Origin: an uncultured Candidatus Saccharibacteria bacterium | GTDB lineage: Bacteria > Patescibacteriota > WWE3 > UBA101185 > UBA10185 | Direction of reading: 5' to 3' | Length of the DNA stretch: 51,671 nucleotides | NCBI GenBank assembly: GCA_964385105.1 | Contig: CAYLMU010000002.1 | Span: 1 to 51,671 of the forward strand | Shown: positions 1-51,671 of the stretch, piece by piece | Layout of the letters: the number at the start of each line of letters is the position of its first letter | Position numbering within the stretch: the stretch's first letter is position 1 | Made by a program: the position numbers and the translations under genes | Notes under the pieces: model-generated | What the model saw: the letters and a program-made list of their open reading frames with translations, nothing else | Told to the model about the DNA's origin: nothing | Databases searched by the model: none

Positions 1-3000
1 GATCAATTGCATTTAATGTAATTTGTTGATTACTTAATGTTAAGTAATCATATGCACCAGCAAGTGTTACAGCATCGTGAGTTGCACTTCCAATAGCCGC
101 GTCAAGGTCATTTAATACAGCTTGCACATTCAAACTGTTTGAATTATCAAATTCGTCAAACACACCAATTAAATATGCACCAGATGTTGTTGCACTTGCA
201 CTATCGCCAATACCAATATTGCCAACCATTAAATTACTACCTCTAATAGTTCCGTTAACATCAAGCTTGTGAGCAGGTGCAGTATTACCAATGCCAACAC
301 GACCATTTGTGCCGTCAAGGTAGAGGATTTCGGTAGCTAAATTAGAATTAAAGTATCTGAATGACTCAGATGCGCTGCCGCTATACAAATTAATTGACGT
401 GCTTTCATCCAATGTCATAGTATCTACAAAATGTTCCCAGTCAAGCGAGTCATCAGTTACGTCATTTGCAACCACATTTCCCCAGGTAAGGTTTCCGGCA
501 GTATCACTTGTCAAAACTTGTCCGGCAGAAGCTGCATTGGCAATAGGCCAGTTATATGCAACATTGTTTATTTTTGTAAGGTTTCCGCTTGAATTTACCT
601 GAAATTGCCCTGATGCCCCAACTGTTAACAATGAAGTTGCATTTGTTGTTCCTATGCCAACATTTGTTCCGTCATTAAACAAGTTCGTGTCAGTTACCCA
701 ATCATTACCGTCATATCTAAGTGTCTGCCCATCAATAGTTCCAAGAGGTAAGTTTCCTGCGCTAACGGTGTTCAAAACAGTATCGATCTCTTTTAATGCG
801 CCCTGTAAGTTTAGTGAAGTGATGTTGGTAAAGTTATCATTATAAAGTCCAACCAAATATGAACCTGAGTTAGTGGTTCCTGCCGACGTTCCAATGCCAA
901 TATTTCCAATTAATAAATCACTGCCTCTTATGGTGCCGTTAACATCCAAAGTGTAAGAAGGGGCAGATGTTCCTATTCCGAGTCTTCCGGAAGCATTGTT
1001 CCACGAAAGTAGAGAAGAATTTTGAGTAAAGTTTGTGCCATTTCCAAATACAATTCCGCCACTAACCACACTAGAATTATCCAAGTAATTTAATTCTGCG
1101 GCTGTAGCTGTTACACCGTCGAGGATGTTTAGTTCTGATGCGTCAGCTGTTACCTGTGATCCGGCTAAATATAACTGATTAGTACCAAATGACCCTGCAA
1201 CGTGTAAATTATACGAAGGAGCAGTTGTACCTATGCCAAGTCTACCTAAACTGTTATCCCAGAAAAAGTTGTTTGACCCTGTAAGTGTGTCAGAATCTGA
1301 AAAGAATGACACTTGTCCTGGTATTATAGTTCCGGTTGTATTAACTGCACCTGCACTTGATATGTCAACCCATGTTAAATTGCCTGCAGTGTCACTAGCT
1401 AATACATAATTTGAACCTGCGGCATTAGTATTTGGCCAGCTGTATGGTACATTATTAATTCTTGTTAGATTGCCTGTTGAGTTAACTCTAAACTGACTTG
1501 ATGCTCCTACTGAAAATGCTGCTTGAGGGTTTGTGTTACCTATACCGACGTTTGATCCACTTTGAAAGAGATTTGAATTTGCAATGCTTGATGATGAATC
1601 AAAGTATGGAAGATATCCTGTTGTACCTGTGTAGCTTAAATCATCACTTGCGTTTGTGTCGTAGGCAGATATGTCAAATGTTCCTGCAACTTGAAGTCTA
1701 CCTGCACTGTCTACACCAAAGTAGGGGATAGCGGTTGCACTGCCATAAGTACCTGCTGATACTGTTGTATTAGCCAGAGTTAATACACCTGTATTTGAAA
1801 GTGTTGCATCACCACTTAAACTCATAAATGTTGGTGCTGATGATGAGTTAATCACAAGTAACTGACCACCTGTACCATTAATTAAACTCACAGGTCCTGT
1901 ACCTGCACCAATCATAAGTGAATTTGCAGTAATTGAACTCAAACCTGTGCCTCCATTTGATACCGGAAGTGTGCCGGTTACGTCGGTGGCCAAATCAATA
2001 GCATTTAATGTAATCTCTTGACCATTTAAGGTTAAATAATCAAATGCCCCTGCCAATGTTACTGCAGCGTGTGTGCCGCCTACAATATTAGAAAGTTGTA
2101 TGTCAAAGTCATCCAAAACATCTTGAACGTTTAGTGAGTTTGAATAAGTAAATTCATCAAATACACCAATTAAATATGCACCTGATGTTGTTGGGGTAGC
2201 ACTATCTCCAATGCCAATGTTTCCGATTCTAATGTTACTTCCTCTAATGGTGCCGTTAACGTCTAATGCAAAACCAGGAGCCGTAGTTCCAATTCCCACA
2301 TTTCCGTTTACATACAATTTAGCTGTACCTGAGTTCTGTGCACCAATTGAGACATTATATGAAACATCATCGGGGTATAAGTTATTGCCATTAAGTGTCC
2401 ATGGTCCAGCACTTCCTGAAATATCTGCCCAACTTGCATTGCCTGAAGCATCGCTTGTTAAAACATATCCTGCTTGTGCATTGGTAGGCATTCTAAATGC
2501 TGTAGTATTTAATGTTCCGTTAATATCAACATCATAAGCTGGATTTGTAGTTCCAAAACCAATGTTATAGTTATTAAATGACGCGGTATTGGTGTCGGTA
2601 TCTATCTGAAATAAGATTGTGCCTCCGTCTTGAATAGTAAGCGCATTAGATAAACTTGTAGGTAAATCAAAGACAATTGTAGAAGAACTTGCACCACCTG
2701 CACCTATTATCAATTCATCACTGTTGGTGACCTCGATTATATTTGTGTTACCGTTGTCATATCTTAAGCCAAAATTACCTGCTCCTAAATTGATAAATAC
2801 GTCATTATCCCAACCATTTACACCGTCTCCGGTACCTAATATTGTGTTATCTCTAACAGTAAGGTTGTCATTAGATAAAGAACCTGCATCCACTGTTATT
2901 GTATGTGCAAATACATTTCCTTGGGCATCTACATAAAAGTTACTATCTCCGGGATTGTCTTTGTTTGTCGTAATGCCAAACACAATGTTATTTTGTGGTT

Positions 3001-4588
3001 GCGCCGATGCATCATAATAAATTAATGAATCTGATACAATTGACCCTATTGTATTGCTACCTAATAAAAGTTTGTTAAACAATGTCAAAGTGTTTGAAGC
3101 TGATGTGTTGCTACCAATGACTACATCGTCAGTAGCCCTTAATGTGCCGTTTATATCAAGCTTATATTGAGGTGCAGTTGTACCAATTCCGATACGTCCT
3201 GTAATTTCATCTAAAAACAATATTTCATCGTTATTGTCATTGAAAATATGTAAATTACCGTGTGCAGCACTGAGTTCTATCGTGTTTCCGCTTTCATACG
3301 CATCCTGTAAAGATATAGCTGTACCGGATATATTCACCCAACCACTCCCATCAAAAACATATACTCTGTTATCAGATGTATTATATGCAATAAACCCCTC
3401 ACCCGAACTTAAATTTGTAAAGCTATTTGATTGGGGTAATCTCAGCCCTTGTAAAGTGGATGAATTGTGTGCAATAGCTCCTAAATCAAGAAAAGTATTG
3501 TTATTAAATGACAAAGTTCCCGATGTAAATGCATCGGATGTGTCAGACCTTAAGAATTGTGTAGAATCCAGGTCATCAAGTAATCCTGCACTAAGGTCTT
3601 GAGGGCTAAGCCACACAGGTGTGTTTCCGCCAGTGGAAGTTAATATATCACCGTTATTTCCTGTTTCACCTCCGAATATTAAAGTACCTTCTATGTTAAA
3701 CGTACCTGTATAATCAATTTCATTTGCTAATTGAGTATTATTTAAGCCTGTACTTATGATATCACCTGCCAAATCCAACGCTTCTTCTAATGTAGTTTCA
3801 GTAACGTCGTCAATACCTAATAGTTGATTCATTGTTCCTACACCGGTAAAAGTTAAAGAATTTGTATTAATACCTGCTAAAAATGACGCCAGTCCGCTTA
3901 CAGTAAGAGTGTCGTCTAATGTCACAGCACTTTGGAATGTGGCTTCATCGCTAAACATTGTTCTAATGTTTATTAAAAACTCAAATTCGGCATTTTCATC
4001 TCTTCTTCCTAACACATTCCCAAAAAAGCTATTTGCGGAAGCTTGTGTAGCCGTTTTGTCATCATACGTCATGTCATTAGCCACACTCCCATTACCCGTA
4101 AATTTTCCTGCAATATCACCCAATTTATATGTGGGGGCAGTTCTGTATATTAAAACTGCTAAGCCAATTGCAAAGGTGGTACCTGCTGCTATTTTTGACC
4201 CCCTTGCTATTGGCTTAAGATACGATGCCATGTTTTTTGTAGATTTTACAGGTTGAGGTGTTGTTTTGGAAACCGCCGGCTTTACCGGGGCTACAGTTTT
4301 TTTTGTTTCGAGCAAGGTTGGTGCGGTAATTGGATCTGTATTTGGAAGCTTCTTTACTGTTTTTGCTTTGCTTTTTTCTTTTACTATTTCGTCTTTTAGC
4401 TTTAATACATCTTGTACATTAAAACTTCTGTATCCGTTGACTTGTCTAACAGATTTAATCTTTCCGTTCTGTTCAAGACGTCTTAAAGATGTAGGTGAAA
4501 TCTTCAGAATACGTGCCGCTTCTGAAACGTTTAAATAGAGAGTGTCATTTATTGAATTGTCATGTTTCTTTTTTTGGGCAGCAGGCAT
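1..4588 (-). CDS. Giant membrane-anchored surface/fibre-like protein (>1529 aa, 3' end outside window): N-terminal MerR/excisionase-type HTH, one TM segment, long Gly/Thr/Asn-rich repeat region
   Basis: Manual translation from ATG at 4588 gives MPAAQKKKHDNSINDTLYLNVSEAARILKISPTSLRRLEQNGKIKSVRQVNGYRSFNVQDVLKLK (HTH), then hydrophobic IAAGTTFAIGLAVLIY. At least 8 G[IF]GxxxP/A motifs follow (e.g. GIGTTAPQYKLDINGT). Same frame spot-checked at about 4.5 kb, 3.6 kb, 2.0 kb and the window edge; not every codon was translated. Absent from the ORF track, probably because it has no stop in the window. Confidence 0.85.
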   Translation of the reverse strand, partial: MPAAQKKKHDNSINDTLYLNVSEAARILKISPTSLRRLEQNGKIKSVRQVNGYRSFNVQDVLKLKDEIVKEKSKAKTVKKLPNTDPITAPTLLETKKTVAPVKPAVSKTTPQPVKSTKNMASYLKPIARGSKIAAGTTFAIGLAVLIYRTAPTYKLGDIAGKFTGNGSVANDMTYDDKTATQASANSFFGNVLGRRDENAEFEFLINIRTMFSDEATFQSAVTLDDTLTVSGLASFLAGINTNSLTFTGVGTMNQLLGIDDVTETTLEEALDLAGDIISTGLNNTQLANEIDYTGTFNIEGTLIFGGETGNNGDILTSTGGNTPVWLSPQDLSAGLLDDLDSTQFLRSDTSDAFTSGTLSFNNNTFLDLGAIAHNSSTLQGLRLPQSNSFTNLSSGEGFIAYNTSDNRVYVFDGSGWVNISGTAISLQDAYESGNTIELSAAHGNLHIFNDNNDEILFLDEITGRIGIGTTAPQYKLDINGTLRATDDVVIGSNTSASNTLTLFNKLLLGSNTIGSIVSDSLIYYDASAQPQNNIVFGITTNKDNPGDSNFYVDAQGNVFAHTITVDAGSLSNDNLTVRDNTILGTGDGVNGWDNDVFINLGAGNFGLRYDNGNTNIIEVTNSDELIIGAGGASSSTIVFDLPTSLSNALTIQDGGTILFQIDTDTNTASFNNYNIGFGTTNPAYDVDINGTLNTTAFRMPTNAQAGYVLTSDASGNASWADISGSAGPWTLNGNNLYPDDVSYNVSIGAQNSGTAKLYVNGNVGIGTTAPGFALDVNGTIRGSNIRIGNIGIGDSATPTTSGAYLIGVFDEFTYSNSLNVQDVLDDFDIQLSNIVGGTHAAVTLAGAFDYLTLNGQEITLNAIDLATDVTGTLPVSNGGTGLSSITANSLMIGAGTGPVSLINGTGGQLLVINSSSAPTFMSLSGDATLSNTGVLTLANTTVSAGTYGSATAIPYFGVDSAGRLQVAGTFDISAYDTNASDDLSYTGTTGYLPYFDSSSSIANSNLFQSGSNVGIGNTNPQAAFSVGASSQFRVNSTGNLTRINNVPYSWPNTNAAGSNYVLASDTAGNLTWVDISSAGAVNTTGTIIPGQVSFFSDSDTLTGSNNFFWDNSLGRLGIGTTAPSYNLHVAGSFGTNQLYLAGSQVTADASELNILDGVTATAAELNYLDNSSVVSGGIVFGNGTNFTQNSSLLSWNNASGRLGIGTSAPSYTLDVNGTIRGSDLLIGNIGIGTSAGTTNSGSYLVGLYNDNFTNITSLNLQGALKEIDTVLNTVSAGNLPLGTIDGQTLRYDGNDWVTDTNLFNDGTNVGIGTTNATSLLTVGASGQFQVNSSGNLTKINNVAYNWPIANAASAGQVLTSDTAGNLTWGNVVANDVTDDSLDWEHFVDTMTLDESTSINLYSGSASESFRYFNSNLATEILYLDGTNGRVGIGNTAPAHKLDVNGTIRGSNLMVGNIGIGDSASATTSGAYLIGVFDEFDNSNSLNVQAVLNDLDAAIGSATHDAVTLAGAYDYLTLSNQQITLNAID

Positions 4589-4816
4589 TTGATTTCTTTA
4601 TGTACTCAAAGCTTTTCAAATAGCTTTGTGATAACATTTAGTAACATTTATTTAATGATAATATGGTAATGCTGCATGTGTCAACCACTTAGTTTACCAA
4701 TTAGTGAAATGCTCGTATTTTTATACATTTTGTACAATGACAAGATGTGACGTCGTCTTTGTAAAAATGTAATTTGTCATAATCAGCATTTACTCCTATT
4801 ATAGGCAATAAGAGGA

Positions 4817-4845
4817 TTGACTACTTCGAACATTAAATGTACTCT
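4817..4845 (+). promoter_or_regulatory. Sigma70-type promoter for the F1-like operon, probably leaderless
   Basis: TTGACT(4817)-17 nt-TACTCT(4840); ATG lies 6 nt after the -10 box; no SD. Confidence 0.6.
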
Positions 4846-4851
4846 TAAAAC

Positions 4852-5643
4852 ATGGAACAACTGCCCAAAAACCATACAATTAAAATTTTTGTGTTGGTTT
4901 TGACTACTATAATTTTGTTTTTTTTGATTCACTTTCAATTTGTGGTCAATGCAATTTCAAGCGTAACGGTTATGTTTGATGTCACTGGTGACAATTTACA
5001 GTCGGGGGATATTGTAATTACTGTAGAGGGTAATTATTTAAAAAGCACGGAGGAATATTCAGGAAACTTATTAGGAGTAATAGTTGATGACCCTTCATTG
5101 GCGTTACGAGATACTACATTAGAAAATGGTACATATGTAACCACATCAGGTGAGGCTTTCGTAAACGTTTCTGCTGTAAATGGTGCAATTAATGCCGGAG
5201 ATTATATAACGACGTCAAATATTCCGGGAGTAGGCATGAAGTCTACCAAGTCAGGACAGGTGTTAGGTATAGCATTAGAAAGTTTTGAGCCGGCAGACAC
5301 AAATCAAATAGGACAAATATGGACATTTATTGATATTGGACCGGTTATTTCAGGCGACTCAATCGAACAGAATGCTTTAGAGCTTTTAAGATCGGGTATC
5401 AGTGCACCGTTTTTGACTCCTATGACTTCTTTAAGATTTCTCTTATCTTTTATAGTAATAATTGTATCTTTCTTTTTAGGTTTTGTATCATTTAGCAAAA
5501 TAACAGGCAATAGTATACAGGCCCTCGGCAGGAACCCTTTAGCTAGTAATGTCATAAAGTCATCAGTTGTCATGAATTTCTTTTTTACCATTATTGTAAT
5601 TATGGTCGGTGTAGGAGTAGCGTATTTAATTTTATCGGTATAA
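4852..5643 (+). CDS. Membrane protein: N-terminal TM/signal, soluble beta-rich domain, C-terminal two-TM hairpin resembling ATP synthase subunit c but without the ion-binding acid
   Basis: C-terminal LRFLLSFIVIIVSFFLGFVSFSKITGNSIQALGRNPLASNVIKSSVVMNFFFTIIVIMVGVGVAYLILSV. The loop ALGRNP resembles the subunit c A-x-x-R-[QN]-P loop; no D/E in the hairpin; first gene of the atp cluster. Confidence 0.7.
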   Translation: MEQLPKNHTIKIFVLVLTTIILFFLIHFQFVVNAISSVTVMFDVTGDNLQSGDIVITVEGNYLKSTEEYSGNLLGVIVDDPSLALRDTTLENGTYVTTSGEAFVNVSAVNGAINAGDYITTSNIPGVGMKSTKSGQVLGIALESFEPADTNQIGQIWTFIDIGPVISGDSIEQNALELLRSGISAPFLTPMTSLRFLLSFIVIIVSFFLGFVSFSKITGNSIQALGRNPLASNVIKSSVVMNFFFTIIVIMVGVGVAYLILSV

Positions 5644-5646
5644 AAA

Positions 5647-6354
5647 ATGACCAATTTTGATTTTAATTCAATATATATATTATTACTTAATATTTTCTTT
5701 GTCATACTATTTCTTATTTTAATTTTTTATATATTTAACACATACTTAGTACAACGTGAGGAGGAACGTAAACAAATACAAGATAAGGCATACAAGAAGG
5801 CTTTGAAAATTTTAGAAGATTCACAAGCACAAGCCTTAAGTACTATCAAAGCTTCTAATGTAAAAGCCCAAGAAATTATTAAAAATACACATGCGCTCAC
5901 AAGCGAAACTAAAGATGAGTTACACGCAAAAATAGAGGAAGAGACCAACAGACAAATAAAGGAAATTGAAAAAAGCACACATGATATGTATATGACATAC
6001 CATGCCGCCTTGCAAAAAGAGTCAGCAAGAAATTTGGGTACACTTCATAAAATGTTAAAAGATGTGGAGTCCGAAGTAGTTAATGAATTAAACGAATTCA
6101 AGAATATAGTAAAAGAAGAAACTATAAATTCAGAAAAAACAGTTCAAGAAAGGATTAATAAAGATTACGAAGATTTGCGTGCTGAGCTTGATAACTATAG
6201 AGATGAAAAATATCAAGAAATTGATAAAAACATCAACACTATTTTATTTAATGTAAGTAAATCAGTGCTTGGGGTTGCCATTGATCTTGAAATACATCAG
6301 CAACTTGTTCTTGAAAGTTTGGAAAAAGCTAAAAAGGAAGCTTTATTTGAATAA
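5647..6354 (+). CDS. F-type ATPase subunit b-like peripheral stalk (divergent)
   Basis: One N-terminal TM helix followed by a long E/K-rich coiled coil; directly upstream of delta/alpha. Confidence 0.65.
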   Translation: MTNFDFNSIYILLLNIFFVILFLILIFYIFNTYLVQREEERKQIQDKAYKKALKILEDSQAQALSTIKASNVKAQEIIKNTHALTSETKDELHAKIEEETNRQIKEIEKSTHDMYMTYHAALQKESARNLGTLHKMLKDVESEVVNELNEFKNIVKEETINSEKTVQERINKDYEDLRAELDNYRDEKYQEIDKNINTILFNVSKSVLGVAIDLEIHQQLVLESLEKAKKEALFE

Positions 6355-6818
6355 TGAAAATGAAGAGGCATCTAATAAGTACCAAAACAGAGCTTGAGAA
6401 TTTCGTGGCAAATTTGGAGAAGTTAACACTCGACATTAAAGGTATTCAATCTGAAAAACTCGAATCATATCTGGTAAAAAACTATGACAGTGAATTTATT
6501 GCTCGAGTCTCTGTAAGTTTACCAAACGGTTTAAATAAAGCAAATACTAACCTTGTGACTGATGTTGAAGAATTATTTAAGTCAACAAAAGATACCTTAG
6601 AAAATTCACTACAGGTTAAGCTAACTTTAGCATTTATCCCGGATGAAAAATTTATAAAAAGTTTGTATGAGTGGTTTGAGCAGAATACTGAGATAGAAGT
6701 GTTATTAGATATTGACACAGACAGGAGTATTATAGCCGGAGCAATCGTTAGCAGTGACGGAAAATATATGGATGATTCTGCAAGGAGTAAATTAAACAAA
6801 TATGGCAGATTTATTTAG
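6354..6818 (+). CDS. atpH: F-type ATPase subunit delta-like (divergent)
   Basis: C-terminal IDTDRSIIAGAIVSSDGKYMDDSARSKL matches the delta/OSCP C-terminal pattern; between b-like and alpha. Confidence 0.65.
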   Translation: MKMKRHLISTKTELENFVANLEKLTLDIKGIQSEKLESYLVKNYDSEFIARVSVSLPNGLNKANTNLVTDVEELFKSTKDTLENSLQVKLTLAFIPDEKFIKSLYEWFEQNTEIEVLLDIDTDRSIIAGAIVSSDGKYMDDSARSKLNKYGRFI

Positions 6819-8262
6819 CAATTATTTAGAAAATACTAATGAAATCGGGTATGTAGAATCTACGTCAATGCCTTTAGTATACATAAAAGGTTTACCCGGA
6901 ATTAAACCCAAAGAAAAAGTGGTTTTTGAAAAAGATTATGTCGGTCAAGTACTCTCCATAAGTGAAGAAGTTGTTGAAGTTATAGTTTTCACAAAAGATG
7001 TCATAACAGTGGGAACCAAAGTAGTGCGTACAGACAAAAAAATTGAGATACCAATTGGCGACTCATTAATAGGAATGGTTTTAGATCCATTTGGAAGGTC
7101 TGTTTACAAATCTCAACCTCGTAGCTTTACTGATGCGCAATTATATGAAATAGATTCACCGGCACTTGGAATTGATAAGAGAAAGAATATAAAAGTTCCA
7201 TTTTTAACAGGAGTGACAATAGTTGATTTAATGATTCCACTTGGAAAAGGTCAAAGAGAAATAGTAATTGGCGATAAGAAAACAGGTAAATCAGCATTTG
7301 TTTTACAAACTATATTAACCCAAGCCCGTCAGGGAACTATATGTATATATGCAGGTATAGGTAAAAAGAAACAAGAAATCAAAGAAGTTCATGAGTTCTT
7401 TTCATCAAATGGCATAACAGATAACACAATAATCATAGCAGCAGGTGCGGATGACCCACTGGGAGTTATTTATTTGACCCCCTATTCAGCAATGAGGGTG
7501 GCTGAGTATTATCGTGATAAAGGAAAAGATGTGTTAATTATACTTGATGATATGACAACACATGCAAAGTTTTACCGGGAGATTTCTTTGTTAGCTAACA
7601 GATTTCCCGGACGAGAGTCTTACCCCGCCGATATATTCTATATTCATTCTCATTTGCTTGAACGTGCAGGTTCTTTTGAACAGGGAACAATTACATGTTT
7701 ACCGGTTGTCAACACCATTGAGGGGGATTTGTCAGGATATATTCAAACTAATCTTATGTCAATGACTGACGGACATTTATTTTTTGATAAAGAGTTGTTT
7801 TATGGAGGCCAGCGTCCTGCGGTGAATTATTTTTATTCCGTAACTAGAGTAGGCAGACAAACCCAGTCAGGTTTGCGTTGGACAATTAACAGGGAATTAA
7901 GCAGTTTCTTTACATTATTTAAAAAGACGGAAAATTTTGTTCATTTTGGAGCAGAAATTAATGAGGGTATAAAATCCACTTTAGCTTTGGGTGAAAAATT
8001 GAATTATTTAATGAGTCAAAAACCCGGTACAAGTATTGAACTCAATTTACAAATCTTTTTATTTTCTTTAATGTGGAGTGGTATATGGAATGATTTAAAA
8101 GGTCAGGATTTCATATCAATTGTACAAAAAGTAATGAAAAATTATGAAGAAAAACCTGAATTTAGAGATGAAATCAGGTTACTAATTGAGAGTTCCAATG
8201 ATTTTAATCAGTTGTTAGCAAGTCTTATGAAAAATCTTAATAAGTTTCAACAGTACATGTAA
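6802..8262 (+). CDS. atpA: F1 ATPase subunit alpha
   Basis: GVTIVDLMIPLGKGQREIVIGDKKTGKS, RFPGRESYPADIFYIHSHLLERAG, YIQTNLMSMTDG, SVTRVG. Confidence 0.95.
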   Translation: MADLFSNYLENTNEIGYVESTSMPLVYIKGLPGIKPKEKVVFEKDYVGQVLSISEEVVEVIVFTKDVITVGTKVVRTDKKIEIPIGDSLIGMVLDPFGRSVYKSQPRSFTDAQLYEIDSPALGIDKRKNIKVPFLTGVTIVDLMIPLGKGQREIVIGDKKTGKSAFVLQTILTQARQGTICIYAGIGKKKQEIKEVHEFFSSNGITDNTIIIAAGADDPLGVIYLTPYSAMRVAEYYRDKGKDVLIILDDMTTHAKFYREISLLANRFPGRESYPADIFYIHSHLLERAGSFEQGTITCLPVVNTIEGDLSGYIQTNLMSMTDGHLFFDKELFYGGQRPAVNYFYSVTRVGRQTQSGLRWTINRELSSFFTLFKKTENFVHFGAEINEGIKSTLALGEKLNYLMSQKPGTSIELNLQIFLFSLMWSGIWNDLKGQDFISIVQKVMKNYEEKPEFRDEIRLLIESSNDFNQLLASLMKNLNKFQQYM

Positions 8263-8271
8263 AGATAAAAT

Positions 8272-10493
<2,222 letters not shown>

Positions 10494-10519
10494 CAATTTA
10501 TGAAATATATTATCATATT

Positions 10520-10750
10520 ATGAGAATTGTGATATTAAGTAAAGAAAAAGTATTATATGACGGTTATGTAAAAACTGTGACATCGCATAATGATGTAGGA
10601 ACATTTGATATACTAGAAAATCATGCCAATTTCATAACAATGCTCAAAGATGAAGTTTTGCTTGACAAAGGTACTCAAAAGGAGAAAAGATTTGACGTAA
10701 AAGAAGGTGTTTTATCAGTTGCAGACGATCGGGTAGAAATATTTCTGTGA
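10520..10750 (+). CDS. atpC: F1 ATPase subunit epsilon, N-terminal beta-sandwich only (76 aa)
   Basis: GTFDILENHANFITML resembles the epsilon GxxGILxxHxxxIT motif; last gene of cluster. Confidence 0.85.
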   Translation: MRIVILSKEKVLYDGYVKTVTSHNDVGTFDILENHANFITMLKDEVLLDKGTQKEKRFDVKEGVLSVADDRVEIFL

Positions 10751-10766
10751 AACAGTAAAAGATTAT

Positions 10767-11414
10767 TTATAACTCAACCTTATATGACGGGCTCATAGAA
10801 CCACTGACAAAGACTGATTTTATGTAACCTTGTGGTTTAGCTTTTTGAGGTCTGTTTTGTCTCAAAGTGTTAATCAATTCGTTAAAGTTTTCAACCAACA
10901 TACTGTTATCAAAACTTTTCTTTCCAATTATTGTATGAACAATAGGTGCATTTGCTTCATTTCGAATTTCCATGCGGCCTCTTTTTATTTGATTCACTGC
11001 TGAATCAACATCATCAGAAACAGTACCGGTTTTAGGATTTGGCATCAAACCTTGTGGGCCAAGCACCTTACCTAATTTGGCAATCTTTGGCATGTATTGA
11101 GGTTCTACAACCAATACGTCAAAATCGACACCGGGCTTTATTTCACCCTTCATTATTTTATCAATATCGCTATCTTTAAATTCTATATCAGCACCTTCAA
11201 CTTTTTTAGATGCAAATACTGCAACCCTTTTTTCTTTTCCTGTACCGTGGGGTAGAGTAGTAGTGGTTCTAATATTTTGTTCAGGTTTTTTGTGGTCAAT
11301 ACCTAAATTTATATGTGCTTCAATGCTTGAATCAAATTTAGCTTTGTCGTTGGATTTTATATTTTTTATTGCTTCTTCAATTGTGTATGTCTTTACATCT
11401 GTCATATTTGCCAT
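10767..11414 (-). CDS. rplA: 50S ribosomal protein L1
   Basis: AKFDSSIEAHINLGID, LPHGTGK, LGKVLGPQGLMPNPKTGTV. Confidence 0.97.
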   Translation of the reverse strand: MANMTDVKTYTIEEAIKNIKSNDKAKFDSSIEAHINLGIDHKKPEQNIRTTTTLPHGTGKEKRVAVFASKKVEGADIEFKDSDIDKIMKGEIKPGVDFDVLVVEPQYMPKIAKLGKVLGPQGLMPNPKTGTVSDDVDSAVNQIKRGRMEIRNEANAPIVHTIIGKKSFDNSMLVENFNELINTLRQNRPQKAKPQGYIKSVFVSGSMSPSYKVEL

Positions 11415-11424
11415 AAAATTTTAA

Positions 11425-11868
11425 TTACTCAATTTCAACTCCCATTGACTTAGCAGTTCCCTCAATAACTTTCATAGCCTCTTCTAAATTGTTCGTATTT
11501 AAATCTGCCATTTTAATTTTTGCAATTTCTTCAGCTTTTTCTCGTGAAAGTTTTCCGATTTTGTTTTTGTTTGGCAAGCTTGAACCTTTATCTACCTTAA
11601 GTGCTTTTTTTATTAAACCGGTTGTTACAGGAGTTTTAGTTATAAAAGTAAAAGATCTATCTTCATAAACTGTAATTACTACAGGTATCAAATCATCTCC
11701 CATGTTTGCAGTTCTGGCATTAAATTCTTTACAAAAATCCATCAAAGGCACACCGTGCTGACCTAATGCCGGACCTATTGGAGGTGCAGGCGTAGCTTTT
11801 CCTGCCGGAACGTTTAATTTAATATATGTTTTTATTTTTTTACCTTTTTTCTTTTTTACTTCTGCCAT
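11425..11868 (-). CDS. rplK: 50S ribosomal protein L11
   Basis: [39 protein letters not shown]. Confidence 0.98.
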
Positions 11869-11897
11869 AAATTCCTTTCTTCAACTCTGCCATTAAG

Positions 11898-12533
11898 TTA
11901 TATGCTTTTAACTTGCATAAAATCCAGTTCAACAGGTGTTTCGCGACCAAAAACCGAAACTAATACTCTTAATTTACCCTGGTCTTCGTTAACATCGTCA
12001 ATTTTGCCTAAAAATTCAGCAAATGGTCCGTCGGTAATTTTAACGGCATCGCCAACTGCGAACTTAGTTTCAAATTTAGGTTGTTCAGCTCTCATGTATC
12101 TAACAAGTGCTTGAACTTCTTTTTCAGGAAGTGGAGTTGGACTTGTTCCTGTGCCAACAAAGCCTGTTACGCCTCTGGTTGATCTTACCAAATACCAAGT
12201 GTCATCATTTACTATCATTTGTACAAGTATGTACCCCGGGTATAGTCTTTCGTCAACTTTTCGTTTCTTTCCTTCTGAAACCACAATTTTTTGCTGTTGG
12301 GGAATAAGCACTTTAAAAAATTTGTCTAAAAATCCTCTTGCTTCAACTCTTTGTTTTAAAACTATTGCAACTTTATTTTCATGCCCCGAATATGTATGAA
12401 CAACATACCACTTTGCATCTTTAGGAGCTTCAGCACTATTTATTACAATTACACCCTCATCACCTTTATTCAGGCTCGTATCACCCGTATTTTGTGAAGA
12501 ATCGTTTTGTTTATTATTTTCTATATCTACCAT
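11898..12533 (-). CDS. nusG: Transcription factor NusG
   Basis: KWYVVHTYSGHENKV, LYPGYILV, KOW GDAVKITDGPFAEF, FGRETPVELDF. Confidence 0.98.
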   Translation of the reverse strand: MVDIENNKQNDSSQNTGDTSLNKGDEGVIVINSAEAPKDAKWYVVHTYSGHENKVAIVLKQRVEARGFLDKFFKVLIPQQQKIVVSEGKKRKVDERLYPGYILVQMIVNDDTWYLVRSTRGVTGFVGTGTSPTPLPEKEVQALVRYMRAEQPKFETKFAVGDAVKITDGPFAEFLGKIDDVNEDQGKLRVLVSVFGRETPVELDFMQVKSI

Positions 12534-12549
12534 TTTAATTTTTATAAAT

Positions 12550-12723
12550 CTATCTTAAAAATACATCCAGTAAAAATTGGAAAGTATAGTCTATTCCTGC
12601 AACAAATAAACCGACGAATAAACTAACACCAATTACATAAGTAGTCAAGCGAGTTGCTTCTTTTTTGCTTGGCCATTTAACTCTTTTAAACTCTTCGTAC
12701 GACTTTTTTAAGAATTGTAACAT
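12550..12723 (-). CDS. secE: Preprotein translocase subunit SecE (57 aa, not in ORF track)
   Basis: Manual translation MLQFLKKSYEEFKRVKWPSKKEATRLTTYVIGVSLFVGLFVAGIDYTFQFLLDVFLR; E-x-K-x-V-x-WP motif plus a TM; directly upstream of nusG. Confidence 0.93.
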   Translation of the reverse strand: MLQFLKKSYEEFKRVKWPSKKEATRLTTYVIGVSLFVGLFVAGIDYTFQFLLDVFLR

Positions 12724-13157
12724 TGCTCTGGTATTTTAGCATAGAATAATATACAATACATATATATACAAAGGCACTTGTGCCAGCAAGACGCCTCAAG
12801 GAGGGGGACGCTACATTGGTATGGGTAAGCTTTTATTGGTTTCGTTGGTGGTAGGCTCCTGGTTACGTTGCCTTGCCCATACCTTTGTTTTTTCGGAGAG
12901 AATTTGGACAGAGCGGAAGAGGCGTGGCATGCCGTGTTTATTCAGTGCTCATTGCAACACATCGCAGCTTGCAACGAGTTTCGACGAAAATAAGCACACA
13001 TTCATAATTTTTTTGGCATGCCACAAAAAATTGAGAATGGAAGGAATTTTTTACCTCCTGGCCCTCCATTCTTTGCATGAGCCGGTGACGACATTGCATT
13101 TTGACTAACATCGTCAAGCGCGTCACCGGCTATTTTTTACTTTGTTATAATATTCAC

Positions 13158-13772
13158 ATGAGATTAATAGGATTACTCTTTCAAGAACCTTTAGTTTTTT
13201 TATTTGTAGCGGTGGCTTTAATCCTTTCTCTTTCAATACATGAATTTGCCCATGCATATGTTGCTCAAAAATTAGGGGATGATACCGCATATTATTTAGG
13301 ACGTGTTACATTAAACCCGTTATCACACCTTGACCCCATTGGTACACTACTACTTTTGATTGCAGGATTCGGGTGGGGAAAGCCTGTTCCGTTTAACCCT
13401 TATAATTTAAAAAATCCAAAAAGAGATAGTGCAATAATTTCATTTGCCGGGCCTTTGTCAAATTTTTCTTTGGCACTTATTTTAACTGTTTTATACCATG
13501 TTTTGCCGTCTTCACCGCTACTAAACGGCTTTTTGTATACAACTATTTTATATAACATCGCACTTGGAGTGTTTAACTTAATACCGATTCACCCCTTAGA
13601 TGGATTTAAGGTTTTTAATGGCATATTACCCGATGAATTGTCTGAGCAGTGGATTCAAACTGCGCCTTATGGAATGTTTATTTTATTATTTTTGGTTTTT
13701 ACCGGTTTTGTGGGAAATATAATAGGTCCAGTAATTTACTTTGTATTAACTTTACTTGGCTTGCGAGTTTAA
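13158..13772 (+). CDS. Site-2 protease family (M50) membrane metalloprotease
   Basis: [44 protein letters not shown]; ATG at 13158 is 6 nt after TATAAT. Confidence 0.93.
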
Positions 13773-13880
13773 TTTTTAGCGTCATTAATACTTTAAATTT
13801 GATAATCGATTTATTACTTTAACTACAGCATAAAATGTGCCTATGAAATAATTATTGATTATATCGCACCATTTATTGTA

Positions 13881-13908
13881 TTGACAGCAAAAGATAGTAG
13901 TGTAATAT
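13881..13908 (+). promoter_or_regulatory. Promoter for the 6S RNA locus
   Basis: TTGACA-16 nt-TAATAT. Confidence 0.55.
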
Positions 13909-13946
13909 TAAAGCATAGAGAGTAATCTCTGAGACGCAAGTCTCCT

Positions 13947-14098
13947 GTCCTGATGTAGACGCTTCGGCTAGAGTTAATTGCTTTTCTCTACAAGATATCT
14001 CGAGGAGCCAGTAGTTTCATACCCCAGGGTATGGAAATAATGGAACCACTTTAACAACCGAGATGCAATCTAGCTCACATGCTACGTCGGGTCTGGAC
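13947..14098 (+). ncRNA. ssrS: 6S RNA
   Basis: Starts GTCCTGATGT and has internal GGAGCC, as in Firmicutes-type 6S RNAs. CCTGATGTAG pairs with CTACGTCGGG (10 bp, 2 GU). Inner CTAG/CTAG and ATTGC..TCTC/GAGA.GCAAT give a rod-like fold. Non-coding, between a promoter and a terminator. Confidence 0.75.
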
Positions 14099-14132
14099 TT
14101 ATTTACTAGTTACAAAGCGAAATGCTTATAAG

Positions 14133-14163
14133 GCCGCACTATTTAGTTTAGTGCGGTTTTTTT
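14133..14163 (+). terminator. Intrinsic terminator after 6S RNA
   Basis: GCCGCACTA-loop-TAGTGCGGT followed by a T run. Confidence 0.8.
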
Positions 14164-14189
14164 GTTTGATGTAAGTTATAATCACTTCT

Positions 14190-14999
14190 ATGCAATTATT
14201 TGACGGAAAGTACCACGCTTCGCTATTAGATCAAAAAATATCGCGTCATATACAATCCAGCCAACAGCCAATAAAAGAATTAGCAATCATCCAAATAGGG
14301 GAGGATGCGTCATCGAAAAAGTATGTGAATTTGAAAAAAGCCTTTTGTGACAAAATAGGAGTGCCATGTGAAGTGTATGATTTTGCACATGCACTTACGG
14401 ATGCGGAAATAAGTGAGCAGGTAAAAAAAATATGTGATTCCGAAGGTGTTGGCGGCGTGATAATTCAAATACCATTGCCACGGTCAAGTTTATTTGATGT
14501 TTTAGATGACATACCGGTAGAAAAAGATTTGGATGTATTGTCTTCAAAGTCAAAGTTGTTGTTTGCAAATAATAGAAGTCAACATTTACCACCAGTAGTT
14601 CGTGCGGTAAAGTATTTTATAAAAGCAGTTAAGATTAACGACATTTCTGAAATAATAATTGTTGGTAACGGATTTTTAGTTGGAAAACCTTTATATACTT
14701 ATTTCACAAATTTGCACTTGAATGCAAAAGTAATTGATGAGGGTGAATTACAACAATTACTGCCTCTTAAGTCAGAACTAGCAATATTAGCAACTGGAAC
14801 GCCTAATCTGATTAATGGCGAAAATATAGACTCCGGTACAAATGTCATAGATTTTGGCTCATCTGTTGTAAACGGTAAAATAGTTGGCGATTTAAACATG
14901 ACATCTAAATTAGAGCATTTAGCAACTATATCAACATCACCGAGGGGAATGGGACCTCTTGTTGTGAGATTTTTAATAATGAATCATTTGAAGATATAG
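14190..14999 (+). CDS. folD: Methylenetetrahydrofolate dehydrogenase/cyclohydrolase FolD (divergent)
   Basis: YVNLKKAFCDKIG, GGVIIQIPLP, IPVEKDLD, VGNGFLVGKPL, GMGPLVV. Confidence 0.9.
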   Translation: MQLFDGKYHASLLDQKISRHIQSSQQPIKELAIIQIGEDASSKKYVNLKKAFCDKIGVPCEVYDFAHALTDAEISEQVKKICDSEGVGGVIIQIPLPRSSLFDVLDDIPVEKDLDVLSSKSKLLFANNRSQHLPPVVRAVKYFIKAVKINDISEIIIVGNGFLVGKPLYTYFTNLHLNAKVIDEGELQQLLPLKSELAILATGTPNLINGENIDSGTNVIDFGSSVVNGKIVGDLNMTSKLEHLATISTSPRGMGPLVVRFLIMNHLKI

Positions 15000-15013
15000 C
15001 TTATACTATTTAT

Positions 15014-16273
15014 ATGCCTGCAGCTCACAATTCAAAAGAGCATATTGCTGTACAAGTACACCATGCTTTTATAAGTGAAAAAAATGCTCTTTATTTAACT
15101 CATACTCTTAGATTTTTTGCAGTATCTTTAATAGGAATATTTTTGCCCATGTATATTTTTGGTTTATCCGGAAATTTGCAAATCTTTAGCACAAATGCTG
15201 TAAGAAACGGCTTAATTTGGGTGTTAGTTTATAATTTATTTCAAGCTGTTACAGTTTTATATTCACTTTTATTTTTAACTGATTTTATATTTAAAAAAGA
15301 ACACTTTAGACATTCTATTGTACTTAGTTTTTTTATTCTTGCAGTTGAGATAGTGCTTTGGATACTTTCGGCCGACAATTTATATTTAATTATACCTGCG
15401 GGTATATTAAATGGGTTAAATATATTTTTTTATTGGGTTCCATATCACATATTTTTTATTAGAAAGGCTGGCAAGTCAGGTCATTACAGCAAAGAAATAG
15501 GGTTTAGGCACTTTCTATCAACAATTGCCAGTAGTGCAGGCCCATTAATTGGAGGTTTAACAATTACCACTTTTGGGTTTAACGCGCTATTTGCATTTTG
15601 CTTCATTATTATATTATTAGCCGGTTTACCGGTATTCTTCTACGTAGCAGAAACCCCACATGTTAAGCACAATGTGTTTGAAATTGTAAAATCGTTTAGA
15701 AATAAGTATAAAACCAAGTATTTGAATCTGGCGTATTTTGGCATGATGTTAGAAACACTCATTTACACCACTTTTTGGCCGGTATTAATTTTTATAATTT
15801 TAAAAGACTTTGCAGAAATAGGTTCACTTAACTCAGCAGCAAAGCTTTTAGCAGCAATAACAACTTTATGGGTGGGAATTAAATTCAGCAAAAAAGGGTT
15901 AAGAAATGTACAAAAGTTCGGAAGCACTGTAAACGCATTGCTTTATATTCCACGTATGTTATTTAATATACCAGTAATATTTTATTCAATTGAACTAATT
16001 GACCATTTTAACTCCAGTTTTTATGCACTACCCATAGAAACTGCCACATACGAAAAAGCTCATTCATACGGAGAATCAGATTTTATGCTATATCGTGAGT
16101 TTTTTCTTTATTTATCTAAGTTTTTGTTGTGTCTGGTATTAATTGGGTTGTTATTATTTATAGATTCATGGAGATGGATTTTATTGTTAGGTTCGGTTGG
16201 AGCTTTATTGTCTTACTTTATTCAATATGAACTTAAAGCAAACAGTTTGATTGACAGGGTTCTAAATAGATAA
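15014..16273 (+). CDS. MFS-like multi-pass membrane transporter
   Basis: About 12 hydrophobic segments; AGPLIGGLTITTFGFNALF is an MFS TM6-type motif. Confidence 0.75.
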   Translation: MPAAHNSKEHIAVQVHHAFISEKNALYLTHTLRFFAVSLIGIFLPMYIFGLSGNLQIFSTNAVRNGLIWVLVYNLFQAVTVLYSLLFLTDFIFKKEHFRHSIVLSFFILAVEIVLWILSADNLYLIIPAGILNGLNIFFYWVPYHIFFIRKAGKSGHYSKEIGFRHFLSTIASSAGPLIGGLTITTFGFNALFAFCFIIILLAGLPVFFYVAETPHVKHNVFEIVKSFRNKYKTKYLNLAYFGMMLETLIYTTFWPVLIFIILKDFAEIGSLNSAAKLLAAITTLWVGIKFSKKGLRNVQKFGSTVNALLYIPRMLFNIPVIFYSIELIDHFNSSFYALPIETATYEKAHSYGESDFMLYREFFLYLSKFLLCLVLIGLLLFIDSWRWILLLGSVGALLSYFIQYELKANSLIDRVLNR

Positions 16274-16367
16274 ATTTAAAACTATTATTAAAGCATCAGT
16301 TCACCATGTACCTTTTGGTTTTTTCAAGCTTTTTTGCTTTATGTTTGGTTTGAAGTAAAATTTAAGT

Positions 16368-18995
16368 ATGTCTGCTATTGTTATTTCCACACCACCTTTA
16401 TCAGGAGGACAACTAGCCGAGCAACTTTGGCCGACCGATGAAGACGCTAAGCAAGAAACAGCTGTTTATAATGAGCTCCCCCAAAATCGTCAAGAAAGAA
16501 ATAGAATATTGGATGATCTTTCTGAGAGAGCATTTTCAGATGATGAAAAGCAGAAGTGGGATAGCGAAACAAGACGTGCCATTGTTGCATTTGGATTTGC
16601 CGGATATTTAGAGCTTCATGAAACTGGTACAGATGGAGTAAGACAGGTACATTGTAATCTGGAAAAGTTCAAATCGCCTGATGTTACGTGGACACAATTA
16701 AGTCAAGACTTAGGTTCTATTGTATATGAAAATACATCAAGAGGAACCAGAAGAAAAACTATAGCACAAACACTTGCTGATTTTTCAGAAAATCTTGGAA
16801 AAATAAGAGCCTTAAACGATGATAGTAATACTGATGAAAAAGAGCTCTTTTATGTTCCGGGAAGTGGTGCACTTAATCCTAAAATAATAAAGGAGACAGC
16901 AGCTCATTTGGGTTTGTGGGAAACATACCCGGTAAAAACTTTTTCTGAAAAATATCCAACAAAAGAAAGTGGATTTGAAGAGAATGTAACTGATGTTGTT
17001 GTTTCAGCACTTGTTTTTGGACAAAATTGGGGTAACGGTTTTCGTGATGAAGAAGGAATTTTGCAGGTTCGCTACCCGGATGGCACAACAGGAAGACTTA
17101 CAGGTGATTTCTTTAAAAAGTGGGGATTTTCAGGAAGGGTCGCAGGTATTAATGAGTGTATCTATAATAAGCCTCAATCGTATTTGGATTCCCATTGTGC
17201 TCAATTATTAGAGCAAGATGTGATATCACTGGATGATTTTAGAGGTCATTCAGGTGAAGGTGGGATTTATGAAGAAAAAAGATTGACGGGCCGCAATTTT
17301 AAGCACAAAGGTAGTGTTACTGTTGACGGTGTTATTTACTATCTGGGTACAAAGTATGAGAATGATAGGTATTCTGTAACCAAACTTTCATCGGAGTATG
17401 CAGTAGTAATAAGAAAAACACGACGAGGTTCTGGCGAACAGCAAGAAATAGATAGTATCTTTAGATTGTTAAGTGCAGATGAAAAGAAAAGCCTTAAACA
17501 AGAGAAATCATTTCCATTCCTAACCAGAACTGAGCTAGAAGAAATTGGTATTTTTTCACCTGAGCAATTCGTGCAGAAAGTTCCTGAAGCTGAACAAGTT
17601 TTTGAAGAGTGGAAGAATTTTCTAAAATTTTCTAATAGCTTGGAAGCTGCCGGTGTTAAAATCATGGACTATACTTTGAGACAGCAAACACAGTTGTGGG
17701 AAGTTTTTTCCAGAGACCCCAATTTAAAAGTCGAGAGTTTTATAGGAGGTCAACAGTTGTCAGATTCCGAAATTGATAATCGTGTAAAAACATTACTTGT
17801 GCTTGCAGGTAATGTAAAAAACCTAAGTAAAATGGTTGAAATAGCAAAAAATGGTAATGTAGAATTTTTATTTGAAAATATTGCAGCAATTTCTGACATT
17901 GTAAGTAATTTCGAAGAATATCAAAGACAGTCTGATATATACTCTGACGTTGAACTGGATCGAATGAGACAGATAAGTGACATGATTTTAAGGCATTCAT
18001 CAAGGTTGTTTTTGTCTGCACACGAAGTACTTAATAAGGATAAGAGTGTAAGCATCCAGGATGTTACATTTGTTTTGTACCGGTATCGTAAAAGCGTAGA
18101 AAAATGGCATTATGAACAATTTTTACGTTCAGGGAGTTCGAGTGATAATCCATATTTAAGACTTCTAGGTCTTTTTGATGAGTCAGATGAGGGGTCAAAT
18201 ATGCAAACACTGCTATTAAGTATGATCGAGCAATACTGGAGGGATGATGTCGTACGCGAATCAACTGGTATGAAGAAGTCAAGCGTATCTGTTTTAGATA
18301 GAATTAAAGGATTTTATGACGGCAATAAAGAATTATTTGAAACCGCGGCTGAAACAACAGGTGACACACAAACGGAATTACAAGCGTTAGAGAAGTTCTT
18401 TAACACATTTGAAAAAATAGATGGATATGTGCTTGATTTGGCATGTGGGGATAGAAAGCGAATTACTGAACCTATGGCAGAAATGTTACGCGGAAAGGCA
18501 AAAGGAGTAATAGGCATGGATATTTGGTCACCCGGTGAAAATACCGTAGATGGACTTCATGTTGTTCAAGGTGATATTGGTTCGATACCTCTGGCTTCAG
18601 ATTCTGTAGATGTAGCAACTTTAAACTGGTCACCGCCCAATGACTGGGTAAGTAGAACTGAACAACTGGTGAATTTTGATGAGATTGGTCGTGTTATGAA
18701 AGCAAATGGCGTGATCAGGTTGGATGTTGCGCATCTGGAAGGCGGAGAAGGGAGCTGGATGAAAACAGTTACGGAACAACACTCTGATGGCGCGGAAAAA
18801 TTTGGAGATATGAAAGTAATGTTTCCTGGGGGCAGGGAAGGAGAGTTTCATATATATCCAGCCTCGGAATTAAGAGCAATGCTAACAAATGCCGGTTTTG
18901 GAAATATAGCTTTAACCAGGTGGACTACCAAAAGTGGTAAACCAAGAGTCGTTATTACCGCTGATTTTAAAGGCCACCAAAATCCTATTCGCTAG
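16368..18995 (+). CDS. 875-aa protein with unknown N-terminal region and C-terminal class I SAM-dependent methyltransferase domain
   Basis: Motif I YVLDLACGD, VIGMDIW, VVQGDIGSIPLASDSVDVAT. Confidence 0.8.
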   Translation: MSAIVISTPPLSGGQLAEQLWPTDEDAKQETAVYNELPQNRQERNRILDDLSERAFSDDEKQKWDSETRRAIVAFGFAGYLELHETGTDGVRQVHCNLEKFKSPDVTWTQLSQDLGSIVYENTSRGTRRKTIAQTLADFSENLGKIRALNDDSNTDEKELFYVPGSGALNPKIIKETAAHLGLWETYPVKTFSEKYPTKESGFEENVTDVVVSALVFGQNWGNGFRDEEGILQVRYPDGTTGRLTGDFFKKWGFSGRVAGINECIYNKPQSYLDSHCAQLLEQDVISLDDFRGHSGEGGIYEEKRLTGRNFKHKGSVTVDGVIYYLGTKYENDRYSVTKLSSEYAVVIRKTRRGSGEQQEIDSIFRLLSADEKKSLKQEKSFPFLTRTELEEIGIFSPEQFVQKVPEAEQVFEEWKNFLKFSNSLEAAGVKIMDYTLRQQTQLWEVFSRDPNLKVESFIGGQQLSDSEIDNRVKTLLVLAGNVKNLSKMVEIAKNGNVEFLFENIAAISDIVSNFEEYQRQSDIYSDVELDRMRQISDMILRHSSRLFLSAHEVLNKDKSVSIQDVTFVLYRYRKSVEKWHYEQFLRSGSSSDNPYLRLLGLFDESDEGSNMQTLLLSMIEQYWRDDVVRESTGMKKSSVSVLDRIKGFYDGNKELFETAAETTGDTQTELQALEKFFNTFEKIDGYVLDLACGDRKRITEPMAEMLRGKAKGVIGMDIWSPGENTVDGLHVVQGDIGSIPLASDSVDVATLNWSPPNDWVSRTEQLVNFDEIGRVMKANGVIRLDVAHLEGGEGSWMKTVTEQHSDGAEKFGDMKVMFPGGREGEFHIYPASELRAMLTNAGFGNIALTRWTTKSGKPRVVITADFKGHQNPIR

Positions 18996-19755
18996 ATTCT
19001 TCGTAAGACTTTTCAAAAGCAAGCTTAAATATAGATTTTAGTGTAGTAGCTAAGTCTTTGTTTTCTATAAGTACGCCTACAAATTTACCTTTCTCAAAGC
19101 TCAACATAGCTATTTTATTATCATACACATCAATTTCCGCCGGCAGAGGATATTTCTCTTTGTTAAGCAGAACACTCTTTCGTAATGAGATTTCATCTTT
19201 CTTACTAACTTCACGTGCAGTAGGCGAGTCAGCAATGAAAGAATTTGCAAAAACTTTATTATTGATACGTAACGGAATAAGTTTCTTTTGTATATAGTCC
19301 GGAATGGCTTGATTGGCTTTCTCAAAGTCTACTGCACCATATACCACTTCATCTTTTGGGCTGTATATATCATCGAAAATTTTTTTTATACCTGTTAAAT
19401 CTTCAAAATACGTAATGCCGGGCTTTGTAGTTTGCAATAGATAGCTTGATTCAAGTTGAGGCATAATAGCTTCAAGTGATCGTTGTTGAGCAATAGTTTG
19501 ATTTAAGTCAGATTCAATTTGCTGTAAAAGTTTATTTGGATGTTCAGGTCTGAAGTGGGTCTTTTTATTTCTTTGAAACGTAGAAACTAGCCCTCTCTTT
19601 TTTAGATCATCAAGATATTTATAAATCATCCCTCTTTTATATGGAGCTTGTTTTGTAAGTGTGGCGGCAGAAATTTCACCATTTTGTAGCAAAATATCAT
19701 AAATTGTTGCTTCCCCCTCGCTTAAACCAGAATCAACTAAAAACTTTTTGTACAT
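18985..19755 (-). CDS. TrmB-family wHTH transcriptional regulator
   Basis: GLSEGEATIYDILLQNGEISAATLT..KRGMIYKYLDDLKKRGLV; C-terminal EIDVYDNKIAMLSF and LKSIFKLAFE. Confidence 0.88.
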   Translation of the reverse strand: MYKKFLVDSGLSEGEATIYDILLQNGEISAATLTKQAPYKRGMIYKYLDDLKKRGLVSTFQRNKKTHFRPEHPNKLLQQIESDLNQTIAQQRSLEAIMPQLESSYLLQTTKPGITYFEDLTGIKKIFDDIYSPKDEVVYGAVDFEKANQAIPDYIQKKLIPLRINNKVFANSFIADSPTAREVSKKDEISLRKSVLLNKEKYPLPAEIDVYDNKIAMLSFEKGKFVGVLIENKDLATTLKSIFKLAFEKSYEESSE

Positions 19756-19784
19756 GTAATTAGAGTATATAAGTTAGTGTCATG

Positions 19785-19913
19785 TGTCAATAAGATGTTG
19801 ACAAGTACTAGAACCCATAGTATAGTATATAACACTGATGTCACAGGAAGAATGTATATTACTCTGATGTTTGTCAACACATACTTGACAAGTATAAAAC
19901 TATAGGGTAAGAT
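19785..19913. promoter_or_regulatory. Twin TGTCAA-N7-TTGACA palindromes forming overlapping divergent sigma70 promoters
   Basis: Palindromes at 19785-19803 and 19872-19890, both followed by AGTA. + strand: TTGACA-17-TATAGT and TTGACA-17-TAAGAT. - strand: TTGACA-17-TACTCT, 6 nt before the TrmB ATG. Confidence 0.7.
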
Positions 19914-19919
19914 ATAAAC

Positions 19920-20900
19920 ACTTGAAAAATAAATAGCTAACAAAAAGCAGATCCTACCAGATCTTGATTCTACCTAAAAAGATTGCTGCTAAGCCAAAAA
20001 GGCCCTGTAAAGGCTTTACGGCGACACATTTAGAAAGCCAAGATTTGGTAAAGAAGTCTAAAAACCTTGATATAGCAACCTATACAAGGAATTGCATTTC
20101 TTTTCAGATCTTGGCTTTTTTCGTTTTTGCCTTAAATGTGCAATAAACATTGATATATTGCAAGCAAAAGCTTGTCTAGGAAACACGGGACACCTTTAAG
20201 AACCCAATTTGGAAGTTATCTAGAAACAAACTGTCCATAACCGGGAGAGAGACTTAAACGGACCTACCGACTTCTCGGACAAGCTTTTGCTTGAAATTCA
20301 AATACGAATTCAGGCAGCATTTGGCTTAAATACAAGCCAAACATTGAAATTAAAATAAAGCTGCTGTTTATACATTTGCCCCTACCGGCCAAACTTGGGT
20401 ATATCCCATGGTTTGATGTGTAGCAGAATAAAGCTTAAAACTTGCCAAATGCTTTAACAAAAGTAAGTGGCAACCGAGAATCTGTTCCATTGGCCGGCAA
20501 ATTTGCCTGCCTGAAAGGAAAGAGTGGCTCAAAACTGACAAAAGAGACAAACGATTGCTTAAAAACGTAATGAACATCAATTTGTTCTTACGAAAAGTAA
20601 AGTAGGTAATTGGCTAAATGGTCATTAGAAACACTTTAGCTATAGCCAAAAAAGCTTTACTTCCTACCTTTCGTGAATCCTGCCAAATAAATTCATGGAT
20701 ATTACGAAAAGGAGAGGATCAAAGTTATTGTTACTTAAGCAAATAGGCTTAGGTGCAGGCTTTGGTTTCCTGACTGCGCTTTTAGCGGTGGCGAAAATGT
20801 TGCCGGTGAAGGTGCAGATTAGGAAGGACTTCTTCCTAAACAGAAATCTCTCCGTAGGTATTAGCTTACGGATACAAATGCCGGCGCCTGAAACGCTGGA
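19920..20900 (+). ncRNA. Candidate large structured non-coding RNA or leader (about 1 kb)
   Basis: No credible ORF; nested inverted repeats, e.g. perfect 16 bp 20161-20176/20278-20293, TTCAGGCAG/CTGCCTGAA, CCGGCCAA/TTGGCCGG, AAAGCCAAGATTTG/CAGATCTTGGCTTT. Confidence 0.45.
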
Positions 20901-20911
20901 AGGAGATTAAA

Positions 20912-21241
20912 GTGAAGATTTATGAATTCACAACCAACTGGAATCAAACAGTTGGCGTCGACGGGGACTATCGGCATGTGATGCCGTTGGGCGACCTCCC
21001 CCATGTCTCAACGTACGAGGATGCATATGCATTCCTCGTTTACGACGGGGCGATAAAATGGGGAGAGGAAATTGTGGTGGTGTTTTCCCCAGGGGGGGAC
21101 ACCATGTCAATCTTTAACGAGGTCGAAATCGGCCTTGTTAAGCAGGTTGGGCCGTCAGAGCTGTCTTTTTTGGCTCTGAGCTGGTGGCTTGAAAATCAAG
21201 GGATGACCCCTGAGGACATGGAGGAATTTCTCAGAGGATAA
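20912..21241 (+). CDS. Hypothetical protein (109 aa)
   Basis: GGAG SD plus GTG start; protein-like composition. Confidence 0.7.
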   Translation: MKIYEFTTNWNQTVGVDGDYRHVMPLGDLPHVSTYEDAYAFLVYDGAIKWGEEIVVVFSPGGDTMSIFNEVEIGLVKQVGPSELSFLALSWWLENQGMTPEDMEEFLRG

Positions 21242-21784
21242 TCCCATTTTTCTACGACGCAAGCTAGTATTCTTTTTTTAGAGTATGACACTTGCGTCTC
21301 CACTTTAAACTTTAACTATAAATTGAAGTTTAAGCTGGAGAATAATAATTTAGTAGGATTAGGAAGAATTGAGGGACTACGCTAACCCTCAAAAAGCACT
21401 GTAATAGGGTAATTTAACCATTGCAGAATGCTTTTATCTCTTCCTACCAATTAAAAATACGTAGTTATCAAGTTGCTGTGTGTAGATGTTTGCAAAACGT
21501 GCGGGTTGTTAAACGTCTGCATCAGCTACCGGATAACTGAGGTAGTTTGGTTTGTTGTGTCTTTAATTAGGCAATGACAACTTAAATGATCTTGATTTAT
21601 CGGTAGCGGCTTGTTCTACCTGCCTATTTAATAGAACTGCCGACAAGTTCTTTGAAAACCGAATATCAAAGAATGTTAAATGATTGAGAAATTAGATTTT
21701 AGCAGTTAGGGAAGTGGATGGTGTTATAAAGCTTTTTATGGCTTATAGCATTGTACGCTTCCCGGGGCTGCATATCCTATAGAG

Positions 21785-21813
21785 TTGACATGGTGTAAGA
21801 CCTATAGTATAAT
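21785..21813 (+). promoter_or_regulatory. Consensus sigma70 promoter
   Basis: TTGACA-17 nt-TATAAT, exact consensus. Confidence 0.85.
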
Positions 21814-22098
21814 TGAGTCGTATTAAAGTGAGATAAGAAATTAGATCGCTTTGACAATATAAATATGTATCTTGCCCGATATAGCGACGTTTACCCAAAT
21901 TGTAAGTTAATAGACATTTTGAAGCTTTTGTAAGAAGGTAACAGATTAGTATTTGCAAGCAGTAAAGCTTTGTATATGCTTTTTTGATGCGTTCTTATAA
22001 AGAACCGGCCGAAAACACCTAGGTCGACAGCGAAACTGCGTGTGCAGTGGAGTAGGTGAAAACCCAAGATTTTCTATAGCCTAAAGGAGGCATAAGAA

Positions 22099-22797
22099 AT
22101 GAAAAACGTGAATCAGACGAGTGAAAGTGGAAAATACACGAAGTTGGTTTGGGCGATGAATGCTGCCGCCTTTGTCCCGGAAATCGTCTCCGAGAAGGTA
22201 ACATTTCCCCCCGTCATTCATGATGGGAATGGAAAAACGCACGTGTTGAAGGAACGAGAATTTTATTTTCTGGTTCCGGAAGCGTTGGACGGACGTTGGC
22301 GCAAGATCGCCCGCAAGCATGCGGACGCGCTCGCCCGGCCCGAATATGGCCCCCGCGGCCAGTTCGGGTTTTTGACGGTTTCGGCAGAAGCCGACCGTCA
22401 ATGGGAGTTATTCAAGGCCTTGTGCGCCAGTCAGGCGCGTGAGGCTGAGGAAATTCTCGTTGCGTTGAGCAACGAGGCTCTCATTGGAAAGGCGAAAATT
22501 GATTTCGAGAAAGCCCAGCGGCTTCTCAACTCGAAAAAAGCCTATCCCGCCCTTTGCGCTGCTCGCGCAGCTCAGAGGGAGTTTGAACGTCAACGCGACG
22601 AGCTGGTGGGGACCATAGGTTCCCAAACAGATTCGTTCGTTGGCGACCGCCGTTTTACACAAAAAGGTGGGGTTCGAGTTGAACTCCGTCAAAACGGGAA
22701 AAACGGCACTCGGAAAGGCGGTTGGGACAAAAAGCGCTCCAAGCGCTCCAGTCGCCAAAAAAACGAAAGTCATTTGGATCCGGCTAACTACCGGTAA
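22099..22797 (+). CDS. Hypothetical protein (232 aa) with Lys/Arg-rich C-terminal tail
   Basis: GGAGG SD; long ORF; tail GKNGTRKGGWDKKRSKRSSRQKNE. Confidence 0.8.
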   Translation: MKNVNQTSESGKYTKLVWAMNAAAFVPEIVSEKVTFPPVIHDGNGKTHVLKEREFYFLVPEALDGRWRKIARKHADALARPEYGPRGQFGFLTVSAEADRQWELFKALCASQAREAEEILVALSNEALIGKAKIDFEKAQRLLNSKKAYPALCAARAAQREFERQRDELVGTIGSQTDSFVGDRRFTQKGGVRVELRQNGKNGTRKGGWDKKRSKRSSRQKNESHLDPANYR

Positions 22798-22814
22798 AAT
22801 GGTTTTCGTTTGAA

Positions 22815-22957
22815 GGGGCCGACAGGCGTCGACTTCGCGGAAATAGTTTCGGTAGAGGGAAAATGCCCAAGCAAAAACCTCGAAAAAACTTGGTCAGCCT
22901 AAACCCTGACGACAAAAAAAGCCGTGAAGGACCTGGGTTCGATTCCCAGCGGCTCCA
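22815..22957 (+). ncRNA. Miniature tmRNA-like RNA: tRNA-like domain, helix 2a and pk1, no normal mRNA-like domain
   Basis: Acceptor stem GGGGCCG/CGGCTCC-A with G3:U wobble. ssrA-like 5' end GGGGCCGACAGGCGTCGAC. T-arm CTGGG-TTCGATT-CCCAG. CTTCGCGG/CCGTGAAG helix. Pseudoknot GAGG/CCTC plus CCAAG/CTTGG. Only 143 nt; CCA not encoded. Confidence 0.8.
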
Positions 22958-23015
22958 TTATGTAAGTGCTCGACCCGTAAGGGTAGAGCTATGGCCTTGT
23001 GCCAGGAGAAAAAAA

Positions 23016-23120
23016 ATGGAGATTATTATTTCCATTTTTCGTTCCCTAAAAGCCACTTGGCGCTGCATTTGCGGTACCGAAGTGGAAATGGGGAAATCCT
23101 GTTGGCGTTGCAACCAGTAG
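23016..23120 (+). CDS. 34-aa zinc-ribbon-like microprotein
   Basis: AGGAG SD; MEIIISIFRSLKATWRCICGTEVEMGKSCWRCNQ with CxC..CxxC. Confidence 0.55.
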   Translation: MEIIISIFRSLKATWRCICGTEVEMGKSCWRCNQ

Positions 23121-23627
23121 TTTAGGTTGCAAAAAAACGTCAACACCCACCAATGGGTTACAATGGCAGGTTTGATATTACCTGGGTGCTGGTTATCCAA
23201 AAGCACAAAAAATATAATGGTGACAGGGAACCTGGAAATAATTAACGGGTGAACTGTTGCGATAGTTTTTTTATAAAAACTACAAGGAGAAAAAATTAAT
23301 TCTGATGACATTCTGAATTAATTTCTCACTCCCTGCAGGGCTTAATACCTAAACAGCAAAAATGTTTTAGGTCGGGAGTAAACGTGTGAGGGATCACACC
23401 AAAAGTTAAGCCAAAGCAATCATTTGAGGGGACGTTTCGATTCGGAACTGCGTGAAATTGCAATTAAGCAAATTCATATCTGGTCGTTTCGTCCCTTTCT
23501 TCATTTATTAATTACAGAAATTAGCTTATATAAAAATGTGGGTTAGTTTCCTTACTTAATAAGTATGGCGGATTATGTACCTAGCCGTTAGTGCACGTGC
23601 ACACTGGTACAAAAGGAGAGAAAGATT

Positions 23628-23915
23628 TTGAATAGAAAATTTTTTGGAAGACAACAGAAGGGGTTGCGAAAAAACATGCGAACTCGCTCTGTTGTTAGAG
23701 CATGGAAGGCAGCAATTGCTGATGCTCGCGAAGATGTCCTCATTCCCCTGAATCGTACTCCTGAGAAGGATATTATTGAGGGTGAGTACATTGAGCGTCT
23801 TCGGAGTCATCCGCGCTATCCCAAATGCCAAAAGGAGCGGAAACTCCGTACCCGTCGTCGTGTCCGACGTTTTCGTTATTTTTACGAAGACATTCGGTAC
23901 GAATACTGGGCTTAA
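23628..23915 (+). CDS. Hypothetical Arg-rich protein (95 aa)
   Basis: AGGAG SD plus TTG start. Confidence 0.65.
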   Translation: MNRKFFGRQQKGLRKNMRTRSVVRAWKAAIADAREDVLIPLNRTPEKDIIEGEYIERLRSHPRYPKCQKERKLRTRRRVRRFRYFYEDIRYEYWA

Positions 23916-24138
23916 AATCTTAAAACTCTGAGGTACAAGGTTAGGCATTTTCATAAATTTATCATTTATGCCTAGCCTTGTACCATAACACTTTATTTTC
24001 TCAATCAAGTATTAATATTCTTTATTTGTAGCCAATTGTTTGGTGGTATTTGTTGTTTTTGTGGTAAAGACAGCAGGTATTACTAAGCAACTGTGCTTGG
24101 TAAGAAAAAATAGGACGAAAACCCAAGGAGAAAGGGAA

Positions 24139-24495
24139 ATGGATGAAGAGCAGTTGGAACAATTAAAAAAGCAGATCTTGAAAAAGTTTCATGATCAGTA
24201 TGAATATGAGAGAAAAAATTTGATGGCAAGATTTCTTGCCGTCCACAGTGTGGGCGGGAATACAATTGAGCCATTTTATCGCGCCGAAGAACGCACGGTA
24301 AAGCTTTTTGTTGAAGTTTTCGGAGAGAATTCTCCTGCGTACTATGTGCGCGGTGAAGATCTTTGCCCGGATTGGCGTGGTTCCTTTGAAGAAGGGAAGA
24401 CTTACGCTGAATGTTGGCGTGATGGCTCTTTGAAGGTTGTCGATGACTCTGAGGGTCAAACTTTTGGAATGCGGGGGCACTTGTATTATGAGTAA
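24139..24495 (+). CDS. Hypothetical protein
   Basis: AAGGAG upstream of ATG 24139 (MDEEQLEQLK); overlaps next start. Confidence 0.72.
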   Translation: MDEEQLEQLKKQILKKFHDQYEYERKNLMARFLAVHSVGGNTIEPFYRAEERTVKLFVEVFGENSPAYYVRGEDLCPDWRGSFEEGKTYAECWRDGSLKVVDDSEGQTFGMRGHLYYE

Positions 24496-24793
24496 TACAA
24501 AGGTCTCCGAAATGAGAGAAGGCGAAAAGGGTTACGTGGTGCCCTGGGCTTTTTCTCGTTTAAGGTTTGGGATTAGTGTAAATAAAAATTACACTGTAAG
24601 TCCCAAATTTGGTGGAACTGCAACCGTCGAAGTTGCAAAGATTCAAGGAGAACTTAGAGTTCTCAGTGGATTAAAACTTGACAGAGTAAGCAACTGGAGG
24701 AAGGAGTTTCTGCTTCCGGTTAAGCTTACCTGGTATGATCGTGTTAGGTTTCTGATTTTTTGCATGTTGCAAAAAATACAAAAAAAACGTTAA
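24488..24793 (+). CDS. Hypothetical protein
   Basis: MSNTKVSEMREGEKGYVVPWAF; start overlaps upstream stop. Confidence 0.68.
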   Translation: MSNTKVSEMREGEKGYVVPWAFSRLRFGISVNKNYTVSPKFGGTATVEVAKIQGELRVLSGLKLDRVSNWRKEFLLPVKLTWYDRVRFLIFCMLQKIQKKR

Positions 24794-25110
24794 GTTTAAA
24801 CAAAGGAGATACCACTAGCTCTCAGCTAGAACACTCCTTGACCTCGCCCAAATGGGTTGTAAGGTCTAAAGAATGAAACTCAACTTGGTATCAGATTCCG
24901 TTCGGGACGGATCTGTAGAGTTTCCGCAAGCCTCTTGTTTCCTGGGTTAAAGGACAGGTGAAGAGAGGATGAGAGCACAAGCGAACAACGACTGAACAAT
25001 TTTAGTTCAGGATCGGTTCCCGTCCACATAGTGTGGATTCCGTGCCAACTCTTGGCGCAGGTGAGGCTTTCCGGTAATGCCGACACCAAAATAAAAGAGT
25101 TACTAAGCAG

Positions 25111-25190
25111 TTTGTCTTACGCGCTCCAGCTATAACCAGTAAAAAATTAATTAAAACTTAAACTGTTATGGCTGGGGGTTTGCACTTAAA
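25111..25190. repeat. About 80-nt dispersed hairpin repeat, copy 1
   Basis: Near-identical to 27858-27935 (4 substitutions, 2 single-base indels); 16-bp stem CTCCAGCTATAA(C)CAGT/ACTGTTATGGCTGGGG. Confidence 0.9.
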
Positions 25191-25262
25191 TTTGGAACTT
25201 TGTTTATAAATTTTTGTAAACAGAATTCCTTTTTTAAGGATAGAGTGATCAACTCGAAAAAT

Positions 25263-25448
25263 ATGAAGCTTGTTATTGAAGTGCCTGGCGAAAAGCATAA
25301 GGGCAAAATAACTAGGGTAAAAGACTTACTGAAATGTCTTTCGGGCCTTTGGCAAACCTCACCGCAAGGGAGGCGACTGAGAAGGTTCGGCCGGTACGCC
25401 GTGTTAGTTGCGTATAAAGGGAAAAAAGAGAATGAGTACGTTGTATGA
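25263..25448 (+). CDS. Hypothetical small basic protein
   Basis: MKLVIEVPGEKHKGK; overlaps next gene. Confidence 0.5.
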   Translation: MKLVIEVPGEKHKGKITRVKDLLKCLSGLWQTSPQGRRLRRFGRYAVLVAYKGKKENEYVV

Positions 25449-26409
25449 TTTGAGTTCTGTATTAGCAAATCCTGATGATGTTGAGGATTTGCAATTTCAA
25501 CTCAATAGAGAGTTGGAGTATGTGATACTCGCAGTGCAAGCACTGCGGTATGAATACTCCGAAGCCGATCTTGGCTATGGAAAGCAGGGAAACCTGTCTT
25601 TCAAAGGTCGTGCTCCCGAGTTGAAGACAAAGGCAGCCAGAGTGGCAGACTGGCTGATTTGGCTTCGGGATGGAACTCCTGAAGAGGCAATGATGGGAAT
25701 TGCTGAGAGTATTTCTCAGCTAATTCGTGAACTCGACTACACTTTGTCGTATGACAAAGACAGTAGAGAGTTTTTCCGGATTCTCGGGGAACTGGAATAC
25801 AAAGGTCGCTACGCGGCCTTTTATCCTGACACTCGGGAGGTGCTCGTGGAGTTTGACACGCTTGAAGAAGGATTGGAGTTTGCAAAACAAGCTCCTATTT
25901 TTCTTACAAGTGTTGTCGAAGCTTTCCGTGCGCAGCGGGAAAACAACATGATTCGTTGGTATTTCGATGCTGACGGGTCGATGGTAGATGGTGGAAAGAT
26001 TTTTACCACCCAATACCAAAATTGGAAGACCGTTACGCTTTTGAAGGGTTTAGGGTTTGAAGTCGACCGTGAGAGGGTCGGGGACAATTTGGTCACGAAA
26101 AGTGGACCGGTTGTTCACATCTTTCACGGTTGGGAACCATCGAAAGATGGTTCACGTCTCACAAGCGGGGACGATCTATCTAACCCCGATTCCCCGCACT
26201 ATGGCCGCCGGTACCTTGATGCGTTTCTTTTTTGGACGCCCGAAGGTTACGCCGACGTTGTAGTGTGGAATTCCAGTCCCCATGGGGACGACCAACTGTA
26301 CGAAGTTGTTGGTCTGTCCTCTTACGAGGATTGGAAGGTGTTTGTGGAAGAGCGCCCAGAGGAATTTGGTTTGAGCCACTGGCTCGAATTCAATTCCATC
26401 TCGCTCTGA
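25432..26409 (+). CDS. Hypothetical protein (about 325 aa)
   Basis: Long ORF with purine-rich RBS before ATG 25432. Confidence 0.8.
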   Translation: MSTLYDLSSVLANPDDVEDLQFQLNRELEYVILAVQALRYEYSEADLGYGKQGNLSFKGRAPELKTKAARVADWLIWLRDGTPEEAMMGIAESISQLIRELDYTLSYDKDSREFFRILGELEYKGRYAAFYPDTREVLVEFDTLEEGLEFAKQAPIFLTSVVEAFRAQRENNMIRWYFDADGSMVDGGKIFTTQYQNWKTVTLLKGLGFEVDRERVGDNLVTKSGPVVHIFHGWEPSKDGSRLTSGDDLSNPDSPHYGRRYLDAFLFWTPEGYADVVVWNSSPHGDDQLYEVVGLSSYEDWKVFVEERPEEFGLSHWLEFNSISL

Positions 26410-26718
26410 AATTTTTTGAAGGCTACTGTAAAGTTATTTGGCAAATTAGCTAAATAACGGTAGCGTTGTGTTACCACAAAACAACTAAAACTTATGTGGA
26501 AAAGCAATTAAGTCTTAAATGGGAGATAGGGTTTGTTAATCTAACTGTAGAAATACTTTTAGCACGCAACCCTGTCTCCCAATCTCAAAATTTAGTTTAA
26601 TAGTCGTTCTCGTTTTGGCTTGCAATTTTACAGGCTAGTATGAGCATGATTATTGTAGTTAACCAATAAACTCTAGCTTCGGAGTGGTTAACGTTTGGTC
26701 ACCTTTAAAGGAGGAATA

Positions 26719-26964
26719 ATGACCAAAAATCCCTTATACACCCATGATTGCACCGAGTGTACATATCTTGGTGCATTTGAGGGTATCGACCTTTATCTCC
26801 ACAATGTTGGAGATGAAGAATCTTGGGAAATGGTTTGTCGCAGTAGCGACGAACCTGAAGATTATTATTGTCTTCCTTGGTTTGCTGATTTGGGTGAGGA
26901 ATCCAATTTCGACAAATATAGGGAGATTAAGAAAAGGGCTTTAGCCCAAATGGTCAAAACTTAA
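26719..26964 (+). CDS. Hypothetical protein with HDCxxC motif
   Basis: AGGAGG SD; MTKNPLYTHDCTECTYLG. Confidence 0.75.
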   Translation: MTKNPLYTHDCTECTYLGAFEGIDLYLHNVGDEESWEMVCRSSDEPEDYYCLPWFADLGEESNFDKYREIKKRALAQMVKT

Positions 26965-26974
26965 AGGAGGAAGA

Positions 26975-27469
26975 ATGACCAAATTAAAAAGAGTGTGGTT
27001 TTTAAGGAACCACACGAAAGTCCAATACACCGGCCTGGTAGCCGGAGTTAGGGACGGAAAGTTGTTGGTGAGGTACGCAAGACCTCTCAATACTTTTCAT
27101 GCTCCAAGCTTCATGGGGGAAGAAATTCGATTCCCTCAAACGGTTCTAGTAAGTAGGGAAGATATCTTGCCTTCAGGCAAGTTACGATTTCCTGAAAGCT
27201 GGGACCAAGATAGCGCATATGCGCTGAAACATGTTCCCTTCAAAAGTACCTTTGATGGTACTTTGTTTATCTATCATTATGTTGATGATAGTAGAGAAGG
27301 GATGGTTTATTTCTCTCTTCCGGTGGAAGAAGCTCAACTTATATTTGAGGGCTTTCCTCCACTGGAGAATTTTTTGTACCACAGCACAGTTACCGGAACG
27401 GTAACTGGTGAAATCGCATTTTACATCCTACGGGATGGTGTGCGGTTTAATGTGGTATATAAGGAATAA
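26975..27469 (+). CDS. Hypothetical protein (164 aa)
   Basis: AGGAGG SD; tandem with the previous gene. Confidence 0.78.
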   Translation: MTKLKRVWFLRNHTKVQYTGLVAGVRDGKLLVRYARPLNTFHAPSFMGEEIRFPQTVLVSREDILPSGKLRFPESWDQDSAYALKHVPFKSTFDGTLFIYHYVDDSREGMVYFSLPVEEAQLIFEGFPPLENFLYHSTVTGTVTGEIAFYILRDGVRFNVVYKE

Positions 27470-27473
27470 GTAA

Positions 27474-27805
27474 TTTGCGAAGCTCAGACAGAAGCTCCCT
27501 AGAATCGCCTTAAAAAGCGATACGTTGAAACGTCGAACAAAGCTCCAATCAGACACCCAGCCATGTAAAAAATGGCTTGATCTGATAAGGCTCAGCACCT
27601 AAACCAGGGTGTAAGGTTGAGCACGAGGAGAAAAGGCGTTTTCGCATGATGTTAAGGATGGTTTTCCGATGCATGCGTAAAAAAGCGTGTACCATTTGTT
27701 TTGGTACGAATAGGTGTCCGAAAGTTTAATATTTCGGAGCTCGGCCGGGGTCTTGGGTAAGATAGCCGGATGAGTAGAGAAATCTCTGCACGAGCGATTC
27801 GCAAA
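27474..27805 (+). ncRNA. Candidate multi-helix ncRNA (about 330 nt)
   Basis: Closing helix TTTGCGAA-GCTC/GAGC-(GA)-TTCGCAAA enclosing at least 8 hairpins; no ORF. Confidence 0.5.
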
Positions 27806-27857
27806 AAAAGCTGGGAATTTAACAAAGGTGGTTAAATTCCATAGTTGCAGTTAGTTG

Positions 27858-27935
27858 TTTGTCTCACGCGCTCCAGCTATAACCGGTAAAAATTAATTAA
27901 AATTTAAACTGTTATGGCTGGGGGTTGCATTTAAA
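27858..27935. repeat. About 80-nt dispersed hairpin repeat, copy 2
   Basis: Near-identical to 25111-25190. Confidence 0.9.
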
Positions 27936-28197
27936 AGAGGAATTTTGAGTACAAGATTTACGCTACTACTTGTAACCAAAATTTCTCTTTCAAATTACAT
28001 TTTGAATCGGATTAACATCCGGCCAATTCCTAGGTTTGCATATAGCTGCTTCCCGGTGCTTGATAAGTGCCGAATAAGGTTGAGCATATGGTTGTATGCA
28101 AAGTTGGATAGATGTTTTTGACTGAGGACGTGTTACCGCACGTAAAAAGGGTAAAAAGCGAAAAAAAAACAAAAGAAAACAAAAAGGGAAAAAAGAA

Positions 28198-29100
28198 ATG
28201 AATAAAGTACAGATGGACCGTCTGCAGGGGATTTTGATGTCGTTAGCAGACAGCACGGATTTGAACGTGCATCACAATGGTGTGGTTGCACGGATTTGGG
28301 GACGTCAGTCTCCTTACGTGTCTCATCAGGGGATTGATTTTGAGGTGGATGTTTATCACCCCGTGGGACATGATGTGGTTGCCTTTGATGGCAATTACAA
28401 GATGGTTGTTTCTGTTTGGGGGGACGCCAAGTGGCCCTTTGGGGATAAGCTCGATACCCCGAAGGACACATTTGAGGCTGAACTCGTTTCAGCCCAAATT
28501 CCTTTTCAACTCATCGAGTCGTTGCTCGATGACGTTGTGAATCGGGGAGCCCTTCCCTGGAGCATTGTTGCACAGCTGCGTGAACGTAAGCTTGTGTATG
28601 TGACGTTCCAGATTAAAAAGGTTGTTGGATGGACGTTTGACGGACGTCCGATTTTCAACAGCCTTGTAATCCGTTCTCAAAGAGAGCGGATTGTTAAGAG
28701 AATGAGGGAAACGCCAGATGTTATGGCGTACCCCGGTGATTTCGACGAGGCATTTGATGTCTCGGATAATGAACACCGGTGGATGAGTCCAAATTTCCCG
28801 CTTGACGTGTCGTTTGACGATACTGATGAGCAGGGAAGTTATGGCATGAGTTTCTCGAGTATCCTCGAAGCACGAGGATTCGAAGAGATACTCAAGGATG
28901 CCCGATTTGTCGAAATGATTCAGAAAATCCCTTACTTCGGTTGGGGAAGGGATTATTCTGAAATTGATGAAGATGAGGAGGAGTTTCAGTTCACAGAGGA
29001 GGATTATGAAACCTTGCTGGGCGGCGACACGCTTCGTAAAATTTACGAAGCCGACAAAGCCTGGAAGGTAAAATCCTCGTCCATTGAAGAAGAAGAGTAA
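28198..29100 (+). CDS. Hypothetical protein (300 aa) with acidic C-terminus
   Basis: Long ORF with purine-rich RBS. Confidence 0.8.
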   Translation: MNKVQMDRLQGILMSLADSTDLNVHHNGVVARIWGRQSPYVSHQGIDFEVDVYHPVGHDVVAFDGNYKMVVSVWGDAKWPFGDKLDTPKDTFEAELVSAQIPFQLIESLLDDVVNRGALPWSIVAQLRERKLVYVTFQIKKVVGWTFDGRPIFNSLVIRSQRERIVKRMRETPDVMAYPGDFDEAFDVSDNEHRWMSPNFPLDVSFDDTDEQGSYGMSFSSILEARGFEEILKDARFVEMIQKIPYFGWGRDYSEIDEDEEEFQFTEEDYETLLGGDTLRKIYEADKAWKVKSSSIEEEE

Positions 29101-29407
29101 ATTTGTTTAGCGGGATAGACCAGACTATTCCTTAGAAAGTAGCTAATTAAAGCGAAATCAGTTATCTGGTAATTTGTCTCGGAGCCCAAGTTAGTATTCT
29201 GATGTATAGAATGTGAAACTTGGGCCTCCTTTCAAGACTTTTAGAGTTTCTAAAGGTTTTGGACCGGAGGTAAATAGTATCGCTCGTTTTGCAACTTACA
29301 TAGTAAGTAATATAGTAAGTAATAGAGTGAGCGATATTATTAATAAACTGATCGATGAAGTCCAGCTTCGGAGGGAGATCGGTTTAACTTTCCTAGGAGG
29401 AAAGATC

Positions 29408-29767
29408 ATGAAAAACTTTCATGTTGCTCTGATTGATATTAATTCCCCGGAAGTGGGGGAGCAGTTTGGCGTCAGTGGCTGTTTGTCAGTAAACAAAGTT
29501 GGCACTGAAGTTTGGTGCTATCTGAGTGAAGTATTTTTGCCTGGAGACAACACTGATTTTACAGAGGGAAATGTGATTTTGGCGATTGGCGCCAAGGTGC
29601 CTGAATATATGCTTGAAGCGATTCGCTTTGAGCTCGAAAACGAGCACACCGGGTACCTTACGCCAGTACTCGATGTTTTTTTGGAAAAGCTGGTGTCTTT
29701 GCAGGCGCATCACGAATTCCAGCCTCCTGCAGAAGGAAGAGCGCTAGGGAAGCGTTTGTACTTCTAG
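29408..29767 (+). CDS. Hypothetical protein
   Basis: AGGAGG SD before ATG 29408; the upstream in-frame extension overlaps hairpins and is probably non-coding. Confidence 0.72.
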   Translation: MKNFHVALIDINSPEVGEQFGVSGCLSVNKVGTEVWCYLSEVFLPGDNTDFTEGNVILAIGAKVPEYMLEAIRFELENEHTGYLTPVLDVFLEKLVSLQAHHEFQPPAEGRALGKRLYF

Positions 29768-29919
29768 CGCAAAAAACAAAATTCCTTGATGGTAATGGAT
29801 ATGCCTAAAAACATAAAAAACCATCAAAAAAATTAGCAATTTCTCTTTGGACCGGGATAGAGAGAAAATCGAAAACATAAGAAAAGGTGATTATATGAGT
29901 GAAAAAAGTGTTGAAATAG

Positions 29920-30546
29920 TTGGCCGTGTTTGATGGGGAAACCATCTACATGGTTGATGAGCCGCGTGAGGCAGAAATTGCCGAGCTGGGTTATGTGGAT
30001 CGCGAACTAGTGGTACGCGACCACACGCGTCGGCAAGTGACGTTCGAAGTGGCCCCCGACCACCTGCTGAAGCAGGTTGAAAAGGAGCTACTTCAGGTCC
30101 GTCGGTGGCAAACTTTTGGTGAATGGCCGCAGAGCCATTCACTCCGGATGGATGACAAGACCGCTCGGGTCTATGTTGTCTATTCCGGTGGAGAGACCTC
30201 GTTCTCTCCCGAAGGTTACCACCGAGCGGGTTCTAGAGCGTACGAGGAAGCAAAATACTTCCTCCGGCAGGTTGTGAGAGGTGAAATTGAACCTGCTGTG
30301 TTGCTCCCCCAAGGCATATTGAGGAAGGTGGAACTTCCGCCCGTTCCTCAAAAGTGGGGGGAGCAGTACGCATATGTCAAGGCGTTACGCTTCTTGGGTC
30401 GAAAGACTCCTAAAGTGCAACGCCATGACGACCCCAACGCCAGGCTGTCCTGGACAGCCGTCCATTGGCTGGGGATTAGATTGGCTCTTGCCCTTGGTTG
30501 GGTTCCAAACCCGCCAAAAAGTGAAAACCACTTTTGGGCAGAGTGA
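29920..30546 (+). CDS. Hypothetical protein; true start possibly ATG 29895 with a frameshift near 29920
   Basis: 208-aa ORF; no SD at TTG 29920, but an SD-preceded ATG at 29895 is out of frame by one base. Confidence 0.65.
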   Translation: MAVFDGETIYMVDEPREAEIAELGYVDRELVVRDHTRRQVTFEVAPDHLLKQVEKELLQVRRWQTFGEWPQSHSLRMDDKTARVYVVYSGGETSFSPEGYHRAGSRAYEEAKYFLRQVVRGEIEPAVLLPQGILRKVELPPVPQKWGEQYAYVKALRFLGRKTPKVQRHDDPNARLSWTAVHWLGIRLALALGWVPNPPKSENHFWAE

Positions 30547-30791
30547 ATCAGTGCAGTCACAGCTGCAAAATAAACCTTCATGCACATCATGTAGGTAACT
30601 CAAATGAGTAGTTCTGTGAAAAACTCATAAGCAATTTGTTTTGTCGTGGCCAAAGTACAGTTACCTTAACCGGGATCTTGTGCTTTGGCCGCTCTTTAAA
30701 ATATTTCAGTGATAGTAATTTGCCGGTAACTAGTTATGGGTAAATTACTCTCATTGAATTGGAGAGTAAAAAATATAAAAGGAGAAAAAAA

Positions 30792-31100
30792 ATGAACGGC
30801 AACGGCAGGTATAATTTCGTCTGCATGGACTGCGGATATTTGGCAAAGCGACATAGTGGGGGTATTTGTCCACATTGTCGCATTCAGCTTACTAAAATAA
30901 CCCAAGAAGAAGCAAGATTTCTTGGTGACAAAAAAGTGAGAAGTGACAGACTGAGCGTTCTGAAGTGGATTCGTAGTAGATATTCCAAAGAAGTACTAGA
31001 ATCCACAGACAACTGGGGAAGGCCTTTTGTCCCATTATTATGGAGGCCTCGCAAGAGACGAAATTTAAGAGTTTTAATGGGTTGTGTAAAAAGATCTTAA
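30792..31100 (+). CDS. Zinc-ribbon-containing small basic protein
   Basis: AGGAG SD; CMDC..CPHC. Confidence 0.72.
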   Translation: MNGNGRYNFVCMDCGYLAKRHSGGICPHCRIQLTKITQEEARFLGDKKVRSDRLSVLKWIRSRYSKEVLESTDNWGRPFVPLLWRPRKRRNLRVLMGCVKRS

Positions 31101-31450
31101 AAACAGTACTCAATGTGAGTTATATAGTAATCGCACAAACATTGAGTTCAAAAAAGCGCTTTTGTGTTTTAACAGTGGGTAGGACTGTTAGTAACAAAAC
31201 ACGAGAGCGCTTTTTTGCATTATCCTATAAAATAATAATGGACATGCATTGTTCAAAATCACCTGATTCCAAACAAGTACATGTCCTAAAGTTCTAAACC
31301 TCAAATTCTAAAAAAGGGTGCTTATGTTATTTGCGAGACAAAATATTCTGCAACACAACAAGTGCCGATTTTCTCAAAGCAGCGCTAAGCCTACGTGCAT
31401 TATCGTCACTAATCTTGATTCCATTACCAAATATATTCTTCATTACTTTC

Positions 31451-32599
31451 TCACTTTAACTGATTAGCTGTTGTTACAATTAAATTCGATATTTCCTCCC
31501 AATCTGGTCTGGCGTCTACCCTAATACAAACAGCAGGCACTCCTGTTGATTTAACATATTTTACTAAATTTGGAGAAATTTCACAACTTTCAATAGTAGC
31601 GTTGGCATCGTTTGTCATAAATCCGTTTCTATAAACCTGGATACTAACGCTAGCATCCGTGTCCCCATTGAATTCCGAGCTAATTCCCACAACCGTATTA
31701 TAATTACTCGACTTAATATCTACAGCAAATTCCAGCCCACTACCTAAAATTCTAACTCTACCATCAATCCCATTATAAACATCGTCATGTACTTCAGTTT
31801 CGTTGTTACCCGTAATTATTTCAAAATCTGGTGATGCATCAAAAAATCTTAATACTTGAAATTCTGCAAAAGCTCCACTACGTAATTTTCTAAAATTACT
31901 TTCATAATCTGGTGTTTTAGGAACTAAAGTTTTTAAATTATCCCAAAGTTCCTTGAACTCTATTTTGTAGTCTTGGCCATCGTCTGTTTTTTCAAGCATA
32001 ATGTCAGAAATATTTCTTAAAAATCTCGACATATGAGTTGGATAACCAGTCATATTATGCTGATAGGGATTTTTGTCATTTTTAATATTACTTTCAATTA
32101 CCCAAAGCATATTAGAAACAAGTAGTATTTGAGCGCCTGCCTGATAATACTCGTCTTCACTTGCTGTTTCGCGCAATCTGTCTAGAACCATAGTTGTTGC
32201 AACAGCTCTTCGTGCACTGTATTGGGCTATATTGGCATTTGAACCGGATCGCTCAATTTTTATATTTTCTTGTAATAGCCAGTTTGTATAAAGAGCAACT
32301 GCTTCTTCAGCAGTTCGTATTTCTTGTCGTTCTAGTTTTGGAATAAAATAAGTAACTTCATATCTATTTTCATCAAGTAGTTTTTCTAAATAGTCATAAG
32401 TTAGTGGAGTACCTAGTTCATCTATCGCTTTTACTATTCCTTGTTCAATATCTTCTAACGCTTGCTCAAATGTGACAGTATTTTGCTCAATTGTGTATCT
32501 ATCATTTAGAGGGTTTCTAATTTCAACATTAGCAGCCATTTCCGCTTCATTACGTACTCTCTCATGTTCATTTTCAAAAGTTATAGCAGGTGAAGTCAT
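31451..32599 (-). CDS. Hypothetical protein with possible C-terminal PD-(D/E)XK nuclease-like motif
   Basis: FAEFQV..HDDVYNGID..FAVDIKSS; ATG 32599 is 7 nt after TATAAT. Confidence 0.7.
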   Translation of the reverse strand: MTSPAITFENEHERVRNEAEMAANVEIRNPLNDRYTIEQNTVTFEQALEDIEQGIVKAIDELGTPLTYDYLEKLLDENRYEVTYFIPKLERQEIRTAEEAVALYTNWLLQENIKIERSGSNANIAQYSARRAVATTMVLDRLRETASEDEYYQAGAQILLVSNMLWVIESNIKNDKNPYQHNMTGYPTHMSRFLRNISDIMLEKTDDGQDYKIEFKELWDNLKTLVPKTPDYESNFRKLRSGAFAEFQVLRFFDASPDFEIITGNNETEVHDDVYNGIDGRVRILGSGLEFAVDIKSSNYNTVVGISSEFNGDTDASVSIQVYRNGFMTNDANATIESCEISPNLVKYVKSTGVPAVCIRVDARPDWEEISNLIVTTANQLK

Positions 32600-32728
32600 T
32601 AACTTAATTATAGCCCAAACAAATAATCTTCCAACCAATCTTACTTCATACATTTATATTTTTAAAATATACTTAATAAGTTGAAATTTTTTTGACTATA
32701 GCTAAGAAGTGTAAAAGGAGAGTAAATC

Positions 32729-32932
32729 ATGGCTAAATGCAGAAGTTGTGTTAACGGCACAATAACTTCACGAAGAAACGGGATGGATGTAGTTGAGACT
32801 TGTCCATACTGCAATGGAACCGGCATACACAACCCTAAGAATTATCCTGAGTATCTGGGTGAATACAGCCCGGGTGCGTCTGATGGAAGTTCAAGCAAAA
32901 AGGGGAGAAGCAACCGTTCCAGCCGTTGGTAA
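32729..32932 (+). CDS. Small DnaJ-type zinc-finger protein
   Basis: AGGAG SD; CRSCVNG..CPYCNGTG. Confidence 0.7.
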   Translation: MAKCRSCVNGTITSRRNGMDVVETCPYCNGTGIHNPKNYPEYLGEYSPGASDGSSSKKGRSNRSSRW

Positions 32933-32989
32933 AGGTAAGACTCAGCGATTAAGAAATTACTCGCTGAGTCTTTATATTAAACTCCATCG

Positions 32990-33187
32990 TTAAGGTTTTA
33001 GTTTACGTCTGTTGATAACATTGCCATTTACAGCTTGTAATGCACTTTTTAGGCATTTTTCACACAAGTATTTTGTTTGGACGGATAACTGTCCAGGGTC
33101 TCCGTTTTCTACATTAAATGACAAACTTTCAACTGCAGGAGTGTGATTTTTATAAAATTTTCTACATTCATCACAATCATAGCTCAT
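32990..33187 (-). CDS. Small CxxC..CxxC protein
   Basis: CDEC..CEKC; AGGAG upstream on the - strand. Confidence 0.6.
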   Translation of the reverse strand: MSYDCDECRKFYKNHTPAVESLSFNVENGDPGQLSVQTKYLCEKCLKSALQAVNGNVINRRKLKP

Positions 33188-33306
33188 AATAATTAATCTC
33201 CTTTTTCATAAGCATTAATAATTGCGTTTTAACAGGATATACGACTAATTCTACACCCCATACCATTTTCTTGTACATACCCTATATTCATTGTATTCTA
33301 AAAGTT

Positions 33307-34326
33307 ATGCACATTGCTTTTGCTTACAATGTTAAAAAAAGTGACCCCAGCTTAAATATAAGCGAACAAAAAGATATAGATTTTGATGCTCCCGAAACAA
33401 TTGATTCAATTATAAAAACAATTGAATCTCTTGGACATACTGTAATTAGAATAGAGGCAGATTTAAACGCATATGAAAATCTAAAAAAGCACAAAGATTC
33501 AATTGATTTATTGTTTAATATTGCTGAAGGTTTGCACGGAGATGCAAGAGAATCACAAATTCCGTTGTTTTGTGAAATGCTAGGAATAAAATATACTCAT
33601 TCTACTCCAACTACACACGCACTTACTTTAAATAAACATTTTACTAAGACCTTTTTGAAAGGTGTTGGCATTACAATTCCTGAATCGCAAATAATTAGCA
33701 GTCCAGAATTTGAATTGTCAAACGAACTAAAATTTCCTTTAATAATAAAACCAAACGATGAGGGTTCAAGTATGGGAGTGCTTGATGCAAATATTGTAGA
33801 TAACGAAGAACAGTTATGAGTAAGAGTAAACGCTATTTATAAAGAGTTTGACGCTAATTTACTTTTAGAAGAATATATTGAGGGTAGGGAATTTACAGTT
33901 GCGGTTTTAGGCAATTATCCGGCAAAAGTTTTACCGATTATAGAACAAAAGTTTGATTTTTTACCCGAAGGAATGCACAACATAGCTGGATACGAACTCA
34001 AGTGGCTTTATGAAGATTCATTAGAAGATGTTACACAAGCTTATGGTTGCCCTGCTGATGTATCACAAGAAGTTCAAAAATTAATCGAGGAAACATCCTT
34101 AAAGGCTTATAATGCTTTGCAAGCAAAAGATGCTGCGAGAATTGATTATCGTTTGTCTGACACAAACCAGCTATATTTCATAGAAATAAACACTCTTCCC
34201 GGAATAAATCCGGCTGAAGGTATAATAAGCTATTTTCCTTTAGCTGCAAGAACTTCTGGACTTAGCTACAGCGACACAATCGAAGCAATAATTAATAACG
34301 CCCTTAAACGCTATAGCGAGCAATAA
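33307..34326 (+). pseudogene. D-alanine--D-alanine ligase-like ATP-grasp gene interrupted by one in-frame TGA (33817-33819)
   Basis: FNIAEG, FPLIIKPNDEGSSMG, then after the TGA in the same frame EEYIEGREFTVAVLGN, ARIDYR, IEINTLPG. Confidence 0.8.
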
Positions 34327-34408
34327 TCTGCTTTGACACCATTTAAGATTCAAATTATACTCTTTAAAACTTAAGCAAATTAATGCATTTATGTAAGGAG
34401 AGTAAACG

Positions 34409-35197
34409 ATGTTGAACATAGGAATTCATACTTTGTCATTTGGATTTGGCATGCTGGGAATGCCCGGGTTGTATATAACGTCTTTGTTGGCCAGGAAACT
34501 CGGAGTTGGCGTTCAACTCATGCCGCAACGGGGCATAGTTGAATCCGTGGATTTTTTTCCACCCGAACAAGTTTTGGCAATAGAGTGGCAGCCGTGGAAT
34601 TACGGACCCCTATCGCAAGTTTATAAGCGACTTAAAGCTAAGAACATAAGTCCTGGTTTTGAGCCTCCTATGCCCATAGATTGGTTTTTGTTTGGAAGTA
34701 GTGAAGGTGATATCAGTATTAAGCAACTTATTCTGCAGTCAAATTTTCCTGATGTTTTGTATGTAAGCCACAGTACACATTGCAGTGAGTTAGAAGGTTT
34801 TGTTAATTGGGCATTTGAATTGCATCCGGATGCTTTCATAAAAGAAAGGCGGCCGGTTTTTGATGTTCAAACTGAAGGGATTCCTTTAGTACTGGATTAC
34901 ACTCATTTAACTCGAACCGACAGATATGGACATGGTGTTCGAGTTTTTGATGACGATCCAGTTGACTGGCTTATGTCATTACCGATCGACTTGGTAAAAG
35001 GGGTACATTTTCACCCACGTAATGCACAAGACATTAATGATTTTCTGTCAAATAAGGGGACACAATTTGACTTATTTCATAGAATATTGTTTGAAAGACT
35101 TAAGTCAGTTGCAAGCCATGAGCCGGTGATCATCGAAAACCATCCCAAACATGCTTTTCTCGTGCCTAAACTCATTTCTACCCTAATGAAACTATAA
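34409..35197 (+). CDS. Hypothetical protein, possibly xylose-isomerase-like/AP2 TIM barrel
   Basis: AGGAG SD; candidate metal ligands ELHP, LDYTH, VHFH, IENH in the expected order. Confidence 0.6.
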   Translation: MLNIGIHTLSFGFGMLGMPGLYITSLLARKLGVGVQLMPQRGIVESVDFFPPEQVLAIEWQPWNYGPLSQVYKRLKAKNISPGFEPPMPIDWFLFGSSEGDISIKQLILQSNFPDVLYVSHSTHCSELEGFVNWAFELHPDAFIKERRPVFDVQTEGIPLVLDYTHLTRTDRYGHGVRVFDDDPVDWLMSLPIDLVKGVHFHPRNAQDINDFLSNKGTQFDLFHRILFERLKSVASHEPVIIENHPKHAFLVPKLISTLMKL

Positions 35198-35200
35198 GAT

Positions 35201-35238
35201 AAGGGACTGTTAGCTAATGAAAATTCTAACAGTCCCTT
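35201..35238. terminator. Probable bidirectional terminator
   Basis: Perfect 13-bp stem AAGGGACTGTTAG/CTAACAGTCCCTT between convergent genes. Confidence 0.75.
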
Positions 35239-35248
35239 AAATTCCATG

Positions 35249-35512
35249 TCAGCGTAGCAACAATAGTACTATGAAAAACAGAATACAGACGATGAATGTC
35301 GTTATTGCACCTCTATTCATAATGGTTTCTATTTTCAAGTGCTGCTGGCGATTACCTGTGGCAACTTCAATGTATTTGCTATTTTTAATACTATGAAGAC
35401 CAGCTAATGTTACAACTATAAAGAAAGAAGCCACTATACCACAAAAAATTGTTATACCTCTCAGTGCAATGTTAGTCGCCGGATCACTCAAAAAAGCTAT
35501 AATCTCACCCAT
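35249..35512 (-). CDS. Small two-TM membrane protein
   Basis: Two hydrophobic segments; AGGAG upstream on the - strand. Confidence 0.65.
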   Translation of the reverse strand: MGEIIAFLSDPATNIALRGITIFCGIVASFFIVVTLAGLHSIKNSKYIEVATGNRQQHLKIETIMNRGAITTFIVCILFFIVLLLLR

Positions 35513-35803
35513 TGGTTTTTTTTCTCCTGGATTTTTAATGTATAAAAGGCCAAAAACCCTTTGTATTATATAAAAAACCTATAATTACGTCAAAATAAGT
35601 CAACTTAAAAAAGTATCAATTCGGCAAAAGAGGAAAATATTTGAGAGTGGTTCGTTATATGTAAAGATGCTCAAAAAAAACGTTGCAAGTACGCCAAAAC
35701 CTATAAACTAGGGGAACTGCAATGTAGTAGTTTGAGATTTCTTTCCTCATTTTTTAAATTATAGCACCGGTTTTTTTGTGGGTGTATAGGGTAATGATGT
35801 TGA

Positions 35804-35877
35804 TGGCAGGGGCGGAGGGAATCGAACCCCCAGTATTTCTTTTGGAGAGAAATGTGTTGCCATTACACTACGCCCCT
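35804..35877 (-). tRNA. tRNA-Trp (CCA)
   Basis: AGGGGCGTAG..anticodon loop CTCCAAA..GGTTCGATTCC..GCCCCTGCCA. Confidence 0.95.
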
Positions 35878-36107
35878 ATGTCCCAGTTTAAGAACTTTAG
35901 CGTATGAATTATATATGCATGATAACTTCCTAGCAACTAAATAATTATAGTATCTAATACTTAAACATCCCATATAACCAGGCTTTTTTCTTTTTGCTAT
36001 GTGGTTTGATATAGGTTTTTTTAAATTGAAAATGAGGTATTTTAGTTATATTTGACCAAAAATCCTTTTGTATTACGAAGTAATACGCGCATGATATAAT
36101 CTAAATA

Positions 36108-36392
36108 ATGCAAAAGATTGAAAAAATTATTTGGGATGCGTGGAATACAAGTCACATTGCAAAGCATGGAGTAAGTATGCAAGAGGTTGAGAAAGCATTG
36201 TCGGATTTATATGTTGTTTATTTGCCAACTTATAATGGCAGAATTTTAGCTTTAGGAAGATCCGAAATGAGACTTCTTGCCATTATACTTGTTGAAGAGT
36301 CGGAAAGAGAATTTTACATAATTACTGCTCAAGATATGAGCAAAAAAGAAAGGAAGGTGTACAGAAATGCCAAAAAGAAAGACATTGCCTAA
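36108..36392 (+). CDS. BrnT-family toxin (ribonuclease)
   Basis: IIWDAWNTSHIAKHGVSMQEVEKAL..ALGRS..IITAQDMSKKERKVY. Confidence 0.85.
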   Translation: MQKIEKIIWDAWNTSHIAKHGVSMQEVEKALSDLYVVYLPTYNGRILALGRSEMRLLAIILVEESEREFYIITAQDMSKKERKVYRNAKKKDIA

Positions 36393-36660
36393 ATTTAAAA
36401 ACATCGAAGAAGAGGCCAATTTTTGGGATACCCATAGTATTGTGGATTATGTTGACTTTGAGCAACCGCTAAAGTTAGTGTACAAACCAAAAACAGAAAA
36501 GAAAGAAACAATGACAATTCGCGTTGCTCCTAGTTTGAAAAAAGAAGTTGAAAAATTAGCCCAAGAATATGATATTTCAACATCGTCTCTTATAAGAATG
36601 TGGATGGTTGATCGCTTACGTGAGGCTTTATCAAAGGATTCCCAATATAAAGACTATTAG
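36367..36660 (+). CDS. BrnA/CopG-type antitoxin (ribbon-helix-helix)
   Basis: LPKFKNIEEEANFWDTHS..MTIRV..ISTSSLIRMW; overlaps the toxin gene. Confidence 0.85.
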   Translation: MPKRKTLPKFKNIEEEANFWDTHSIVDYVDFEQPLKLVYKPKTEKKETMTIRVAPSLKKEVEKLAQEYDISTSSLIRMWMVDRLREALSKDSQYKDY

Positions 36661-36735
36661 TGGAGCCTGGGGGGAGAATCGAACTCCCGACTTCTTCCTT
36701 ACCATGGAAGCGTTCTGCCCCTGAACTACCCAGGC
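36661..36735 (-). tRNA. tRNA-Thr (GGT)
   Basis: Cloverleaf; anticodon arm CTTCC-ATGGTAA-GGAAG; encoded CCA. Confidence 0.95.
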
Positions 36736-36736
36736 T

Positions 36737-36822
36737 TGGTGCCGGGAGCAAGATTCGAACTTGCGAAGGCGTATGCCAACTGATTTACAGTCAGTCCCGT
36801 TTGGCCACTTCGGTATCCCGGC
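36737..36822 (-). tRNA. tRNA-Tyr (GTA)
   Basis: Cloverleaf with long variable arm; loop CTGTAAA. Confidence 0.95.
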
Positions 36823-36828
36823 AAAGTA

Positions 36829-36903
36829 TGGAGCCTGGAGTGAGACTTGAACTCACGACCTATCCCTTACAAGGGGATTGCTCTACCACTGAGCTATCCA
36901 GGC
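36829..36903 (-). tRNA. tRNA-Thr (TGT)
   Basis: Cloverleaf; loop CTTGTAA; encoded CCA. Confidence 0.95.
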
Positions 36904-36933
36904 ACATCCAGCTAACAAATTTTAACACAAAAA

Positions 36934-37338
36934 TTAAAGTAATGAAGTAATTGTAGGGTTTTTCTTATTTTTGTCGTTTTGCTTTTTTTGGGATTTTTCA
37001 GTTTCGGGTATAGCATTTTGGGTGATTAACGTGGTTTTTATTTCCGCCATGTCTTTTTCAAGTAATTTTAAAATTTTTTCCTGTTTTTTTTCCAGTTGTT
37101 CTATGTCTTTTTCCCATTTACTTTGTGAAGAGTGGAGAAGTGCCATCATCAAAAAAGTTAGAATTGTTGTAAAGGTATTTATAAATAAATGCCATAGCTC
37201 TTCGGTTGGAAATATAAATCTTGAAGGAAACCACAAAATAATAACGCCTAAAGACCATGCAAACCAATATGGAGAGCCCACAATTCCACTAACAAAATCA
37301 GAAAGTCTTTCAAATCCTTTTTCAAAATTTTTAGGCAT
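36934..37338 (-). CDS. Low-affinity iron permease (Fet4-like) family membrane protein
   Basis: GSPYWF..WHLFINTFTTILTFLMMALLHSSQ matches the family pattern WQLxINTxTTIxTFLMxFLIQxxQ. Confidence 0.75.
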   Translation of the reverse strand: MPKNFEKGFERLSDFVSGIVGSPYWFAWSLGVIILWFPSRFIFPTEELWHLFINTFTTILTFLMMALLHSSQSKWEKDIEQLEKKQEKILKLLEKDMAEIKTTLITQNAIPETEKSQKKQNDKNKKNPTITSLL

Positions 37339-37439
37339 TACATTAATATTAGAGTGTGCCTAATTACCAGTCAAGTTAAGCATTTTTATATCGGCATTTA
37401 TTGACACTTTATACACATTTGTGGTTTAATCTTTCTGCT

Positions 37440-37658
37440 ATGTCAAGAGTTTGCGAATTTTGCGAAAAAAGCTATATAAAAGGTAATTTAGTCCCAAGAG
37501 GTATTGGAAGACGTGTTACTAGAAGAACAAGCACACGCCAACAACCAAACTTAAGGAACAAAAAGCTTGAAATAAATGGCCAAAAAGTAAAGGTTAGAAT
37601 TTGCACATCTTGTTTAAAAAGATTAAAGTTTGAGTCTCAAGCTGAAGAAGATAATTAA
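37440..37658 (+). CDS. rpmB: 50S ribosomal protein L28
   Basis: MSRVCEFC..TRRTSTRQQPNL..VRICTSCLK. Confidence 0.93.
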   Translation: MSRVCEFCEKSYIKGNLVPRGIGRRVTRRTSTRQQPNLRNKKLEINGQKVKVRICTSCLKRLKFESQAEEDN

Positions 37659-37663
37659 CTTAG

Positions 37664-38635
37664 CTATTTAACTCTGAGGTATCCGTTTATAAAATCATTC
37701 CAACTCATAATATTTTTGCTTTCAGGCTGAATTTCAAGAATTTTTAAAACTTCATTTTCAAAAAAAGCTTTATGTATTTTAATCCTCATATCTTTTTCGT
37801 TTTTTGGTACTAATTTGAAAGCTTCAGCATCTTTTGATGTTTTATTGATTATTCCTTCATTATTTATCATAATATTGGCATTTGACATATCTTCAAGCGT
37901 AGTCCATGCAATTGGCCAGGGGTTATAAGCGCGTATTTGAGCATATATGTCATGCAGTGAAAAAGACCAATTAATTTCTGCATCCTCTTTAAAAATATAT
38001 GTACTTTTAGGATGGGTAGGTGAAATACAATATGTAGCTTCTTTATTGTCCTGTTTTGTCGGTGTTAAAGTTCCAGAAATATATTCGTTGACAACATAAG
38101 GCAAATGTTCTGCTGCAATGTCAAATAAGTTATTATATAACTCAGCCGTCGTTTCGTGTCCAGTAAGTCCATATTTGACTTGATATAGTATATCACCTGT
38201 GTCCATACCTTCGTCAATTTGCATGTATGTTACACCTGTAATTTCTTCATGGTTTAGAATTGTGTGCTGCACAGGACTAGCACCACGATATTTTGGAAGA
38301 AGTGAAAAGTGTATATTAATCATTCCATAAGATAACACTTCATAAATAGTAGATGGTATAATAAAATTGAAATCTGCTATTATACCTAAGTCAATTTTCT
38401 CATTTTCAAATAAATTGATTATTTCATTAACAGATTGTGTGTTTAAAGAATCAATAGTATGAAACAATATGTTATTAGATTTTGCCCACTTTTTAACACT
38501 TGTTTCGCGAATTTCTTGCTTTCTTCCAACTTTAGTGTCGTTTTTTGTCACACATAACTTTAATTTAAAATTATTATGTAAAGTGTTTAATATTGGCTCA
38601 GATTTATCTGATGTTCCAAAAAATGCAATGTTCAT
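37664..38635 (-). CDS. fmt: Methionyl-tRNA formyltransferase
   Basis: MNIAFFGT, INIHFSLLPKYRGASPVQ, MDTGDI, IRAYNPWP. Confidence 0.95.
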   Translation of the reverse strand: MNIAFFGTSDKSEPILNTLHNNFKLKLCVTKNDTKVGRKQEIRETSVKKWAKSNNILFHTIDSLNTQSVNEIINLFENEKIDLGIIADFNFIIPSTIYEVLSYGMINIHFSLLPKYRGASPVQHTILNHEEITGVTYMQIDEGMDTGDILYQVKYGLTGHETTAELYNNLFDIAAEHLPYVVNEYISGTLTPTKQDNKEATYCISPTHPKSTYIFKEDAEINWSFSLHDIYAQIRAYNPWPIAWTTLEDMSNANIMINNEGIINKTSKDAEAFKLVPKNEKDMRIKIHKAFFENEVLKILEIQPESKNIMSWNDFINGYLRVK

Positions 38636-38636
38636 A

Positions 38637-39185
38637 CTATTCAGTATATGGCATATTATATAATTTTTCTAACTCCTCATCTGTTAATAAATCACCCACA
38701 ACTTTTGTTGTGAAGAGTATCCCATTCAAATGATCTATTTCGTGTTGAATAACTCGAGCAAAAAATCCGGATGCTTTAAACTTTATTTTTTTCCCGTTCA
38801 TGTCATTAGCAATTACACTTACTCGTTTATATCTTTGAACTTTTCCTGATAATTTTGGGACACTTAAACACGCTTCCCATTTTATGTCAAAATCTGACGA
38901 ATTTCCCGTAATTTCCGGATTCACTAATATATGATTTCTAACAATTGTTTCATTATTATTTTTAGTTTCTTTAAATTCTCTAACAAGACATACTCTTTTA
39001 TTAACTCCAATTTGTGGTGCTGCCAAACCCGCCGCTTCAGGATCTTTTTCAACCAATGCTGTATCAATTAAGTCTTGCCCGATTTTTTTCAAATCTTTGT
39101 CAAATACCGTAACCTTCTCACATTTTGTAATGAGTATGTCTGGAATTTTATTATTTTTAATAGCTGTAATTGGTACAACTGCCAT
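38637..39185 (-). CDS. def: Peptide deformylase
   Basis: GLAAPQIG, EACLS, QHEIDHLNG. Confidence 0.96.
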   Translation of the reverse strand: MAVVPITAIKNNKIPDILITKCEKVTVFDKDLKKIGQDLIDTALVEKDPEAAGLAAPQIGVNKRVCLVREFKETKNNNETIVRNHILVNPEITGNSSDFDIKWEACLSVPKLSGKVQRYKRVSVIANDMNGKKIKFKASGFFARVIQHEIDHLNGILFTTKVVGDLLTDEELEKLYNMPYTE

Positions 39186-39279
39186 ACGCGTATTGTAACA
39201 TTTTACACATATCGAGGTTAGTCAACGACCTATAGTATTTGATTACTAGACTTTATTTTGATATAATATTGTTATATTA

Positions 39280-39462
39280 ATGTGCCATGAGGAGGATATG
39301 ATGAGCAGAGACTTTACTTATGTCGCCATTGCGCTTTTTGCTTTGGCGATTTTGATTATTGCCATCGTGTTTTTGCCGGAAGCGGCAATGTCAGATGGCA
39401 TTGGAAAGCAGTTGTTCGTAAGGGTGATCGAATGTTGGCTTAATACGCCAACATGCTCATAA
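39280..39462 (+). CDS. Small hypothetical membrane protein
   Basis: GAGGAGG SD before an internal ATG (about 39298-39301); one TM segment. Confidence 0.5.
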   Translation: MCHEEDMMSRDFTYVAIALFALAILIIAIVFLPEAAMSDGIGKQLFVRVIECWLNTPTCS

Positions 39463-39623
39463 AGGCGCCAGGCGGAAAGTTAAACGAGATTACATAAAAA
39501 TCTCCGGAGACTTTCACCTGACGCCTTTTTTAAAATTTCACTAGTATTAAAAATAAATACAAATTCTACAAAAAATTACCGCCTCGTTTGCAAAAATAGA
39601 TTCATATTGTATTCTTCTAGAGT

Positions 39624-41783
39624 ATGCCTAAATTAGTTATAGTAGAGTCCCCGACAAAAGCTAAGACTCTTGCAAAGTTTTTAGATAAGTCTTATACAAT
39701 CGAAGCCTCCATGGGTCATATTAGAGATTTGCCAAAAAAAGGGCTTGGAGTAAATGTTGAAAATAACTTTGAACCGGAATACGAGATTCCGCAGAAATCA
39801 AAAAAGACAGTTACACAATTAAAAAAGTATTTAAAAGATGCTGATGAAATTATACTCGCAACTGACCCAGATCGTGAGGGTGAGGCTATTGCTTGGCATT
39901 TAAAACACATATTAAGTAGTACAAAAGAGGGTAAAAAGAAAAATTATGAACGAGTTGTATTTCATGAATTGACTAAAGAAGCTGTACTGGATGCATTTAA
40001 TCATGCAGGGAAGTTAAATGTAAATTTAGTTGATTCACAACAGGCAAGAAGAGTTTTAGACAGGCTGGTAGGATACAAACTATCACCATTGTTGTGGAAA
40101 AAAGTGCGTTACGGATTATCTGCCGGTAGAGTTCAGAGTGTTGCTGTAAGGCTAGTTGTTGAACGAGAACGTGAAAGATTAGCATTTATACCTGAAGAAT
40201 ATTGGAATATTGATGTGGATTTGGTATCAGCAAAAGATAAGAAAAAGGAATTTACGGCAGCACTTGAAAAAAAAGATGGTAAAAAACTTGAAGTAAAAGA
40301 TGAAAAAACTGCAAACATTGTGCAAAGTGATTTAGAAAAGGCAAAATACACTGTATTAGCAATTGAGAAGTCGGAGCGCAAAAAGAATCCTTACGCCCCT
40401 TTTAAGACTTCTACATTGCAACAAGCTATGGCAAATGTATATGGAATTTCAGCTAGTAGAACAATGCGTGCAGCCCAGCAGCTTTTTGAAGAAGGTTTAA
40501 TAACTTATCATAGAACTGATTCTCTCACTTTGTCAGCAGATTTCATAAAAATATGCAGGTCTTATATAAAAGAGATTTTTGGAAATGAGTTTTTGCCGTC
40601 TGAAGCATTAAGTTACAAAACTAAATCAAAAGGTGCTCAGGAAGCTCATGAAGCGATAAGACCAACTGATTTAAAAATTCAGCCGGGAAGTGATGCTACC
40701 AAAAAGCTACAGGCGGATGCAAAAAAAGTGTACAAACTTGTTTGGATGAGATCTATTGAGTGTCAAATGATGCCTGCAATTTATGATCAAACTAAAATAT
40801 TGGTAGAAACAGATAATGGTTATGGATTAAAAGCAAATGGATCCATAATTAAATTTGAAGGGTGGCTAATACTTGGTAAAGAAATTGGAGATGAGGATGA
40901 TGAGAAGCTCGCAGTATTACCTGATTTAGAAATTGGAGAATCTTTACATATGAAGAAGATTCATCCTAGCCAGCACTTCACACAACCCCCTGCCAGATAC
41001 TCTGATGCTACATTAATTAAACAATTAGAAGAAATGGAAATAGGCAGACCGTCTACTTATGCTCCCACACTTTCAACAATAAAACAGCGAGGTTATGTAG
41101 ATAAAGAAGGGAGATATTATAAGCCGACCGACTTTGCATTTGTAGTAACCGACCTTTTAGTGGAACATTTTCCAAATGTTGTAGATTACGAATTTACTGC
41201 GGGGATGGAAGAAGAGTTTGACAAAATTGCAGCGGGTGAAAAAGAATGGGTTCCAGTTATTAAAGAATTTTATGAGCCTTTTGAAAAAACTGTAACAGAA
41301 AAAGATAAAACTTTAGAAAAGCGCGAAGTTACAACCTTAGAAACAACTGAAGAAAAATGCCCGGAATGTGGTTCGGTATTGTTGGTAAAACTTGGTAAAT
41401 ATGGAAAGTTCTTGAGCTGTTCCAATTATCCGGATTGTGAGTATGCAAGACCGTTAGCTGAAGAACTTGGCGAAGGAGATGCTGAGAGTGCTGAATCCCA
41501 GTATTTTGGTGACTGTGACGTGTGTGAAGATGGGAAAATGATGCTAAAGCAAGGTAGATTTGGAAAGTTCTTAGCTTGCAGTAATTATCCCAAGTGTAAA
41601 AATACAAAATCATATCTTGAAAAAATTGGTATGAAATGTCCGAAATGTTCGGATGGGGAAGTTATAGTTAAAAAAGCCAAAGGTCGTACTTTTTATGGTT
41701 GTAGCAACTATCCGGACTGTGACTATGCCGCCTGGAAAAACCCGTTAATTGACTCATCAGAAGAATCACGGGAAGACGAATAA
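39624..41783 (+). CDS. topA: DNA topoisomerase I
   Basis: LVIVESPTKAKT, LATDPDREGEAIAWH, SAGRVQS, ITYHRTDS, GRPSTYA, three C-terminal Zn ribbons. Confidence 0.98.
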   Translation: MPKLVIVESPTKAKTLAKFLDKSYTIEASMGHIRDLPKKGLGVNVENNFEPEYEIPQKSKKTVTQLKKYLKDADEIILATDPDREGEAIAWHLKHILSSTKEGKKKNYERVVFHELTKEAVLDAFNHAGKLNVNLVDSQQARRVLDRLVGYKLSPLLWKKVRYGLSAGRVQSVAVRLVVERERERLAFIPEEYWNIDVDLVSAKDKKKEFTAALEKKDGKKLEVKDEKTANIVQSDLEKAKYTVLAIEKSERKKNPYAPFKTSTLQQAMANVYGISASRTMRAAQQLFEEGLITYHRTDSLTLSADFIKICRSYIKEIFGNEFLPSEALSYKTKSKGAQEAHEAIRPTDLKIQPGSDATKKLQADAKKVYKLVWMRSIECQMMPAIYDQTKILVETDNGYGLKANGSIIKFEGWLILGKEIGDEDDEKLAVLPDLEIGESLHMKKIHPSQHFTQPPARYSDATLIKQLEEMEIGRPSTYAPTLSTIKQRGYVDKEGRYYKPTDFAFVVTDLLVEHFPNVVDYEFTAGMEEEFDKIAAGEKEWVPVIKEFYEPFEKTVTEKDKTLEKREVTTLETTEEKCPECGSVLLVKLGKYGKFLSCSNYPDCEYARPLAEELGEGDAESAESQYFGDCDVCEDGKMMLKQGRFGKFLACSNYPKCKNTKSYLEKIGMKCPKCSDGEVIVKKAKGRTFYGCSNYPDCDYAAWKNPLIDSSEESREDE

Positions 41784-41839
41784 TAAATAATATTTTTCTG
41801 TTATCATAAATCATAAATAAAACAAAAAGGAGATTGATG

Positions 41840-42634
41840 ATGAAACAGTATTTGGATTTGATGAGTCATGTTCTTGAAAATGGTCATAAAAAAGAAGACC
41901 GAACAGGAACCGGTACTCTAAGTGTATTTGGCTACCAGATGCGTTTTGACTTGCAAGAGGGCTTTCCTCTTCTTACTACAAAAAAGATGCATCTGCGTTC
42001 AATTATTCATGAGTTGTTGTGGTTTTTAAGAGGTGATACAAACACTGCTTACTTAAAGGAAAACGGAGTGAGTATTTGGGACGAATGGGCTGATGAAAAC
42101 GGTGAACTGGGGCCTGTGTACGGTTATCAGTGGAGGAGTTGGCCAACGCGCGATGGAAGAAGTATTGATCAAATTGCTCAAGTTGTTGAGCAGATTAAAC
42201 GGAATCCTGATTCGCGACGGCACATTGTTAGTGCATGGAATGTGGCGGATATCGAAAAGATGGCTTTACCGCCATGTCATTTGTTGTTTCAGTTTTATGT
42301 GGCCGGGGAGAGATTGTCGTGTCACATGTTTCAGCGCAGTGGAGATTTTTTCTTAGGCGTTCCCTTTAACATAGCGTCCTATGCTTTACTCACAATGATG
42401 ATGGCTCAAGTAACAGGCTATAAACCCGGTGAGTTTGTTCATACGCTGGGCGATGCCCACTTGTACCTAAATCATCTTGAGCAGGCACGGTTACAGCTAA
42501 CACGTGAGCCTTTGAGGTTGCCTACAATGAAAATCAACCCATCTGTCACTGATATTCTACGCTTTAAATACCAGGATTTTTTGCTTGAGGGGTATGAATC
42601 ACACCCTCATATCAAAGCGCCGATTGCAGTATAA
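41840..42634 (+). CDS. thyA: Thymidylate synthase
   Basis: [43 protein letters not shown]; start may be 41837. Confidence 0.98.
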
Positions 42635-42714
42635 AATTCTTTGAATTGTGTGCTAGAATGTAGCTTTGTACGGAATGAGTCGTAAATAAGCAGTTAAGCG
42701 ACTTTGCCTGCCCA

Positions 42715-42746
42715 AAAGCCCTGAATTTTTTAGAATTTGGGGCTTT
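42715..42746. terminator. Probable bidirectional terminator between thyA and dcd
   Basis: AAAGCCCTGAATT/AATTTGGGGCTTT stem. Confidence 0.6.
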
Positions 42747-42758
42747 AACTTTTACCAT

Positions 42759-43295
42759 TTAAAATTTATTCTTAAACATCATTGACTCAACGGGAACTCT
42801 AGAGACATTAGTATATTTTGCCGATTTTTTCTTATCGTAGCGTACGCCCACTTTACCACTAACTTCAAAATAAATGAGTTGGCCAATGGGCATGCCTTCG
42901 TAAATTCTGACTGGTTGAATAGAATAAAGTTCCAATGTCCATGTGTTGCAATATCCTACGTCGCCTTTACCCGCGGTTGCATGAATATTTATACCCAGTC
43001 TTCCGGTACTTGATTTGCCTTCCAAAAAAGGAACATGTTTGTGTGATTCGGTGTATTCTTGTGTAACCCCTAAATAAAGAGTACCCGGCATCAAAACATA
43101 TCCTTCCTCAGGAATTTCTATAAAATCAATCTTATTGTGTAATTTAGCGTCAAGTTCATGGTTTTGATATACACCTAAAGTTTTTCCTAAATGCACGTCA
43201 TATGAATTAGTTCCAAGGTTTTTTCGGTCAAATGGTTCAATTAATATAGAACCCGCTTCAATTTCTTCTAAAATTTTTTCGTCTGACAGTATCAT
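42759..43295 (-). CDS. dcd: dCTP deaminase
   Basis: MILSD, NSYDVHLG, EGKSSTGRLG, IGQLIYF. Confidence 0.93.
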   Translation of the reverse strand: MILSDEKILEEIEAGSILIEPFDRKNLGTNSYDVHLGKTLGVYQNHELDAKLHNKIDFIEIPEEGYVLMPGTLYLGVTQEYTESHKHVPFLEGKSSTGRLGINIHATAGKGDVGYCNTWTLELYSIQPVRIYEGMPIGQLIYFEVSGKVGVRYDKKKSAKYTNVSRVPVESMMFKNKF

Positions 43296-43410
43296 CTTAA
43301 AAGTATAGCAAATAGCAAAAATTACTGTATTTAATCTAAATTTTCTGTTATTCTGGTGGTACAGTACTACTTAATGTTGAGGGGAGACATTACACAAGGA
43401 GTAGACACTA

Positions 43411-43626
43411 ATGTTGGGTAAGGGTTTTTTTGTTGTTATAGCAGCAGGTGTGGCGTCATTGGCTTTCGGGCATGCTATAAGGGATCGACACGTGCCCAAA
43501 CATCATGGGGATAAGTTAAAAAGATGCGGATGTTCGTGTGGGTGTTGTACATGCGCACGACAAAGGGGTGATGGTCCAGAAGGACATTGTTGCATATCTA
43601 AGCACGGGTGTATTTACCGGGCATAA
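43411..43626 (+). CDS. Small Cys/His-rich protein with hydrophobic N-terminus
   Basis: GGAG SD; CGCSCGCCTC, HCC, HGC. Confidence 0.6.
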   Translation: MLGKGFFVVIAAGVASLAFGHAIRDRHVPKHHGDKLKRCGCSCGCCTCARQRGDGPEGHCCISKHGCIYRA

Positions 43627-43628
43627 TC

Positions 43629-43769
43629 ATGTCAAAAAAGAAAGGTACTAAGAAGACACCAAGAAATGCAAAAAATGATACTCGATGTATTGGCAGTGAA
43701 ACCATTCGAGTGCCTTTAGATTTAATAGAGATTGCAAAAAGGAAGATGAGGAGGGTACCAAAGACTTAA
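43629..43769 (+). CDS. Small basic hypothetical protein (46 aa, not in ORF track)
   Basis: MSKKKGTKKTPRNAKNDTRCIGSETIRVPLDLIEIAKRKMRRVPKT starts 2 nt after the previous stop; terminator-like hairpin at about 43803-43845. Confidence 0.4.
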   Translation: MSKKKGTKKTPRNAKNDTRCIGSETIRVPLDLIEIAKRKMRRVPKT

Positions 43770-43884
43770 TAAAGGCTTGAATATAGTTTTTTAAAATTTG
43801 ATAGGGAAGTCACCATTAACTGGCTTGGCTTCCCGTTTTTTTTGCAATTTTTATTGCATTTTATATTTTTAGATGGTATTCTGC

Positions 43885-44064
43885 GGATGTAGTTTAAACT
43901 GCAAAGTTCTTGAAGCTTCCTGGTTCGATTAACGGACTTTCAAGTGAGGGTTAAGCGCGACTTAAACCCAAAAGTAAAAGGGAGGTATCACATAGAGAAT
44001 TATGATGAATCCTCCAAAAGGGCAAACCCCACAGGGGGATTATTTTTTTGTAAAGAAAGGAAAA
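43885..44064 (+). promoter_or_regulatory. Structured rpsB leader (possible S2 autoregulatory element)
   Basis: About 180-nt non-coding leader with stems (e.g. CTTGAAG/CTTTCAAG, GGGTTAAG/CTTAAACCC); rpsB-tsf leaders are known regulatory RNAs. Confidence 0.4.
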
Positions 44065-44976
44065 ATGGCAAAATATAATTTACCAAAACCCAAAGATTTA
44101 CTTGATGCCGGAGTTCATTTTGGACACCAAGTACGAAGATGGCATCCTAGCATGGAGCCTTATATTTATTCAGTTAAGAAAAACCTGCACATTATAGATC
44201 TTGAACATACCGAAAAAGGTTTGAAAGAAGCTTGTGAGTTTTTGTATAACACAGCAGCTAACGGAGGACAAATAATTTTTGTTGGTACAAAAAAGCAGGC
44301 AAGAGAAATTGTAGAAATTGAAGCAAAAAGAAGCGGTGCTTTGTTTGTTACAGAAAGATGGCTGGGTGGAACGATTACCAACTTTGATGTTATAAAAAAG
44401 AAAATGAAAAGACTTGTTGACTTAACAAGAAAAAGAGAACAAGGCGAACTTAATCACTACACAAAAAAAGAACGACTTTTAATAGACAGAGAGATTGAAA
44501 AACTTCAAAATTCTGTTGGCGGGTTAGTTGGCATGAGAAGTATTCCGGCGGCGTTGGTGGTTATTGATGCAAAAAGAGAAAAAACAGCCATTAAAGAAGC
44601 ACATAATGCAAATAGTAAAATAATAGGGTTGGTTGATACAAATACAAATCCTGAAAAAATTGATATTGTTATTCCGGGGAATGATGATGCAATTAAATCT
44701 ATTGCAATTATTGTAAAAGCATTAGCAGACGCTGTAGAAGCCGGTTACAAAGAGTATGCGAAAAAAGGTGCTAGTGCAGGTACAGAGCAAACACCGGAAG
44801 AAAATGTTGAAGAAGAAGGGATGAAAGTTTCATCCACAAAATCACCGGTTTCGAGTGAAACAGCAGGTAAAAAGCTTGTTGAAAGAGTTAACAAGGGTGA
44901 GGATATTGTTGATACGTCTGAAATAGAACCGGAAGACTCGGAAATGGCCAGATTAACAGAAGAAAACCAGGAGTAA
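44065..44976 (+). CDS. rpsB: 30S ribosomal protein S2 with acidic C-terminal extension
   Basis: LLDAGVHFGHQ, FVGTKKQA, RWLGGTITN, IPGNDDAIKSI. Confidence 0.98.
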   Translation: MAKYNLPKPKDLLDAGVHFGHQVRRWHPSMEPYIYSVKKNLHIIDLEHTEKGLKEACEFLYNTAANGGQIIFVGTKKQAREIVEIEAKRSGALFVTERWLGGTITNFDVIKKKMKRLVDLTRKREQGELNHYTKKERLLIDREIEKLQNSVGGLVGMRSIPAALVVIDAKREKTAIKEAHNANSKIIGLVDTNTNPEKIDIVIPGNDDAIKSIAIIVKALADAVEAGYKEYAKKGASAGTEQTPEENVEEEGMKVSSTKSPVSSETAGKKLVERVNKGEDIVDTSEIEPEDSEMARLTEENQE

Positions 44977-44994
44977 TAATTTATAAAGGAGAAT

Positions 44995-45444
44995 ATGGAT
45001 ATAGAAAAAATCAAAAAACTTAAAGAAGAAACAGGAGCAGGCGTACTTGATGCCAAAGAAGCCCTAGAAACACACAACGGTGATTATGAAAAAGCAAAAA
45101 AAGATTTAATGGATAAAGGTTTGGCAAAAGCAGAAAAGAAATCAGACAGAGAAACAAAAGACGGTTTGGTAGTGTCATATATTCATGCAGGAGGAAAAGT
45201 TGGTAGTATGGTTAAAGTTGCATGTGAAACTGATTTTGTGGCAAAAACAGAAGATTTTAAGAATTTATGCCAGGAAGTAGCAATGCAGGTGGCTACAGCT
45301 GAATATGAAAATGTAGAAGAATTAATGAGCGATGCATATATAAGGGATTCAAGCAAAACCATTCAGGATTTAGTGAAGGAAACCGTGGCAAAAGTTGGGG
45401 AAAATATTGAAATAAAAGAATTTTGCAGGTTGTCGGTTAGATAA
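44995..45444 (+). CDS. tsf: Elongation factor Ts, short form (149 aa)
   Basis: IKKLKEETGAGVLDAKEAL, VACETDFVAK, VGENIEIKEFCR. Confidence 0.95.
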   Translation: MDIEKIKKLKEETGAGVLDAKEALETHNGDYEKAKKDLMDKGLAKAEKKSDRETKDGLVVSYIHAGGKVGSMVKVACETDFVAKTEDFKNLCQEVAMQVATAEYENVEELMSDAYIRDSSKTIQDLVKETVAKVGENIEIKEFCRLSVR

Positions 45445-45486
45445 ATTAGTGAGTGTGTAATTTTTTGTCTTTGGTATAATTTTAAT

Positions 45487-46035
45487 ATGACTAACGCCGA
45501 ACTTAAAACAAAGCTTAACAATTCTGTGGAACATTTGAAATCAGAGCTTGCTCAAATTAGAACCGGAAGAGTAACCCCCTCATTATTGGATAGTGTTAAA
45601 GTTAATGCATATGGTACTCAAATGAGTGTAAAAGAAGTAGGAACTATTAGTACCGTAGATGCCCAGACTCTACAAATAACTCCTTGGGACAAAAATATGT
45701 TGGATTCGGTTGCAAAAGCAATTAGAGAAAGCGAGCTTAAGCTAAATCCGGTTGTACAGGCTACACATGTTATCGTTCCTATACCAAGCTTAACTGAAGA
45801 AAGGCGTAAAGAATTTACTCGACTCGTGTCTACAAAAACCGAAGAAACAAAACAGGCAATTCGTAATATTCGACAGGATGCCATGAAAGACATTGATGTG
45901 TCATTTGAAAAAAAAGAATTTGGAGAAGATGAAAAATTTACGCTAAAAGAAAAGGTTGAAGAAATTGTGAAAGAATGTGTTGAAGAGGTTGAAGAAATTA
46001 GTGAACAAAAAAAGAAAGATATAATGCAAATTTAA
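45487..46035 (+). CDS. frr: Ribosome recycling factor
   Basis: IRTGRVTPSLLD, IPSLTEERRKE, AIRNIRQD. Confidence 0.97.
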   Translation: MTNAELKTKLNNSVEHLKSELAQIRTGRVTPSLLDSVKVNAYGTQMSVKEVGTISTVDAQTLQITPWDKNMLDSVAKAIRESELKLNPVVQATHVIVPIPSLTEERRKEFTRLVSTKTEETKQAIRNIRQDAMKDIDVSFEKKEFGEDEKFTLKEKVEEIVKECVEEVEEISEQKKKDIMQI

Positions 46036-46038
46036 AAT

Positions 46039-47175
46039 ATGTTAAATCTCTTAGTTTTTATTTTAATACTTTCAATATTAGTTGTTATTCATGAGTTTGG
46101 TCATTTTTATGCAGCCAAGAGATTTGGAGTTAGAGTAGAGGAATTTGGTTTTGGATTGCCTCCAAGAGTAATAGGAAAGAAAATAGGCGAAACTCTATAC
46201 TCACTTAATTTATTACCGTTTGGGGGTTTTGTTAAATTATCGGGTGAGGATGATGCTGTTTCTGAAGAGGAAGTTCATAAGGCTGAAAAAGACCCACGAA
46301 ACTTTTTGTCAAAATCACCTTTACAGCGTGGAATTATTATAGTTGCAGGTGTATTTATGAACGTTTTATTGGCTATGTTGCTGTATTATGTCTTTTTTCT
46401 CACTACAGGGTTTAAGTCTTTTAGTATTCCTATGTTTTTTGATTACAATTTTAGATTTGGAAATACTCAAACTTATACAACTGCAGTTTTGGGGGTTGGT
46501 GAAGGTACTCCTGCCGAACGAGCCGGAATTATGCAAGGTGAGGCTATTTTAGAAATTGACGGTGTACCTGTATACAACTTACAAGATGTAAGAACCAATG
46601 TAGCAGAAAAAACCGGACAAGAGGTTAGGGTTTTACTTATGGATATAAAGGGGTTTGAACGTGAGATTCGTACTGTTTCATTAATTCCCGAAGCCGATGA
46701 AACAGGAGTGGGGGTTTTAGGTGTTTATATAAATGATGTTGTGGTTTTGGATTATGGAAGAAATAAAATATTTTCAGGACCTGCTCATGCATATAATATG
46801 ACAGCTTATTCTTTGTACACCTTTTCACATTTACTTAGCCAATCATTTCAACAAAGAACAATTGCCCCGGTTTCAAGCAGTGTTTCAGGGCCGGTGGGCA
46901 TATTTTCTATAGTCGGAAGTATTATTGAGTCGGGTGAGAATCCGTTATTATCACTTATTGATTTGGTTGCTTTATTGTCTGTGAGTTTGGCTATTATTAA
47001 TATTTTACCTTTTCCGGCTCTTGATGGTGGAAGATTACTGTTTATTATTATTGAAAAAGTTCGGGGCAAAAGACTTGAGCCTCATATTGAAATAGCAGTT
47101 CATAAAATAGGTATTATTTTACTCCTTGGGCTTATTGTGCTCATCACAATCAGAGATATAAGCAGAATAATTTAA
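46039..47175 (+). CDS. rseP: RIP metalloprotease RseP (M50 with PDZ)
   Basis: HEFGH, PFGGFVK, AGVFMN, PDZ, NILPFPALDGG. Confidence 0.93.
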   Translation: MLNLLVFILILSILVVIHEFGHFYAAKRFGVRVEEFGFGLPPRVIGKKIGETLYSLNLLPFGGFVKLSGEDDAVSEEEVHKAEKDPRNFLSKSPLQRGIIIVAGVFMNVLLAMLLYYVFFLTTGFKSFSIPMFFDYNFRFGNTQTYTTAVLGVGEGTPAERAGIMQGEAILEIDGVPVYNLQDVRTNVAEKTGQEVRVLLMDIKGFEREIRTVSLIPEADETGVGVLGVYINDVVVLDYGRNKIFSGPAHAYNMTAYSLYTFSHLLSQSFQQRTIAPVSSSVSGPVGIFSIVGSIIESGENPLLSLIDLVALLSVSLAIINILPFPALDGGRLLFIIIEKVRGKRLEPHIEIAVHKIGIILLLGLIVLITIRDISRII

Positions 47176-47217
47176 TCAGTTGCTACTTCTTACATTGGGT
47201 TATATACTATACTTACT

Positions 47218-47577
47218 GTGGCAAACTCTAATTTAGATCCTAATTGTTTATTTTGTGCAATTGTAAAAGGAGAAGAGCCGGCCGAGAGGGTGCATGAAAC
47301 AGAAGAGCATCTTGTTATTAAAAATAAATATCCCAGTGCACCGTTACATTTGCTGGTTATAGATAAAAAACACAGGGAAAAGAGTAATACACTTTCGGGC
47401 AAGTATTTTAACGAACACTATTGGGATACAATATTTAGAGCAATTTATGAAACAGTGGAAATGTTTGAACTAAATAAAACCGGTTATAGACTTGTTAATA
47501 ATGGAGCAGGCTATAATCACTTTGAACACGAACATTTTCATATTATGGGTAAATACGACAAAGTGCCTCAGGAATAG
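47218..47577 (+). CDS. HIT-family protein
   Basis: CLFCAIV, APLHLLVI, HFEHEHFHIM. Confidence 0.88.
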   Translation: MANSNLDPNCLFCAIVKGEEPAERVHETEEHLVIKNKYPSAPLHLLVIDKKHREKSNTLSGKYFNEHYWDTIFRAIYETVEMFELNKTGYRLVNNGAGYNHFEHEHFHIMGKYDKVPQE

Positions 47578-47627
47578 TAAATAAAGTAATAAATTAATAC
47601 ATTGATCGGGAGGTGTTTTTTAACACT

Positions 47628-47822
47628 ATGGCACGAGTAAAAGTAAGAAACGGGGAAAGTTTGGAGCAAGCCTTGCGTAGATTTAACCGAGCCGTATTAA
47701 AAGCAGGAATTCTAAAAGAATTAAGAAAAAGAGAAAGATATAGAAAACCCAGCGAAATTAGGGCTGAACGCAAAAAAGAAAAAGCTCGCAAACTTTATAT
47801 AGAAAAAAAGAGGAGTAATTAA
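47628..47822 (+). CDS. rpsU: 30S ribosomal protein S21
   Basis: [24 protein letters not shown]. Confidence 0.93.
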
Positions 47823-48115
47823 TGATACTGGAAAATCTTCAACAAGATTTATATAAGGCACAAAAAGAGAAAGATACTCTTAGGTTGTCTGTGTTAAGGT
47901 ACTTGTTTTCTCAGATTAAAAATAAAGAGATAGAATTAAGAACACAAGGTGAACAAGTTACGGATGAGGCTGTATTACAGGTTTTAAAAAAACAAATTAA
48001 ACAAAGAAATCAAGCTATTGAGAATGCACAACAAGCAAATAGACAAGACATAATAGACAAAGAAACTCGGGAACTTAAAATCTTGGAAGATTACTATAGT
48101 AAAAATACTGCTTAA
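47822..48115 (+). CDS. GatB/YqeY domain protein (short)
   Basis: LRLSVLRYLFSQIKNKEIE..IKQRNQAIE..E-x-x-IL; follows rpsU. Confidence 0.85.
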   Translation: MILENLQQDLYKAQKEKDTLRLSVLRYLFSQIKNKEIELRTQGEQVTDEAVLQVLKKQIKQRNQAIENAQQANRQDIIDKETRELKILEDYYSKNTA

Positions 48116-48118
48116 CGT

Positions 48119-48430
48119 ATGACCGACATACAAAACTTACAAAAAAAACCGCTCATTGTTTCGGTAAAGATTTCTAATGATCAAGAAGTGCAGAGGTTAA
48201 ATAAAGAATATAGAGGGCGTGATTATGCCACAGATGTCTTGTCGTTTAATGTAGGTGAATACTCCGATGACGGAGAAGAATACTATTTGGGGGACATTGT
48301 CGTAAATATAGATCAGGCGAAACGACAGGCACAAGATTATGGTAATACTTTAGAGCAAGAAATTGCCCAGCTTGTTGAGCATGGTATGTTGCATTTACTT
48401 GGAGTGCATCACGACGGTGATGATCATTGA
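48119..48430 (+). CDS. ybeY: rRNA maturation endoribonuclease YbeY (N-terminally short)
   Basis: LNKEYRGRDYATDVLSF, LGDIVV, HGMLHLLGVHH. Confidence 0.92.
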   Translation: MTDIQNLQKKPLIVSVKISNDQEVQRLNKEYRGRDYATDVLSFNVGEYSDDGEEYYLGDIVVNIDQAKRQAQDYGNTLEQEIAQLVEHGMLHLLGVHHDGDDH

Positions 48431-48930
48431 TGATGAAGCTAATTGTAGGTTTGGGAAATCCCGGAGAAAAATATAAGAACACACGACATAATGTTGGTTT
48501 TATGGCAGTTGAAAAAATTGCCGAAAATAATAATGGCATGTGGGAATTTGAAAAAAAGTTTAATAGTGAAATATGCCGATTTGGCGATACATTACTTGCA
48601 AAACCGCATACTTTTATGAACAATTCCGGCGAAGCAGTAAGTAAAATTGTAAATTATTTTGATGTTGACCTTAATGATTTGATTATTGTGCATGATGAGG
48701 TTGATTTGGAGGAAGGTGAGACCCGTTTTAAAAAAGGTAGCGGAGATGCCGGACATCATGGAGTAATTGATATTATAAATAAGTTGGGTACACAAGACTT
48801 TTGGAGGTTTAGAATTGGCGTAGGTAGGCCGAAAAGTAATAAATTTGAAGTTAACGACTACGTGTTATCAGTATTTAAGCCTGATTTAACAACAATCACA
48901 AAAAATTTAGAACAAGCTATAGGTTTGTAG
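48427..48930 (+). CDS. pth: Peptidyl-tRNA hydrolase
   Basis: LIVGLGNPGEKY..TRHNVGF, KPHTFMNNSG, VHDEVD, GHHG, RFRIGVGRP. Confidence 0.96.
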   Translation: MMMKLIVGLGNPGEKYKNTRHNVGFMAVEKIAENNNGMWEFEKKFNSEICRFGDTLLAKPHTFMNNSGEAVSKIVNYFDVDLNDLIIVHDEVDLEEGETRFKKGSGDAGHHGVIDIINKLGTQDFWRFRIGVGRPKSNKFEVNDYVLSVFKPDLTTITKNLEQAIGL

Positions 48931-48988
48931 TTTGATTTTTTCAAATAAACATTTTAAAGTATAATAACTTTAAATCTTTACACACCCA

Positions 48989-49276
48989 ATGGATGGAGGA
49001 ACAATGTCAAAGAGAACAGCCGATAAGTCGCAAATTTCTGGGGACTATGCCGAGGGAAATTCATCCGCCCTGATGTTGGGCACAGTGATTATTCTTTTGG
49101 TAATATGGGCAATTTTTACGCTCATGGGTCTCACGTATTTGCAGGGGATTAATCCCGCAGAGACGGTGCAGCAGCTAGTTGTGCAAGTAGTCAAAGCAAT
49201 AGCCCTTGGGTTATTTGTAGCATTACCGTCATTTGTCTTTGTACTATGGGTAATATATACATGTGATGAGTGCTAG
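48989..49276 (+). CDS. Small two-TM hypothetical protein
   Basis: Two hydrophobic segments; SD before an internal ATG. Confidence 0.55.
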   Translation: MDGGTMSKRTADKSQISGDYAEGNSSALMLGTVIILLVIWAIFTLMGLTYLQGINPAETVQQLVVQVVKAIALGLFVALPSFVFVLWVIYTCDEC

Positions 49277-49440
49277 GAAATTATGGGAATGGAGTACTGC
49301 TCTTATACTTCATTCCCTTGCTCTATATTCCTTTTTAAACCGCACAAAAAATTAATATTGAACTCCATGCTCAATCAAACTTCCATTAGTTGATTGCAAA
49401 ATCTGGTCACGTATACTTAGGTAACAGACAGGAAGTTTCT

Positions 49441-51030
49441 ATGTTTTATACAAAATACCGACCTCAAAATTTTAGCGAAATATCAAAGCCAAACGATGTA
49501 GCAGCGGCGTTGATGAATCAGGTAAAGAATAACAAAATCGTTCATGCGTACCTTTTTGTAGGTCCAAGAGGTACCGGAAAAACCACTACCGCAAGAATTT
49601 TAGCAAAAGCACTAAATTGTACAAACATAAGTAAAGAAGGGGATCCCTGCGGAAAATGTGAAAATTGTGTGTCTATTCAAAAGGGGTCTTTTATAGATTT
49701 AATAGAAATTGATGCCGCAAGCAACAGGGGAATAGATGATATTAGAGAGCTTAGAGATAAAATAAAACTAGCCCCGTCGGTCGGCAAAAGCAAAGTTTAC
49801 ATTATTGATGAGGTACACATGCTTACAACCGAAGCATTTAATGCCTTATTGAAGACCCTCGAAGAACCTCCTTTACATGCCCACTTTATACTGTGTACGA
49901 CCGAATTTCATAAAGTTCCGGCAACAATTAAGTCACGTTGTCAGGTATTTAAGTTTAAACGCGCTTCCATTGAACAGCTTGTAGAAAAGCTTGAGAGAAT
50001 AAGTAAAGAAGAAAAAGCAAAAAAACTTAAACGTGAAGACTTAGTTAAAATAGCACAGGCATCGCATGGAGGATTTAGAGATGCTGAAACGCTGTTACAA
50101 CAGGTTGTTGAAGGAAATCTAGAACCCGATTCTTTTGTGGGTCTAAGCTCATACAATATATATTCAAATTTTGTAGAAACTCTCACTCAAAAAAACGCTA
50201 AAGAAGCTTTAAAACAGCTAAACACTATTGTGGACGAAGGCCTTGATTTAAACGTGTGGACTCTTGATTTACTACAATATTTGCGTGATTTATTATTTGT
50301 TGGAGCTGGGGCAGAAGATGCTATATTGGATACAACTGATGATCATTTAAATGATTTGCGTAAACTTTCTAAAAAGCTACAACCCGATGAAATTACAGAG
50401 TATATTGAAGTATTTATGGAAGCGTCAAATAAGTTATCGGATTCGGCTATACCTCAATTACCCCTAGAACTTGCTATTGTAAAAATCACGGGCACAGGTG
50501 GTTCTAATAAAAAAGATGTAGTAGAAAAAAAAACTCACAAACCAAAAATTGAAATAACTGTAAAAGAAACAATTATTGAGGAAATCGAAGAAATTGAAGA
50601 GGCAGAAGAGGGTGAAGAAGAAGTTATAATGAGCGAAATAGAAATTGATGTTATTAAAGAAAAGTGGGAAGACGTAATTAAAGGAACAGTATCTTATAAC
50701 CACTCTATAAATGCTCTTTTAAAGTCGTGTCAGCCGTTAAAGATTGACGGGCGCTACTTAATATTAGAAGTTTATTATGCTTTTCATAAAGACAGAATTG
50801 AGGCTCAAAAAAACCGTGAAGTGATTGAGGGTGTTATAAAAGAGGTGATAGGCACGGAACTTTTGCTTAAATGTGAAGTAAATGTTGAGAATAAGCCTAA
50901 AAAGAAAAAAGGAAGCCGAGAAACCGGCGAACTTACCGACCATAACATTATTCCGGCGTTTTTTAATGGTAATGCAGAAGAAGGTGAGTCTAATTTTAGT
51001 GATATTTTTGATGGTGGATTGCCGTTATAA
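49441..51030 (+). CDS. dnaX: DNA polymerase III subunit gamma/tau
   Basis: YTKYRPQNF, GPRGTGKTT, EIDAASNRGIDDIR, IDEVHML, SRCQ. Confidence 0.97.
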   Translation: MFYTKYRPQNFSEISKPNDVAAALMNQVKNNKIVHAYLFVGPRGTGKTTTARILAKALNCTNISKEGDPCGKCENCVSIQKGSFIDLIEIDAASNRGIDDIRELRDKIKLAPSVGKSKVYIIDEVHMLTTEAFNALLKTLEEPPLHAHFILCTTEFHKVPATIKSRCQVFKFKRASIEQLVEKLERISKEEKAKKLKREDLVKIAQASHGGFRDAETLLQQVVEGNLEPDSFVGLSSYNIYSNFVETLTQKNAKEALKQLNTIVDEGLDLNVWTLDLLQYLRDLLFVGAGAEDAILDTTDDHLNDLRKLSKKLQPDEITEYIEVFMEASNKLSDSAIPQLPLELAIVKITGTGGSNKKDVVEKKTHKPKIEITVKETIIEEIEEIEEAEEGEEEVIMSEIEIDVIKEKWEDVIKGTVSYNHSINALLKSCQPLKIDGRYLILEVYYAFHKDRIEAQKNREVIEGVIKEVIGTELLLKCEVNVENKPKKKKGSRETGELTDHNIIPAFFNGNAEEGESNFSDIFDGGLPL

Positions 51031-51040
51031 TATGTGAGCA

Positions 51041-51671
51041 ATGAAACTACCAAGGCCTATTTCAAATTTAATAAACAATTTTGAACGTTTGCCGGGCATT
51101 GGGCCAAAAACGGCACAAAGGTTAACTTTTTATTTACTGAGGTTTCCACAGGATGAGCTTGAGAAATTTGCTGAAGCTTTAATTAAACTTAAAGCTGATA
51201 CAAAAATATGTTCAATTTGTAGAAATGTTGGTGAAACTGACCCGTGTGAAATATGTTCGGACGATTCACGAGATAAAAACCTTATTGCGGTAGTAGCAAG
51301 CCCCTTGGATGTATTTGCACTTGAGAGAGCGGGTTTTAAAGGGTTATATCATGTTCTTCACGGATTGATAGACCCTTTAAATAATATTGGCCCTGAAGAA
51401 ATATATGTTGATGATATTTTAAAAAGGGTTAAATCCGTTTCTAATACTTCTGATTGGGTAGACTATACTTCAAACGATAGCTCAACCGGTAAATACGAAA
51501 TTGTACTGGCTACAAATTCAAGCATGGAGGGGGAATCAACTGCTATGTATATACAAAAGTTAATCAGAGATAACGGATTAGACCCTGACAAAGTAAAAAT
51601 TACAAGAATTGCAAGAGGTTTACCGGTGGGTGGTGACATTGAATACGCTGATGACATTACTTTATTTAGAG
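51041..51671 (+). CDS. recR: Recombination protein RecR (runs off window end)
   Basis: Manual translation MKLPRPISNLI..LPGIGPKTAQRL..CSIC..CEIC..YHVLHG..LATNSSMEGESTA..RIARGLPVGGDIEYAD. Confidence 0.95.
   Translation, partial: MKLPRPISNLINNFERLPGIGPKTAQRLTFYLLRFPQDELEKFAEALIKLKADTKICSICRNVGETDPCEICSDDSRDKNLIAVVASPLDVFALERAGFKGLYHVLHGLIDPLNNIGPEEIYVDDILKRVKSVSNTSDWVDYTSNDSSTGKYEIVLATNSSMEGESTAMYIQKLIRDNGLDPDKVKITRIARGLPVGGDIEYADDITLFR

What the first reader, a model, noticed from the sequence alone, without database searches (positions are those of the whole stretch)
4852..5400. Soluble domain fused to the c-like hairpin resembles the C-terminal module of giant fibre-like proteins
Seen: the domain contains GEAFVNVSAVNGAINAGDYITTSNIPGVGMKSTKSGQVLGIALE. 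From pattern recognition only, G-D-x-I-T-[TS]-S-x-x-P-G-x-G-M-K-x-T-x-x-G-x-x-x-G-x-A-L-E recalls the module at the C-terminus of very large CPR surface proteins and tail-fibre-like proteins. Inference: the rotor subunit may carry a copy of the fibre's terminal domain, acting as docking site or template for the neighbouring giant protein, whose C-terminus lies outside this window.
Basis: inference. Interest (0 to 1): 0.7.

Follow-up and report, generated by a model that had tools for sequence, protein, structure and literature searches.

The report
Phage-fibre chaperone domain on ATPase rotor
The outward-facing part of this tiny bacterium's ATP-synthase ring subunit is a true relative of the self-cleaving folding module found near the end of giant surface fibres and phage tail fibres, which hints that this proton-blind motor works on such fibres, though physical contact between the two is unproven.

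Summary
Observation confirmed; interpretation partly supported.

ORF 4852-5643 (263 aa) consists of a signal peptide, a ~140-aa beta domain and an ATP-synthase-c-like hairpin. The hairpin has an invariant GRNP loop but no membrane carboxylate (0 of 120 homologues).

The beta domain is homologous to a module that lies 190-530 aa before the C-terminus of giant, MerR-HTH-headed CPR surface proteins:
- hhalign gives probability 99.9% and E 7e-34.
- The window domain alone reaches 42% identity by BLASTP.

That module is the phage phi29 gp12-type autochaperone (PDB 3GQH/3SUC, Pfam Peptidase_G2). In the giants it starts with the self-cleavage motif D-x-A-E. The rotor copy has lost that motif.

A MerR-headed gene sits head-to-head with the fusion gene in 53 of 57 informative metagenome loci. 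Three results argue against a simple "copy of the neighbour":
- Only about half of the complete neighbours carry the module.
- The rotor domains form one old clade.
- Same-locus pairs are no more similar than cross-locus pairs.

Docking or templating therefore remains an inference (about 0.4). This genome's own giant C-terminus and its subunit-a status could not be checked, because the genome tools were shut. The published literature holds only a 2013 remark on the odd WWE3/OP11 c subunit.

The parts
4852..4953 (+). N-terminal signal peptide or anchor (aa 1-34; hydrophobic core IFVLVLTTIILFFLIHF, then VNA|IS)
   Evidence: Sequence; AF2 helix 8-27. Homologues share a hydrophobic N-terminus ending in A-x-A/AQ-like sites. 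Cleavage is inferred, not tested.
4954..5367 (+). Extracytoplasmic beta domain (aa 35-172). It is a non-cleaving relative of the phi29 gp12-type (Peptidase_G2) autochaperone and phage cement fold.
   Evidence: AF2 pLDDT 96-98. Foldseek to PDB cement proteins and to BFVD pre-neck appendage and tail proteins. hhalign to giant modules 99.9%. Pfam XM1_gp53 hit in 37 of 120 members.
5149..5280 (+). The quoted conserved core motif (aa 100-143): G..V.VS..NG.I..GD.IT.S..PG.G.K....G...G.ALE
   Evidence: Invariant columns. Shared with giant modules.
4960..4971 (+). S-V-T-V (aa 37-40). This position aligns with the D-x-A-E self-cleavage motif of the giants' module and of phi29 gp12, so the motif is lost here.
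   Evidence: hhalign alignments; multiple alignment A5; gp12 alignment at S691|D692-F-A-E695.
5368..5418 (+). Linker with a short amphipathic helix (aa 173-189)
   Evidence: AF2 helix 175-184, lower pLDDT of 69-84.
5419..5640 (+). ATP-synthase-c-like two-helix hairpin (aa 190-263) with an invariant cytoplasmic G226-R-N-P229 loop and no Asp/Glu in helix 2
   Evidence: PDB hmmsearch to c subunits, E 0.003. Foldseek 9itt_I TM 0.89, rmsd 1.2. Column counts: 0 of 120 D/E at positions 237-263.
2..4588 (-). Divergent giant surface protein (first 1,529 aa only): MerR-type HTH (aa 18-65), one membrane segment, then GIGTTxP-type repeats. The C-terminus lies outside the window.
   Evidence: Relatives found next to c-fusions in other loci.
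4589..4851 (.). Shared 263-bp control region with back-to-back promoter-like sites
   Evidence: Minus strand TTGACA-18-TATCAT (4684..4655); plus strand TTGTCA-17-TATTAT (4774..4802). These are consensus matches only and are not above shuffles.
5647..10750 (+). b-like (235 aa), delta (154), alpha (486), gamma (284), beta (455) and epsilon (76) genes, tightly packed behind the c-fusion gene. There is no a-subunit gene.
   Evidence: Catalytic motifs are intact: beta [24 protein letters not shown]; alpha GDKKTGKS, SVTRVG.

Best explanation
Shown: the protein is a three-part fusion.
1. A Sec-type signal peptide.
2. A ~140-aa beta domain. It is a diverged, non-cleaving paralogue of the phi29 gp12-type intramolecular-chaperone module (Peptidase_G2; the same fold as phage capsid cement proteins).
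3. An F-type c-subunit hairpin that keeps the F1-binding R-N-P loop but lacks the ion-binding carboxylate.

Because c-subunit N-termini face outward, the beta domains should form a crown on the outer face of the ring. The ring sits under an apparently catalytically competent F1.

The cleavable version of the same module starts with D-x-A-E, as at the gp12 cleavage site. It sits near the C-terminus of giant, membrane-anchored, MerR-HTH-headed fibre-like proteins. One such gene lies head-to-head with the fusion gene in about 93% of loci.

Inferred: modules of this fold act by self-association, either trimerising and templating fibres or cementing capsids. The crown therefore most likely serves as a fixed binding or assembly platform for module-bearing surface fibres, whether encoded by the neighbour or elsewhere. 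That would couple the fibres to an ATP-driven, ion-blind rotor.
For: Architecture and fold:
- AF2 model with pLDDT 91.
- The hairpin matches c subunits.
- The domain matches cement proteins and phage pre-neck-appendage or tail proteins.

Homology to the giants:
- The c-fusion domain profile hits 16 of 19 MerR-headed giants at E 1e-13 to 1e-33.
- hhalign gives 99.8-99.9%.
- Single-sequence BLASTP reaches 1.4e-20.

Identity of the module:
- The giant-module profile hits phi29 gp12 3GQH/6QZ9 exactly at S691|DFAEYFES.
- It also hits a 'chaperon domain D4' of a tailspike.
- Pfam Peptidase_G2 scores 32 bits on the L026 giant.
- The AF2 model of a giant module has 3SUC and 3GQH as best PDB matches, followed by the same cement proteins that the rotor domain hits.
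- D-x-A-E is present in 272 of 295 modules and absent from the c-fusions.

Genomic linkage:
- 53 of 57 informative metagenome loci have a divergent MerR-headed ORF within 1.5 kb. The same holds in L001, L004, L006, L008, L025, L026, L028 and L029.
- The pair stays together when a phosphoglycerate-mutase gene separates the fusion from the rest of the operon (L026).
- It also stays together when no ATPase genes are nearby (L027).

The rotor cannot carry ions in the usual way: no D/E in helix 2 in 120 of 120 members. F1 motifs are intact.
Against: - Only 6-7 of 12 neighbours that are complete in their locus carry the module. The constant partner is the HTH-plus-membrane head, not the module.
- There is no excess similarity between rotor domain and module of the same locus.
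- The rotor domains are one ancient clade, so nothing points to ongoing matching of partners.
- If the giants' module is shed after self-cleavage, as in phi29, a lasting dock through it is unlikely.
- The module is extremely common: 25,467 clusters at 50% identity. Recruitment from a large pool needs no specific partner.
- No interaction, expression or structural data exist, and no RNA runs were found.
- The ring assembly and the absence of subunit a in this genome were not verifiable here.
Confidence: 0.4

Rival explanations
1. Independent use of a common building block. The beta domain was taken once from the very large CPR pool of this module. It now acts on its own, for example as a self-associating collar that stabilises a glycine-poor c-ring, or as an anchor to the cell envelope. 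In this reading the near-universal head-to-head pairing with the MerR-headed gene reflects regulation or contact through the giant's cytoplasmic HTH or membrane helix, not through the shared module. Classical MerR regulators are transcribed divergently from their targets.
For: - The constant feature of the neighbour is the MerR HTH head. Extracellular parts range from 405 aa to more than 5,000 aa, and half of them lack the module.
- The rotor domains are monophyletic and old.
- There is no same-locus covariation.
- The module family is huge.
- Relatives of this fold act as self-associating capsid cement.
- Helix 1 lacks the GxGxGxG packing motif.
Against: - The HTH is only the roughly 40-60-aa DNA-binding head, without the MerR dimerisation and effector parts.
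- The promoter spacers are 17-18 bp, not the 19-20 bp typical of MerR targets.
- In L027 the fusion lies beside two fibre-like proteins, one carrying the module, with no ATPase genes in the fetched 20.8-kb locus. That points to a fibre link rather than operon regulation.
Confidence: 0.33
2. Transient trans-chaperone or template. The crown never holds the mature fibre. It nucleates trimerisation and folding of newly exported giant proteins by pairing with their cleavable modules, and it releases them after self-cleavage. F1-driven rotation would provide turnover.
For: - The gp12-type module is an assembly chaperone that is cut off after folding (established for phi29 gp12; alignment to its cleavage site).
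- The rotor copy lacks the cleavage motif, so it would persist.
- Both domains are on the outer side of the membrane, according to the signal peptide and the single-pass topology.
Against: - The giants already carry their own module in cis, often in two tandem copies, so a trans copy seems unnecessary.
- Half of the neighbours have none.
- No data exist on interaction.
Confidence: 0.15
3. An ordinary ion-coupled ATP synthase in disguise. A diverged subunit a would be encoded elsewhere. The ring would bind ions through conserved polar residues (N242, T246), and the beta domain would be a passive decoration.
For: - The whole genome could not be searched for subunit a.
- N242 (113 of 120) and T246 (96 of 120) are conserved polar residues in helix 2.
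- F1, b, delta and epsilon look orthodox.
Against: - No known rotary ATPase works without a membrane carboxylate (established knowledge), and 0 of 120 members have one.
- No a gene lies in the operon in any locus examined.
- Kantor et al. [quoted passage not shown]
Confidence: 0.08
4. Chance or compositional resemblance with no homology.
For: Pfam on the window protein alone gives only E 0.12. PHROGs, NCBIfam and phage tblastn found nothing.
Against: hhalign gives 99.9% with E 7e-34. BLASTP reaches 1e-20. Both AF2 models share the same fold neighbours. The motif occurs 0 times in shuffles.
Confidence: 0.01

Closest known systems
Bacteriophage phi29 pre-neck appendage protein gp12, C-terminal autochaperone domain (PDB 3GQH, 3GQK, 3SUC, 6QZ9; Pfam PF11962 Peptidase_G2; MEROPS G2)
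   Same: Same beta fold and detectable sequence relationship. The link runs through the giants' modules, which align to gp12 at its cleavage site S691|D692-F-A-E695. BFVD's best structural matches to the rotor domain are 'preneck appendage' or tail proteins.
   Different: The rotor copy lacks the D-x-A-E cleavage motif. It follows a signal peptide rather than a fibre shaft. It is fused to a membrane hairpin and is encoded in an ATPase operon of a bacterium, not in a phage.
Phage capsid cement and decoration proteins (Pam3 gp6 8HDT_G, Borrelia BB1 8PKH, XM1 gp53 7KMX/PF23982, TW1 5WK1_K, Phage_cement_2 PF09956, phi29 head-fibre base 6QYY)
   Same: Same fold. Foldseek E 6e-5 to 1e-1. Pfam XM1_gp53 hits in 37 of 120 family members, best 7.7e-6. 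These are small self-associating surface modules.
   Different: Cement proteins are free proteins of about 120-170 aa that bind capsid lattices. Here the domain is membrane-tethered on a c-like hairpin in a cell.
F-type ATP synthase subunit c (AtpE, PF00137)
   Same: Two-helix hairpin (TM-score 0.89 to Chloroflexus c). Conserved R-N-P loop. Gene placed directly before b-delta-alpha-gamma-beta-epsilon.
   Different: No carboxylate in helix 2 (0 of 120). No GxGxGxG motif. It carries a 170-aa exported N-terminal extension. No subunit-a gene is in the operon.
Giant MerR-HTH-headed, tail-fibre-like surface proteins of CPR bacteria (e.g. P0122, 4,651 aa; P0134, 3,014 aa)
   Same: They carry the same module at 30-42% identity and are encoded head-to-head with the fusion gene.
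   Different: In the giants the module keeps D-x-A-E. It is followed by a coiled coil and a K1-lyase_C-like end domain, and it is often duplicated.
Mycoplasma F1-like 'X0' ATPases, including the M. mobile gliding motor (from established knowledge; PMC7052211 appeared in search but was not read)
   Same: F1-type ATPase genes without a proton path, thought to do mechanical or surface-related work and encoded with surface proteins.
   Different: Those clusters lack c-like, b and delta subunits and use diverged alpha/beta paralogues. Here F1 and the stalks look orthodox, and a c-derived ring subunit is kept.

Membership tests
Peptidase_G2 / phi29 gp12-type autochaperone module | Homologous beta-domain fold | tested here: met
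   - hhalign of c-fusions against giant modules gives 99.9%.
- Giant modules match 3GQH/6QZ9/3SUC by sequence and by fold.
- BFVD top hits are 'preneck appendage' proteins.
- Direct PF11962 hits occur in only 3 of 120 c-fusions, best E 0.01, so the link is transitive.
Peptidase_G2 / phi29 gp12-type autochaperone module | Self-cleavage motif D-x-A-E at the module's N-terminal edge (gp12 S691|D692...E695) | tested here: not met
   The window has S-V-T-V at the aligned positions, and the family consensus is G-x-A-x-S. The giants have the motif in 272 of 295 modules.
Peptidase_G2 / phi29 gp12-type autochaperone module | Located C-terminal to a trimeric fibre or beta-helix shaft | tested here: not met
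   The domain follows the signal peptide directly and precedes a membrane hairpin.
Peptidase_G2 / phi29 gp12-type autochaperone module | Autoproteolytic release after assembly | not testable with these tools
   Needs biochemistry.
Phage cement / decoration proteins (PF23982, PF09956, PF22758) | Fold and profile similarity | tested here: met
   Foldseek 8hdt_G at 6e-5, plus 8pkh, 7kmx and 5wk1. PF23982 hits 37 of 120 members, best 7.7e-6. The window protein itself scores E 0.12, below the gathering cut-off.
Phage cement / decoration proteins (PF23982, PF09956, PF22758) | Free small protein of a phage head module | tested here: not met
   The domain is fused to a c-like hairpin in a housekeeping region of a bacterial genome. 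There is no phage match by tblastn or PHROGs.
F-type ATP synthase subunit c (PF00137) | Two-helix hairpin with cytoplasmic R-[QN]-P loop | tested here: met
   GRNP is invariant in 120 of 120 members. PDB hmmsearch E 0.003. Foldseek TM 0.89, rmsd 1.2.
F-type ATP synthase subunit c (PF00137) | Ion-binding Asp/Glu in the middle of helix 2 | tested here: not met
   0 of 120 members have D/E at positions 237-263. The aligned position is I/F/V/L.
F-type ATP synthase subunit c (PF00137) | Gly-rich GxGxGxG packing motif in helix 1 | tested here: not met
   The consensus is SFxxGFxxFG, with only G210 and G215 conserved.
F-type ATP synthase subunit c (PF00137) | Gene directly upstream of atpF in an F1Fo operon | tested here: met
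   Seen in the window (3-nt gap to the b gene) and in most loci. Exceptions are L026 and L027.
F-type ATP synthase subunit c (PF00137) | Works against a subunit a encoded in the genome | tested here: inconclusive
   No a-like gene is in the operon or among the window ORFs scanned. The whole-genome search tools were shut.

The most novel reading that the evidence does not exclude
The 'ATP synthase' of WWE3/Microgenomates-type CPR bacteria would be a new kind of surface motor. F1 turns an ion-blind c-ring whose outer crown of non-cleaving autochaperone domains captures the homologous, cleavable module of giant fibres. Those fibres are anchored at their other end by a MerR-HTH membrane head. ATP hydrolysis would then assemble, hold, twist or reel in surface fibres used to attach to hosts.
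Probability: 0.15. Interest if true: 0.95.

Novelty: new variant of a known kind. Interest (0 to 1): 0.78.

Why it matters
Rotary ATPases are defined by coupling between an ion path and a carboxylate-bearing ring. Here the ring subunit has no carboxylate and no partner a gene nearby. It also displays a phage-fibre assembly domain on the cell surface. The arrangement is conserved across hundreds of CPR lineages and almost always sits next to a giant fibre-like gene.

If the shared module mediates contact, this would be the first case of an F-type motor transmitting work to an extracellular appendage. It would also change how the energy metabolism of a large part of the CPR is read, since these operons are currently counted as ATP synthases or as incomplete.

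Even under the conservative reading, the result names the unknown domain and gives concrete, cheap tests: binding, self-cleavage and co-folding.

Tried and rejected
Tools that were unavailable or found nothing:
- The genome search (PF00137 and PF00119 in the own genome) was shut. Genome-wide absence of a and c subunits and the giant's own C-terminus are therefore untested.
- The look-up of encoding contigs does not hold the window's own protein.
- The single genome-contig scan, run with the giant's last 500 visible residues, found only relatives of up to 59% identity, not the source genome.
- tblastn of the domain against 50,697 phage genomes gave no match. PHROGs and NCBIfam gave nothing. Pfam on the window protein alone gave only E 0.12.
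- No RNA runs hold the gene, so there is no expression evidence.
- Literature searches found no description of the fused domain. They turned up only Kantor 2013's remark, and ProAD's rule that a genome counts as encoding a functional rotary ATPase only if the essential subunits, including a and c, are found.

Ideas tested and rejected:
- A recent copy of the neighbour, or gene conversion. Rejected because the c-fusion domains are monophyletic and same-locus BLAST scores do not exceed cross-locus scores.
- A MerR-type operator in the 263-bp spacer. The region holds only ordinary 17-18-bp-spacer promoter-like sites, not above shuffles, plus two short palindromes. This is inconclusive.
- The module sits at the extreme C-terminus. 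Rejected: 186-526 aa follow it, consisting of a coiled coil plus a K1-lyase_C-like end domain.

Full report
**What is there.** ORF 4852..5643 (+) encodes 263 aa. It is the first gene of a tightly packed cluster: b-like (5647-6354), delta (6354-6818), alpha (6802-8262), gamma (8272-9126), beta (9126-10493) and epsilon (10520-10750). The gene is divergent from a giant ORF (2..4588, minus strand) of which 1,529 aa are visible. That ORF starts with a MerR-type HTH.

AlphaFold2, run with a 120-sequence alignment, gives a confident model (mean pLDDT 91). It has four parts:
- an N-terminal helix (aa 8-27), read as the hydrophobic core of a signal peptide and followed by VNA|IS;
- an all-beta domain (aa ~38-165, pLDDT 96-98);
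- a short amphipathic helix;
- two long helices (aa 190-227 and 229-262).

**The hairpin.**
- A family profile hits ATP synthase c subunits in the PDB (E 0.003).
- The model superposes on Chloroflexus, Bacillus PS3 and chloroplast c subunits (TM up to 0.89, rmsd 1.2-1.7 Å).
- The loop G-R-N-P is invariant in 120 of 120 homologues.
- The residue aligned with the ion-binding Glu is I/F/V/L, and no member has any Asp or Glu in helix 2.
- Helix 1 reads SFxxGFxxFG instead of GxGxGxG.
- The catalytic motifs of beta and alpha are intact.
- No a-subunit gene is in the operon or among the window ORFs scanned. The whole genome could not be searched because the genome tools were shut.
- Kantor et al. 2013 (PMC3812714) noted that the putative c subunit of WWE3 and OP11 operons lacks homology to known ones. 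I found no paper describing its extra domain.

**The soluble domain: is the resemblance real?** Yes.
- Pfam on single family members gives XM1_gp53 minor capsid protein (37 of 120, best 7.7e-6), Phage_cement_2 (9), Phage_cement (3) and Peptidase_G2 (3).
- Foldseek against the PDB finds capsid cement and decoration proteins: Pam3 8HDT_G at 6e-5, Borrelia BB1, the phi29 head-fibre base, TW1 and XM1.
- Against predicted viral structures, the best matches are long phage proteins named pre-neck appendage, tail, or tail-fibre-like. They score E 1e-10 to 1e-8 with rmsd about 2.5 Å over 130 residues.

I then fetched MerR-headed giants related to the neighbour of a distant c-fusion locus. A profile of the c-fusion soluble domain hit 16 of 19 of them at E 1e-13 to 1e-33. 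The hits were always 186-526 aa before the C-terminus. Two of the three misses are records marked partial.

Further support:
- Profile-profile comparison gives 99.8% (E 9e-28) and 99.9% (E 7e-34) over about 125 columns at 30% identity.
- The window domain alone hits 163 of 168 large proteins by BLASTP, up to 41.6% identity and E 1.4e-20.

**What the module is.**
- A profile of four giant modules, scored against 1.84 billion representatives, found 25,467 clusters at E<=1e-3 and 17,858 at E<=1e-10.
- The best 150 are long proteins (median 1,682 aa, up to 5,766).
- 145 of the 149 representatives analysed carry two tandem copies, and a median of 259 aa follows the last copy.
- All those that have names come from CPR lineages: Woesebacteria, Curtissbacteria, Uhrbacteria, Magasanikbacteria and Patescibacteria.
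- 272 of 295 modules begin with D-x-A-E.
- A 38-sequence module profile hits phi29 gp12 in the PDB: 3GQH_A at 2.2e-4 and full-length 6QZ9 aligned at residues 691-742, reading S-D-F-A-E-Y-F-E-S. The crystallised C-terminal fragment starts exactly at that Asp. The same profile also hits a tailspike 'chaperon domain D4'.
- Pfam calls Peptidase_G2 on the L026 giant (32 bits, above the cut-off). It finds a phage depolymerase beta-sandwich before the module (L025) and a K1-lyase_C-like domain at the very end in both L025 and L026.
- An AF2 model of a giant's module (pLDDT 94) has the same order of strands as the rotor domain. Its best PDB matches are 3SUC and 3GQH, followed by the same cement proteins that the rotor domain hits.

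The shared module is therefore the gp12-type intramolecular chaperone.

**The rotor copy differs in one decisive respect.** At the positions of D-x-A-E it has S-V-T-V, and the family consensus is G-x-A-x-S. It is preceded by a signal peptide, not a fibre shaft. It should therefore not self-cleave, and it should stay tethered to the membrane.

**Genomic linkage.** The head-to-head pairing holds well beyond this window.
- It is seen in the 67%-identical relative L001.
- It is seen in L004/L005 at 42% identity, with a giant of 3,894 aa.
- It is seen in L006 and L008.
- It is seen in L025, with a giant of 4,651 aa carrying the module at 4221-4345.
- It is seen in L026, with a giant of 3,014 aa carrying the module. 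There a phosphoglycerate-mutase gene is inserted between the fusion and the b gene, yet the giant stays next to the fusion.
- It is seen in L028 and L029.
- In L027 the fusion has no ATPase genes in the fetched locus, but it lies beside a MerR-headed 1,836-aa protein and a protein of at least 1,302 aa carrying the module.
- A scan of metagenome contigs gave 80 more loci. Of 57 with at least 1 kb upstream, 53 have a divergent MerR-HTH-headed ORF starting within 1.5 kb, and one more has it further away.

**Limits of the docking idea.**
- Among neighbours that are complete within their locus, only 4 of 10 metagenome cases carry the module in the same ORF, and one more has it in the next ORF.
- Five have the HTH head but no module or any known C-terminal domain. 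They range from 405 to 1,936 aa.
- Counting L025 and L026, 6-7 of 12 complete neighbours carry the module. The invariant partner is therefore the HTH-plus-membrane head, not the module.
- In a tree of 177 domains, the rotor domains form one clade (support 1.0) outside all fibre modules. This indicates a single old capture.
- Rotor-to-module BLAST scores within a locus (48, 41 and 54 bits) are no higher than across loci (34-54 bits).
- If the giants' module is shed after cleavage, as in phi29, a permanent dock through it is unlikely. A transient, assembly-stage contact would fit better.

**Most likely mechanism.** Three points are shown:
- a non-cleaving gp12-type module on a carboxylate-free c-like hairpin;
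- an orthodox F1 and stalks;
- near-obligate pairing with a MerR-headed surface-protein gene.

Three points are inferred:
- The ring displays a crown of these domains outside the membrane. This follows from c-subunit topology, which is established knowledge.
- Because this fold works by self-association, the crown binds or nucleates module-bearing fibres.
- F1 then supplies ATP-driven motion or turnover.

I put about 0.4 on a binding or assembly-platform role. I put 0.33 on an independent collar or anchor role, with the pairing explained by regulation or by contact through the HTH/membrane head. I put 0.15 on a purely transient chaperone role, and 0.08 on a disguised ordinary synthase.

**Context and earlier notes.** The window comes from an activated-sludge metagenome. 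Earlier notes of this scan describe the same system in at least 11 other genomes. One of them, e1-861295, reached the same domain assignment. I treated these as leads and re-derived each point here. They are not independent evidence.

Noticed in passing
L026:7203-8894 (minus strand): A 563-aa phosphoglycerate mutase (iPGM) gene is inserted between the c-fusion gene and the b-like gene. The MerR-headed giant stays adjacent to the c-fusion, not to the rest of the ATPase operon.
   Followed up: partly
L027:10001-20780: A c-fusion gene (35% identical) has no ATPase genes in the fetched 20.8-kb locus. It lies beside a MerR-headed 1,836-aa protein (Peptidase_S74) and a protein of at least 1,302 aa with a Phage_int_SAM-like N-terminus plus the G2-type module.
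   Followed up: partly
L030:7902-14410: In a Roizmanbacteria-type locus, the c-fusion, b, delta, alpha and gamma genes are followed by a Peptidase_S8 gene instead of beta and epsilon. The upstream neighbour is a collagen-like 935-aa protein without an HTH.
   Followed up: no
L025:23943-31808 and L026:19017-26528: The giants are followed by a second large protein (1,836 and 1,541 aa) rich in Laminin_G_3 domains. After that come a Wzy_C/TPR membrane protein (L025) and an unannotated 257-aa protein followed by a TPR protein (L026). This looks like a conserved surface-structure gene block.
   Followed up: no
L016, L017, L019, L021 and L020:15551-16063: A second, more distant variant of the module (NAFTGSHYAWT ... 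GDYLISSDVAGHAMKD ... ARAAE) occurs near the C-terminus of other giant proteins. It scores only 1e-4 to 1e-6 with the rotor-domain profile.
   Followed up: partly
C-termini of P0122, P0124, P0126, P0131, P0134, P0136: Many of the giants end in a conserved beta-rich tail (...SLIFVTP...LYV...F.V...veFNWWIV). In the two checked by Pfam it hits K1-lyase_C. A coiled coil precedes it, so the C-terminal region overall resembles a phage tailspike or depolymerase.
   Followed up: partly
window:10520-10750 and 6354-6818: Epsilon is only 76 aa, consisting of the beta-sandwich without the C-terminal regulatory helices. Delta (154 aa) matches only the C-terminal half of the OSCP profile.
   Followed up: no
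PDB 9flp_A: The module profile gives a weak hit (E 0.15) to the 5,898-aa grappling-hook protein GhpA of the predatory bacterium Aureispira. This may hint that contact-dependent predators use related modules.
   Followed up: no
L009, L010, L017, L019, L022: Contigs binned as Gammaproteobacteria or Pseudomonadales carry close relatives (up to 60-68% identity in segments) of this CPR giant fibre protein. The likely causes are misbinning or transfer.
   Followed up: no
window:22099-35194: Six ORFs of 184-333 aa in this stretch have no Pfam match at all, in contrast with the housekeeping genes on both sides.
   Followed up: no

What the first reader, a model, noticed from the sequence alone, without database searches (positions are those of the whole stretch)
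19756..31450. An 11.7-kb island of orphan genes interleaved with densely base-paired spacers
Seen: about 14 small genes, all on the + strand, cover only about 53% of the region by my gene calls, whereas the housekeeping blocks are nearly contiguous. Almost every spacer holds nested helices with G-U pairs, and one ncRNA (mini-tmRNA) is recognisable. No integrase, transposase or virion gene was seen. Inference: an RNA-rich module, either a cluster of new ncRNAs or a phage-early-like host-takeover region regulated by RNA processing.
Basis: partly seen in the sequence, partly recalled or inferred. Interest (0 to 1): 0.72.

Follow-up and report, generated by a model that had tools for sequence, protein, structure and literature searches.

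The report
Hyper-folded RNA island in CPR bacterium
An 11-kb block of foreign, unknown genes in an uncultured Patescibacteria genome is predicted to make RNA that folds about as tightly as an RNA-phage genome, inside the genes as well as between them, which I found no report of for DNA-encoded bacterial genes.

Summary
The region holds 13 + strand ORFs with Shine-Dalgarno sites, is 51-52.5% coding, has no Pfam, PHROG, NCBIfam or PADLOC match, and contains a 143-nt mini-tmRNA.

Ten of 12 spacers fold far better than dinucleotide shuffles (z -3 to -12.5). The genes fold just as well. Mean z of 120-nt windows is -2.4 in spacers, -2.9 in genes and -0.1 in the other 40 kb. Shuffling synonymous codons within each gene gives mean z -5.9 for island genes and 0.0 for host genes. 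Pieces of 1.5 kb reach z -10 to -25, in the range published for the phage MS2 genome.

The folded zone starts at consensus promoters beside a divergent TrmB-family regulator gene and ends at a terminator-like hairpin. Ribosome-binding sites stay open.

Four related metagenomic loci exist. They share the TrmB gene, operator and promoter, two conserved leader RNA domains (one with 9 compensatory pairs) and two proteins. One protein domain also occurs in a phage contig.

Best reading: a regulator-controlled, phage-related accessory element whose whole transcript is selected for stable RNA structure, with a few specific cis-RNA domains embedded. Its function is unknown, no RNA data exist, and a single-stranded DNA explanation is not excluded.

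The parts
18985..19755 (-). TrmB-family winged-helix regulator gene (256 aa), divergent from the island; probably the element's own regulator
   Evidence: Pfam PF01978, E 2e-10. A full-length homologue (25% identity, E 1e-27) sits in the same divergent position next to the related element in L016, while the gene upstream of it differs. Its G+C and fold z are host-like, so membership in the element is inferred from synteny only.
19785..19913 (+). Control region: two TGTCAA-N7-TTGACA palindromes whose right arms are the -35 boxes of promoters P1 (19798-19826) and P2 (19885-19913)
   Evidence: Repeat family D11. The promoters match 11/12 and 10/12 consensus positions. L016 has TGTCA-N7-TGACA overlapping a perfect TTGACA-17-TATAAT at the same place. 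Fold z is about 0 here.
19920..20911 (+). 992-nt structured leader RNA with three sub-domains
   Evidence: MFE -321 against -231 kcal/mol for shuffles, z -13.9 and -12.5. Sub-domain 1, about 20034-20130: a long hairpin followed by a U-tract, read as an attenuator or terminator candidate; a counterpart exists in L016. Sub-domain 2, 20163-20296: conserved in L016. Sub-domain 3, 20470-20725: conserved in L005.
20163..20296 (+). Conserved ~130-nt leader RNA domain: a 17-bp closing helix and three inner helices with sequence-conserved loops
   Evidence: 78% identical to L016 2987-3079, although the two TrmB proteins are only 25% identical. Of 34 pairs, all are paired in both sequences and 9 carry compensatory double changes. 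Slid controls give 0-1, and 1 of 500 shuffles reaches the observed value. No Rfam match.
20470..20725 (+). Second conserved leader segment
   Evidence: Shared sequence blocks with L005 75-300 (GAGAATCTGTTC, GAAAGAGTGGCTCAAA, GAACATCAATTTGTT, TGGCTAAA, CTACCTTTCGT, CCAAATA), read; blastn and alignment. The long-range helix GAAAG.GUGG/CUACCUUUC is invariant in both, so there is no covariation test.
20912..21241 (+). ORF of 109 aa, no relatives found
   Evidence: SD plus GTG start. No family match. Synonymous-permutation fold z -6.4.
21242..22098 (+). 857-nt structured spacer containing internal promoter P3 (21785-21813)
   Evidence: z -8.8. The promoter matches 12/12 positions. Fold z rises to between -1.6 and +0.7 just around the promoter, 21721-21960.
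22099..22797 (+). ORF of 232 aa with a basic C-terminal tail, 17 nt upstream of the mini-tmRNA
   Evidence: One relative among 1.84 billion representatives (P0007, 37% identity, E 1e-15), encoded in L016. The AF2 model is confident only for a helical hairpin at residues 95-178. No match to any Pfam family, SmpB included, at E <= 0.1.
22815..22957 (+). 143-nt mini-tmRNA-like gene
   Evidence: Rfam RF00023, 60 bits (gathering score 47), spanning model positions 1-374 with 249 positions replaced by 37 nt. ARAGORN predicts the tag AQAKTSKKLGQPKP*. The fold shows an acceptor stem with G3:U, a T-arm and helix 2. L016 has no such gene.
23016..23120 (+). 34-codon Cys-rich (CxC...CxxC) ORF
   Evidence: SD AGGAG plus ATG. 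No relatives were sought.
23628..24793 (+). Three small ORFs: 23628-23915 (95 aa), 24139-24495 (118 aa), 24488-24793 (101 aa, start overlaps the stop of the previous ORF)
   Evidence: SD plus start codons. No family matches. Synonymous-permutation z -1.9, -3.6 and -5.1.
25110..25190 (+). ~80-nt hairpin element, copy 1 (copy 2 at 27857-27935); each lies about 250-320 nt upstream of a large ORF
   Evidence: Repeat families D1 and D3, 87-97% identity. Candidate processing or stabiliser hairpin (inferred).
25260..25431 (+). Conserved leader in front of the 325-aa gene, ending in a hairpin just before the SD
   Evidence: Aligns with L002 1846-2009 and L005 900-1070, in front of the first gene of each operon. 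The terminal hairpin keeps pairing through 2 double changes; 7 of 31 pairs are compensatory.
25432..26409 (+). ORF of 325 aa; the C-terminal ~140 aa form a conserved domain of unknown fold
   Evidence: Relatives are P0002, P0003 and P0004. P0004 is a 138-aa stand-alone gene in a phage-like contig. In the AF2 model the C-terminal domain has pLDDT 70-90, with no fold match in PDB or BFVD. Synonymous-permutation z -9.1.
26719..27469 (+). ORFs of 81 aa (26719-26964) and 164 aa (26975-27469), with near-identical SD/start regions
   Evidence: Repeat family D2. Synonymous-permutation z -4.3 and -6.6.
27470..28197 (+). 728-nt structured spacer, including hairpin-repeat copy 2 at 27857-27935
   Evidence: z -6.7.
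28198..29100 (+). ORF of 300 aa with an acidic C-terminus; a strict orphan
   Evidence: Only itself found among 5.8 billion clusters. RNA fold z -9.0. Synonymous-permutation z -11.1. The RBS is 97% unpaired.
29408..31100 (+). ORFs of 119 aa (29408-29767), 208 aa (29920-30546) and 102 aa (30792-31100; CxxC...CxxC, weak zinc-ribbon hit)
   Evidence: (PF18073, E 0.004, below its cut-off). Synonymous-permutation z -2.6, -9.3 and -1.5.
31150..31216 (+). Terminator-like hairpin (AAAAAAGCGC...GCGCTTTTTT) that ends the structured zone
   Evidence: Sequence. The window 31141-31260 has z -7.3; z is about 0 from 31261 onward.

Best explanation
The locus is an integrated accessory element of foreign, probably phage-related, origin in a Patescibacteria chromosome. 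It runs from about 18985 to 31220.

It has two parts. One is a TrmB-family regulator gene on the - strand. The other is a divergent + strand transcription unit of about 11.3 kb.

Proposed working, step by step:
1. The regulator binds the palindromes that overlap the -35 boxes of P1 and P2 and keeps the unit off (inferred).
2. When it is released, transcription runs through a ~1-kb leader. The leader carries a hairpin plus U-tract, read as an attenuator candidate, and at least one conserved, covarying RNA domain (the covariation is shown; the function is inferred).
3. Transcription is reinforced at the consensus promoter P3.
4. It continues through 13 real protein genes and a mini-tmRNA to a terminator-like hairpin at about 31216.

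The outstanding property is that the whole predicted transcript is under selection for very stable, mostly local RNA secondary structure. This holds for leaders, spacers and synonymous sites inside the ORFs, while ribosome-binding sites are kept open.

Because the fold is not conserved between homologues, what is selected is structure as such. [quoted passage not shown]

The most likely benefit (inferred) is protection of the element's RNA in a hostile cell. Structure would give resistance to single-strand-specific RNases and to RNA-guided or RNA-sensing surveillance, and would lengthen RNA life. The long inter-ORF hairpins would act as stabilisers or double-strand RNase processing sites.
For: Fold z is a step function along the window. 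It is about 0 in all 40 kb outside the island and -1.8 to -3.8 in every kilobase from 20001 to 31000.

Genes are as structured as spacers: mean z -2.94 against -2.44, with host windows at -0.12 (n = 663; Mann-Whitney p 1e-23 to 1e-36).

Permuting synonymous codons within each gene keeps protein and codon usage. Island genes then give z -1.5 to -11.1 (mean -5.9); 17 host genes give mean -0.03.

Pieces of 1.5 kb give z -9.6 to -25 and fold 29-41% more stably than shuffles (MFED). Host pieces give z -1.5 to +2.4. Published yardsticks are MS2 genome -19, 23S rRNA -5 and an E. coli mRNA -1 (PMC13082091). DNA phage genomes have median z about -0.3 and MFED 3% (PMC11409064). An independent tool check gave an island gene z -9.0 and a host gene z 0.04.

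Evidence that the level is RNA, + strand:
- The structured zone begins just after P1/P2, dips at P3 and ends at the terminator-like hairpin; the promoter region and the TrmB gene are unstructured.
- The + strand is more structured than the - strand: -2.72 against -2.00, Wilcoxon p 2e-7.
- G-U pairs are kept on the + strand and depleted on the - strand.
- Ribosome-binding sites are more open than gene bodies: 0.57 against 0.38 unpaired, p 0.006.

Evidence for structure as such. The homologous 414-nt coding domain is very stable in the window and in L002, yet only 6-10 of about 140 predicted pairs are shared.

Evidence that this is a family trait. The L002 operon is equally hyper-structured while an oppositely oriented neighbouring gene there is not. 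L005 and L016 are intermediate.

Evidence on the kind of element. G+C is foreign. TrmB, operator, promoter, leader and the 232-aa gene are syntenic in L016. The conserved domain also occurs in a phage-like contig carrying a PDDEXK nuclease, a primase-helicase, T5orf172, a sigma factor and a methylase.

The spacers are not recently dead genes: their open stretches are no longer than chance.
Against: No transcript data exist. No RNA run holds the locus, so transcription, its extent and any processing are inferred.

All structures are thermodynamic predictions.

The excess pairs are Watson-Crick on both strands. The - strand folded as single-stranded DNA is also very stable (z -7.1), so a DNA-level cause is not excluded.

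No mobility gene, att repeat or empty site was found. 'Integrated element' therefore rests on composition and patchy synteny.

The phage link rests on a single shared domain.

The adaptive reason (RNase or defence evasion) is speculation. The host's known CRISPR system, from earlier notes, is DNA-targeting Cas12d.

Only four related loci exist, and two of them are only moderately structured.
Confidence: 0.5

Rival explanations
1. The spacers are a cluster of independent, functional non-coding RNA genes, a new ncRNA family or several, interleaved with unrelated small genes.
For: Ten of 12 spacers have z from -3 to -12.5. One 130-nt domain covaries with L016. Another segment is conserved in L005. 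An 80-nt hairpin occurs twice. The spacers have no coding signal.
Against: The folding excess is the same or stronger inside the ORFs, so it does not mark ncRNA genes. Most spacers have no detectable homologue in L002, L005 or L016. Only three promoters and few terminators exist for twelve spacers. No Rfam family matches apart from tmRNA.
Confidence: 0.12
2. The structure is selected, or generated, in single-stranded DNA. On this reading the element spends part of its life as ssDNA, through rolling-circle replication, filamentous-phage-like packaging, or conjugative transfer as in plasmid leading regions with hairpin ssDNA promoters. The hairpins would serve replication, packaging or early expression, or would arise from template-switch mutation in ssDNA.
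For: Both strands are far more structured than chance: - strand mean z -2.0 and z -7.1 as ssDNA for one gene. The excess pairs are Watson-Crick on both strands. All genes lie on one strand, the element is small, and there is no integrase, as in some inoviruses and leading regions (my own knowledge; PMC6813254 reports inoviruses in CPR).
Against: No replication initiator, Zot/pI-type ATPase, relaxase or coat gene matches any library. The structured zone coincides with the transcription unit and excludes the promoter region and the TrmB gene. The + strand is significantly more structured and keeps its G-U pairs. Ribosome-binding sites are selectively open, which matters only for RNA. Read depth equals the chromosomal flanks and no circular junction is seen.
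Confidence: 0.12
3. The hyper-structure is a by-product without function. It would be a compositional or mutational peculiarity of the donor lineage, carried in by horizontal transfer and not yet erased. An example is quasi-palindrome correction or some unusual codon-context bias.
For: The fold itself is not conserved between homologues. The degree varies among relatives, from z about -1.1 to -2.9. No function is known for any gene.
Against: Dinucleotide-preserving and synonymous-codon-preserving controls both fail to reproduce the stability: z -5.9 per gene and MFED about 30-40%. The phage contig that carries the shared domain is nearly normal, with z -0.84. The strand asymmetry and the open ribosome-binding sites point to selection on the RNA. 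Window and L002 keep high stability despite about 58% nucleotide identity, which implies maintenance.
Confidence: 0.1
4. The long spacers are the remains of decayed genes of a dying prophage. Because this element's genes are themselves hyper-structured, their wrecks would still fold.
For: Coding density is low, at 51%. There are no mobility genes. Modules differ between the window and L016. One spacer (24794-25431) has an open stretch at the 95th percentile of shuffles.
Against: Eight of nine spacers tested have open stretches and stop counts at chance level. Spacer G+C is 0.30-0.43, apart from the 218-nt tmRNA spacer at 0.50, and gene-rich kilobases reach 0.44-0.52. Two leader segments are conserved as nucleotide sequence, one of them with compensatory pairs. 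tblastn and tblastx of island proteins and DNA against the related loci find nothing in the spacers.
Confidence: 0.08

Closest known systems
[quoted passage not shown] MS2)
   Same: Pervasive, mostly local base pairing through coding and non-coding sequence. Stability far beyond shuffled controls: z -10 to -25 per 1.5 kb here, against -19 for the 3.6-kb MS2 genome. The fold is not conserved between relatives. Start sites are kept accessible.
   Different: This sequence is chromosomal DNA contiguous with host genes at the same depth. It has sigma-70-type promoters and 13 ORFs. It has no detectable RdRp, coat or maturation protein.
Temperate-phage or satellite-type genomic islands with a divergent repressor/early-operon switch
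   Same: Foreign G+C. A divergent helix-turn-helix regulator whose palindromic sites overlap the -35 boxes of strong promoters. A long one-strand operon of small orphan genes. One domain is shared with a phage contig.
   Different: No integrase, att repeats, or replication, packaging or virion genes. Coding density is only about 51%. The RNA structure is extreme, whereas DNA phages have a median z of about -0.3.
Phage T7 early region: a polycistronic mRNA cut and stabilised at inter-cistronic RNase III hairpins (my own knowledge)
   Same: Same-strand early-type genes separated by long hairpins. An 80-nt hairpin is repeated in front of two genes.
   Different: In T7 the structure is confined to short inter-genic sites. 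Here spacers are 150-1000 nt and the ORFs are also folded. Cleavage is untested.
tmRNA (RF00023), including phage-borne and reduced forms
   Same: A tRNA-like domain with a G3:U pair, a T-arm, helix 2, and a short open frame with a stop codon. The Rfam score is above the gathering score.
   Different: It is 143 nt instead of about 350 nt. Pseudoknots 2-4 are absent. The tag ends in QPKP, not in a hydrophobic degron. No CCA is encoded. The related element L016 has none.
Large structured bacterial ncRNAs often carried by phages or mobile elements (GOLLD, ROOL, HEARO, OLE)
   Same: Hundreds of nucleotides of multi-domain structure in a foreign element. One domain shows covariation.
   Different: No match to any of these Rfam families at E <= 1. 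The structure is not confined to a discrete RNA gene.

Membership tests
tmRNA (Rfam RF00023) | Covariance-model score above the curated gathering score | tested here: met
   60 bits against 47, E 5e-21.
tmRNA (Rfam RF00023) | tRNA-Ala-like domain: 7-bp acceptor stem with G3:U70, and a T-arm with the GGUUCGAUUCC loop | tested here: met
   GGGGCCG pairs with CGGCUCC, and the T-arm is CUGGGUUCGAUUCCCAG.
tmRNA (Rfam RF00023) | mRNA-like domain: a resume codon and a tag frame ending in a proteolysis degron (usually ...LAA) | tested here: inconclusive
   ARAGORN finds a 14-codon frame, AQAKTSKKLGQPKP*. The ending is not degron-like, and the frame could be fortuitous.
tmRNA (Rfam RF00023) | Pseudoknots PK1-PK4 | tested here: not met
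   249 model positions are replaced by 37 nt. There is no room for PK2-PK4, and PK1 was not verified.
tmRNA (Rfam RF00023) | A partner SmpB, and a role as the cell's rescue RNA | not testable with these tools
The adjacent 232-aa protein matches no Pfam family at E <= 0.1, SmpB included, and its confident model part is helical.
ssRNA phage (Leviviricetes) or a DNA copy of one | Ultrastable genome-wide RNA folding | tested here: met
   z -9.6 to -25 per 1.5 kb, MFED 29-41%.
ssRNA phage (Leviviricetes) or a DNA copy of one | RNA-dependent RNA polymerase, coat and maturation proteins | tested here: not met
   No Pfam or PHROG match for any ORF. The largest ORF has 325 aa.
ssRNA phage (Leviviricetes) or a DNA copy of one | No DNA stage | tested here: not met
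   The sequence is present in DNA-type assemblies, contiguous with host genes and at the same depth.
Prophage or integrative genomic island | Integrase or recombinase gene | tested here: not met
   No match in Pfam, PHROGs, NCBIfam or PADLOC.
Prophage or integrative genomic island | Flanking direct repeats (att), or insertion at a tRNA or tmRNA gene end | tested here: not met
   The longest repeats shared by the two borders are 10-11 nt, which is chance level. The tmRNA-like gene is internal, not at a border.
Prophage or integrative genomic island | Composition unlike the host, and patchy presence | tested here: met
   G+C is 40-52% against 30-37%. Related modules occur next to a TrmB gene in a divergent genome with a different upstream neighbour. 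No empty site was found.
Prophage or integrative genomic island | Phage hallmark genes | tested here: not met
   None found. The only link is one domain shared with a phage-like contig.
Inovirus or other ssDNA element | pI/Zot-type morphogenesis ATPase or a rolling-circle Rep | tested here: not met
   No match. The related L002 has a MoxR-type AAA ATPase, which is a different family.
Integron cassette array (CALIN) | An attC-type imperfect palindrome after every cassette, and an intI gene nearby | tested here: not met
   Only one hairpin repeat, in two copies. By eye its arms do not fit the R''/R' consensus. No integrase was found. No attC model was available, so this is a partial test.
Known large ncRNAs (GOLLD, ROOL, OLE, HEARO, ribozymes) | Rfam covariance-model match | tested here: not met
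   No match at E <= 1 except tmRNA and chance-level snoRNA and miRNA hits.

The most novel reading that the evidence does not exclude
The island is the DNA 'launch pad' of an RNA agent. Its ~11-kb (or P3-initiated ~9-kb) ultrastable transcript would be the functional, transmissible or packaged form. Examples are an RNA packaged by a helper phage's capsid or in vesicles, or a satellite-like RNA. The ssRNA-phage-grade folding would then serve compaction, packaging and survival outside the cell. Such DNA-encoded transcripts would also account for part of the 'unclassified ultrastable contigs' that make up more than half of the z <= -15 contigs in metatranscriptomes (PMC13082091).
Probability: 0.07. 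Interest if true: 0.95.

Novelty: new variant of a known kind. Interest (0 to 1): 0.74.

Why it matters
Folding this strong and this uniform, through coding and non-coding sequence, is regarded as a hallmark of ssRNA phage genomes. It is now used to find them in metatranscriptomes (PMC13082091).

Here the same signature sits in chromosomal DNA of a CPR bacterium, inside a promoter-to-terminator unit, and it recurs in related metagenomic elements. If transcription and folding are confirmed, three things follow.

First, selection on synonymous sites for RNA structure can be as strong in a DNA-borne bacterial element as in RNA viruses.

Second, this would be a natural system for asking what such structure buys: RNase resistance, evasion of RNA-sensing defence, or packaging.

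Third, structure-based screens for RNA phages would need a caveat, since a DNA-encoded source of ultrastable RNAs exists.

The locus also yields candidates for new cis-regulatory RNA motifs (the covarying 130-nt leader domain and the operon leader hairpin) and an unusually small tmRNA-like gene. Earlier notes on this genome mention other G+C-elevated, strongly folded insertions. The phenomenon may therefore be general in this lineage.

Tried and rejected
I could therefore not scan the rest of the genome for a standard ssrA or smpB, for other hyper-structured segments, or for empty sites in relatives.

Searches for more copies:
- Pattern scans for the conserved leader blocks and the operon-leader hairpin found nothing in viral contigs.
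- A first metagenome-contig scan also found nothing.
- The hairpin pattern then gave only chance matches in metagenome contigs and genome contigs: L010 to L013 lie inside unrelated sequence, and L014 and L015 were not inspected in detail.
- One viral contigs match (L017) lies inside a phage structural gene on the other strand and is chance.
- The search for related loci in genome contigs with the 325-aa protein found no relative.
- tblastn of that protein against the 50,697 phage records found no match.
- The 300-aa protein has no relative at all.

Fold searches with the 325-aa model gave no match at E <= 0.001 in PDB or BFVD. A profile search against PDB sequences found nothing meaningful.

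The idea that the 232-aa basic-tailed protein is an SmpB analogue is not supported. It matches no Pfam family, and the model is low in confidence and largely helical. I ran no further search on it.

No RNA sequencing run holds the locus.

An integron (attC) reading and an inovirus reading were considered and set aside for lack of their marker genes and repeats.

A 'recently decayed genes' reading of the spacers was tested and mostly rejected.

Full report
WHAT IS THERE

The window is low in G+C (about 30-37%), but 20-31 kb has 40-52% G+C and a positive GC skew. Earlier notes of this scan identify the genome as an uncultured Patescibacteria (CPR) bacterium. The runs that hold the sequence are activated-sludge metagenomes.

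Between the start of a - strand TrmB-family regulator gene (18985-19755; Pfam PF01978) and a - strand 400-aa gene (31451-32653) I + strand ORFs. Each has a Shine-Dalgarno site and a start codon. They cover 51.3% of 19756-31450, or 52.5% with the tmRNA-like gene.

None of the ORFs matches Pfam, PHROGs, NCBIfam or PADLOC.

The only Rfam family found, even at E <= 1, is tmRNA at 22815-22957 (60 bits, gathering score 47). ARAGORN agrees.

Independent Logan contigs from four runs cross both borders with zero differences and at the same depth as the flanks. The island is therefore real, single-copy chromosomal DNA and not an assembly chimera. No variant lacking it was seen.

THE FOLDING SIGNAL

I folded 120-nt windows (step 60) of the whole 51.7-kb window on both strands, each against 30 dinucleotide-preserving shuffles.
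- Outside the island the mean z is -0.12 on the + strand and -0.10 on the - strand (663 windows).
- Inside, the spacers have mean z -2.44 on the + strand, and half of their windows fall below -2.
- In 1-kb bins the profile is a step function: about 0 up to 20000, -1.8 to -3.8 in every bin from 20001 to 31000, and about 0 again afterwards.

As whole units, 10 of 12 spacers have z from -3.0 to -12.5. The 992-nt leader has MFE -321 against -231 kcal/mol for shuffles (z -13.9).

The tool's own shuffles give z -9.0 for the 300-aa gene and 0.04 for a host gene of similar length.

To ask whether protein coding alone could explain this, I permuted synonymous codons within each gene. This keeps the protein and the codon usage.
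- The 12 island genes give z from -1.5 to -11.1 (mean -5.9). The native mean 120-nt MFE is about -40 kcal/mol, against about -30 for the permuted genes.
- Seventeen host genes give a mean of -0.03.
The arrangement of synonymous sites therefore builds structure.

Pieces of 1.5 kb, compared with mononucleotide shuffles, give z -9.6 to -25 and fold 29-41% more stably (MFED). Host pieces give z -1.5 to +2.4 (only 15 shuffles each, so the z values are rough).

For scale, a 2026 preprint reports z -19 for the 3.6-kb MS2 genome, -5 for 23S rRNA and -1 for an E. coli mRNA. It treats such 'ultrastable' folding as a distinguishing mark of ssRNA phages (PMC13082091). Across 4969 natural phage genomes, mostly double-stranded DNA, the median 120-nt z is about -0.3 and the median MFED 3% (PMC11409064).

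RNA OR DNA, SELECTED FOLD OR STRUCTURE AS SUCH

Four results point to the + strand RNA.
1. The structured zone coincides with a transcription unit. It begins just downstream of two strong promoters, P1 at 19798 (11/12 consensus positions) and P2 at 19885 (10/12). It dips locally around a perfect internal promoter, P3 at 21785 (12/12). It ends at a terminator-like hairpin at 31150-31216. The promoter region and the TrmB gene are unstructured.
2. The + strand is more structured than the - strand: -2.72 against -2.00 over 188 windows, paired Wilcoxon p 2e-7.
3. Relative to shuffles, G-U pairs are kept on the + strand and depleted on the - strand.
4. The 22 nt around each start codon are more open than the gene bodies: mean unpaired probability 0.57 against 0.38, p 0.006. 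This matters only for an mRNA, and it also argues that the ORFs are real.

Against this, the excess pairs are Watson-Crick on both strands. The - strand folded as ssDNA is also very stable (z -7.1). A DNA-level cause is therefore not excluded.

In the one coding region with homologues, a 414-nt C-terminal domain in four loci at 50-59% nucleotide identity, each sequence is stable. Yet only 0-10 of about 140 predicted pairs fall in the same alignment columns. What is kept is stability, not a particular fold. This is the GORS pattern.

RELATIVES

Only two island proteins have relatives.

The 325-aa protein shares its C-terminal ~140 aa with three proteins.
- P0002 is encoded in L002-L004 (Logan assemblies of three other runs).
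- P0003 is encoded in L005 (a JGI metagenome).
- P0004 is a 138-aa stand-alone gene.

P0004 lies in a phage-like contig (L006), among many small same-strand ORFs. That contig also has a PDDEXK nuclease, DnaJ, a primase-helicase, T5orf172, a sigma factor and a DNA methylase.

The domain models with pLDDT 70-90 but matches no solved or viral predicted fold.

The 232-aa protein just upstream of the mini-tmRNA has a single relative among 1.84 billion representatives (P0007, 37% identity). Its locus, L016, is informative. It has a TrmB-family gene on the - strand (25% identical over the full length, E 1e-27). Next come a TGTCA-N7-TGACA palindrome overlapping a perfect promoter, a leader of about 830 nt, and then the homologous gene. 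The gene upstream of TrmB is unrelated to the window's.

TrmB, operator, promoter and leader thus travel together. I therefore include the TrmB gene in the element.

The degree of hyper-structure varies across the relatives.
- In L002 the + strand operon (a MoxR-type AAA ATPase, then 283-aa, 312-aa and 170-aa genes) has z mostly from -2 to -8. A neighbouring gene on the opposite strand has z about 0.
- L005 and L016 are intermediate, about -1.1 to -1.6.
- The phage contig L006 is nearly ordinary, at -0.84.

CONSERVED RNA PIECES

Amid the general structure, three non-coding segments are conserved.

(a) Window 20163-20296 matches L016 2975-3105 at 78% identity. It is a 130-nt domain with a 17-bp closing helix and three inner helices. 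All 34 pairs form in both sequences, and 9 pairs carry double compensatory changes. Slid controls give 0-1, and 1 of 500 shuffles reaches the observed value. The loops are sequence-conserved.

(b) Window 20470-20725 shares blocks with L005 75-300, including an invariant long-range helix. It shows no covariation.

(c) A leader of about 170 nt lies in front of the first gene of the conserved operon in the window, L002 and L005. It ends in a hairpin just before the SD, and that hairpin keeps its pairing through two double changes.

The window and L016 also share a 5' box (CUACCAGAUCUUGA) and a long hairpin followed by a U-tract about 130-200 nt downstream of the promoter. I read this as a candidate attenuator, by inference only.

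An 80-nt hairpin is repeated at 25110 and 27857, each copy about 250-320 nt upstream of a large ORF.

With two or three sequences per motif this is suggestive, not a family definition. All further collection scans returned nothing or only chance hits.

THE MINI-tmRNA

It has a complete alanine-type tRNA-like domain (G3:U pair, T-arm) and helix 2. However, 249 positions of the Rfam model are replaced by 37 nt, so pseudoknots 2-4 are missing.

The predicted tag ends in QPKP and not in a degron. L016 has no such gene, so it is cargo of this copy and not a core part of the element.

INTERPRETATION

The best-supported reading (confidence 0.5) is a regulator-controlled, phage-related accessory element whose long + strand transcript is selected throughout for stable secondary structure. 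A few specific cis-acting RNA domains sit in its leaders.

'Phage-early-like region' is plausible but rests on one shared domain and on the switch-like layout.

Why such structure is selected is not shown. By analogy with the pressures discussed for ssRNA phages, I favour protection from RNases and RNA-level surveillance, and a long RNA life. Inter-ORF hairpins would serve as stabilisers or processing sites.

The rivals are ssDNA-level structure, a non-adaptive donor signature, decayed genes (mostly rejected) and independent ncRNA genes. They are listed with their tests.

The most novel reading not excluded is that the transcript itself is a packaged or transmissible RNA.

LIMITS

- There is no expression data.
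- All structures are predictions.
- Few homologues exist.
- The notes from earlier agents on other G+C-elevated, strongly folded insertions in this genome were not verified here.

Noticed in passing
L002:1-1020: About 1 kb at the 5' end of this related Logan contig is also strongly structured on the + strand (z -2 to -7.6), with no gene called on that strand. It includes a perfect GC-rich hairpin, AGCCCCGGAAAAACCGGGGCU. It shows no sequence similarity to the window's spacers.
   Followed up: partly
L016:5450-5626: The related element in L016 continues into an ORF that starts with a P-loop motif (GETGSGKST). It looks like the start of a DEAH/HrpA-type helicase or another NTPase, but the contig ends there. 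An RNA helicase next to a highly folded transcript would be worth a look.
   Followed up: no
window:39301-39540: The strongest folding signal outside the island, similar on both strands (z -6.7 and -6.4). It lies in the gap just upstream of the 719-aa ORF at 39624. It could be a terminator, a palindrome or a leader element.
   Followed up: no
window:13021-13200: A second isolated strongly folding spot on both strands (z -4.7 and -5.8), at the junction of two small + strand ORFs (12821-13108 and 13101-13772).
   Followed up: no
window:16368-18995: An 875-aa host protein immediately left of the TrmB gene has only a weak class-I methyltransferase domain at residues 689-783. The rest has no Pfam match. 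The gene at the corresponding position in L016 is unrelated.
   Followed up: partly
L002:2010-3804: In the related L002 operon, the conserved domain protein is preceded by a MoxR-type AAA ATPase and a 283-aa protein without any Pfam match. This layout resembles MoxR plus VWA-partner pairs, but it was not tested.
   Followed up: no
window:20701-20880: The single most extreme 120-nt window of the island (z -10.9, MFE -51 kcal/mol). It overlaps a possible 60-71-codon hydrophobic ORF (20695/20728-20910) that abuts the 109-aa gene. Whether this stretch is an RNA element, a small membrane peptide gene, or both is open.
   Followed up: partly

What the first reader, a model, noticed from the sequence alone, without database searches (positions are those of the whole stretch)
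19920..20900. About 1 kb of continuous multi-domain RNA structure behind a strong promoter
Seen: a chain of closed domains. 20034-20118 has a 14-bp helix enclosing CCTTG.TATAG/CTATACAAGG. 20161-20293 has a perfect 16-bp helix. 20309-20515 is closed by TTCAGGCAG/CTGCCTGAA and encloses CCGGCCAA/TTGGCCGG and several hairpins. 20565-20690 has TTGGCTA/TAGCCAA and GTAAAG/CTTTAC. More hairpins continue up to the SD at about 20902. Inference: a large ncRNA in the size class of GOLLD/ROOL/OLE, or a giant regulatory leader.
Basis: partly seen in the sequence, partly recalled or inferred. Interest (0 to 1): 0.72.

Follow-up and report, generated by a model that had tools for sequence, protein, structure and literature searches.

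The report
New 0.8-kb structured leader RNA
The flagged kilobase is a real folded RNA of about 800 bases that matches no Rfam family; it is conserved beside the same regulator gene in at least eight ultra-small (Patescibacteria) bacteria, opens with a transcription stop/go switch, and probably gates a fast-changing island of unknown genes.

Summary
Window 19756-20911 has no usable reading frame under any stop-codon reassignment.

The stretch is one copy of an RNA that matches no Rfam 15 family. Collinear homologues lie at the same place, divergent from a TrmBL2-like regulator gene and behind twin operator/promoter boxes. They occur in seven other Patescibacteria loci whose regulator is only 55-66% identical.

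Compensatory base changes support:
- the terminator stem
- domain B (20161-20293)
- two elements of domain C
- domain D

New anatomy:
- A conserved intrinsic terminator lies about 200 nt after the start. A competing antiterminator overlaps a CCUACC loop motif.
- CCUACC occurs 3-5 times per RNA, and its reverse complement never occurs.
- A 3' module has three co-varying strands next to a Shine-Dalgarno-like GGAGAG.

Downstream genes differ in every relative.

Best reading: a multi-checkpoint cis-regulatory leader read by an unknown CCUACC-binding factor. A stand-alone large ncRNA is not excluded.

No transcript data were obtainable.

The parts
18985..19755 (-). Divergent regulator gene (256 aa): winged-helix TrmB domain, long coiled coil and C-terminal domain. 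The fold is that of TrmBL2.
   Evidence: Pfam PF01978, E 2e-10. AlphaFold2 model with pLDDT 92. Foldseek full-length best match is TrmBL2 5bqt, E 4e-13. Homologues are 55-66% identical in all loci that carry the RNA.
19785..19826 (+). Operator-like palindrome TGTCAAT-N-TTGACA and promoter P1 (TTGACA-17-TATAGT).
   Evidence: Promoter scan scores 11 of 12. Repeat D11. Conserved block in 8 sequences.
19872..19913 (+). Second operator-like palindrome and promoter P2 (TTGACA 19885-19890, -10 TAAGAT 19908-19913). The predicted start is near 19920.
   Evidence: Promoter scan scores 10 of 12. CTTGACA...AACTATAGGGTA.AAT is conserved in all relatives.
19920..20122 (+). Domain A, a terminator/antiterminator module.
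- CCUACC (19953-19958) sits in the loop of the AGAUC/GAUCU hairpin.
- The antiterminator strand is 19955-19966.
- A second (U)CUACC lies at 19969-19974.
- The terminator 5' arm is 20037-20050, the 3' arm ends at 20115, and the T-run is 20116-20121.
   Evidence: Terminator stem: 22 pairs, 92% of cells paired, 8 pairs changed on both sides, 0 of 500 shuffles reach this. A hairpin plus T-run lies 116-202 nt into the seven extracted RNA stretches, which begin a few bases before the predicted start. A nascent RNA cut after the 5' arm folds that arm onto the segment beginning inside CCUACC in 6 of 7 homologues. The duplex is -17.3 kcal/mol against -8.3 +/- 2.1 for shuffles.
20161..20293 (+). Domain B. 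A 16-bp closing helix is extended by a covarying stem. The conserved ACGGGACA (20185-20192) pairs through CGG with CCUACCGA (20263-20270). GGGAGAGAG lies at 20243-20251.
   Evidence: 27 pairs, 93.4% of cells paired, 15 pairs changed on both sides, 0 of 500 shuffles, slid controls give 5 or fewer. Model R1 scores 100-128 bits in the 7 complete loci and 88 bits in L053, where the contig end truncates the match.
20300..20535 (+). Domain C.
- A variable hairpin at 20312-20341.
- CCUACC at 20381-20386.
- A conserved GGUAUAUCC hairpin at 20390-20414.
- A conserved G(R)GAAUCUG-hairpin-AGAGUGGCYCAA element at 20497-20533.
   Evidence: GGUAUAUCC hairpin: 9 pairs, 8 with compensatory changes in 6 sequences. 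3' element: 11 pairs, 86% paired, 15 cells changed on both sides, covariation score reached by 0 of 500 shuffles.
20540..20562 (+). Conserved A-rich linker AAAAGAGACAAACGAUUGCUUAA, predicted to be mostly single-stranded.
   Evidence: Conserved block in the alignments.
20566..20720 (+). Domain D, a three-strand switch.
- Hairpin s1 GUAAUGAAC (20567-20575) / GUUCUUAC (20584-20591).
- s2 ACGAAA at 20590-20595.
- A lineage-specific insert at about 20596-20662.
- CCUACC at 20663-20668.
- s3 UUUCGU at 20669-20674.
- CCUGCC at 20679-20684.
- s4 ACGAAA at 20704-20709.
- Shine-Dalgarno-like GGAGAGG at 20711-20717.
   Evidence: s2, s3 and s4 change together. The window and L058 have ACGAA(A)/UU(U)CGU/ACGAA(A). 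L054, L056 and L006 have ACAAA/UUUGU/ACAAA. L001 has the compensatory pair GUAGUA/UACUAC in the s1:s4 pairing.
20728..20910 (+). Either a 60-aa ORF (TTG start 10 nt after GGAGAGG, stop overlapping the start of the next ORF) or a 3' extension of the RNA. Unresolved.
   Evidence: ORF and its upstream sequence. nhmmer homology to L056 runs to about 20823, and in L056 the stretch is non-coding and followed by tRNA genes. The 88%-identical relative in run X6 has net +1 indels here.
20912..21241 (+). First clear ORF of the island (109 aa, orphan).
   Evidence: It matches only itself among 5.8 billion proteins. No Pfam, PHROG or NCBIfam hit.

Best explanation
Window 19920 to about 20720 (possibly to about 20840) is one member of a structured RNA family of about 0.8 kb that is absent from Rfam 15.

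Two tandem sigma-70-type promoters transcribe it rightward. Each promoter is overlapped by a TGTCAA-N7-TTGACA palindrome, presumably an operator of the divergent TrmBL2-like regulator.

The RNA most likely works in cis, as a multi-checkpoint leader for the variable gene island behind it.

Checkpoint 1, shown by sequence and comparison:
- The first ~200 nt end in a conserved intrinsic terminator.
- The terminator's 5' arm can instead pair with the segment that begins inside the first CCUACC motif.
- The RNA can therefore adopt a read-through form or a termination form.
- In the termination form, CCUACC is displayed in a small hairpin loop.

Domains B and C follow the terminator with no room for a promoter in most relatives. 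They can therefore be made only by read-through.

Checkpoint 2, shown by three-way co-variation:
- In domain D, strand s3 pairs either with s2 or with s4.
- Pairing with s2 puts CCUACC in the loop and frees the Shine-Dalgarno-like GGAGAG.
- Pairing with s4 also pairs the last CC of CCUACC with the first GG of GGAGAG.

Inferred, not shown: a trans-acting factor, a protein or an RNA, recognises the exposed CCUACC loops (4 exact copies in this RNA, 3-5 in the relatives). By choosing between the alternative folds, it would set how much transcription and translation reaches the island.
For: Not coding:
- All three stop codons are frequent in all six frames.
- No ORF is conserved after GGAGAG.
- No peptide is conserved in any one frame.

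Structured:
- Window z -12.
- The homologues fold 28-59 kcal/mol below shuffles.

Conserved:
- nhmmer with the window alone finds collinear matches over window 19772-20736 in L058, L054, L001, L056 and L003 (E 2e-27 to 6e-12), and weaker matches in L053 and L006.
- All are confirmed on iteration.
- All lie upstream of the TrmB gene, in ORF-free gaps of 0.9-1.65 kb.

Covariation.

Strand:
- 33 G-U cells against 2 A-C cells in the terminator stem, and 14 against 6 in domain B.
- The T-run and the promoters point the same way.
- CCTACC occurs 28 times and its reverse complement 0 times.

Terminator: conserved in 7 of 7 homologues.

Antiterminator:
- It is the MFE fold of the nascent RNA in 6 of 7 homologues. 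These include L003 and L006, whose terminator arms have a different sequence.
- 82% of cells are paired, against 28-55% when the partners are slid.

CCUACC exposure: mean unpaired probability 0.63, against 0.39 for the RNA as a whole.

Domain D: the three strands co-vary.

Domain B follows the terminator within about 5-40 nt in most relatives.
Against: - No transcript evidence: no RNA run holds the stretch. The start, the termination and the read-through are all predicted.
- Only 7 complete sequences and 1 partial one were available.
- In the alignable sequences the antiterminator pairing shows no covariation beyond the shuffles. Its support is conserved pairing potential plus the two divergent cases.
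- L001 lacks a good antiterminator.
- The genes behind the RNA are not conserved, which is unusual for a cis-regulatory leader.
- In several relatives no ORF starts after GGAGAG. In L056, tRNA genes follow. Translational control therefore cannot be the general output.
- About 600 nt of conserved domains B and C have no assigned role in this model.
- The CCUACC reader is unidentified.
Confidence: 0.55

Rival explanations
1. The RNA is a stand-alone large non-coding RNA: a ribonucleoprotein scaffold, a multivalent decoy for a CCUACC-binding factor, or a catalytic RNA. On this reading its function does not depend on the genes behind it. The variable island simply uses, or inserts next to, a conserved and strongly expressed RNA gene.
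For: - Downstream genes differ in every relative, while the RNA, its promoters and the regulator are conserved.
- About 600 nt of covarying domains B and C lie beyond the attenuator.
- An exposed motif is repeated 3-5 times per RNA, as in sponge RNAs.
- In L056 the next genes are tRNAs, which are stable RNAs.
Against: - No conserved terminator or other defined 3' end was found after domain D.
- A conserved terminator lies inside the RNA at about +200.
- The 3' end carries a Shine-Dalgarno-like motif inside a switch.
- The family has a narrow distribution: 8 loci, and none in the more distant TrmB loci.
Confidence: 0.25
2. The stretch holds several separate RNAs. One would be a ~200-nt small RNA running from P2 to the conserved terminator and acting in trans. 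Downstream pieces would be released by processing at the long perfect helices, which look like RNase III substrates.
For: - A promoter-to-terminator unit of about 200 nt is conserved in 7 of 7 homologues.
- The 16-bp perfect helix (20161-20176 with 20278-20293) and the long, bulged terminator hairpin stem (20037-20115, about 20 pairs in the outer run) are long enough to be RNase III substrates (the substrate length is from my own knowledge).
- Window 20131-20159 has a weak TTGCCT-17-TATATT promoter-like site (read).
Against: - In most relatives only 5-20 nt separate the terminator from domain B, which leaves no room for a second promoter.
- The antiterminator is conserved, which argues that read-through is intended.
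- No processing data exist.
Confidence: 0.12
3. The stretch is not a functional RNA. It would be a decayed gene, a neutral spacer, a protein-coding stretch read in another code, or a mobile-element end or attachment site.
For: - The island behind it has a higher G+C content and consists of orphan genes.
- Assembled contigs of relatives often break in this region.
Against: - Sequence homology persists over 0.9 kb between genomes whose neighbouring protein is only 55-66% identical.
- Compensatory changes occur in five separate helices.
- No frame is open under any stop-codon reassignment.
- No integrase or transposase was seen, and there are no flanking repeats.
- No phage or viral-contig match was found.
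Confidence: 0.03

Closest known systems
Factor-dependent transcription attenuators (TRAP/trp leader, PyrR/pyr leaders, BglG-SacY/RAT, ANTAR two-hairpin targets); named from my own knowledge
   Same: An intrinsic terminator competes with an upstream antiterminator. A short motif, displayed in small hairpin loops and present in two nearby copies, overlaps the antiterminator strand. Binding a factor there would therefore decide between read-through and termination.
   Different: - The motif (CCUACC) matches none of those systems, and no binding protein is known or encoded nearby.
- No Rfam model for those leaders matches.
- The terminator is followed by about 600 nt more of conserved structure.
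- The downstream genes are not a conserved operon.
Large 'ornate' bacterial ncRNAs: OLE, GOLLD, ROOL, raiA, HEARO (PMC12286853, PMC9723947, PMC10861870)
   Same: It falls in the 0.5-0.8 kb size class. It has several covarying domains with islands of invariant nucleotides and no ORF, its biochemical role is unknown, and some members of that group also sit next to mobile or variable DNA.
   Different: - No sequence or structure match to any of them.
- It has an internal conserved terminator and a 3' Shine-Dalgarno-like switch, so it looks like a leader.
- It is known so far from only 8 Patescibacteria loci.
- It is fixed next to a TrmBL2-like regulator rather than to the partner proteins of those RNAs.
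Cis-acting processive antitermination RNAs (phage HK022 put, EAR of Bacillus eps operons); from my own knowledge
   Same: A structured RNA lies at the head of a long, one-directional gene array whose spacers are full of hairpins.
   Different: There is no similarity in sequence or fold, and no evidence here that the RNA modifies RNA polymerase. This is an idea, not a result.
Unpublished AI notes of this scan on other Patescibacteria genomes: 0.35-1.2-kb structured leader RNAs behind promoters beside TrmB-family regulator genes, heading variable orphan islands (e1-3750803, e1-833531, e1-2030948, e1-1553531)
   Same: The layout is the same: a TrmB-family regulator gene, a strong promoter, a large ORF-free structured RNA (one of them with a terminator-bounded 5' unit of about 230 nt), then a variable island of orphan genes.
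   Different: No shared sequence words with this window, so homology is unproven. Those notes are unchecked leads, not independent evidence.

Membership tests
Any Rfam 15 family (including GOLLD, ROOL, OLE, HEARO, raiA, T-box, PyrR, riboswitches, RNase P, 6S, SRP, group I/II introns) | A match to the family's covariance model at or above its gathering score. | tested here: not met
   No match in 19600-21300 at gathering score. With E up to 10 there were only four chance-level hits to eukaryotic miRNA, snoRNA and IRES models, all far below gathering. Seven homologous loci gave only three tRNAs.
Large structured bacterial ncRNA (generic class) | More than about 500 nt, with no conserved ORF. | tested here: met
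   The ORF-free gap is 1156 nt, with stops in all frames. No conserved peptide. The conserved core is about 800 nt.
Large structured bacterial ncRNA (generic class) | Secondary structure supported by compensatory changes in several domains. | tested here: met
   Domain B has 15 of 27 pairs changed on both sides. The terminator has 8 of 22. The GGUAUAUCC hairpin has 8 of 9. The domain C 3' element has 6 of 11. Only 6-8 sequences were available, so the statistics are modest.
Large structured bacterial ncRNA (generic class) | A discrete transcript with defined 5' and 3' ends. | not testable with these tools
   No RNA runs hold the stretch. No conserved 3' terminator was found after domain D.
Terminator/antiterminator attenuator leader | An intrinsic terminator (G+C-rich hairpin plus U-run) between the promoter and the downstream sequence. 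| tested here: met
   Hairpin 20037-20115 plus TTTTTT at 20116-20121. The equivalent is present in 7 of 7 homologues, and the stem covaries.
Terminator/antiterminator attenuator leader | A mutually exclusive upstream pairing with the terminator's 5' arm. | tested here: met
   It is the MFE fold of the nascent RNA in 6 of 7 homologues, always starting inside or just after the first CCUACC. 82% of cells are paired, against 28-55% for slid controls. Covariation within the alignable rows is not above the shuffles, so this is conserved pairing potential rather than proof.
Terminator/antiterminator attenuator leader | A conserved regulated gene or operon downstream. | tested here: not met
   The downstream genes differ in every relative: orphans, HNH plus helicase, Csx3-like, and tRNAs. 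Only one weak shared protein was found.
Terminator/antiterminator attenuator leader | An identified ligand or binding factor. | not testable with these tools
   The CCUACC motif is repeated and exposed.
Protein-coding gene or pseudogene | An open frame, or a conserved peptide in one frame, across relatives. | tested here: not met
   The conserved ATGGnUAUUAC is explained by an RNA helix with a compensatory change in L001, and it has no Shine-Dalgarno sequence before it.

The most novel reading that the evidence does not exclude
The RNA would be the conserved head module of an RNA-centred gene-cassette platform peculiar to Patescibacteria. A TrmBL2-like repressor would gate one strong promoter. 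The 0.8-kb RNA, loaded through its CCUACC loops with a dedicated factor, would act on the transcribing polymerase or on ribosomes, for example by processive antitermination or by ribosome loading. That would let an ever-changing, hairpin-dense array of foreign, G+C-richer genes and small RNAs be expressed as one unit. Here the array includes a mini-tmRNA, and in a relative it includes tRNAs. Domains B and C would then be a new functional RNA class, not passive leader sequence.
Probability: 0.15. Interest if true: 0.85.

Novelty: new variant of a known kind. Interest (0 to 1): 0.64.

Why it matters
Large conserved structured RNAs are rare in bacteria, and each class found so far (OLE, GOLLD, ROOL, raiA) has opened a line of work.

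Patescibacteria make up a large share of bacterial diversity, yet almost nothing is known about how they regulate genes.

This RNA offers a concrete, testable object:
- a defined promoter/operator pair
- a terminator/antiterminator module with a six-base loop motif that can be mutated
- a second three-strand switch

It sits at the entrance to the most variable part of the genome, which may hold host-interaction or defence genes.

First-stage readers of this scan flagged the same family, or the same layout, in other genomes. That suggests a general organising principle of variable islands in this phylum, not a curiosity of one genome.

Tried and rejected
- **Alternative genetic codes.** TAA, TAG and TGA are all frequent in all six frames of 19756-20911. 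Rejected.
- **Conserved small ORFs.** Stop-to-stop peptides of the 7 homologues were compared by blastp. Only weak hits appeared, in mixed frames and on both strands. The conserved ATGGnTATTAC is an RNA helix. Rejected.
- **Known RNA families.** Nothing in Rfam at gathering or permissive thresholds.
- **Phage origin.**
  - No blastn match in 50,697 phage records.
  - Two exact 22-24-mers are absent from IMG/VR.
  - A degenerate domain-C pattern gave 29 IMG/VR hits. None matches the RNA profile, so they are chance.
- **Protein anchor.** The 109-aa ORF has no homologue, so the TrmB gene was used instead.
- **More distant TrmB loci** (L007-L052, L059-L061). Short upstream gaps, and no nhmmer or CM match.
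- **Defence or phage annotation of the island and relatives' cargo.** Only an HNH domain and a weak Csx3 hit.
- **Covariation test of the antiterminator on alignment A2.** Not above the shuffles.
- **Domain D alignment.** MAFFT misaligned the window row because of the ~70-nt insert, so it was re-read by hand.
- **CCUACC pairing.** No perfect complement (GGUAGG) occurs in any of the seven RNAs. By my own reading of the sequences, CCUACC also does not pair with the GGAGAG motif or fit as an anti-Shine-Dalgarno mimic. Left unexplained.
- **K-turn or loop-E reading of the G(R)GAAUCUG/AGAGUGGCYC element.** It does not fit the consensus. Dropped.
- **A dinucleotide-shuffle script** timed out and was replaced by 8 mononucleotide shuffles. 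These cannot tell the strands apart.
Full report
**Observation**

The stretch lies in an ORF-free gap, window 19756-20911. On its left is a leftward 256-aa regulator gene (18985-19755). On its right is a rightward 109-aa orphan ORF (20912-21241).

This includes the perfect 16-bp pairing of 20161-20176 with 20278-20293.

The + strand folds to -321 kcal/mol, against -231 +/- 7.5 for dinucleotide shuffles (z -12.1). The - strand gives z -5.3.

Two sigma-70-type promoters point into the stretch: TTGACA-17-TATAGT at 19798-19826 and TTGACA-17-TAAGAT at 19885-19913.

**Not coding and not a known RNA**

- TAA, TAG and TGA each occur several times in all six frames, so no stop-codon reassignment opens a frame.
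- Rfam 15 finds nothing at gathering score. At E up to 10 it gives only noise.
- Phage records hold nothing similar.
- The 109-aa ORF matches only itself among 5.8 billion proteins.

**Relatives**

The source is an activated-sludge metagenome. A sludge run from another study (X6) holds a relative that is 88-92% identical.

The regulator has homologues in Patescibacteria. I fetched their contigs.

In seven distinct relatives the regulator is 55-66% identical. These are L001/L005 (a MAG labelled uncultured Candidatus Saccharibacteria), L003/L004, L006, L053 (partial), L054, L056 and L058. In each, the regulator gene is preceded by an ORF-free gap of 0.9-1.65 kb.

nhmmer with the window sequence alone gives the following:

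| Locus | E-value |
|---|---|
| L058 | 2e-27 |
| L054 | 1e-23 |
| L001 | 7e-23 |
| L056 | 1e-20 |
| L003 | 6e-12 |
| L053 and L006 | weaker |

- The matches are collinear over window 19772-20736. For L056 the match runs to about 20823.
- Iteration confirms all of them.
- More distant TrmB loci have short gaps and match neither the profile nor a covariance model of domain B.
- The homologous RNAs also fold 28-59 kcal/mol below shuffles.

**Covariation**

| Element | Pairs | Cells paired | Pairs changed on both sides | Control |
|---|---|---|---|---|
| Domain B (20150-20305) | 27 | 93.4% | 15 | 0 of 500 shuffles; slid partners give 5 or fewer |
| Terminator stem | 22 | 92.3% | 8 | 0 of 500 shuffles |
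| GGUAUAUCC hairpin (20390-20414) | 9 | not counted | 8 (in 6 sequences) | none run |
| G(R)GAAUCUG-hairpin-AGAGUGGCYC (20497-20530) | 11 | 86% | 6 | covariation score reached by 0 of 500 shuffles |

G-U cells outnumber A-C cells 33 to 2 in the terminator stem and 14 to 6 in domain B. With the T-run and the promoters, this fixes the + strand.

**Anatomy, domain A (about 19920-20122)**

All seven homologues have a strong hairpin followed by a T-run. It lies 116-202 nt into the extracted RNA stretches, which begin a few bases before the predicted start.

Upstream lies CCUACC (19953-19958), in the loop of a small hairpin. In most relatives a second copy follows 15-18 nt later.

The segment that begins inside the first CCUACC (19955-19966, UACCAGAUCUUG) repeats the terminator's 3' arm and can pair with its 5' arm (20039-20050). 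That duplex is -17.3 kcal/mol, against -8.3 +/- 2.1 for shuffled leaders.

I cut the RNA just after the terminator's 5' arm, as during transcription. This pairing is then the minimum-energy fold in 6 of 7 homologues. These include L003 and L006, whose terminator arms have a different sequence.

On the alignment, 82% of cells pair, against 28-55% for slid partners. There is no covariation beyond the shuffles, because both strands are nearly invariant in the alignable rows. I therefore count the antiterminator as well supported but not proven.

**Anatomy, domains B and C**

Domain B follows the terminator within about 5-40 nt in most relatives, which leaves no room for a promoter. It can therefore be made only by read-through.

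Domains B and C hold invariant islands: ACGGGACA, CCUACCGA, GGUAUAUCC, GAAUCUG, GAGUGGCYCAA and AAAAGAGAC.

**Anatomy, domain D (20566-20720)**

Read by hand, because MAFFT misplaced the window row, the order is:
- hairpin s1/s2
- CCUACC
- s3
- CCUGCC
- s4
- GGAGAG

Strand s3 is complementary to both s2 and s4, and the three change together. The window and L058 have ACGAA(A)/UU(U)CGU/ACGAA(A). L054, L056 and L006 have ACAAA/UUUGU/ACAAA. This is the signature of alternative pairings.

In the s3:s4 form, the last CC of CCUACC pairs with the first GG of GGAGAG. In the s2:s3 form, CCUACC is a loop and GGAGAG is free.

GGAGAG is a working Shine-Dalgarno sequence in these genomes, for example AAGGAGAGAACGATG in L003.

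**The motif**

- CCTACC occurs 28 times in the seven RNAs, 3-5 per RNA, at homologous places in domains A, B, C and D. Its reverse complement never occurs.
- In the window, all five + strand copies lie between 19953 and 21448.
- Its bases are predicted unpaired with mean probability 0.63, against 0.39 for the RNA as a whole. The central A is almost always free.
- GAGAG occurs 22 times and its reverse complement 0 times.

**The 3' boundary**

No ORF is conserved after GGAGAG.

The window has a possible 60-aa ORF at 20728-20910. Two results count against it:
- RNA-level homology to L056 runs into it. In L056 the stretch is non-coding and is followed at once by tRNA-Glu, tRNA-Gly and tRNA-Trp.
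- The X6 relative has net +1 indels there.

I leave this open.

**Context**

The regulator model (pLDDT 92) matches the archaeal TrmBL2 over its full length, with E 4e-13.

A convergent protein of about 875 aa with a methyltransferase domain is the only other syntenic gene.

Behind the RNA, every relative has different genes, mostly orphans. L058 has an HNH nuclease and a helicase. L003 and L056 have a Csx3-like protein. No defence system was recognised.

**Mechanism**

Shown:
- a conserved structured RNA
- its strand
- a conserved terminator
- a conserved competing pairing
- a three-strand switch
- an exposed repeated motif

Inferred:
- The palindromes are operators of the TrmBL2-like protein.
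- An unknown factor binds the CCUACC loops and chooses between the folds.
- The output is how much transcription, and in some lineages translation, reaches the island.

The main rival is a stand-alone large ncRNA. It is favoured by the non-conserved cargo and by 600 nt of unexplained conserved structure. It is disfavoured by the internal terminator, the missing 3' terminator and the Shine-Dalgarno-linked switch.

**Comparison with what is known**

The RNA works like factor-dependent attenuators (TRAP, PyrR, RAT and ANTAR systems; named from my own knowledge) but is a member of none of them. It is in the size class of OLE, GOLLD and ROOL (PMC12286853) but matches none.

Paper searches found no description of such an RNA in Patescibacteria.

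AI notes of this scan describe the same layout in other Patescibacteria. Two first-reader notes flag this very family, in the L006 genome and in one further genome. They are leads, not evidence.

**Limits**

- No transcript data.
- 7-8 sequences only.

Noticed in passing
L056:2249-2476 (- strand, which is the RNA's strand): In one relative the structured RNA is followed about 100 nt later by a cluster of tRNA-Glu(ttc), tRNA-Gly(tcc) and tRNA-Trp(cca). The window's island instead holds a 143-nt mini-tmRNA (22815-22957). In both cases stable-RNA genes sit in the variable slot.
   Followed up: partly
L003:16358-16448 (- strand), leader to 16138: A second copy of the operator/promoter box (TTTGTCAAAACATCCTTGACA...TATAAT) lies elsewhere in a relative's genome. 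A ~220-nt leader with two terminator-like hairpins and a GGAGAG Shine-Dalgarno sequence follows it, ahead of a 174-aa gene. The regulator therefore probably controls more than one promoter.
   Followed up: partly
window 21785-21813 and 21441-21449: A perfect-consensus promoter (TTGACA-17-TATAAT) inside the island shares ACCTATAGTATA with promoter P1. The spacer before it carries another TTCCTACCAA, like the domain A motif.
   Followed up: no
window 20113-20147: In runs X2 and X3, a 35-nt piece around the terminator T-run also matches long, high-depth contigs of some other organism (33.5 kb at depth 46, with 5 mismatches). It is probably a chance or low-complexity match.
   Followed up: no
L053, L055, L057, L062, L063, L064 (contig ends 66-540 nt upstream of the TrmB gene): Assembled contigs of many relatives break inside or just before the RNA region. 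This may reflect strain variation or coverage changes at the variable island.
   Followed up: no
window 25408-26409 vs L001:243-578: The C-terminal 135 aa of the 333-aa island protein are 27% identical (E 1e-5) to a 299-aa protein in the L001 island. This is the only island protein shared with any relative.
   Followed up: no
window 16368-18995: An 875-aa protein with a single methyltransferase domain (residues 689-783) is convergent with the regulator gene and overlaps its 3' end by 11 nt. It is syntenic in every relative, including those that lack the RNA. Its first 680 residues match nothing.
   Followed up: partly
L003:7356-7670 and L056:155-463: Small proteins in two relatives' islands hit Pfam Cas_csx3, the Csx3 CRISPR-associated family (a ring nuclease, from my own knowledge). 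E is 1.5e-6 for the L003 protein. The L056 hit is the precomputed 'weak' mark, and I did not scan it myself. No CRISPR array or cas genes were seen nearby.
   Followed up: no

What the first reader, a model, noticed from the sequence alone, without database searches (positions are those of the whole stretch)
22815..22957. 143-nt mini-tmRNA: full alanyl tRNA-like domain plus pk1, with almost no mRNA-like domain
Seen: both tmRNA ends are intact and paired (GGGGCCG/CGGCTCC-A with the G3:U alanine determinant, T-arm, 8-bp helix 2a). A pk1-like pseudoknot follows (GAGG/CCTC, CCAAG/CTTGG), then only a GTCAG/CTGAC hairpin. Established: bacterial tmRNAs are about 350 nt with a tag ORF, and integration remnants usually keep one end only. 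Inference: a functional minimal variant rather than a scar, e.g. an SmpB/AlaRS decoy or a tagless rescue RNA. Speculatively, TCA-GCC-TAA right after pk1 could give a two-residue AA tag, but its spacing from pk1 is much shorter than in E. coli.
Basis: partly seen in the sequence, partly recalled or inferred. Interest (0 to 1): 0.88.

Follow-up and report, generated by a model that had tools for sequence, protein, structure and literature searches.

The report
Miniature tmRNA without conserved tag
This is a real gene for a shrunken version of tmRNA, the RNA that rescues stalled ribosomes: it keeps the alanine-accepting tRNA-like end and one conserved stem-loop but has no conserved tag-coding part, and it belongs to a family of at least 69 such mini-tmRNAs, barely mentioned in the literature, found in ultra-small (CPR) bacteria, metagenomes and phages.

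Summary
The 143-nt gene at 22815-22957 (+) is real. ARAGORN calls it at exactly these coordinates. Rfam RF00023 scores it 60 bits against a gathering score of 47. Contigs from three sequencing runs of one study carry it unchanged, so it is not an assembly deletion.

It is not a scar. Pattern scans recovered 69 distinct mini-tmRNAs of 97-156 nt, mostly from CPR/Patescibacteria genomes and metagenomes, with shorter ones in phage contigs. All have a 7-bp acceptor stem with G3:U, a T-arm and helix 2. A covariance model built without the window scores it 60.8 bits, and its helices covary strongly (86% of cells paired against 59% in shuffles).

The window shares the family's hairpin B, whose 19-nt loop (GAAAAUGCCCAAGCAAAAA) resembles a resume-codon context. 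No tag frame is conserved, neither ARAGORN's nor GCC-UAA.

The likeliest function is alanyl transfer to stalled ribosomes with SmpB and without a degradation tag. An SmpB/tmRNA decoy is the main rival. CDS-less tmRNAs are already noted in the literature (PMC11915505).

The parts
21785..21813 (+). Perfect sigma-70-type promoter match (TTGACA-17-TATAAT), upstream of the 232-aa ORF and the mini-tmRNA. It is the likely promoter of the unit.
   Evidence: 12 of 12 consensus positions. The number of such sites in the region is not above the shuffle expectation, so this is suggestive only.
22099..22797 (+). 232-aa orphan ORF with a basic C-terminal tail. It ends 17 nt before the mini-tmRNA and is probably co-transcribed with it. 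Its function is unknown.
   Evidence: only itself found among 5.8 billion proteins. (no Pfam, PHROGs or PADLOC match). (AlphaFold2 pLDDT 37.8, uninformative).
22815..22957 (+). The mini-tmRNA gene, 143 nt. CCA is not encoded (the next bases are TTA).
22815..22821 (+). Acceptor stem, 5' strand GGGGCCG (G3 of the G3:U pair).
   Evidence: G3:U is present in 69 of 69 family members and was not imposed by the filter.
22833..22840 (+). Helix 2a, 5' strand CUUCGCGG. It pairs with 22922-22929 (GCCGUGAAG region).
   Evidence: Helix 2a covaries in the family (helices 2-3).
22845..22849 (+). Helix 2b, 5' strand AGUUU. It pairs with AAACU at 22886-22890.
   Evidence: The homologous helix covaries in relatives (CGACC/GGUUG, CAGCC/GGCUG, CGGUC/GACCG, CGGGC/GCUCG). 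In the window itself it is predicted only.
22850..22885 (+). Conserved core: junction CGGUA, hairpin B (stem GAGG 22855-22858 / CCUC 22878-22881, with the 19-nt loop GAAAAUGCCCAAGCAAAAA at 22859-22877), then junction GAAA.
   Evidence: The loop consensus is A(-4)A(-3)A(-2)N | G C S C W W G M A A A in 42 members. The same CGGUA..GAAA junctions occur in L067, with AGUA and GUA variants in L157 and L086. The B stem covaries (helix 6).
22893..22910 (+). Hairpin C, GUCAG-CCUAAACC-CUGAC.
   Evidence: A hairpin lies at the same place in the other members that lack hairpin A, with loops CUAAUGA, CUGAUGA, UUAAGU, UUGAGU, UAAA, UCAA and GAAA.
22933..22949 (+). T-arm CUGGG-UUCGAUU-CCCAG.
   Evidence: It pairs in 99.8% of cells with compensatory changes in the family (helix 7).
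22950..22957 (+). Acceptor stem 3' strand CGGCUCC and discriminator A.
23017..23120 (+). 34-codon Cys-rich (CxC...CxxC) small ORF after the RNA. A terminator-like hairpin at 23099-23120 may mark the end of the unit.
   Evidence: I did not test whether it belongs to the unit.

Best explanation
**What it is.** The locus is a functional gene for a miniature tmRNA. It has a complete alanine-type tRNA-like domain, a two-part helix 2, and a conserved stem-loop (hairpin B). Hairpin B is the counterpart of stem 1 of pseudoknot 1. The RNA lacks pseudoknots 2-4 and has no conserved tag reading frame. It is one member of a widespread family of 97-156-nt mini-tmRNAs.

**Likely mechanism (inferred).**
1. 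The RNA is transcribed with the upstream orphan ORF from the consensus promoter at 21785.
2. RNase P cuts out its 5' end, the 3' end is trimmed, and CCA is added.
3. AlaRS charges it through the G3:U pair.
4. SmpB and EF-Tu deliver it to the empty A site of a stalled ribosome, where it accepts the nascent chain on its alanine.
5. The conserved loop of hairpin B (AAAAU|GCC...) matches the conserved A at -4 plus GCN resume-codon arrangement of normal tmRNAs. It may be presented to the decoding centre.
6. No stop codon is conserved, so the end of the reaction is probably not a defined proteolysis tag. Chain release must come after at most a few arbitrary codons, or through another factor.

The net effect would be ribosome rescue without a degradation tag.

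**Shown versus inferred.** Shown: the gene, its family, its structure and its covariation. Inferred: charging, SmpB use, and what happens after transpeptidation.
For: - **Detection.** ARAGORN and Rfam RF00023 both detect it above threshold.
- **Family size.** Pattern scans found 69 distinct minis with a perfect 7-bp acceptor stem, G3:U in 69 of 69, UCGAC and a T-arm.
- **Rfam support for relatives.** Thirteen relatives from named genomes pass the Rfam gathering score.
- **Independent model.** Covariance model R1, built from 35 relatives without the window, scores the window 60.8 bits, E=8e-13.
- **Covariation.** On 80 sequences, 86.2% of cells pair against 58.7% in shuffles (0 of 500 shuffles reach this). 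The covariation score is 0.417 against 0.103. Slid controls give 40-55%. Compensatory changes occur in helix 2a, helix 2b, hairpins A and B and the T-arm.
- **Common fold.** 47 of 57 minis of 125 nt or more fold independently into the same shape.
- **Shared motif.** The window shares the conserved loop motif and the CGGUA/GAAA junctions with distant members.
- **Stable chromosomal gene in one lineage.** One sub-family lies next to alaS in every locus with enough flank. The tmRNA database lists what appears, by name, to be one of its genomes (my L036) as possibly lacking a tag frame (PMC11915505).
- **Cellular, not phage.** The 126-160-nt size class is absent from IMG/VR phage contigs but present in genomes and metagenomes.
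- **Real DNA.** Three runs of one study carry the gene unchanged.
- **Resume-codon context.** A at -4 is the key frame-setting nucleotide upstream of the resume codon (PMC2481249). It is A in 39 of 42 minis.
Against: - No transcript evidence: no RNA run holds this or two related minis.
- I could not test whether smpB, a standard ssrA or ArfB exist in this genome. No smpB lies within 8 kb of any mini.
- The window's mini has no close relative (at most 68% identity). Its own helix 2b and hairpin C therefore rest on prediction and analogy.
- It sits in a higher-GC island of orphan genes, which fits an acquired accessory gene.
- 78% of Patescibacteria genomes have an identified tmRNA, nearly all of the standard form (PMC11915505 Suppl. 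Table 2). A second, normal ssrA in this genome is therefore quite possible.
- Without a conserved stop codon the release step is unexplained.
- The covariation alignment was fitted to the model, and the motif frequencies come from motif-selected sequences.
Confidence: 0.55

Rival explanations
1. Accessory decoy or regulator. The mini is cargo of the acquired orphan-gene island. It acts by titrating SmpB (and perhaps AlaRS or EF-Tu) away from a normal tmRNA encoded elsewhere in the genome, and so damps tagging and proteolysis. The TLD-only form of mycobacteriophage DS6A is thought to work this way.
For: - The locus lies inside an 11.7-kb stretch of 42-46% GC in a 33-37% GC genome. That stretch consists of same-strand orphan ORFs.
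- It is driven by a consensus promoter together with an orphan ORF.
- Shorter minis (97-120 nt) and TLD-only forms (63-80 nt) are common in phage contigs and tRNA arrays.
- A TLD-only molecule has been shown to inhibit tmRNA strongly, perhaps by titrating SmpB (PMC4131195; PMC11915505).
- Most Patescibacteria have an identified tmRNA, nearly all of the standard form.
Against: - A decoy needs only the tRNA-like domain. This RNA keeps a further 80 nt, with a loop motif and junctions conserved across distant lineages.
- This size class is absent from IMG/VR.
- In one CPR lineage the mini is a stable chromosomal gene next to alaS, and it is the tmRNA listed for that species.
- The island shows no integrase, phage gene or att repeat.
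Confidence: 0.27
2. An ordinary, if small, tmRNA with a real lineage-specific tag. The ribosome would resume at GCC in the hairpin-B loop and translate AQAKTSKKLGQPKP to the UGA at 22907-22909 (ARAGORN's reading). Alternatively it would resume at the GCC before the UAA in hairpin C, giving a one-codon tag.
For: - ARAGORN reports the 14-codon frame.
- The upstream context AAAAU|GCC has the conserved A at -4.
- One sub-family keeps GCC-NNN-NNN-NNN-ACG-UGA in 5 of 6 members.
- Hairpin-C loops often hold UAA or UGA, with UAA-to-UGA swaps in two lineages.
- Two-residue Ala-Ala tags exist in Fermentibacterota (PMC11915505).
Against: - From the conserved GCN, an in-frame stop occurs in only about 40% of motif-bearing members, no more often than in the other two frames.
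- The closest motif match, L016, reads AQAKT... but has no stop at all.
- The tag would end in PKP, unlike the hydrophobic tag end described for tmRNAs (PMC4131195).
- Changes in the supposed codons follow helix covariation.
- The GCC-UAA reading has GGUCA upstream, with no A at -4. The codon before the stop varies (GGC, AGC, UCU, UAU, GUU). Some relatives lack a stop in that loop.
Confidence: 0.12
3. A dead remnant: a normal ssrA that suffered an internal deletion, an integration by-product, or an assembly collapse.
For: - Such deletion alleles do exist. L104 is an E. coli-type ssrA with an internal deletion.
- The gene lies in an island, and tmRNA genes are common integration sites (PMC9580842).
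Against: - Three runs of one study carry it unchanged.
- Both halves of the tRNA-like domain are intact and paired.
- It shares non-TLD motifs with a covarying family.
- L104 lacks those motifs.
- There is no att-like repeat.
Confidence: 0.04

Closest known systems
Standard one-piece tmRNA (SsrA; Rfam RF00023) acting with SmpB
   Same: Acceptor stem with G3:U and discriminator A. D-loop-like GGNNUCGAC with no anticodon arm. T-arm GGUUCGAUUCC. Helix 2. A stem at the position of pseudoknot-1 stem 1. An A-rich stretch followed by GCN that resembles the resume-codon context.
   Different: 143 nt instead of about 350. Pseudoknots 2-4 are absent. Stem 2 of pseudoknot 1 is not supported. No conserved tag ORF or stop codon. 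The GCN motif sits in a hairpin loop, not 12 nt after a pseudoknot.
'Standard NoCDS' tmRNAs of the tmRNA database (Nasuia, and the CPR species 9FT-COMBO-53-11 sp001772805; Nawrocki, Petrov & Williams 2025, PMC11915505)
   Same: Bacterial one-piece tmRNAs that may lack a tag reading frame. The CPR entry appears, by name, to be the genome of my locus L036. That locus holds a 130-nt mini with the same layout as the window: helix 2a, helix 2b enclosing hairpin B, then hairpin C.
   Different: Only 3 such Patescibacteria genomes are counted there, and no structure or motif is described. The window's sequence shares 64% identity with L036 and comes from a different lineage and genomic context (no alaS neighbour).
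TLD-only tmRNA of mycobacteriophage DS6A, and ~65-bp plastid forms
   Same: tmRNA derivatives without a tag frame. The tRNA-like domain is retained.
   Different: Those are little more than the tRNA-like domain, and a similar molecule inhibits tmRNA. The window keeps a further 80 nt of conserved structure and is in a bacterial chromosome-like contig.
Mitochondrial tmRNA of jakobids and oomycetes (Rfam RF02544)
   Same: No tag reading frame. It is conserved and co-occurs with SmpB, so a rescue role without a tag has been proposed.
   Different: It is organellar and usually circularly permuted or two-piece. It has no hairpin-B motif.
tmRNAs with 2-residue Ala-Ala tags (Fermentibacterota; PMC11915505)
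   Different: Those keep a recognisable resume codon, a second Ala codon and a stop. Nothing comparable is conserved here.

Membership tests
tmRNA (RF00023) | Score at or above the curated Rfam gathering threshold, matched end to end | tested here: met
   60.0 bits against 47, model positions 1-374, E=4.8e-21. ARAGORN also calls it.
tmRNA (RF00023) | Alanine-type acceptor stem (G3:U70, discriminator A) closed by the 5' and 3' ends | tested here: met
   GGGGCCG/CGGCUCC-A.
tmRNA (RF00023) | T-arm with a tRNA-like T-loop, and a D-loop-like GGNNUCGAC without an anticodon arm | tested here: met
   CUGGG-UUCGAUU-CCCAG and GGCGUCGAC.
tmRNA (RF00023) | Helix 2 joining the tRNA-like domain to the rest of the RNA | tested here: met
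   An 8-bp helix 2a. It covaries in relatives.
tmRNA (RF00023) | Pseudoknot 1 upstream of the resume codon | tested here: not met
   Stem 1 is present. Stem 2 is at chance level: p=0.10 for the window, and a family mean run of 4.15 against 4.17 in shuffles. Relatives form a covarying helix 2b there instead.
tmRNA (RF00023) | Tag reading frame: a resume codon, a conserved peptide and a stop codon | tested here: not met
   A resume-like context (A at -4, then GCC) is present. No frame or stop is conserved across the family.
tmRNA (RF00023) | Pseudoknots 2-4 | tested here: not met
   Absent. Only 80 nt lie between the two strands of helix 2a.
tmRNA (RF00023) | SmpB partner encoded in the genome | not testable with these tools
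No SmpB match in the window or in any 8-kb locus.
tmRNA (RF00023) | Charged with alanine and active on stalled ribosomes | not testable with these tools
   Needs biochemistry.
Mini-tmRNA family defined here (model R1) | Significant score against a model built without the window | tested here: met
   60.8 bits, E=7.8e-13. With L016 (60.9 bits) it is the best-scoring sequence outside the seed.
Mini-tmRNA family defined here (model R1) | Hairpin B with the ~19-nt loop AAANGCSCWWGMAAA | tested here: met
   GAGG-GAAAAUGCCCAAGCAAAAA-CCUC. Its motif score of 21.5 ties for second highest of 69; only L148 (21.8) is higher.
Mini-tmRNA family defined here (model R1) | Hairpin A with loop GUGGUA (the commoner sub-type) | tested here: not met
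   The window has single-stranded CGGUA instead. It belongs with the sub-type that has hairpin C (L067, L157, the L086 group, and the alaS-linked sub-family).
TLD-only tmRNA inhibitors (phage DS6A type) | [quoted passage not shown] | tested here: not met
   The window has 80 nt of conserved internal structure.
Integration remnant of ssrA (attL/attR) | One gene end duplicated as a direct repeat flanking an island, with an integrase nearby | tested here: not met
   The 3' end has no second copy with up to 3 mismatches. There are no att-like repeats. No integrase was found by Pfam or PHROGs.

The most novel reading that the evidence does not exclude
In this and several other CPR lineages the mini is the only tmRNA. 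Together with SmpB it would carry out a stripped-down form of trans-translation. The conserved hairpin-B loop would act as a minimal resume module, and the ribosome would be freed without any proteolysis tag. That would make it a natural demonstration that rescue, not tagging, is the essential function. It would also show a release route that needs no tmRNA-encoded stop codon.
Probability: 0.25. Interest if true: 0.8.

Novelty: new variant of a known kind. Interest (0 to 1): 0.6.

Why it matters
tmRNA-SmpB is close to universal in bacteria. Its tag frame is treated as a defining part. A large family that keeps the tRNA-like domain and one conserved loop but has no conserved tag frame would give a natural minimal system for three questions:
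- what trans-translation really needs;
- how the resume position is set;
- how a ribosome is released when the rescuer provides no stop codon.

There is a practical side too. Curation pipelines reject many tmRNA candidates as truncated (PMC11915505), and minis of this kind could be among them. ARAGORN called none of the 13 minis from named genomes, though it did call the window's, and each of the 13 passes the Rfam gathering score.

The published record so far amounts to one sentence and three genomes. The structure model and the list of about 70 sequences assembled here make the question directly testable.

Tried and rejected
2. **Walking along the contig** with the look-up of encoding contigs: only short Logan contigs (9 and 18 kb) are on record, so this was abandoned.
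3. **smpB next to minis:** none within 8 kb of the 13 minis from named genomes, nor in the window.
4. **pk1 stem 2 as a family feature:** rejected.
5. **Conserved tag frame from the loop GCN:** rejected.
6. **Antisense or direct-repeat partner of the hairpin-B loop in the flanks.** Earlier notes of this scan describe such partners for 70-nt tRNA-like RNAs. Here there is no enrichment: 1 of 42 and 2 of 42 at p<=0.05. The window's 23-nt inverted match at 23930-23952 has p=0.17.
7. **att-site duplicate of the gene's 3' end:** none.
8. **Function of the upstream 232-aa ORF.** It has no homologue and no Pfam, PHROGs or PADLOC match. The AlphaFold2 model has pLDDT 37.8, too poor for a fold search.
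9. **TrmB-regulator synteny** (window, L040, L009): judged compatible with chance, because such regulators are common paralogues in CPR genomes.
10. **Transcript evidence:** no RNA run was listed for the window or for two other minis.
11. **Other RNA families in the island:** none.
12. **Window-specific pattern in phage contigs:** 0 hits.
13. **MAFFT plus RNAalifold alone** could not align the variable helices. The covariance model was needed.
14. **ARAGORN's 319-nt call in L059** is spurious.

Full report
**1. The observation**

The sequence at 22815-22957 (+) reads GGGGCCGACAGGCGUCGAC...GGACCUGGGUUCGAUUCCCAGCGGCUCCA.
- ARAGORN calls a tmRNA at exactly these coordinates.
- Rfam RF00023 matches it end to end with a 249-position internal deletion, at 60.0 bits against a gathering score of 47, E=4.8e-21.
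- The single-sequence fold gives -47.1 kcal/mol, z=-2.3. It shows the 7-bp acceptor stem with G3:U, the T-arm and an 8-bp helix 2a. It also shows a 5-bp helix AGUUU/AAACU, the hairpin GAGG/CCUC with a 19-nt loop, and the hairpin GUCAG/CUGAC.
- Logan contigs of three activated-sludge runs (three samples, one study) cover the gene with no difference.

**2. Setting**

The window comes from a low-GC bacterium (33-37% GC). It carries an F1 ATPase, topoisomerase I, fmt, S2, RRF, Pth and DnaX.

The gene lies inside a stretch of about 11.7 kb (19756-31450) with 42-46% GC and same-strand orphan ORFs. These have no Pfam, PHROGs or PADLOC match.

A perfect TTGACA-17-TATAAT promoter sits at 21785-21813. 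A 232-aa ORF follows and ends 17 nt before the RNA. That ORF has no homologue among 5.8 billion proteins, and its predicted structure is too poor to use (pLDDT 37.8). There is no integrase, no att-like repeat of the gene's 3' end, and no other Rfam family in the island.

I could not ask whether a normal ssrA or smpB exists elsewhere. Walking along the contig failed, because only short Logan contigs are on record.

**3. It is one of many**

I scanned public collections with a pattern that demands the tmRNA 5' motif and a T-loop only 55-115 nt apart. After filtering for a perfect acceptor stem, this gave 69 distinct mini-tmRNAs of 97-156 nt. It also gave seven 63-80-nt versions that are little more than the tRNA-like domain.
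- All 69 have G3:U, which the filter did not impose.
- Thirteen come from named genomes: eleven Patescibacteria (Saccharibacteria, Doudnabacteria, Berkelbacteria, WWE3) plus Anaerolineae, and one Victivallaceae contig. Each passes the Rfam gathering score.
- ARAGORN called none of those thirteen.
- In IMG/VR phage contigs all 12 hits in the 97-120-nt range are genuine minis. The 126-160-nt class, to which the window belongs, gave no true hit there.
- The larger class therefore looks cellular and the smaller forms phage-borne.

**4. Structure and covariation**

Folded one by one, 47 of 57 minis of 125 nt or more adopt the same shape. There are two layouts.
- *Commoner layout.* Helix 2a, an internal loop, then helix 2b. 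Helix 2b closes a three-way junction holding hairpin A (loop GUGGUA) and hairpin B.
- *Second layout.* Hairpin A is replaced by a single-stranded (C)GGUA, and a hairpin C follows helix 2b. The window has this layout, as do L067, L157, the L086 group and an alaS-linked sub-family.

I built covariance model R1 from 35 sequences of the commoner layout, without the window. It scores the window 60.8 bits, E=8e-13.

On the 80 aligned matches:
- 86.2% of cells form standard pairs, against 58.7% in shuffles (0 of 500 shuffles reach this);
- the covariation score is 0.417 against 0.103;
- slid controls give 40-55%;
- every helix has compensatory changes.

Two caveats apply. The alignment was fitted to the model. 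The window itself has no close relative (at most 68% identity), so its own helix 2b and hairpin C rest on prediction and analogy.

**5. The pk1 claim**

Stem 2 (CCAAG/CUUGG) is not.
- In relatives the strand after hairpin B pairs with the strand before it, forming helix 2b. That pairing covaries: CGACC/GGUUG, CAGCC/GGCUG, CGGUC/GACCG, CGGGC/GCUCG. The loop stays unchanged.
- Across 40 members, complementarity between the loop and the downstream strand equals that of shuffles (4.15 against 4.17). The window's own 5-bp run has p=0.10.

**6. Is there a tag?**

The most conserved internal element is the hairpin-B loop. In 42 motif-bearing members it reads A(-4) 39/42, A(-3) 42/42, A(-2) 35/42, then G C S C W W G M A A A. 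These counts are partly circular, because the sequences were selected by that motif. The window has GAAAAU|GCCCAAGCAAAAA.

This resembles the frame-setting context of normal tmRNAs, where A86 at -4 from the resume codon is almost invariant (PMC2481249).

Reading from that GCN, however, an in-frame stop exists in only about 40% of members. That is no more than in the other two frames. L016 shares AQAKT with the window but has no stop at all. ARAGORN's AQAKTSKKLGQPKP* is therefore not conserved.

- Relatives often have UAA or UGA there, with CUAAUGA/CUGAUGA and UUAAGU/UUGAGU swaps.
- The preceding codon varies, some loops have no stop, and the upstream context lacks A at -4.
- Rfam aligns this CUAA with the conserved GACUAAGC junction of helix 2 in normal tmRNAs. 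That offers a non-coding explanation.

One sub-family keeps GCC-N9-ACG-UGA in 5 of 6 members. Short lineage-specific frames therefore cannot be excluded.

**7. What is already known**

The term 'mini-tmRNA' occurs in no paper of the library. The 2025 tmRNA database paper (PMC11915505) reports:
- CDS-less tmRNAs in mitochondria and plastids;
- the TLD-only form of phage DS6A, which inhibits tmRNA;
- 25 tmRNAs with Ala-Ala tags.

Its Supplementary Table 2 counts, for 6765 Patescibacteria genomes, 5252 standard tmRNAs and only 3 'Standard NoCDS'. The named CPR species appears, by name, to be the genome of my locus L036. Its sub-family sits 0.1-2 kb from alaS in every locus with enough flank.

The kind is therefore known, but only just. 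The size of the family, its fold and its loop motif are not described there.

**8. Mechanism and rivals**

- *Best reading (0.55).* A working mini-tmRNA is charged with alanine, delivered by SmpB and EF-Tu, and accepts the stalled chain. With no conserved stop, the result is rescue without a proteolysis tag, and the release step is unknown.
- *Main rival (0.27).* An accessory decoy carried by the island titrates SmpB away from a normal tmRNA, as proposed for TLD-only forms (PMC4131195). The island context and the high frequency of identified tmRNAs in the phylum favour this. The conserved extra 80 nt and the absence of this size class from phage contigs count against it.
- *A real lineage-specific tag (0.12)* and *a dead remnant (0.04)* are less likely.

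No transcript data could be found.

**9. Verdict**

The object is real and selected. The pk1 and two-residue-tag details do not. It is a new variant of the barely documented CDS-less tmRNAs. The decisive missing fact is whether this genome also has a normal ssrA and smpB.

Noticed in passing
L104:6088-6219: An E. coli-type ssrA with an internal deletion running from just after pseudoknot 1 to the GCAUGUAG of helix 2 (132 nt), on a 100-kb metagenome contig. It is either a natural deletion allele or an engineered strain. It lacks the mini-family loop motif.
   Followed up: no
L095:2167-2228; L117:1409-1485; L122:159-236; L110:437-515; L129:647-722; L001:3084-3152: tmRNA-like genes of 63-80 nt that are little more than the tRNA-like domain. 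Each is directly followed by a tRNA gene, and L001 lies in a phage tRNA array. They resemble the published TLD-only form of mycobacteriophage DS6A.
   Followed up: partly
L154:7476-7605 and L154:5298-5427: Two paralogous mini-tmRNAs 2 kb apart on one contig. Both keep GCC-UUU-N6-ACG-UGA in the hairpin-B loop.
   Followed up: partly
L009:2997-4503 and L030:6300-7979: Ro60 (TROVE plus vWA) genes lie 0.6 kb and 2.8 kb from the minis of a Doudnabacteria and a Saccharibacteria genome. Bacterial Ro60 works with tRNA-like Y RNAs, so this could be a link or a coincidence.
   Followed up: no
L043, L036, L032, L063, L089, L111, L121, L124 (alaS 0.1-2 kb from the mini): In one CPR lineage (AlaRS proteins 70-77% identical) the mini-tmRNA is always next to alaS, the enzyme expected to charge it.
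   Followed up: partly
L016:2000-5950: An Anaerolineales contig carries its 146-nt mini at the end of an array of about 32 tRNA genes. The identical mini recurs in three metagenome contigs.
   Followed up: no
window:25110-25180 and window:27857-27926: A 70-nt intergenic repeat (87-97% identical) inside the orphan-gene island. The island also repeats the start context TTAAAGGAGGAAnAATGACCAAA at 26705 and 26961.
   Followed up: no
window:23932-23984: A 17-bp near-perfect hairpin 1 kb downstream. Its 5' arm is complementary to 9 nt of the mini's conserved loop (GGCAUUUUC). The match is not significant against shuffles (p=0.17), and no such partner recurs at other minis.
   Followed up: yes
window:48427-48930: A peptidyl-tRNA hydrolase (Pth) gene lies in the same window, with RRF and EF-Ts genes nearby. 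This is relevant only as a possible route for releasing chains after a tag-less transfer.
   Followed up: no

What the first reader, a model, noticed from the sequence alone, without database searches (positions are those of the whole stretch)
27474..27805. Self-contained ~330-nt multi-helix RNA candidate
Seen: a 12-bp bulged closing helix encloses ATCGC/GCGAT, ACGT/ACGT, ATCAGA..AGCCAT/ATGGCT..TCTGAT, GCTCAG.CACC/GGTG..TTGAGC, CGCATG/CATGCG, GTACCA/TGGTAC, TCCGAAA/TTTCGGA, CCGG..CCGG and GTAGAGA/TCTCTGC. AAGCTC occurs three times and could pair alternatively with GGAGCT at 27736. A 10-bp GGAATTTAAC/GTTAAATTCC hairpin follows. I do not recognise the family.
Basis: partly seen in the sequence, partly recalled or inferred. 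Interest (0 to 1): 0.65.

Follow-up and report, generated by a model that had tools for sequence, protein, structure and literature searches.

The report
New conserved 330-base folded RNA
The flagged stretch is a real, previously undescribed folded RNA of about 330 bases that sits just behind a gene in an island of fast-changing orphan genes of an ultra-small (CPR) bacterium; in a related genus it is kept with the same fold while almost all protein genes around it are unrecognisable, so it very probably has a function of its own, which is still unknown.

Summary
The stretch folds better than all 100 shuffles (z -4.4) and matches no Rfam 15 family.

Stability alone is weak evidence here. The whole 11.5-kb island (19.9-31.4 kb), genes included, is equally or more structured, and is the most structured stretch of the 0.87-Mb genome.

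The decisive evidence is comparative. A covariance model found one homologue in another genus of the same family (G063, E 5e-21). It is 69% identical over 358 nt, on a par with housekeeping genes, while no adjacent gene is homologous. It folds on its own into the same architecture. Model-aligned domains show 14 compensatory pairs and the slid-partner controls 0-1. The outer closing helix and a long-range helix also covary. A sludge strain variant adds two compensatory pairs. Conserved G·U pairs place the RNA on the + strand.

In both genomes the element starts 4-5 nt after an unrelated gene's stop codon and lies ahead of a conserved long hairpin. It is most likely a co-transcribed 3'-tail RNA module with a sequence-invariant three-way-junction core. 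Its function is unknown.

Only two species carry it, among about 620 relatives searched with models and 185,579 species scanned for one exact motif.

The parts
27474..27805 (+). The conserved structured RNA element (332 nt). The homologue in G063 is L033 10644..10297 on the minus strand, 348 nt.
   Evidence: MFE z -4.41. The covariance model found G063 at E 5e-21. Identity is 69% over 358 nt. G063 gives the same architecture in an independent MFE.
27474..27481 (+). P1a 5' strand (TTTGCGAA). It pairs with 27798-27805 (TTCGCAAA) and forms the outer closing helix.
   Evidence: In G063 the equivalent strands are TTTTTTTG / CAAAAAAA: 8 bp kept, 5 of them changed on both sides. Caveat: in G063 these are U and A runs, and the helix has only 3% probability in a long-context fold.
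27481..27497 (+). First two of three conserved AGCTC(C) copies. They can form a small AGCT/AGCT hairpin (27481-84 / 27493-96).
   Evidence: The MFE of both species chooses the hairpin. All letters are invariant, so the choice is unresolved. The 9-nt AGACAGAAG between the copies is invariant.
27498..27714 (+). P2, a long-range helix: CCTA 27498-27501 with TAGG 27711-27714. It encloses the 5' domain.
   Evidence: RNAalifold pairs 41-44 / 273-276. A-U becomes C-G in G063.
27504..27521 (+). P3 hairpin, ATCGC / GCGAT.
   Evidence: U-A becomes C-G in G063. In strain X5 the changes at 27509 and 27510 fall in the loop.
27527..27642 (+). P4, a long-range helix: GAAACGTC 27527-34 with GGCGTTTT 27635-42. 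It closes a three-way junction.
   Evidence: One compensatory pair (C-G to U-A), one G·U to G-C change and one invariant U·G pair (helix 2).
27543..27630 (+). P5: CTCC 27543-46 with GGAG 27627-30. It is flanked by the invariant junction strands GAACAAAG and AAAAGG.
   Evidence: Invariant in both genomes (helix 3).
27548..27586 (+). P6, a bulged hairpin: ATCAGA..AGCCAT / ATGGCT..TCTGAT.
   Evidence: Six compensatory pairs against G063 (helices 4 and 5). Strain X5 adds two compensatory pairs, 27560/27576 G-C to A-U and 27564/27572 U-A to A-U.
27590..27622 (+). P7 hairpin: GCTCA / TGAGC outer part, GCACCT / GGGTGT inner part.
   Evidence: The outer 5 bp are kept with 2 compensatory pairs. The inner part is absent in G063.
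27643..27677 (+). P8 hairpin: CGCATG / CATGCG with an inner GGA / TCC helix.
   Evidence: In G063 it reads CACAAG / CTTGTG with GGGTT / AACCC inside. Three compensatory pairs.
27689..27707 (+). P9 hairpin, GTACCA / TGGTAC. This is the variable region.
   Evidence: G063 has a larger two-hairpin insert here. The X5 change at 27699 is in the loop.
27717..27738 (+). P10 hairpin, TCCGAAA / TTTCGGA, with an invariant loop GTTTAATA.
   Evidence: Four compensatory stem pairs with an unchanged loop (helix 1). The loop is complementary to the invariant GTTGAA at 27524-29, a candidate tertiary contact with no covariation to test it.
27739..27795 (+). Three-way junction core: P11 (GCTCG / CGAGC), P12 (27745-27769) and P13 (27774-27789).
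   Evidence: P11, the outer part of P12 and P13 are identical in sequence in both genera, apart from the loop-proximal pair of P13. The longest invariant runs are GATAGCCGGATGAGTAGA and AATCTCTGCACGAGC. P13 holds an invariant U·G pair.
27803..27809 (+). Run of seven A at and after the 3' end of P1.
   Evidence: Read directly from the sequence. G063 has A8-T-A7 at the same place.
27814..27840 (+). The 10-bp hairpin GGAATTTAAC / GTTAAATTCC that follows the element.
   Evidence: G063 has a 6-bp GCTTCC / GGAAGC hairpin in the same interval. There is no T-run after it on the + strand. It scores as terminator-like only on the - strand.
27857..27935 (+). Long 'module' hairpin, repeated at 25110-25190. 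It lies 62 nt after the element and is possibly the transcript's terminator.
   Evidence: Direct repeat families D1 and D3. G063 has two homologous copies, one of them 71 nt after its element. Across the four copies there are 8 compensatory pairs and one invariant G·U.
26975..27469 (+). Upstream 164-aa orphan gene. Its stop codon ends 4 nt before the element.
   Evidence: It has a strong AAGGAGG ribosome-binding site (D2). The reading frame is kept in strain X5, with conservative and synonymous changes. It has no homologue among 5.8 billion proteins.

Best explanation
Window 27474-27805 encodes, on the + strand, a member of a previously undescribed family of structured RNA of about 330-350 nt.

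Shown:
- It has about 13 helices.
- An 8-bp helix (P1a) joins its two ends.
- A long-range helix (P2) encloses a 5' domain built of hairpins whose sequences drift while staying paired (P3, P6, P7, P8) around a P4/P5 junction.
- A 3' domain consists of a hairpin with an invariant loop (P10) and a three-way junction (P11/P12/P13) that is almost invariant in sequence.
- In two genera it keeps the same position in orthologous islands that start beside a TrmB-family regulator gene. It begins 4-5 nt after the stop codon of an unrelated orphan gene and lies 62-71 nt ahead of a conserved long hairpin.

Inferred:
- It is transcribed as the 3' tail of the upstream gene's message, not from a promoter of its own.
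- It folds as an autonomous module.
- The variable hairpins are scaffold. The invariant junction strands and the three-way junction are the working surface, either a binding site for a protein or another RNA, or a compact tertiary core.
- Its most likely role is that of a stable RNA module borne on the 3' untranslated region. It would either be released from the long island transcript or stay on it to protect and mark off the upstream message.
- The repeated AGCTC copies offer alternative partners for one GAGC strand. A ribosome stopping 4-5 nt upstream could therefore influence which fold forms.

The actual biochemical function is not known.
For: Real and conserved:
- The covariance model R1, built without the G063 sequence (from this window and its close strain variant X5), found G063 at E 5e-21 over the full model. 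R2, built from both copies, recovers both at about 1e-23, which is circular.
- Identity is 69% over 358 nt, within the 65-77% seen for housekeeping genes of the same two genomes.
- None of our island proteins matches the G063 contig that carries the element, by blastp or tblastn.

Structure:
- G063's copy folds on its own into the same architecture.
- 5' domain: 44 pairs, 98.8% of cells paired, 10 pairs compensatory. Slid-partner controls give 0-1 compensatory pairs and 32-38% of cells paired.
- 3' domain: 22 pairs, 4 compensatory, slid-partner controls 0.
- RNAalifold on a plain MAFFT alignment gives 12 compensatory pairs, including P2 and P8.
- A hand-registered comparison gives 24 compensatory, 2 one-sided and 0 broken among 78 non-conflicting pairs.
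- Strain X5 has 8 substitutions and 3 indels in the element. Four of the substitutions form two compensatory pairs, one turns a predicted U·G pair into U-A (27685), and the rest lie in loops or tails. The MFE architecture is identical.

Strand:
- U·G and G·U pairs that are invariant or change on one side only are standard only on the + strand.
- In the neighbouring gene, 5 of 5 transitions at paired sites keep pairing only on the + strand.
- The long-range helix specific to the - strand MFE is not complementary in G063 (sequence).

Co-transcription:
- The element is on the same strand as the gene and 4 or 5 nt after its stop codon in both genomes.
- No promoter-like site lies between gene and element.
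- One RNA-run contig spans 27294-27485.

Not coding:
- All frames are closed.
- The short ORF shared from ATG 27770 shows no synonymous drift, which points to conservation at the nucleotide level.
Against: - There are only two species plus one close strain, so no proper statistical covariation test is possible.
- Part of the 'compensatory' count comes from hairpins whose sequences are wholly different and were put in register by model or by hand.
- The closing helix is disfavoured in a long-context fold (3%). In G063 it is made of U and A runs.
- Fold stability is not distinctive within the island.
- Expression, transcript ends and processing are unknown. One 190-nt contig of depth 3 from a soil metatranscriptome could be DNA carry-over.
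- No partner protein or ligand has been identified, so the functional part of the statement is inference from anatomy and context.
Confidence: 0.6

Rival explanations
1. It is a cis-acting sensor or read-through controller, like a riboswitch or a processive antiterminator. The folded element would decide whether RNA polymerase passes the small hairpin and the long module hairpin 62-71 nt downstream, and so whether the next cassette gene is expressed.
For: - It is a multi-helix domain closed by P1, as in large aptamers.
- The order element, A-run, small hairpin, long hairpin is conserved, with similar spacing in both genera.
- In the context fold the 3' strand of P11/P1 can pair instead with 27842-27862, around the 10-bp hairpin.
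- Several AGCTC copies compete for one GAGC strand.
- The island is full of hairpins that polymerase must pass.
Against: - No known aptamer, T-box, EAR or put model matches.
- No boxA lies within the element.
- The alternative pairing with downstream sequence is not visibly conserved in G063 (sequence).
- Neither hairpin has a clear U-tract on the + strand.
- The downstream genes differ between the genomes, so no common regulated product is evident.
Confidence: 0.17
2. It has no function of its own. It is one more stretch of a generally hairpin-rich island transcript, and its structure is a by-product of whatever makes the whole island fold, for example selection for RNase resistance or template-switch mutation.
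For: - The whole island, genes included, is as structured or more so.
- The element's z-score is among the weaker ones.
- The cluster of six changes in one 19-nt hairpin in strain X5 could come from a single templated event.
Against: - Between the two genera's islands only four pieces show DNA similarity: this element, a leader element of about 130 nt, the regulator gene with its promoter region, and the module hairpins.
- It keeps its limits, helix order and invariant junction sequences, while neighbouring genes are unrecognisable.
- Generic hairpin richness does not predict 18-nt and 15-nt invariant blocks or long-range helices with compensatory change.
Confidence: 0.07
3. It is a self-cleaving or processing ('punctuation') RNA. 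It would cut itself, or be cut by RNase III or RNase P, out of the polycistronic transcript and so separate the cassette messages.
For: - The ends are brought together by P1, as in precursors cut by RNase III.
- A sequence-invariant three-way junction contains CGGATGAG, which resembles the hammerhead CUGAUGAG.
- Another island gene is followed within 17 nt by a mini-tmRNA, which must be cut out.
Against: - The hammerhead core is not met. U4 is replaced by G, there is no GAAA strand, and the junction strands are 1, 4 and 1 nt long.
- No ribozyme family of Rfam 15 matches at E up to 10 in either copy.
- P1a at 8 bp is short for RNase III.
Confidence: 0.08
4. It works as DNA or as a mobile unit: a recombination site of a gene-cassette system (an attC-like counterpart) or a small non-autonomous mobile element that travels between islands.
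For: - The distribution is patchy: 2 genomes of 134 in the class.
- The flanking cassettes differ between genera and even between strains. X5 lacks 26704-26961 and 29273-29873.
- Earlier notes of this scan describe cassette-like arrays in other CPR genomes. These are leads only.
Against: - A 13-helix branched fold with conserved G·U pairs on one strand is not the single bulged hairpin of an attC site.
- There is no second copy in the genome.
- No integrase or transposase is recognisable among the island genes scanned.
- The two islands are orthologous, both beside a TrmB-family gene, and the element diverged about as much as housekeeping genes. That fits vertical descent.
- The one strain deletion with resolved ends lies between 22-23-nt direct repeats at ribosome-binding sites, not at this element.
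Confidence: 0.05
5. The functional RNA is on the - strand, an antisense or small RNA ending at the - strand terminator-like hairpins.
For: - The - strand z-score is stronger (-6.15 against -4.41).
- Two - strand hairpins are followed by T-runs, at 27840-27814 and 27707-27689.
Against: - Conserved G·U pairs would be A·C mismatches on the - strand.
- The - strand MFE shares only 30 of 102 pairs with the conserved fold. Its distinctive 18-bp helix is not conserved in G063.
- Most island windows fold better on the + strand.
Confidence: 0.03

Closest known systems
Large orphan structured bacterial ncRNAs: raiA motif/ModT, OLE, ROOL, GOLLD (PMC12286853, PMC11706538, PMC10861870)
   Same: It is a multi-helix RNA of several hundred nucleotides. 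It is conserved through compensatory changes, has invariant junction sequences, does not code for protein, has no known biochemical function, and sits within or beside operons or variable gene regions.
   Different: It matches none of their Rfam models. It is much rarer: two species among about 620 genomes searched with models, plus one exact-motif scan of 185,579 species. It is smaller than ROOL, GOLLD and OLE. It is placed 4-5 nt behind a stop codon inside a hyper-structured orphan-gene island. Oligomerisation was not tested.
Intra-operon processive antitermination RNAs (EAR of the Bacillus eps operon, put of phage HK022) and boxA-type signals
   Same: It is a structured element in an intergenic gap of a long operon that contains many hairpins.
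   Different: It is three to five times larger. There is no model match and no boxA inside the element. No link to polymerase has been shown.
Riboswitches and T-box leaders
   Same: It is a domain closed by P1, with conserved junctions, followed by hairpins that could serve as an expression platform.
   Different: No known aptamer matches. No conserved terminator/antiterminator alternative was found. The downstream genes are not conserved.
3'-UTR stability elements and 3'-UTR-derived small RNAs (REP hairpins, terminator-derived sRNAs; exonuclease-resistant RNAs of flaviviruses as an analogue)
   Same: It lies directly after a stop codon, appears to be co-transcribed, and is highly structured.
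   Different: It is far more elaborate than needed to stop an exonuclease. It also has sequence-invariant blocks, which suggest specific recognition.
Hammerhead ribozyme
   Same: It has a three-way junction with a CGGAUGAG strand that resembles CUGAUGAG.
   Different: The core is not met: G replaces U4, there is no GAAA strand, and the junction strand lengths are wrong. No Rfam hit.
Integron attC sites and CALIN arrays
   Same: Structured non-coding spacers lie between co-oriented orphan gene cassettes that differ between strains.
   Different: It is a branched 330-nt fold, not a single bulged hairpin of 57-141 nt. It is a single copy, no integrase is present, and G·U pairs point to RNA.

Membership tests
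Any family of Rfam release 15 | A covariance-model match at or near the gathering score | tested here: not met
   At gathering threshold the window yields only four tRNAs and the tmRNA. At E up to 10 only chance-level miRNA, snoRNA and lncRNA hits appear, and they differ between the two homologues.
Conserved structured non-coding RNA (generic criteria for a new motif) | Homologues in distinct taxa | tested here: met
   G063 is a different genus of the same family. R1, built without G063, finds it at E 5e-21. R2 was built from both copies, so its hit is not independent. A strain variant is present in run X5. No other homologue in 89 order, 134 class or 401 phylum genomes.
Conserved structured non-coding RNA (generic criteria for a new motif) | Helices supported by compensatory base changes beyond controls | tested here: met
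   There are 10 + 4 compensatory pairs in the model-aligned domains, against 0-1 with slid partners. RNAalifold finds 12 on the MAFFT alignment. Strain X5 adds 2. With only two or three sequences this is a count, not a statistical test.
Conserved structured non-coding RNA (generic criteria for a new motif) | No conserved reading frame | tested here: met
   No ORF of 30 aa or more on the + strand lies inside the element. The 27-aa Cys-rich ORF loses a Cys in strain X5. The short ORF shared from ATG 27770 shows no synonymous drift.
Conserved structured non-coding RNA (generic criteria for a new motif) | Evidence of transcription | tested here: inconclusive
   No RNA run is indexed for the element or the island. 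One 190-nt contig from a soil metatranscriptome covers 27294-27485.
Conserved structured non-coding RNA (generic criteria for a new motif) | Significant covariation in R-scape on a deep alignment | not testable with these tools
   Only three sequences are available.
Hammerhead ribozyme | CUGAUGA and GAAA strands around a three-way junction, with an NUH cleavage site | tested here: not met
   The sequence reads CGGAUGA. No GAAA strand follows P13. The junction strands are 1, 4 and 1 nt. No hammerhead model hit.
Integron attC site | A single imperfect hairpin of 57-141 nt with R''/L'' and L'/R' boxes, repeated between cassettes, and an integrase or attC cluster | tested here: not met
   The fold is branched and 332 nt long. 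The genome holds a single copy. No integrase domain is found in the island genes scanned. The TTTAAC/GTTAAA letters of the 10-bp hairpin are only 7 nt apart.
boxA-type antitermination signal | A TGCTCTTTAACAA-like 12-13-mer in single-stranded context | tested here: not met
   A scan allowing up to 2 mismatches finds none in 27474-27860. Such words are also too common in this AT-rich genome to be informative.
Bacterial RNase P RNA | A match to RF00010 and being the genome's only copy | tested here: not met
   The genome's RNase P RNA is at C1:185794-186116, scoring 94.5 bits.
Intrinsic terminator (the 10-bp hairpin that follows) | A G+C-rich stem followed at once by a U-tract on the transcribed strand | tested here: not met
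   On the + strand the hairpin is followed by ATAGTTGCAG. It scores as terminator-like only on the - strand.

The most novel reading that the evidence does not exclude
In these ultra-small bacteria the durable, selected parts of the regulator-headed island would be its RNAs: this 330-nt element, the leader elements and the module hairpins. The orphan protein genes would be interchangeable cargo. The 330-nt RNA itself would be a new functional RNA class with a compact tertiary core, for example a ribonucleoprotein scaffold, a catalytic RNA, or a self-assembling 'ornate' RNA. It would act on, or be delivered with, whatever cassette lies upstream.
Probability: 0.12. Interest if true: 0.85.

Novelty: new variant of a known kind. 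Interest (0 to 1): 0.62.

Why it matters
Structured bacterial RNAs above about 300 nt that are neither ribosomal RNA, RNase P RNA, tmRNA nor introns are rare. Each new class has opened questions about RNA function, as OLE, raiA, ROOL and GOLLD did.

Almost nothing is known about non-coding RNAs of CPR/Patescibacteria. These bacteria are uncultured and have tiny genomes, where 330 nt of conserved non-coding sequence is a real investment.

Here the RNA has been kept since two genera diverged, while the protein genes beside it have been replaced or have changed beyond recognition. That reverses the usual picture, in which proteins are conserved and spacers are free to drift.

The element lies in the most structured stretch of the whole genome, more structured by the same measure than the region that appears to hold the rRNA operon. 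It therefore gives a concrete, clonable handle of 330 nt, with two natural variants, on why these islands are so heavily base-paired.

Tried and rejected
Searches that found no further homologue:
- blastn of the element against 60 relatives: only chance hits.
- blastn against 50,697 phage records: nothing.
- The flanking proteins against 100 relatives and 5.8 billion proteins: only themselves.
- Pfam and PHROGs on 13 island ORFs: no credible hit, only two marginal PHROG matches of unknown function for the 151-aa ORF and a sub-threshold zinc-ribbon hit.
- The same pattern in genome contigs: nothing.
- Viral contig scans with two element patterns: nothing.
- A genome-contig scan with CCGGATGAGTAG..CTGCACGAGC: only the G063 contig.
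- R2 on the class and on a phylum sample: no further member.
- Contigs that carry relatives of the 333-aa island protein: no element.
- Laying the sludge runs on the G063 copy: only the known strain's conserved blocks.
- RNA runs: none indexed.

Ideas considered and dropped:
- Divergent RNase P RNA: the real one is elsewhere in the genome.
- Paralogy with the other 316-nt spacer ahead of the first module hairpin (24794-25109): no similarity.
- A small Cys-rich peptide at 27646-27729: one Cys becomes Trp in strain X5.
- A conserved peptide from ATG 27770: there is no synonymous drift and no ribosome-binding site.
- A k-turn at the three-way junction: the sequence does not fit.
- boxA.
- Hammerhead: the core is not met.
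- An own promoter upstream: only a weak extended -10-like TGGTATATA, which G063 lacks.
- A decayed gene remnant: all six frames are closed in both genomes, and the changes are compensatory, not codon-like.
Full report
**The observation**

The window is the first 51.7 kb of a 319-kb contig of a 0.87-Mb genome that is 97.6% complete. Earlier notes of this scan call it a CPR/WWE3-type bacterium. The sequence turns up in activated-sludge metagenomes.

The 332-nt stretch folds to -110.4 kcal/mol against -87.6 +/- 5.2 for shuffles, z -4.41, and none of 100 shuffles does as well. The minus strand gives z -6.15 but a largely different structure, sharing 30 of 102 pairs.

Rfam 15 gives nothing at gathering score. 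At E up to 10 it gives only chance-level hits. The genome's RNase P RNA lies elsewhere. No credible ORF lies inside the element.

**Why stability alone proves little here**

A scan of the window in 330-nt steps shows that the whole island from about 19.9 to 31.4 kb has z between -3 and -13 on the + strand. This includes the interior of its long ORFs. The housekeeping flanks scatter around zero.

The official tool confirms z -8.0 and -8.9 for two coding windows and -6.5 for the next spacer. The flagged stretch is thus one of the weaker windows.

A genome-wide scan in 200-nt steps, with composition regressed out, finds this island to be by far the longest and strongest structured stretch of the genome. 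Its mean is -3.4 on the + strand and -2.1 on the - strand. A region that appears to be the rRNA operon reaches about -1.8.

The island genes look real:
- They have strong ribosome-binding sites.
- The 164-aa gene keeps its frame in a diverged strain, with conservative and synonymous changes.
- None has a credible Pfam or PHROG match.
- The two genes flanking the element have no relative among 5.8 billion proteins.

On this evidence alone the element could have been just another piece of a hairpin-rich transcript.

**Strain-level evidence**

A sludge run from another study (X5) holds a variant strain. Within the element it differs by 8 substitutions and 3 single-base deletions.
- Four of the substitutions form two compensatory pairs in hairpin 27559-27577: G-C to A-U and U-A to A-U.
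- One (27685) turns a predicted U·G pair into U-A.
- The others lie in loops or in the A-run.
- The predicted architecture is unchanged.

In the adjoining gene, all five transitions at predicted paired sites keep pairing only if the RNA is the + strand.

**The decisive evidence: a homologue in another genus**

blastn against 60 relatives found nothing. A covariance model was then built from 27502-27647 plus the strain variant. It found one full-length match in genome G063, a different genus of the same family, at E 5e-21. The contig is CAZBWW010000003.1.

The similarity covers the whole element, 69% over 358 nt. That is within the 65-77% range of housekeeping genes of the same two genomes. No island protein of ours matches that contig.

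G063's copy is 348 nt and folds on its own to the same architecture, with z -3.3.

Pair counts:
- Model-aligned 5' domain: 44 pairs, 98.8% of cells paired, 10 compensatory. With slid partners, 0-1 compensatory and 32-38% paired.
- Model-aligned 3' domain: 22 pairs, 4 compensatory, 0 with slid partners.
- RNAalifold on a plain MAFFT alignment: 12 compensatory pairs, including the long-range P2 (27498-501 / 27711-14, A-U to C-G) and P8.
- Hand-registered comparison: 24 compensatory, 2 one-sided and 0 broken among 78 non-conflicting pairs.

The outer closing helix is kept as TTTGCGAA/TTCGCAAA in our genome and TTTTTTTG/CAAAAAAA in G063.

Invariant or one-sided G·U pairs, for example in P4 and P13, are standard only on the + strand. 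The long helix specific to the minus-strand fold is not complementary in G063. The strand is therefore +, the strand of the genes.

**Anatomy**

- P1a (27474-81 / 27798-805) closes the molecule.
- P2 encloses a 5' domain. It contains P3 (27504-21), a junction formed by P4 (27527-34 / 27635-42) and P5 (27543-46 / 27627-30) that carries P6 (27548-86) and P7 (27590-622), then P8 (27643-77) and a variable P9 (27689-707).
- The 3' domain is P10 (27717-38), whose stem covaries at four pairs while its loop GTTTAATA is invariant, followed by a three-way junction of P11, P12 and P13 (27739-95). That junction is almost identical in sequence in both genera.
- Invariant blocks are AGACAGAAGCTCCCT, ACGTTGAAAYGTCGAACAAAGCTCCAA, GAGGAGAAAAGGC, GCTCGGCCGGG, GATAGCCGGATGAGTAGA and AATCTCTGCACGAGC.

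The pattern is drifting but paired peripheral hairpins around frozen junctions. This is what one expects of an RNA with a specific tertiary core or partner.

The inner four pairs of the closing helix (GCTC 27482-85 / GAGC 27792-95) use the same 3' letters as P11, and they compete with an AGCT/AGCT hairpin. All these letters are invariant. Three AGCTC copies are conserved in both genomes, so a choice between alternative pairings may be part of how the RNA works. That is inference.

A possible loop contact between GTTGAA 27524-29 and the P10 loop is conserved, but it has no covariation to test it.

**Context**

In both genomes the element starts 4 or 5 nt after the stop codon of an orphan gene. 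The gene is 164 aa here and 248 aa in G063, and the two are unrelated. After the element come an A-run, a small hairpin and, 62 or 71 nt on, a long hairpin. That long hairpin is itself homologous between the genomes, with 8 compensatory pairs across four copies.

No promoter-like site lies between gene and element. The only piece of this 20-kb region seen in an RNA run is a 190-nt contig that crosses the stop codon into the element. This is weak evidence.

G063's island also starts beside a TrmB-family gene with the same promoter region. It also holds a homologue of our leader element at about 28005-28160 and a weak relative of our 333-aa protein. It too is GC-richer and hyper-structured. The islands are therefore orthologous: cassettes turn over and the RNA stays.

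Strain X5 already lacks 26704-26961, between 22-23-nt direct repeats, and also lacks 29273-29873.

**Distribution**

No further member was found in:
- 89 genomes of the order, 134 of the class, and 401 sampled from the phylum;
- a motif scan of 185,579 species genomes;
- IMG/VR viral contigs;
- contigs that carry relatives of the 333-aa protein;
- the sludge runs.

The family is real but, on present data, narrow.

**What it most likely does**

Shown: a conserved, non-coding, + strand RNA fold in a fixed position behind a stop codon and ahead of a conserved hairpin.

Inferred: it is the 3' tail of the upstream message and folds as an autonomous module. It presents its invariant junctions to a partner or forms a compact core. 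It acts as a stable RNA module, either released from the transcript or protecting and marking off it.

Rivals, with rough odds:
- a read-through sensor ahead of the module hairpin (about 0.17);
- a processing or self-cleaving punctuation element (about 0.08; the hammerhead core is not met);
- a by-product of the island's general hairpin richness (about 0.07; contradicted by selective conservation);
- a DNA-level or mobile element (about 0.05);
- a minus-strand RNA (about 0.03).

**Comparison with known classes**

The element works most like the large orphan structured RNAs of bacteria: raiA/ModT, OLE, ROOL and GOLLD (PMC12286853, PMC11706538). It is not a member of any of them. No Rfam model matches either copy. 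It also fails the defining features of hammerhead, attC, boxA and RNase P.

I rate it a new family within a known kind. Interest is moderately high. A 330-nt RNA with this much covariation is uncommon, and its persistence amid orphan-gene turnover in a hyper-structured CPR island is unusual. The narrow distribution and the lack of expression data and of a function limit the score.

Noticed in passing
window 19884-31433: The whole island of co-oriented orphan genes is hyper-structured on the + strand, inside the ORFs as well (z -3 to -13 per 330 nt). It is the most structured stretch of the genome by a composition-corrected scan, exceeding what appears to be the rRNA region. G063's orthologous island and a region in G007 show the same pattern more weakly.
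   Followed up: partly
window 28005-28160: A second conserved non-coding element lies in the leader of the 300-aa gene: hairpin 28006-28020 plus a long hairpin at 28030-28107. It is 73% identical to G063 C23:2878-3003, where it precedes an unrelated 465-aa ORF.
   Followed up: partly
window 25110-25190 and 27857-27935; L033 about 11640-11556 and 10243-10160 (minus strand): The repeated long hairpin has two homologous copies in G063. Across the four copies there are 8 compensatory pairs and an invariant G·U. In copies 1 and 2 of our genome the similarity runs on for about 60 nt into an AT-rich second hairpin.
   Followed up: partly
window 26704-26961: Strain X5 lacks exactly the 81-aa gene. The deletion lies between 22-23-nt direct repeats (TTAAAGGAGGAAKAATGACCAAA) that comprise the ribosome-binding site and the first codons of two neighbouring genes.
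   Followed up: partly
window 29273-29873 and 29931: Strain X5 skips 599 nt here. After 29931 it continues with TTTTTGACGAACAGGGGAAAG..., which resembles the start of G063's 81-aa gene (..FFDEQGNLL..). This suggests cassette exchange between lineages.
   Followed up: no
genome contig C2:56200-58400 (outside the window): A second, smaller GC-richer structured islet lies next to ychF. It has a consensus promoter (TTGACA-17-TATAAT), a structured leader and a gene whose product appears to be exported. In G063 the orthologous ychF block lies beside the island that holds the 330-nt RNA.
   Followed up: no
window 25432-26409: The C-terminal part of the 333-aa island protein has relatives (56-58% identity over about 43% of its length) in metagenome contigs. 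There the relatives follow an AAA+ ATPase gene and a 283-aa gene. There is also a weak relative in G063's island.
   Followed up: partly
window 28147-28197: An almost pure A/G leader of about 50 nt lies before the 300-aa gene, which has only a weak ribosome-binding site. It may be an unstructured ribosome landing pad in an otherwise fully paired transcript.
   Followed up: no
genome contig C1:185794-186116: The genome's RNase P RNA scores 94.5 bits, just under Rfam's 100-bit cut-off for RF00010.
   Followed up: no
window 27803-27840 and 27679-27707, minus strand: Two hairpins are followed by T-runs on the minus strand and so look like terminators. They may stop antisense transcription into the element.
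   Followed up: no
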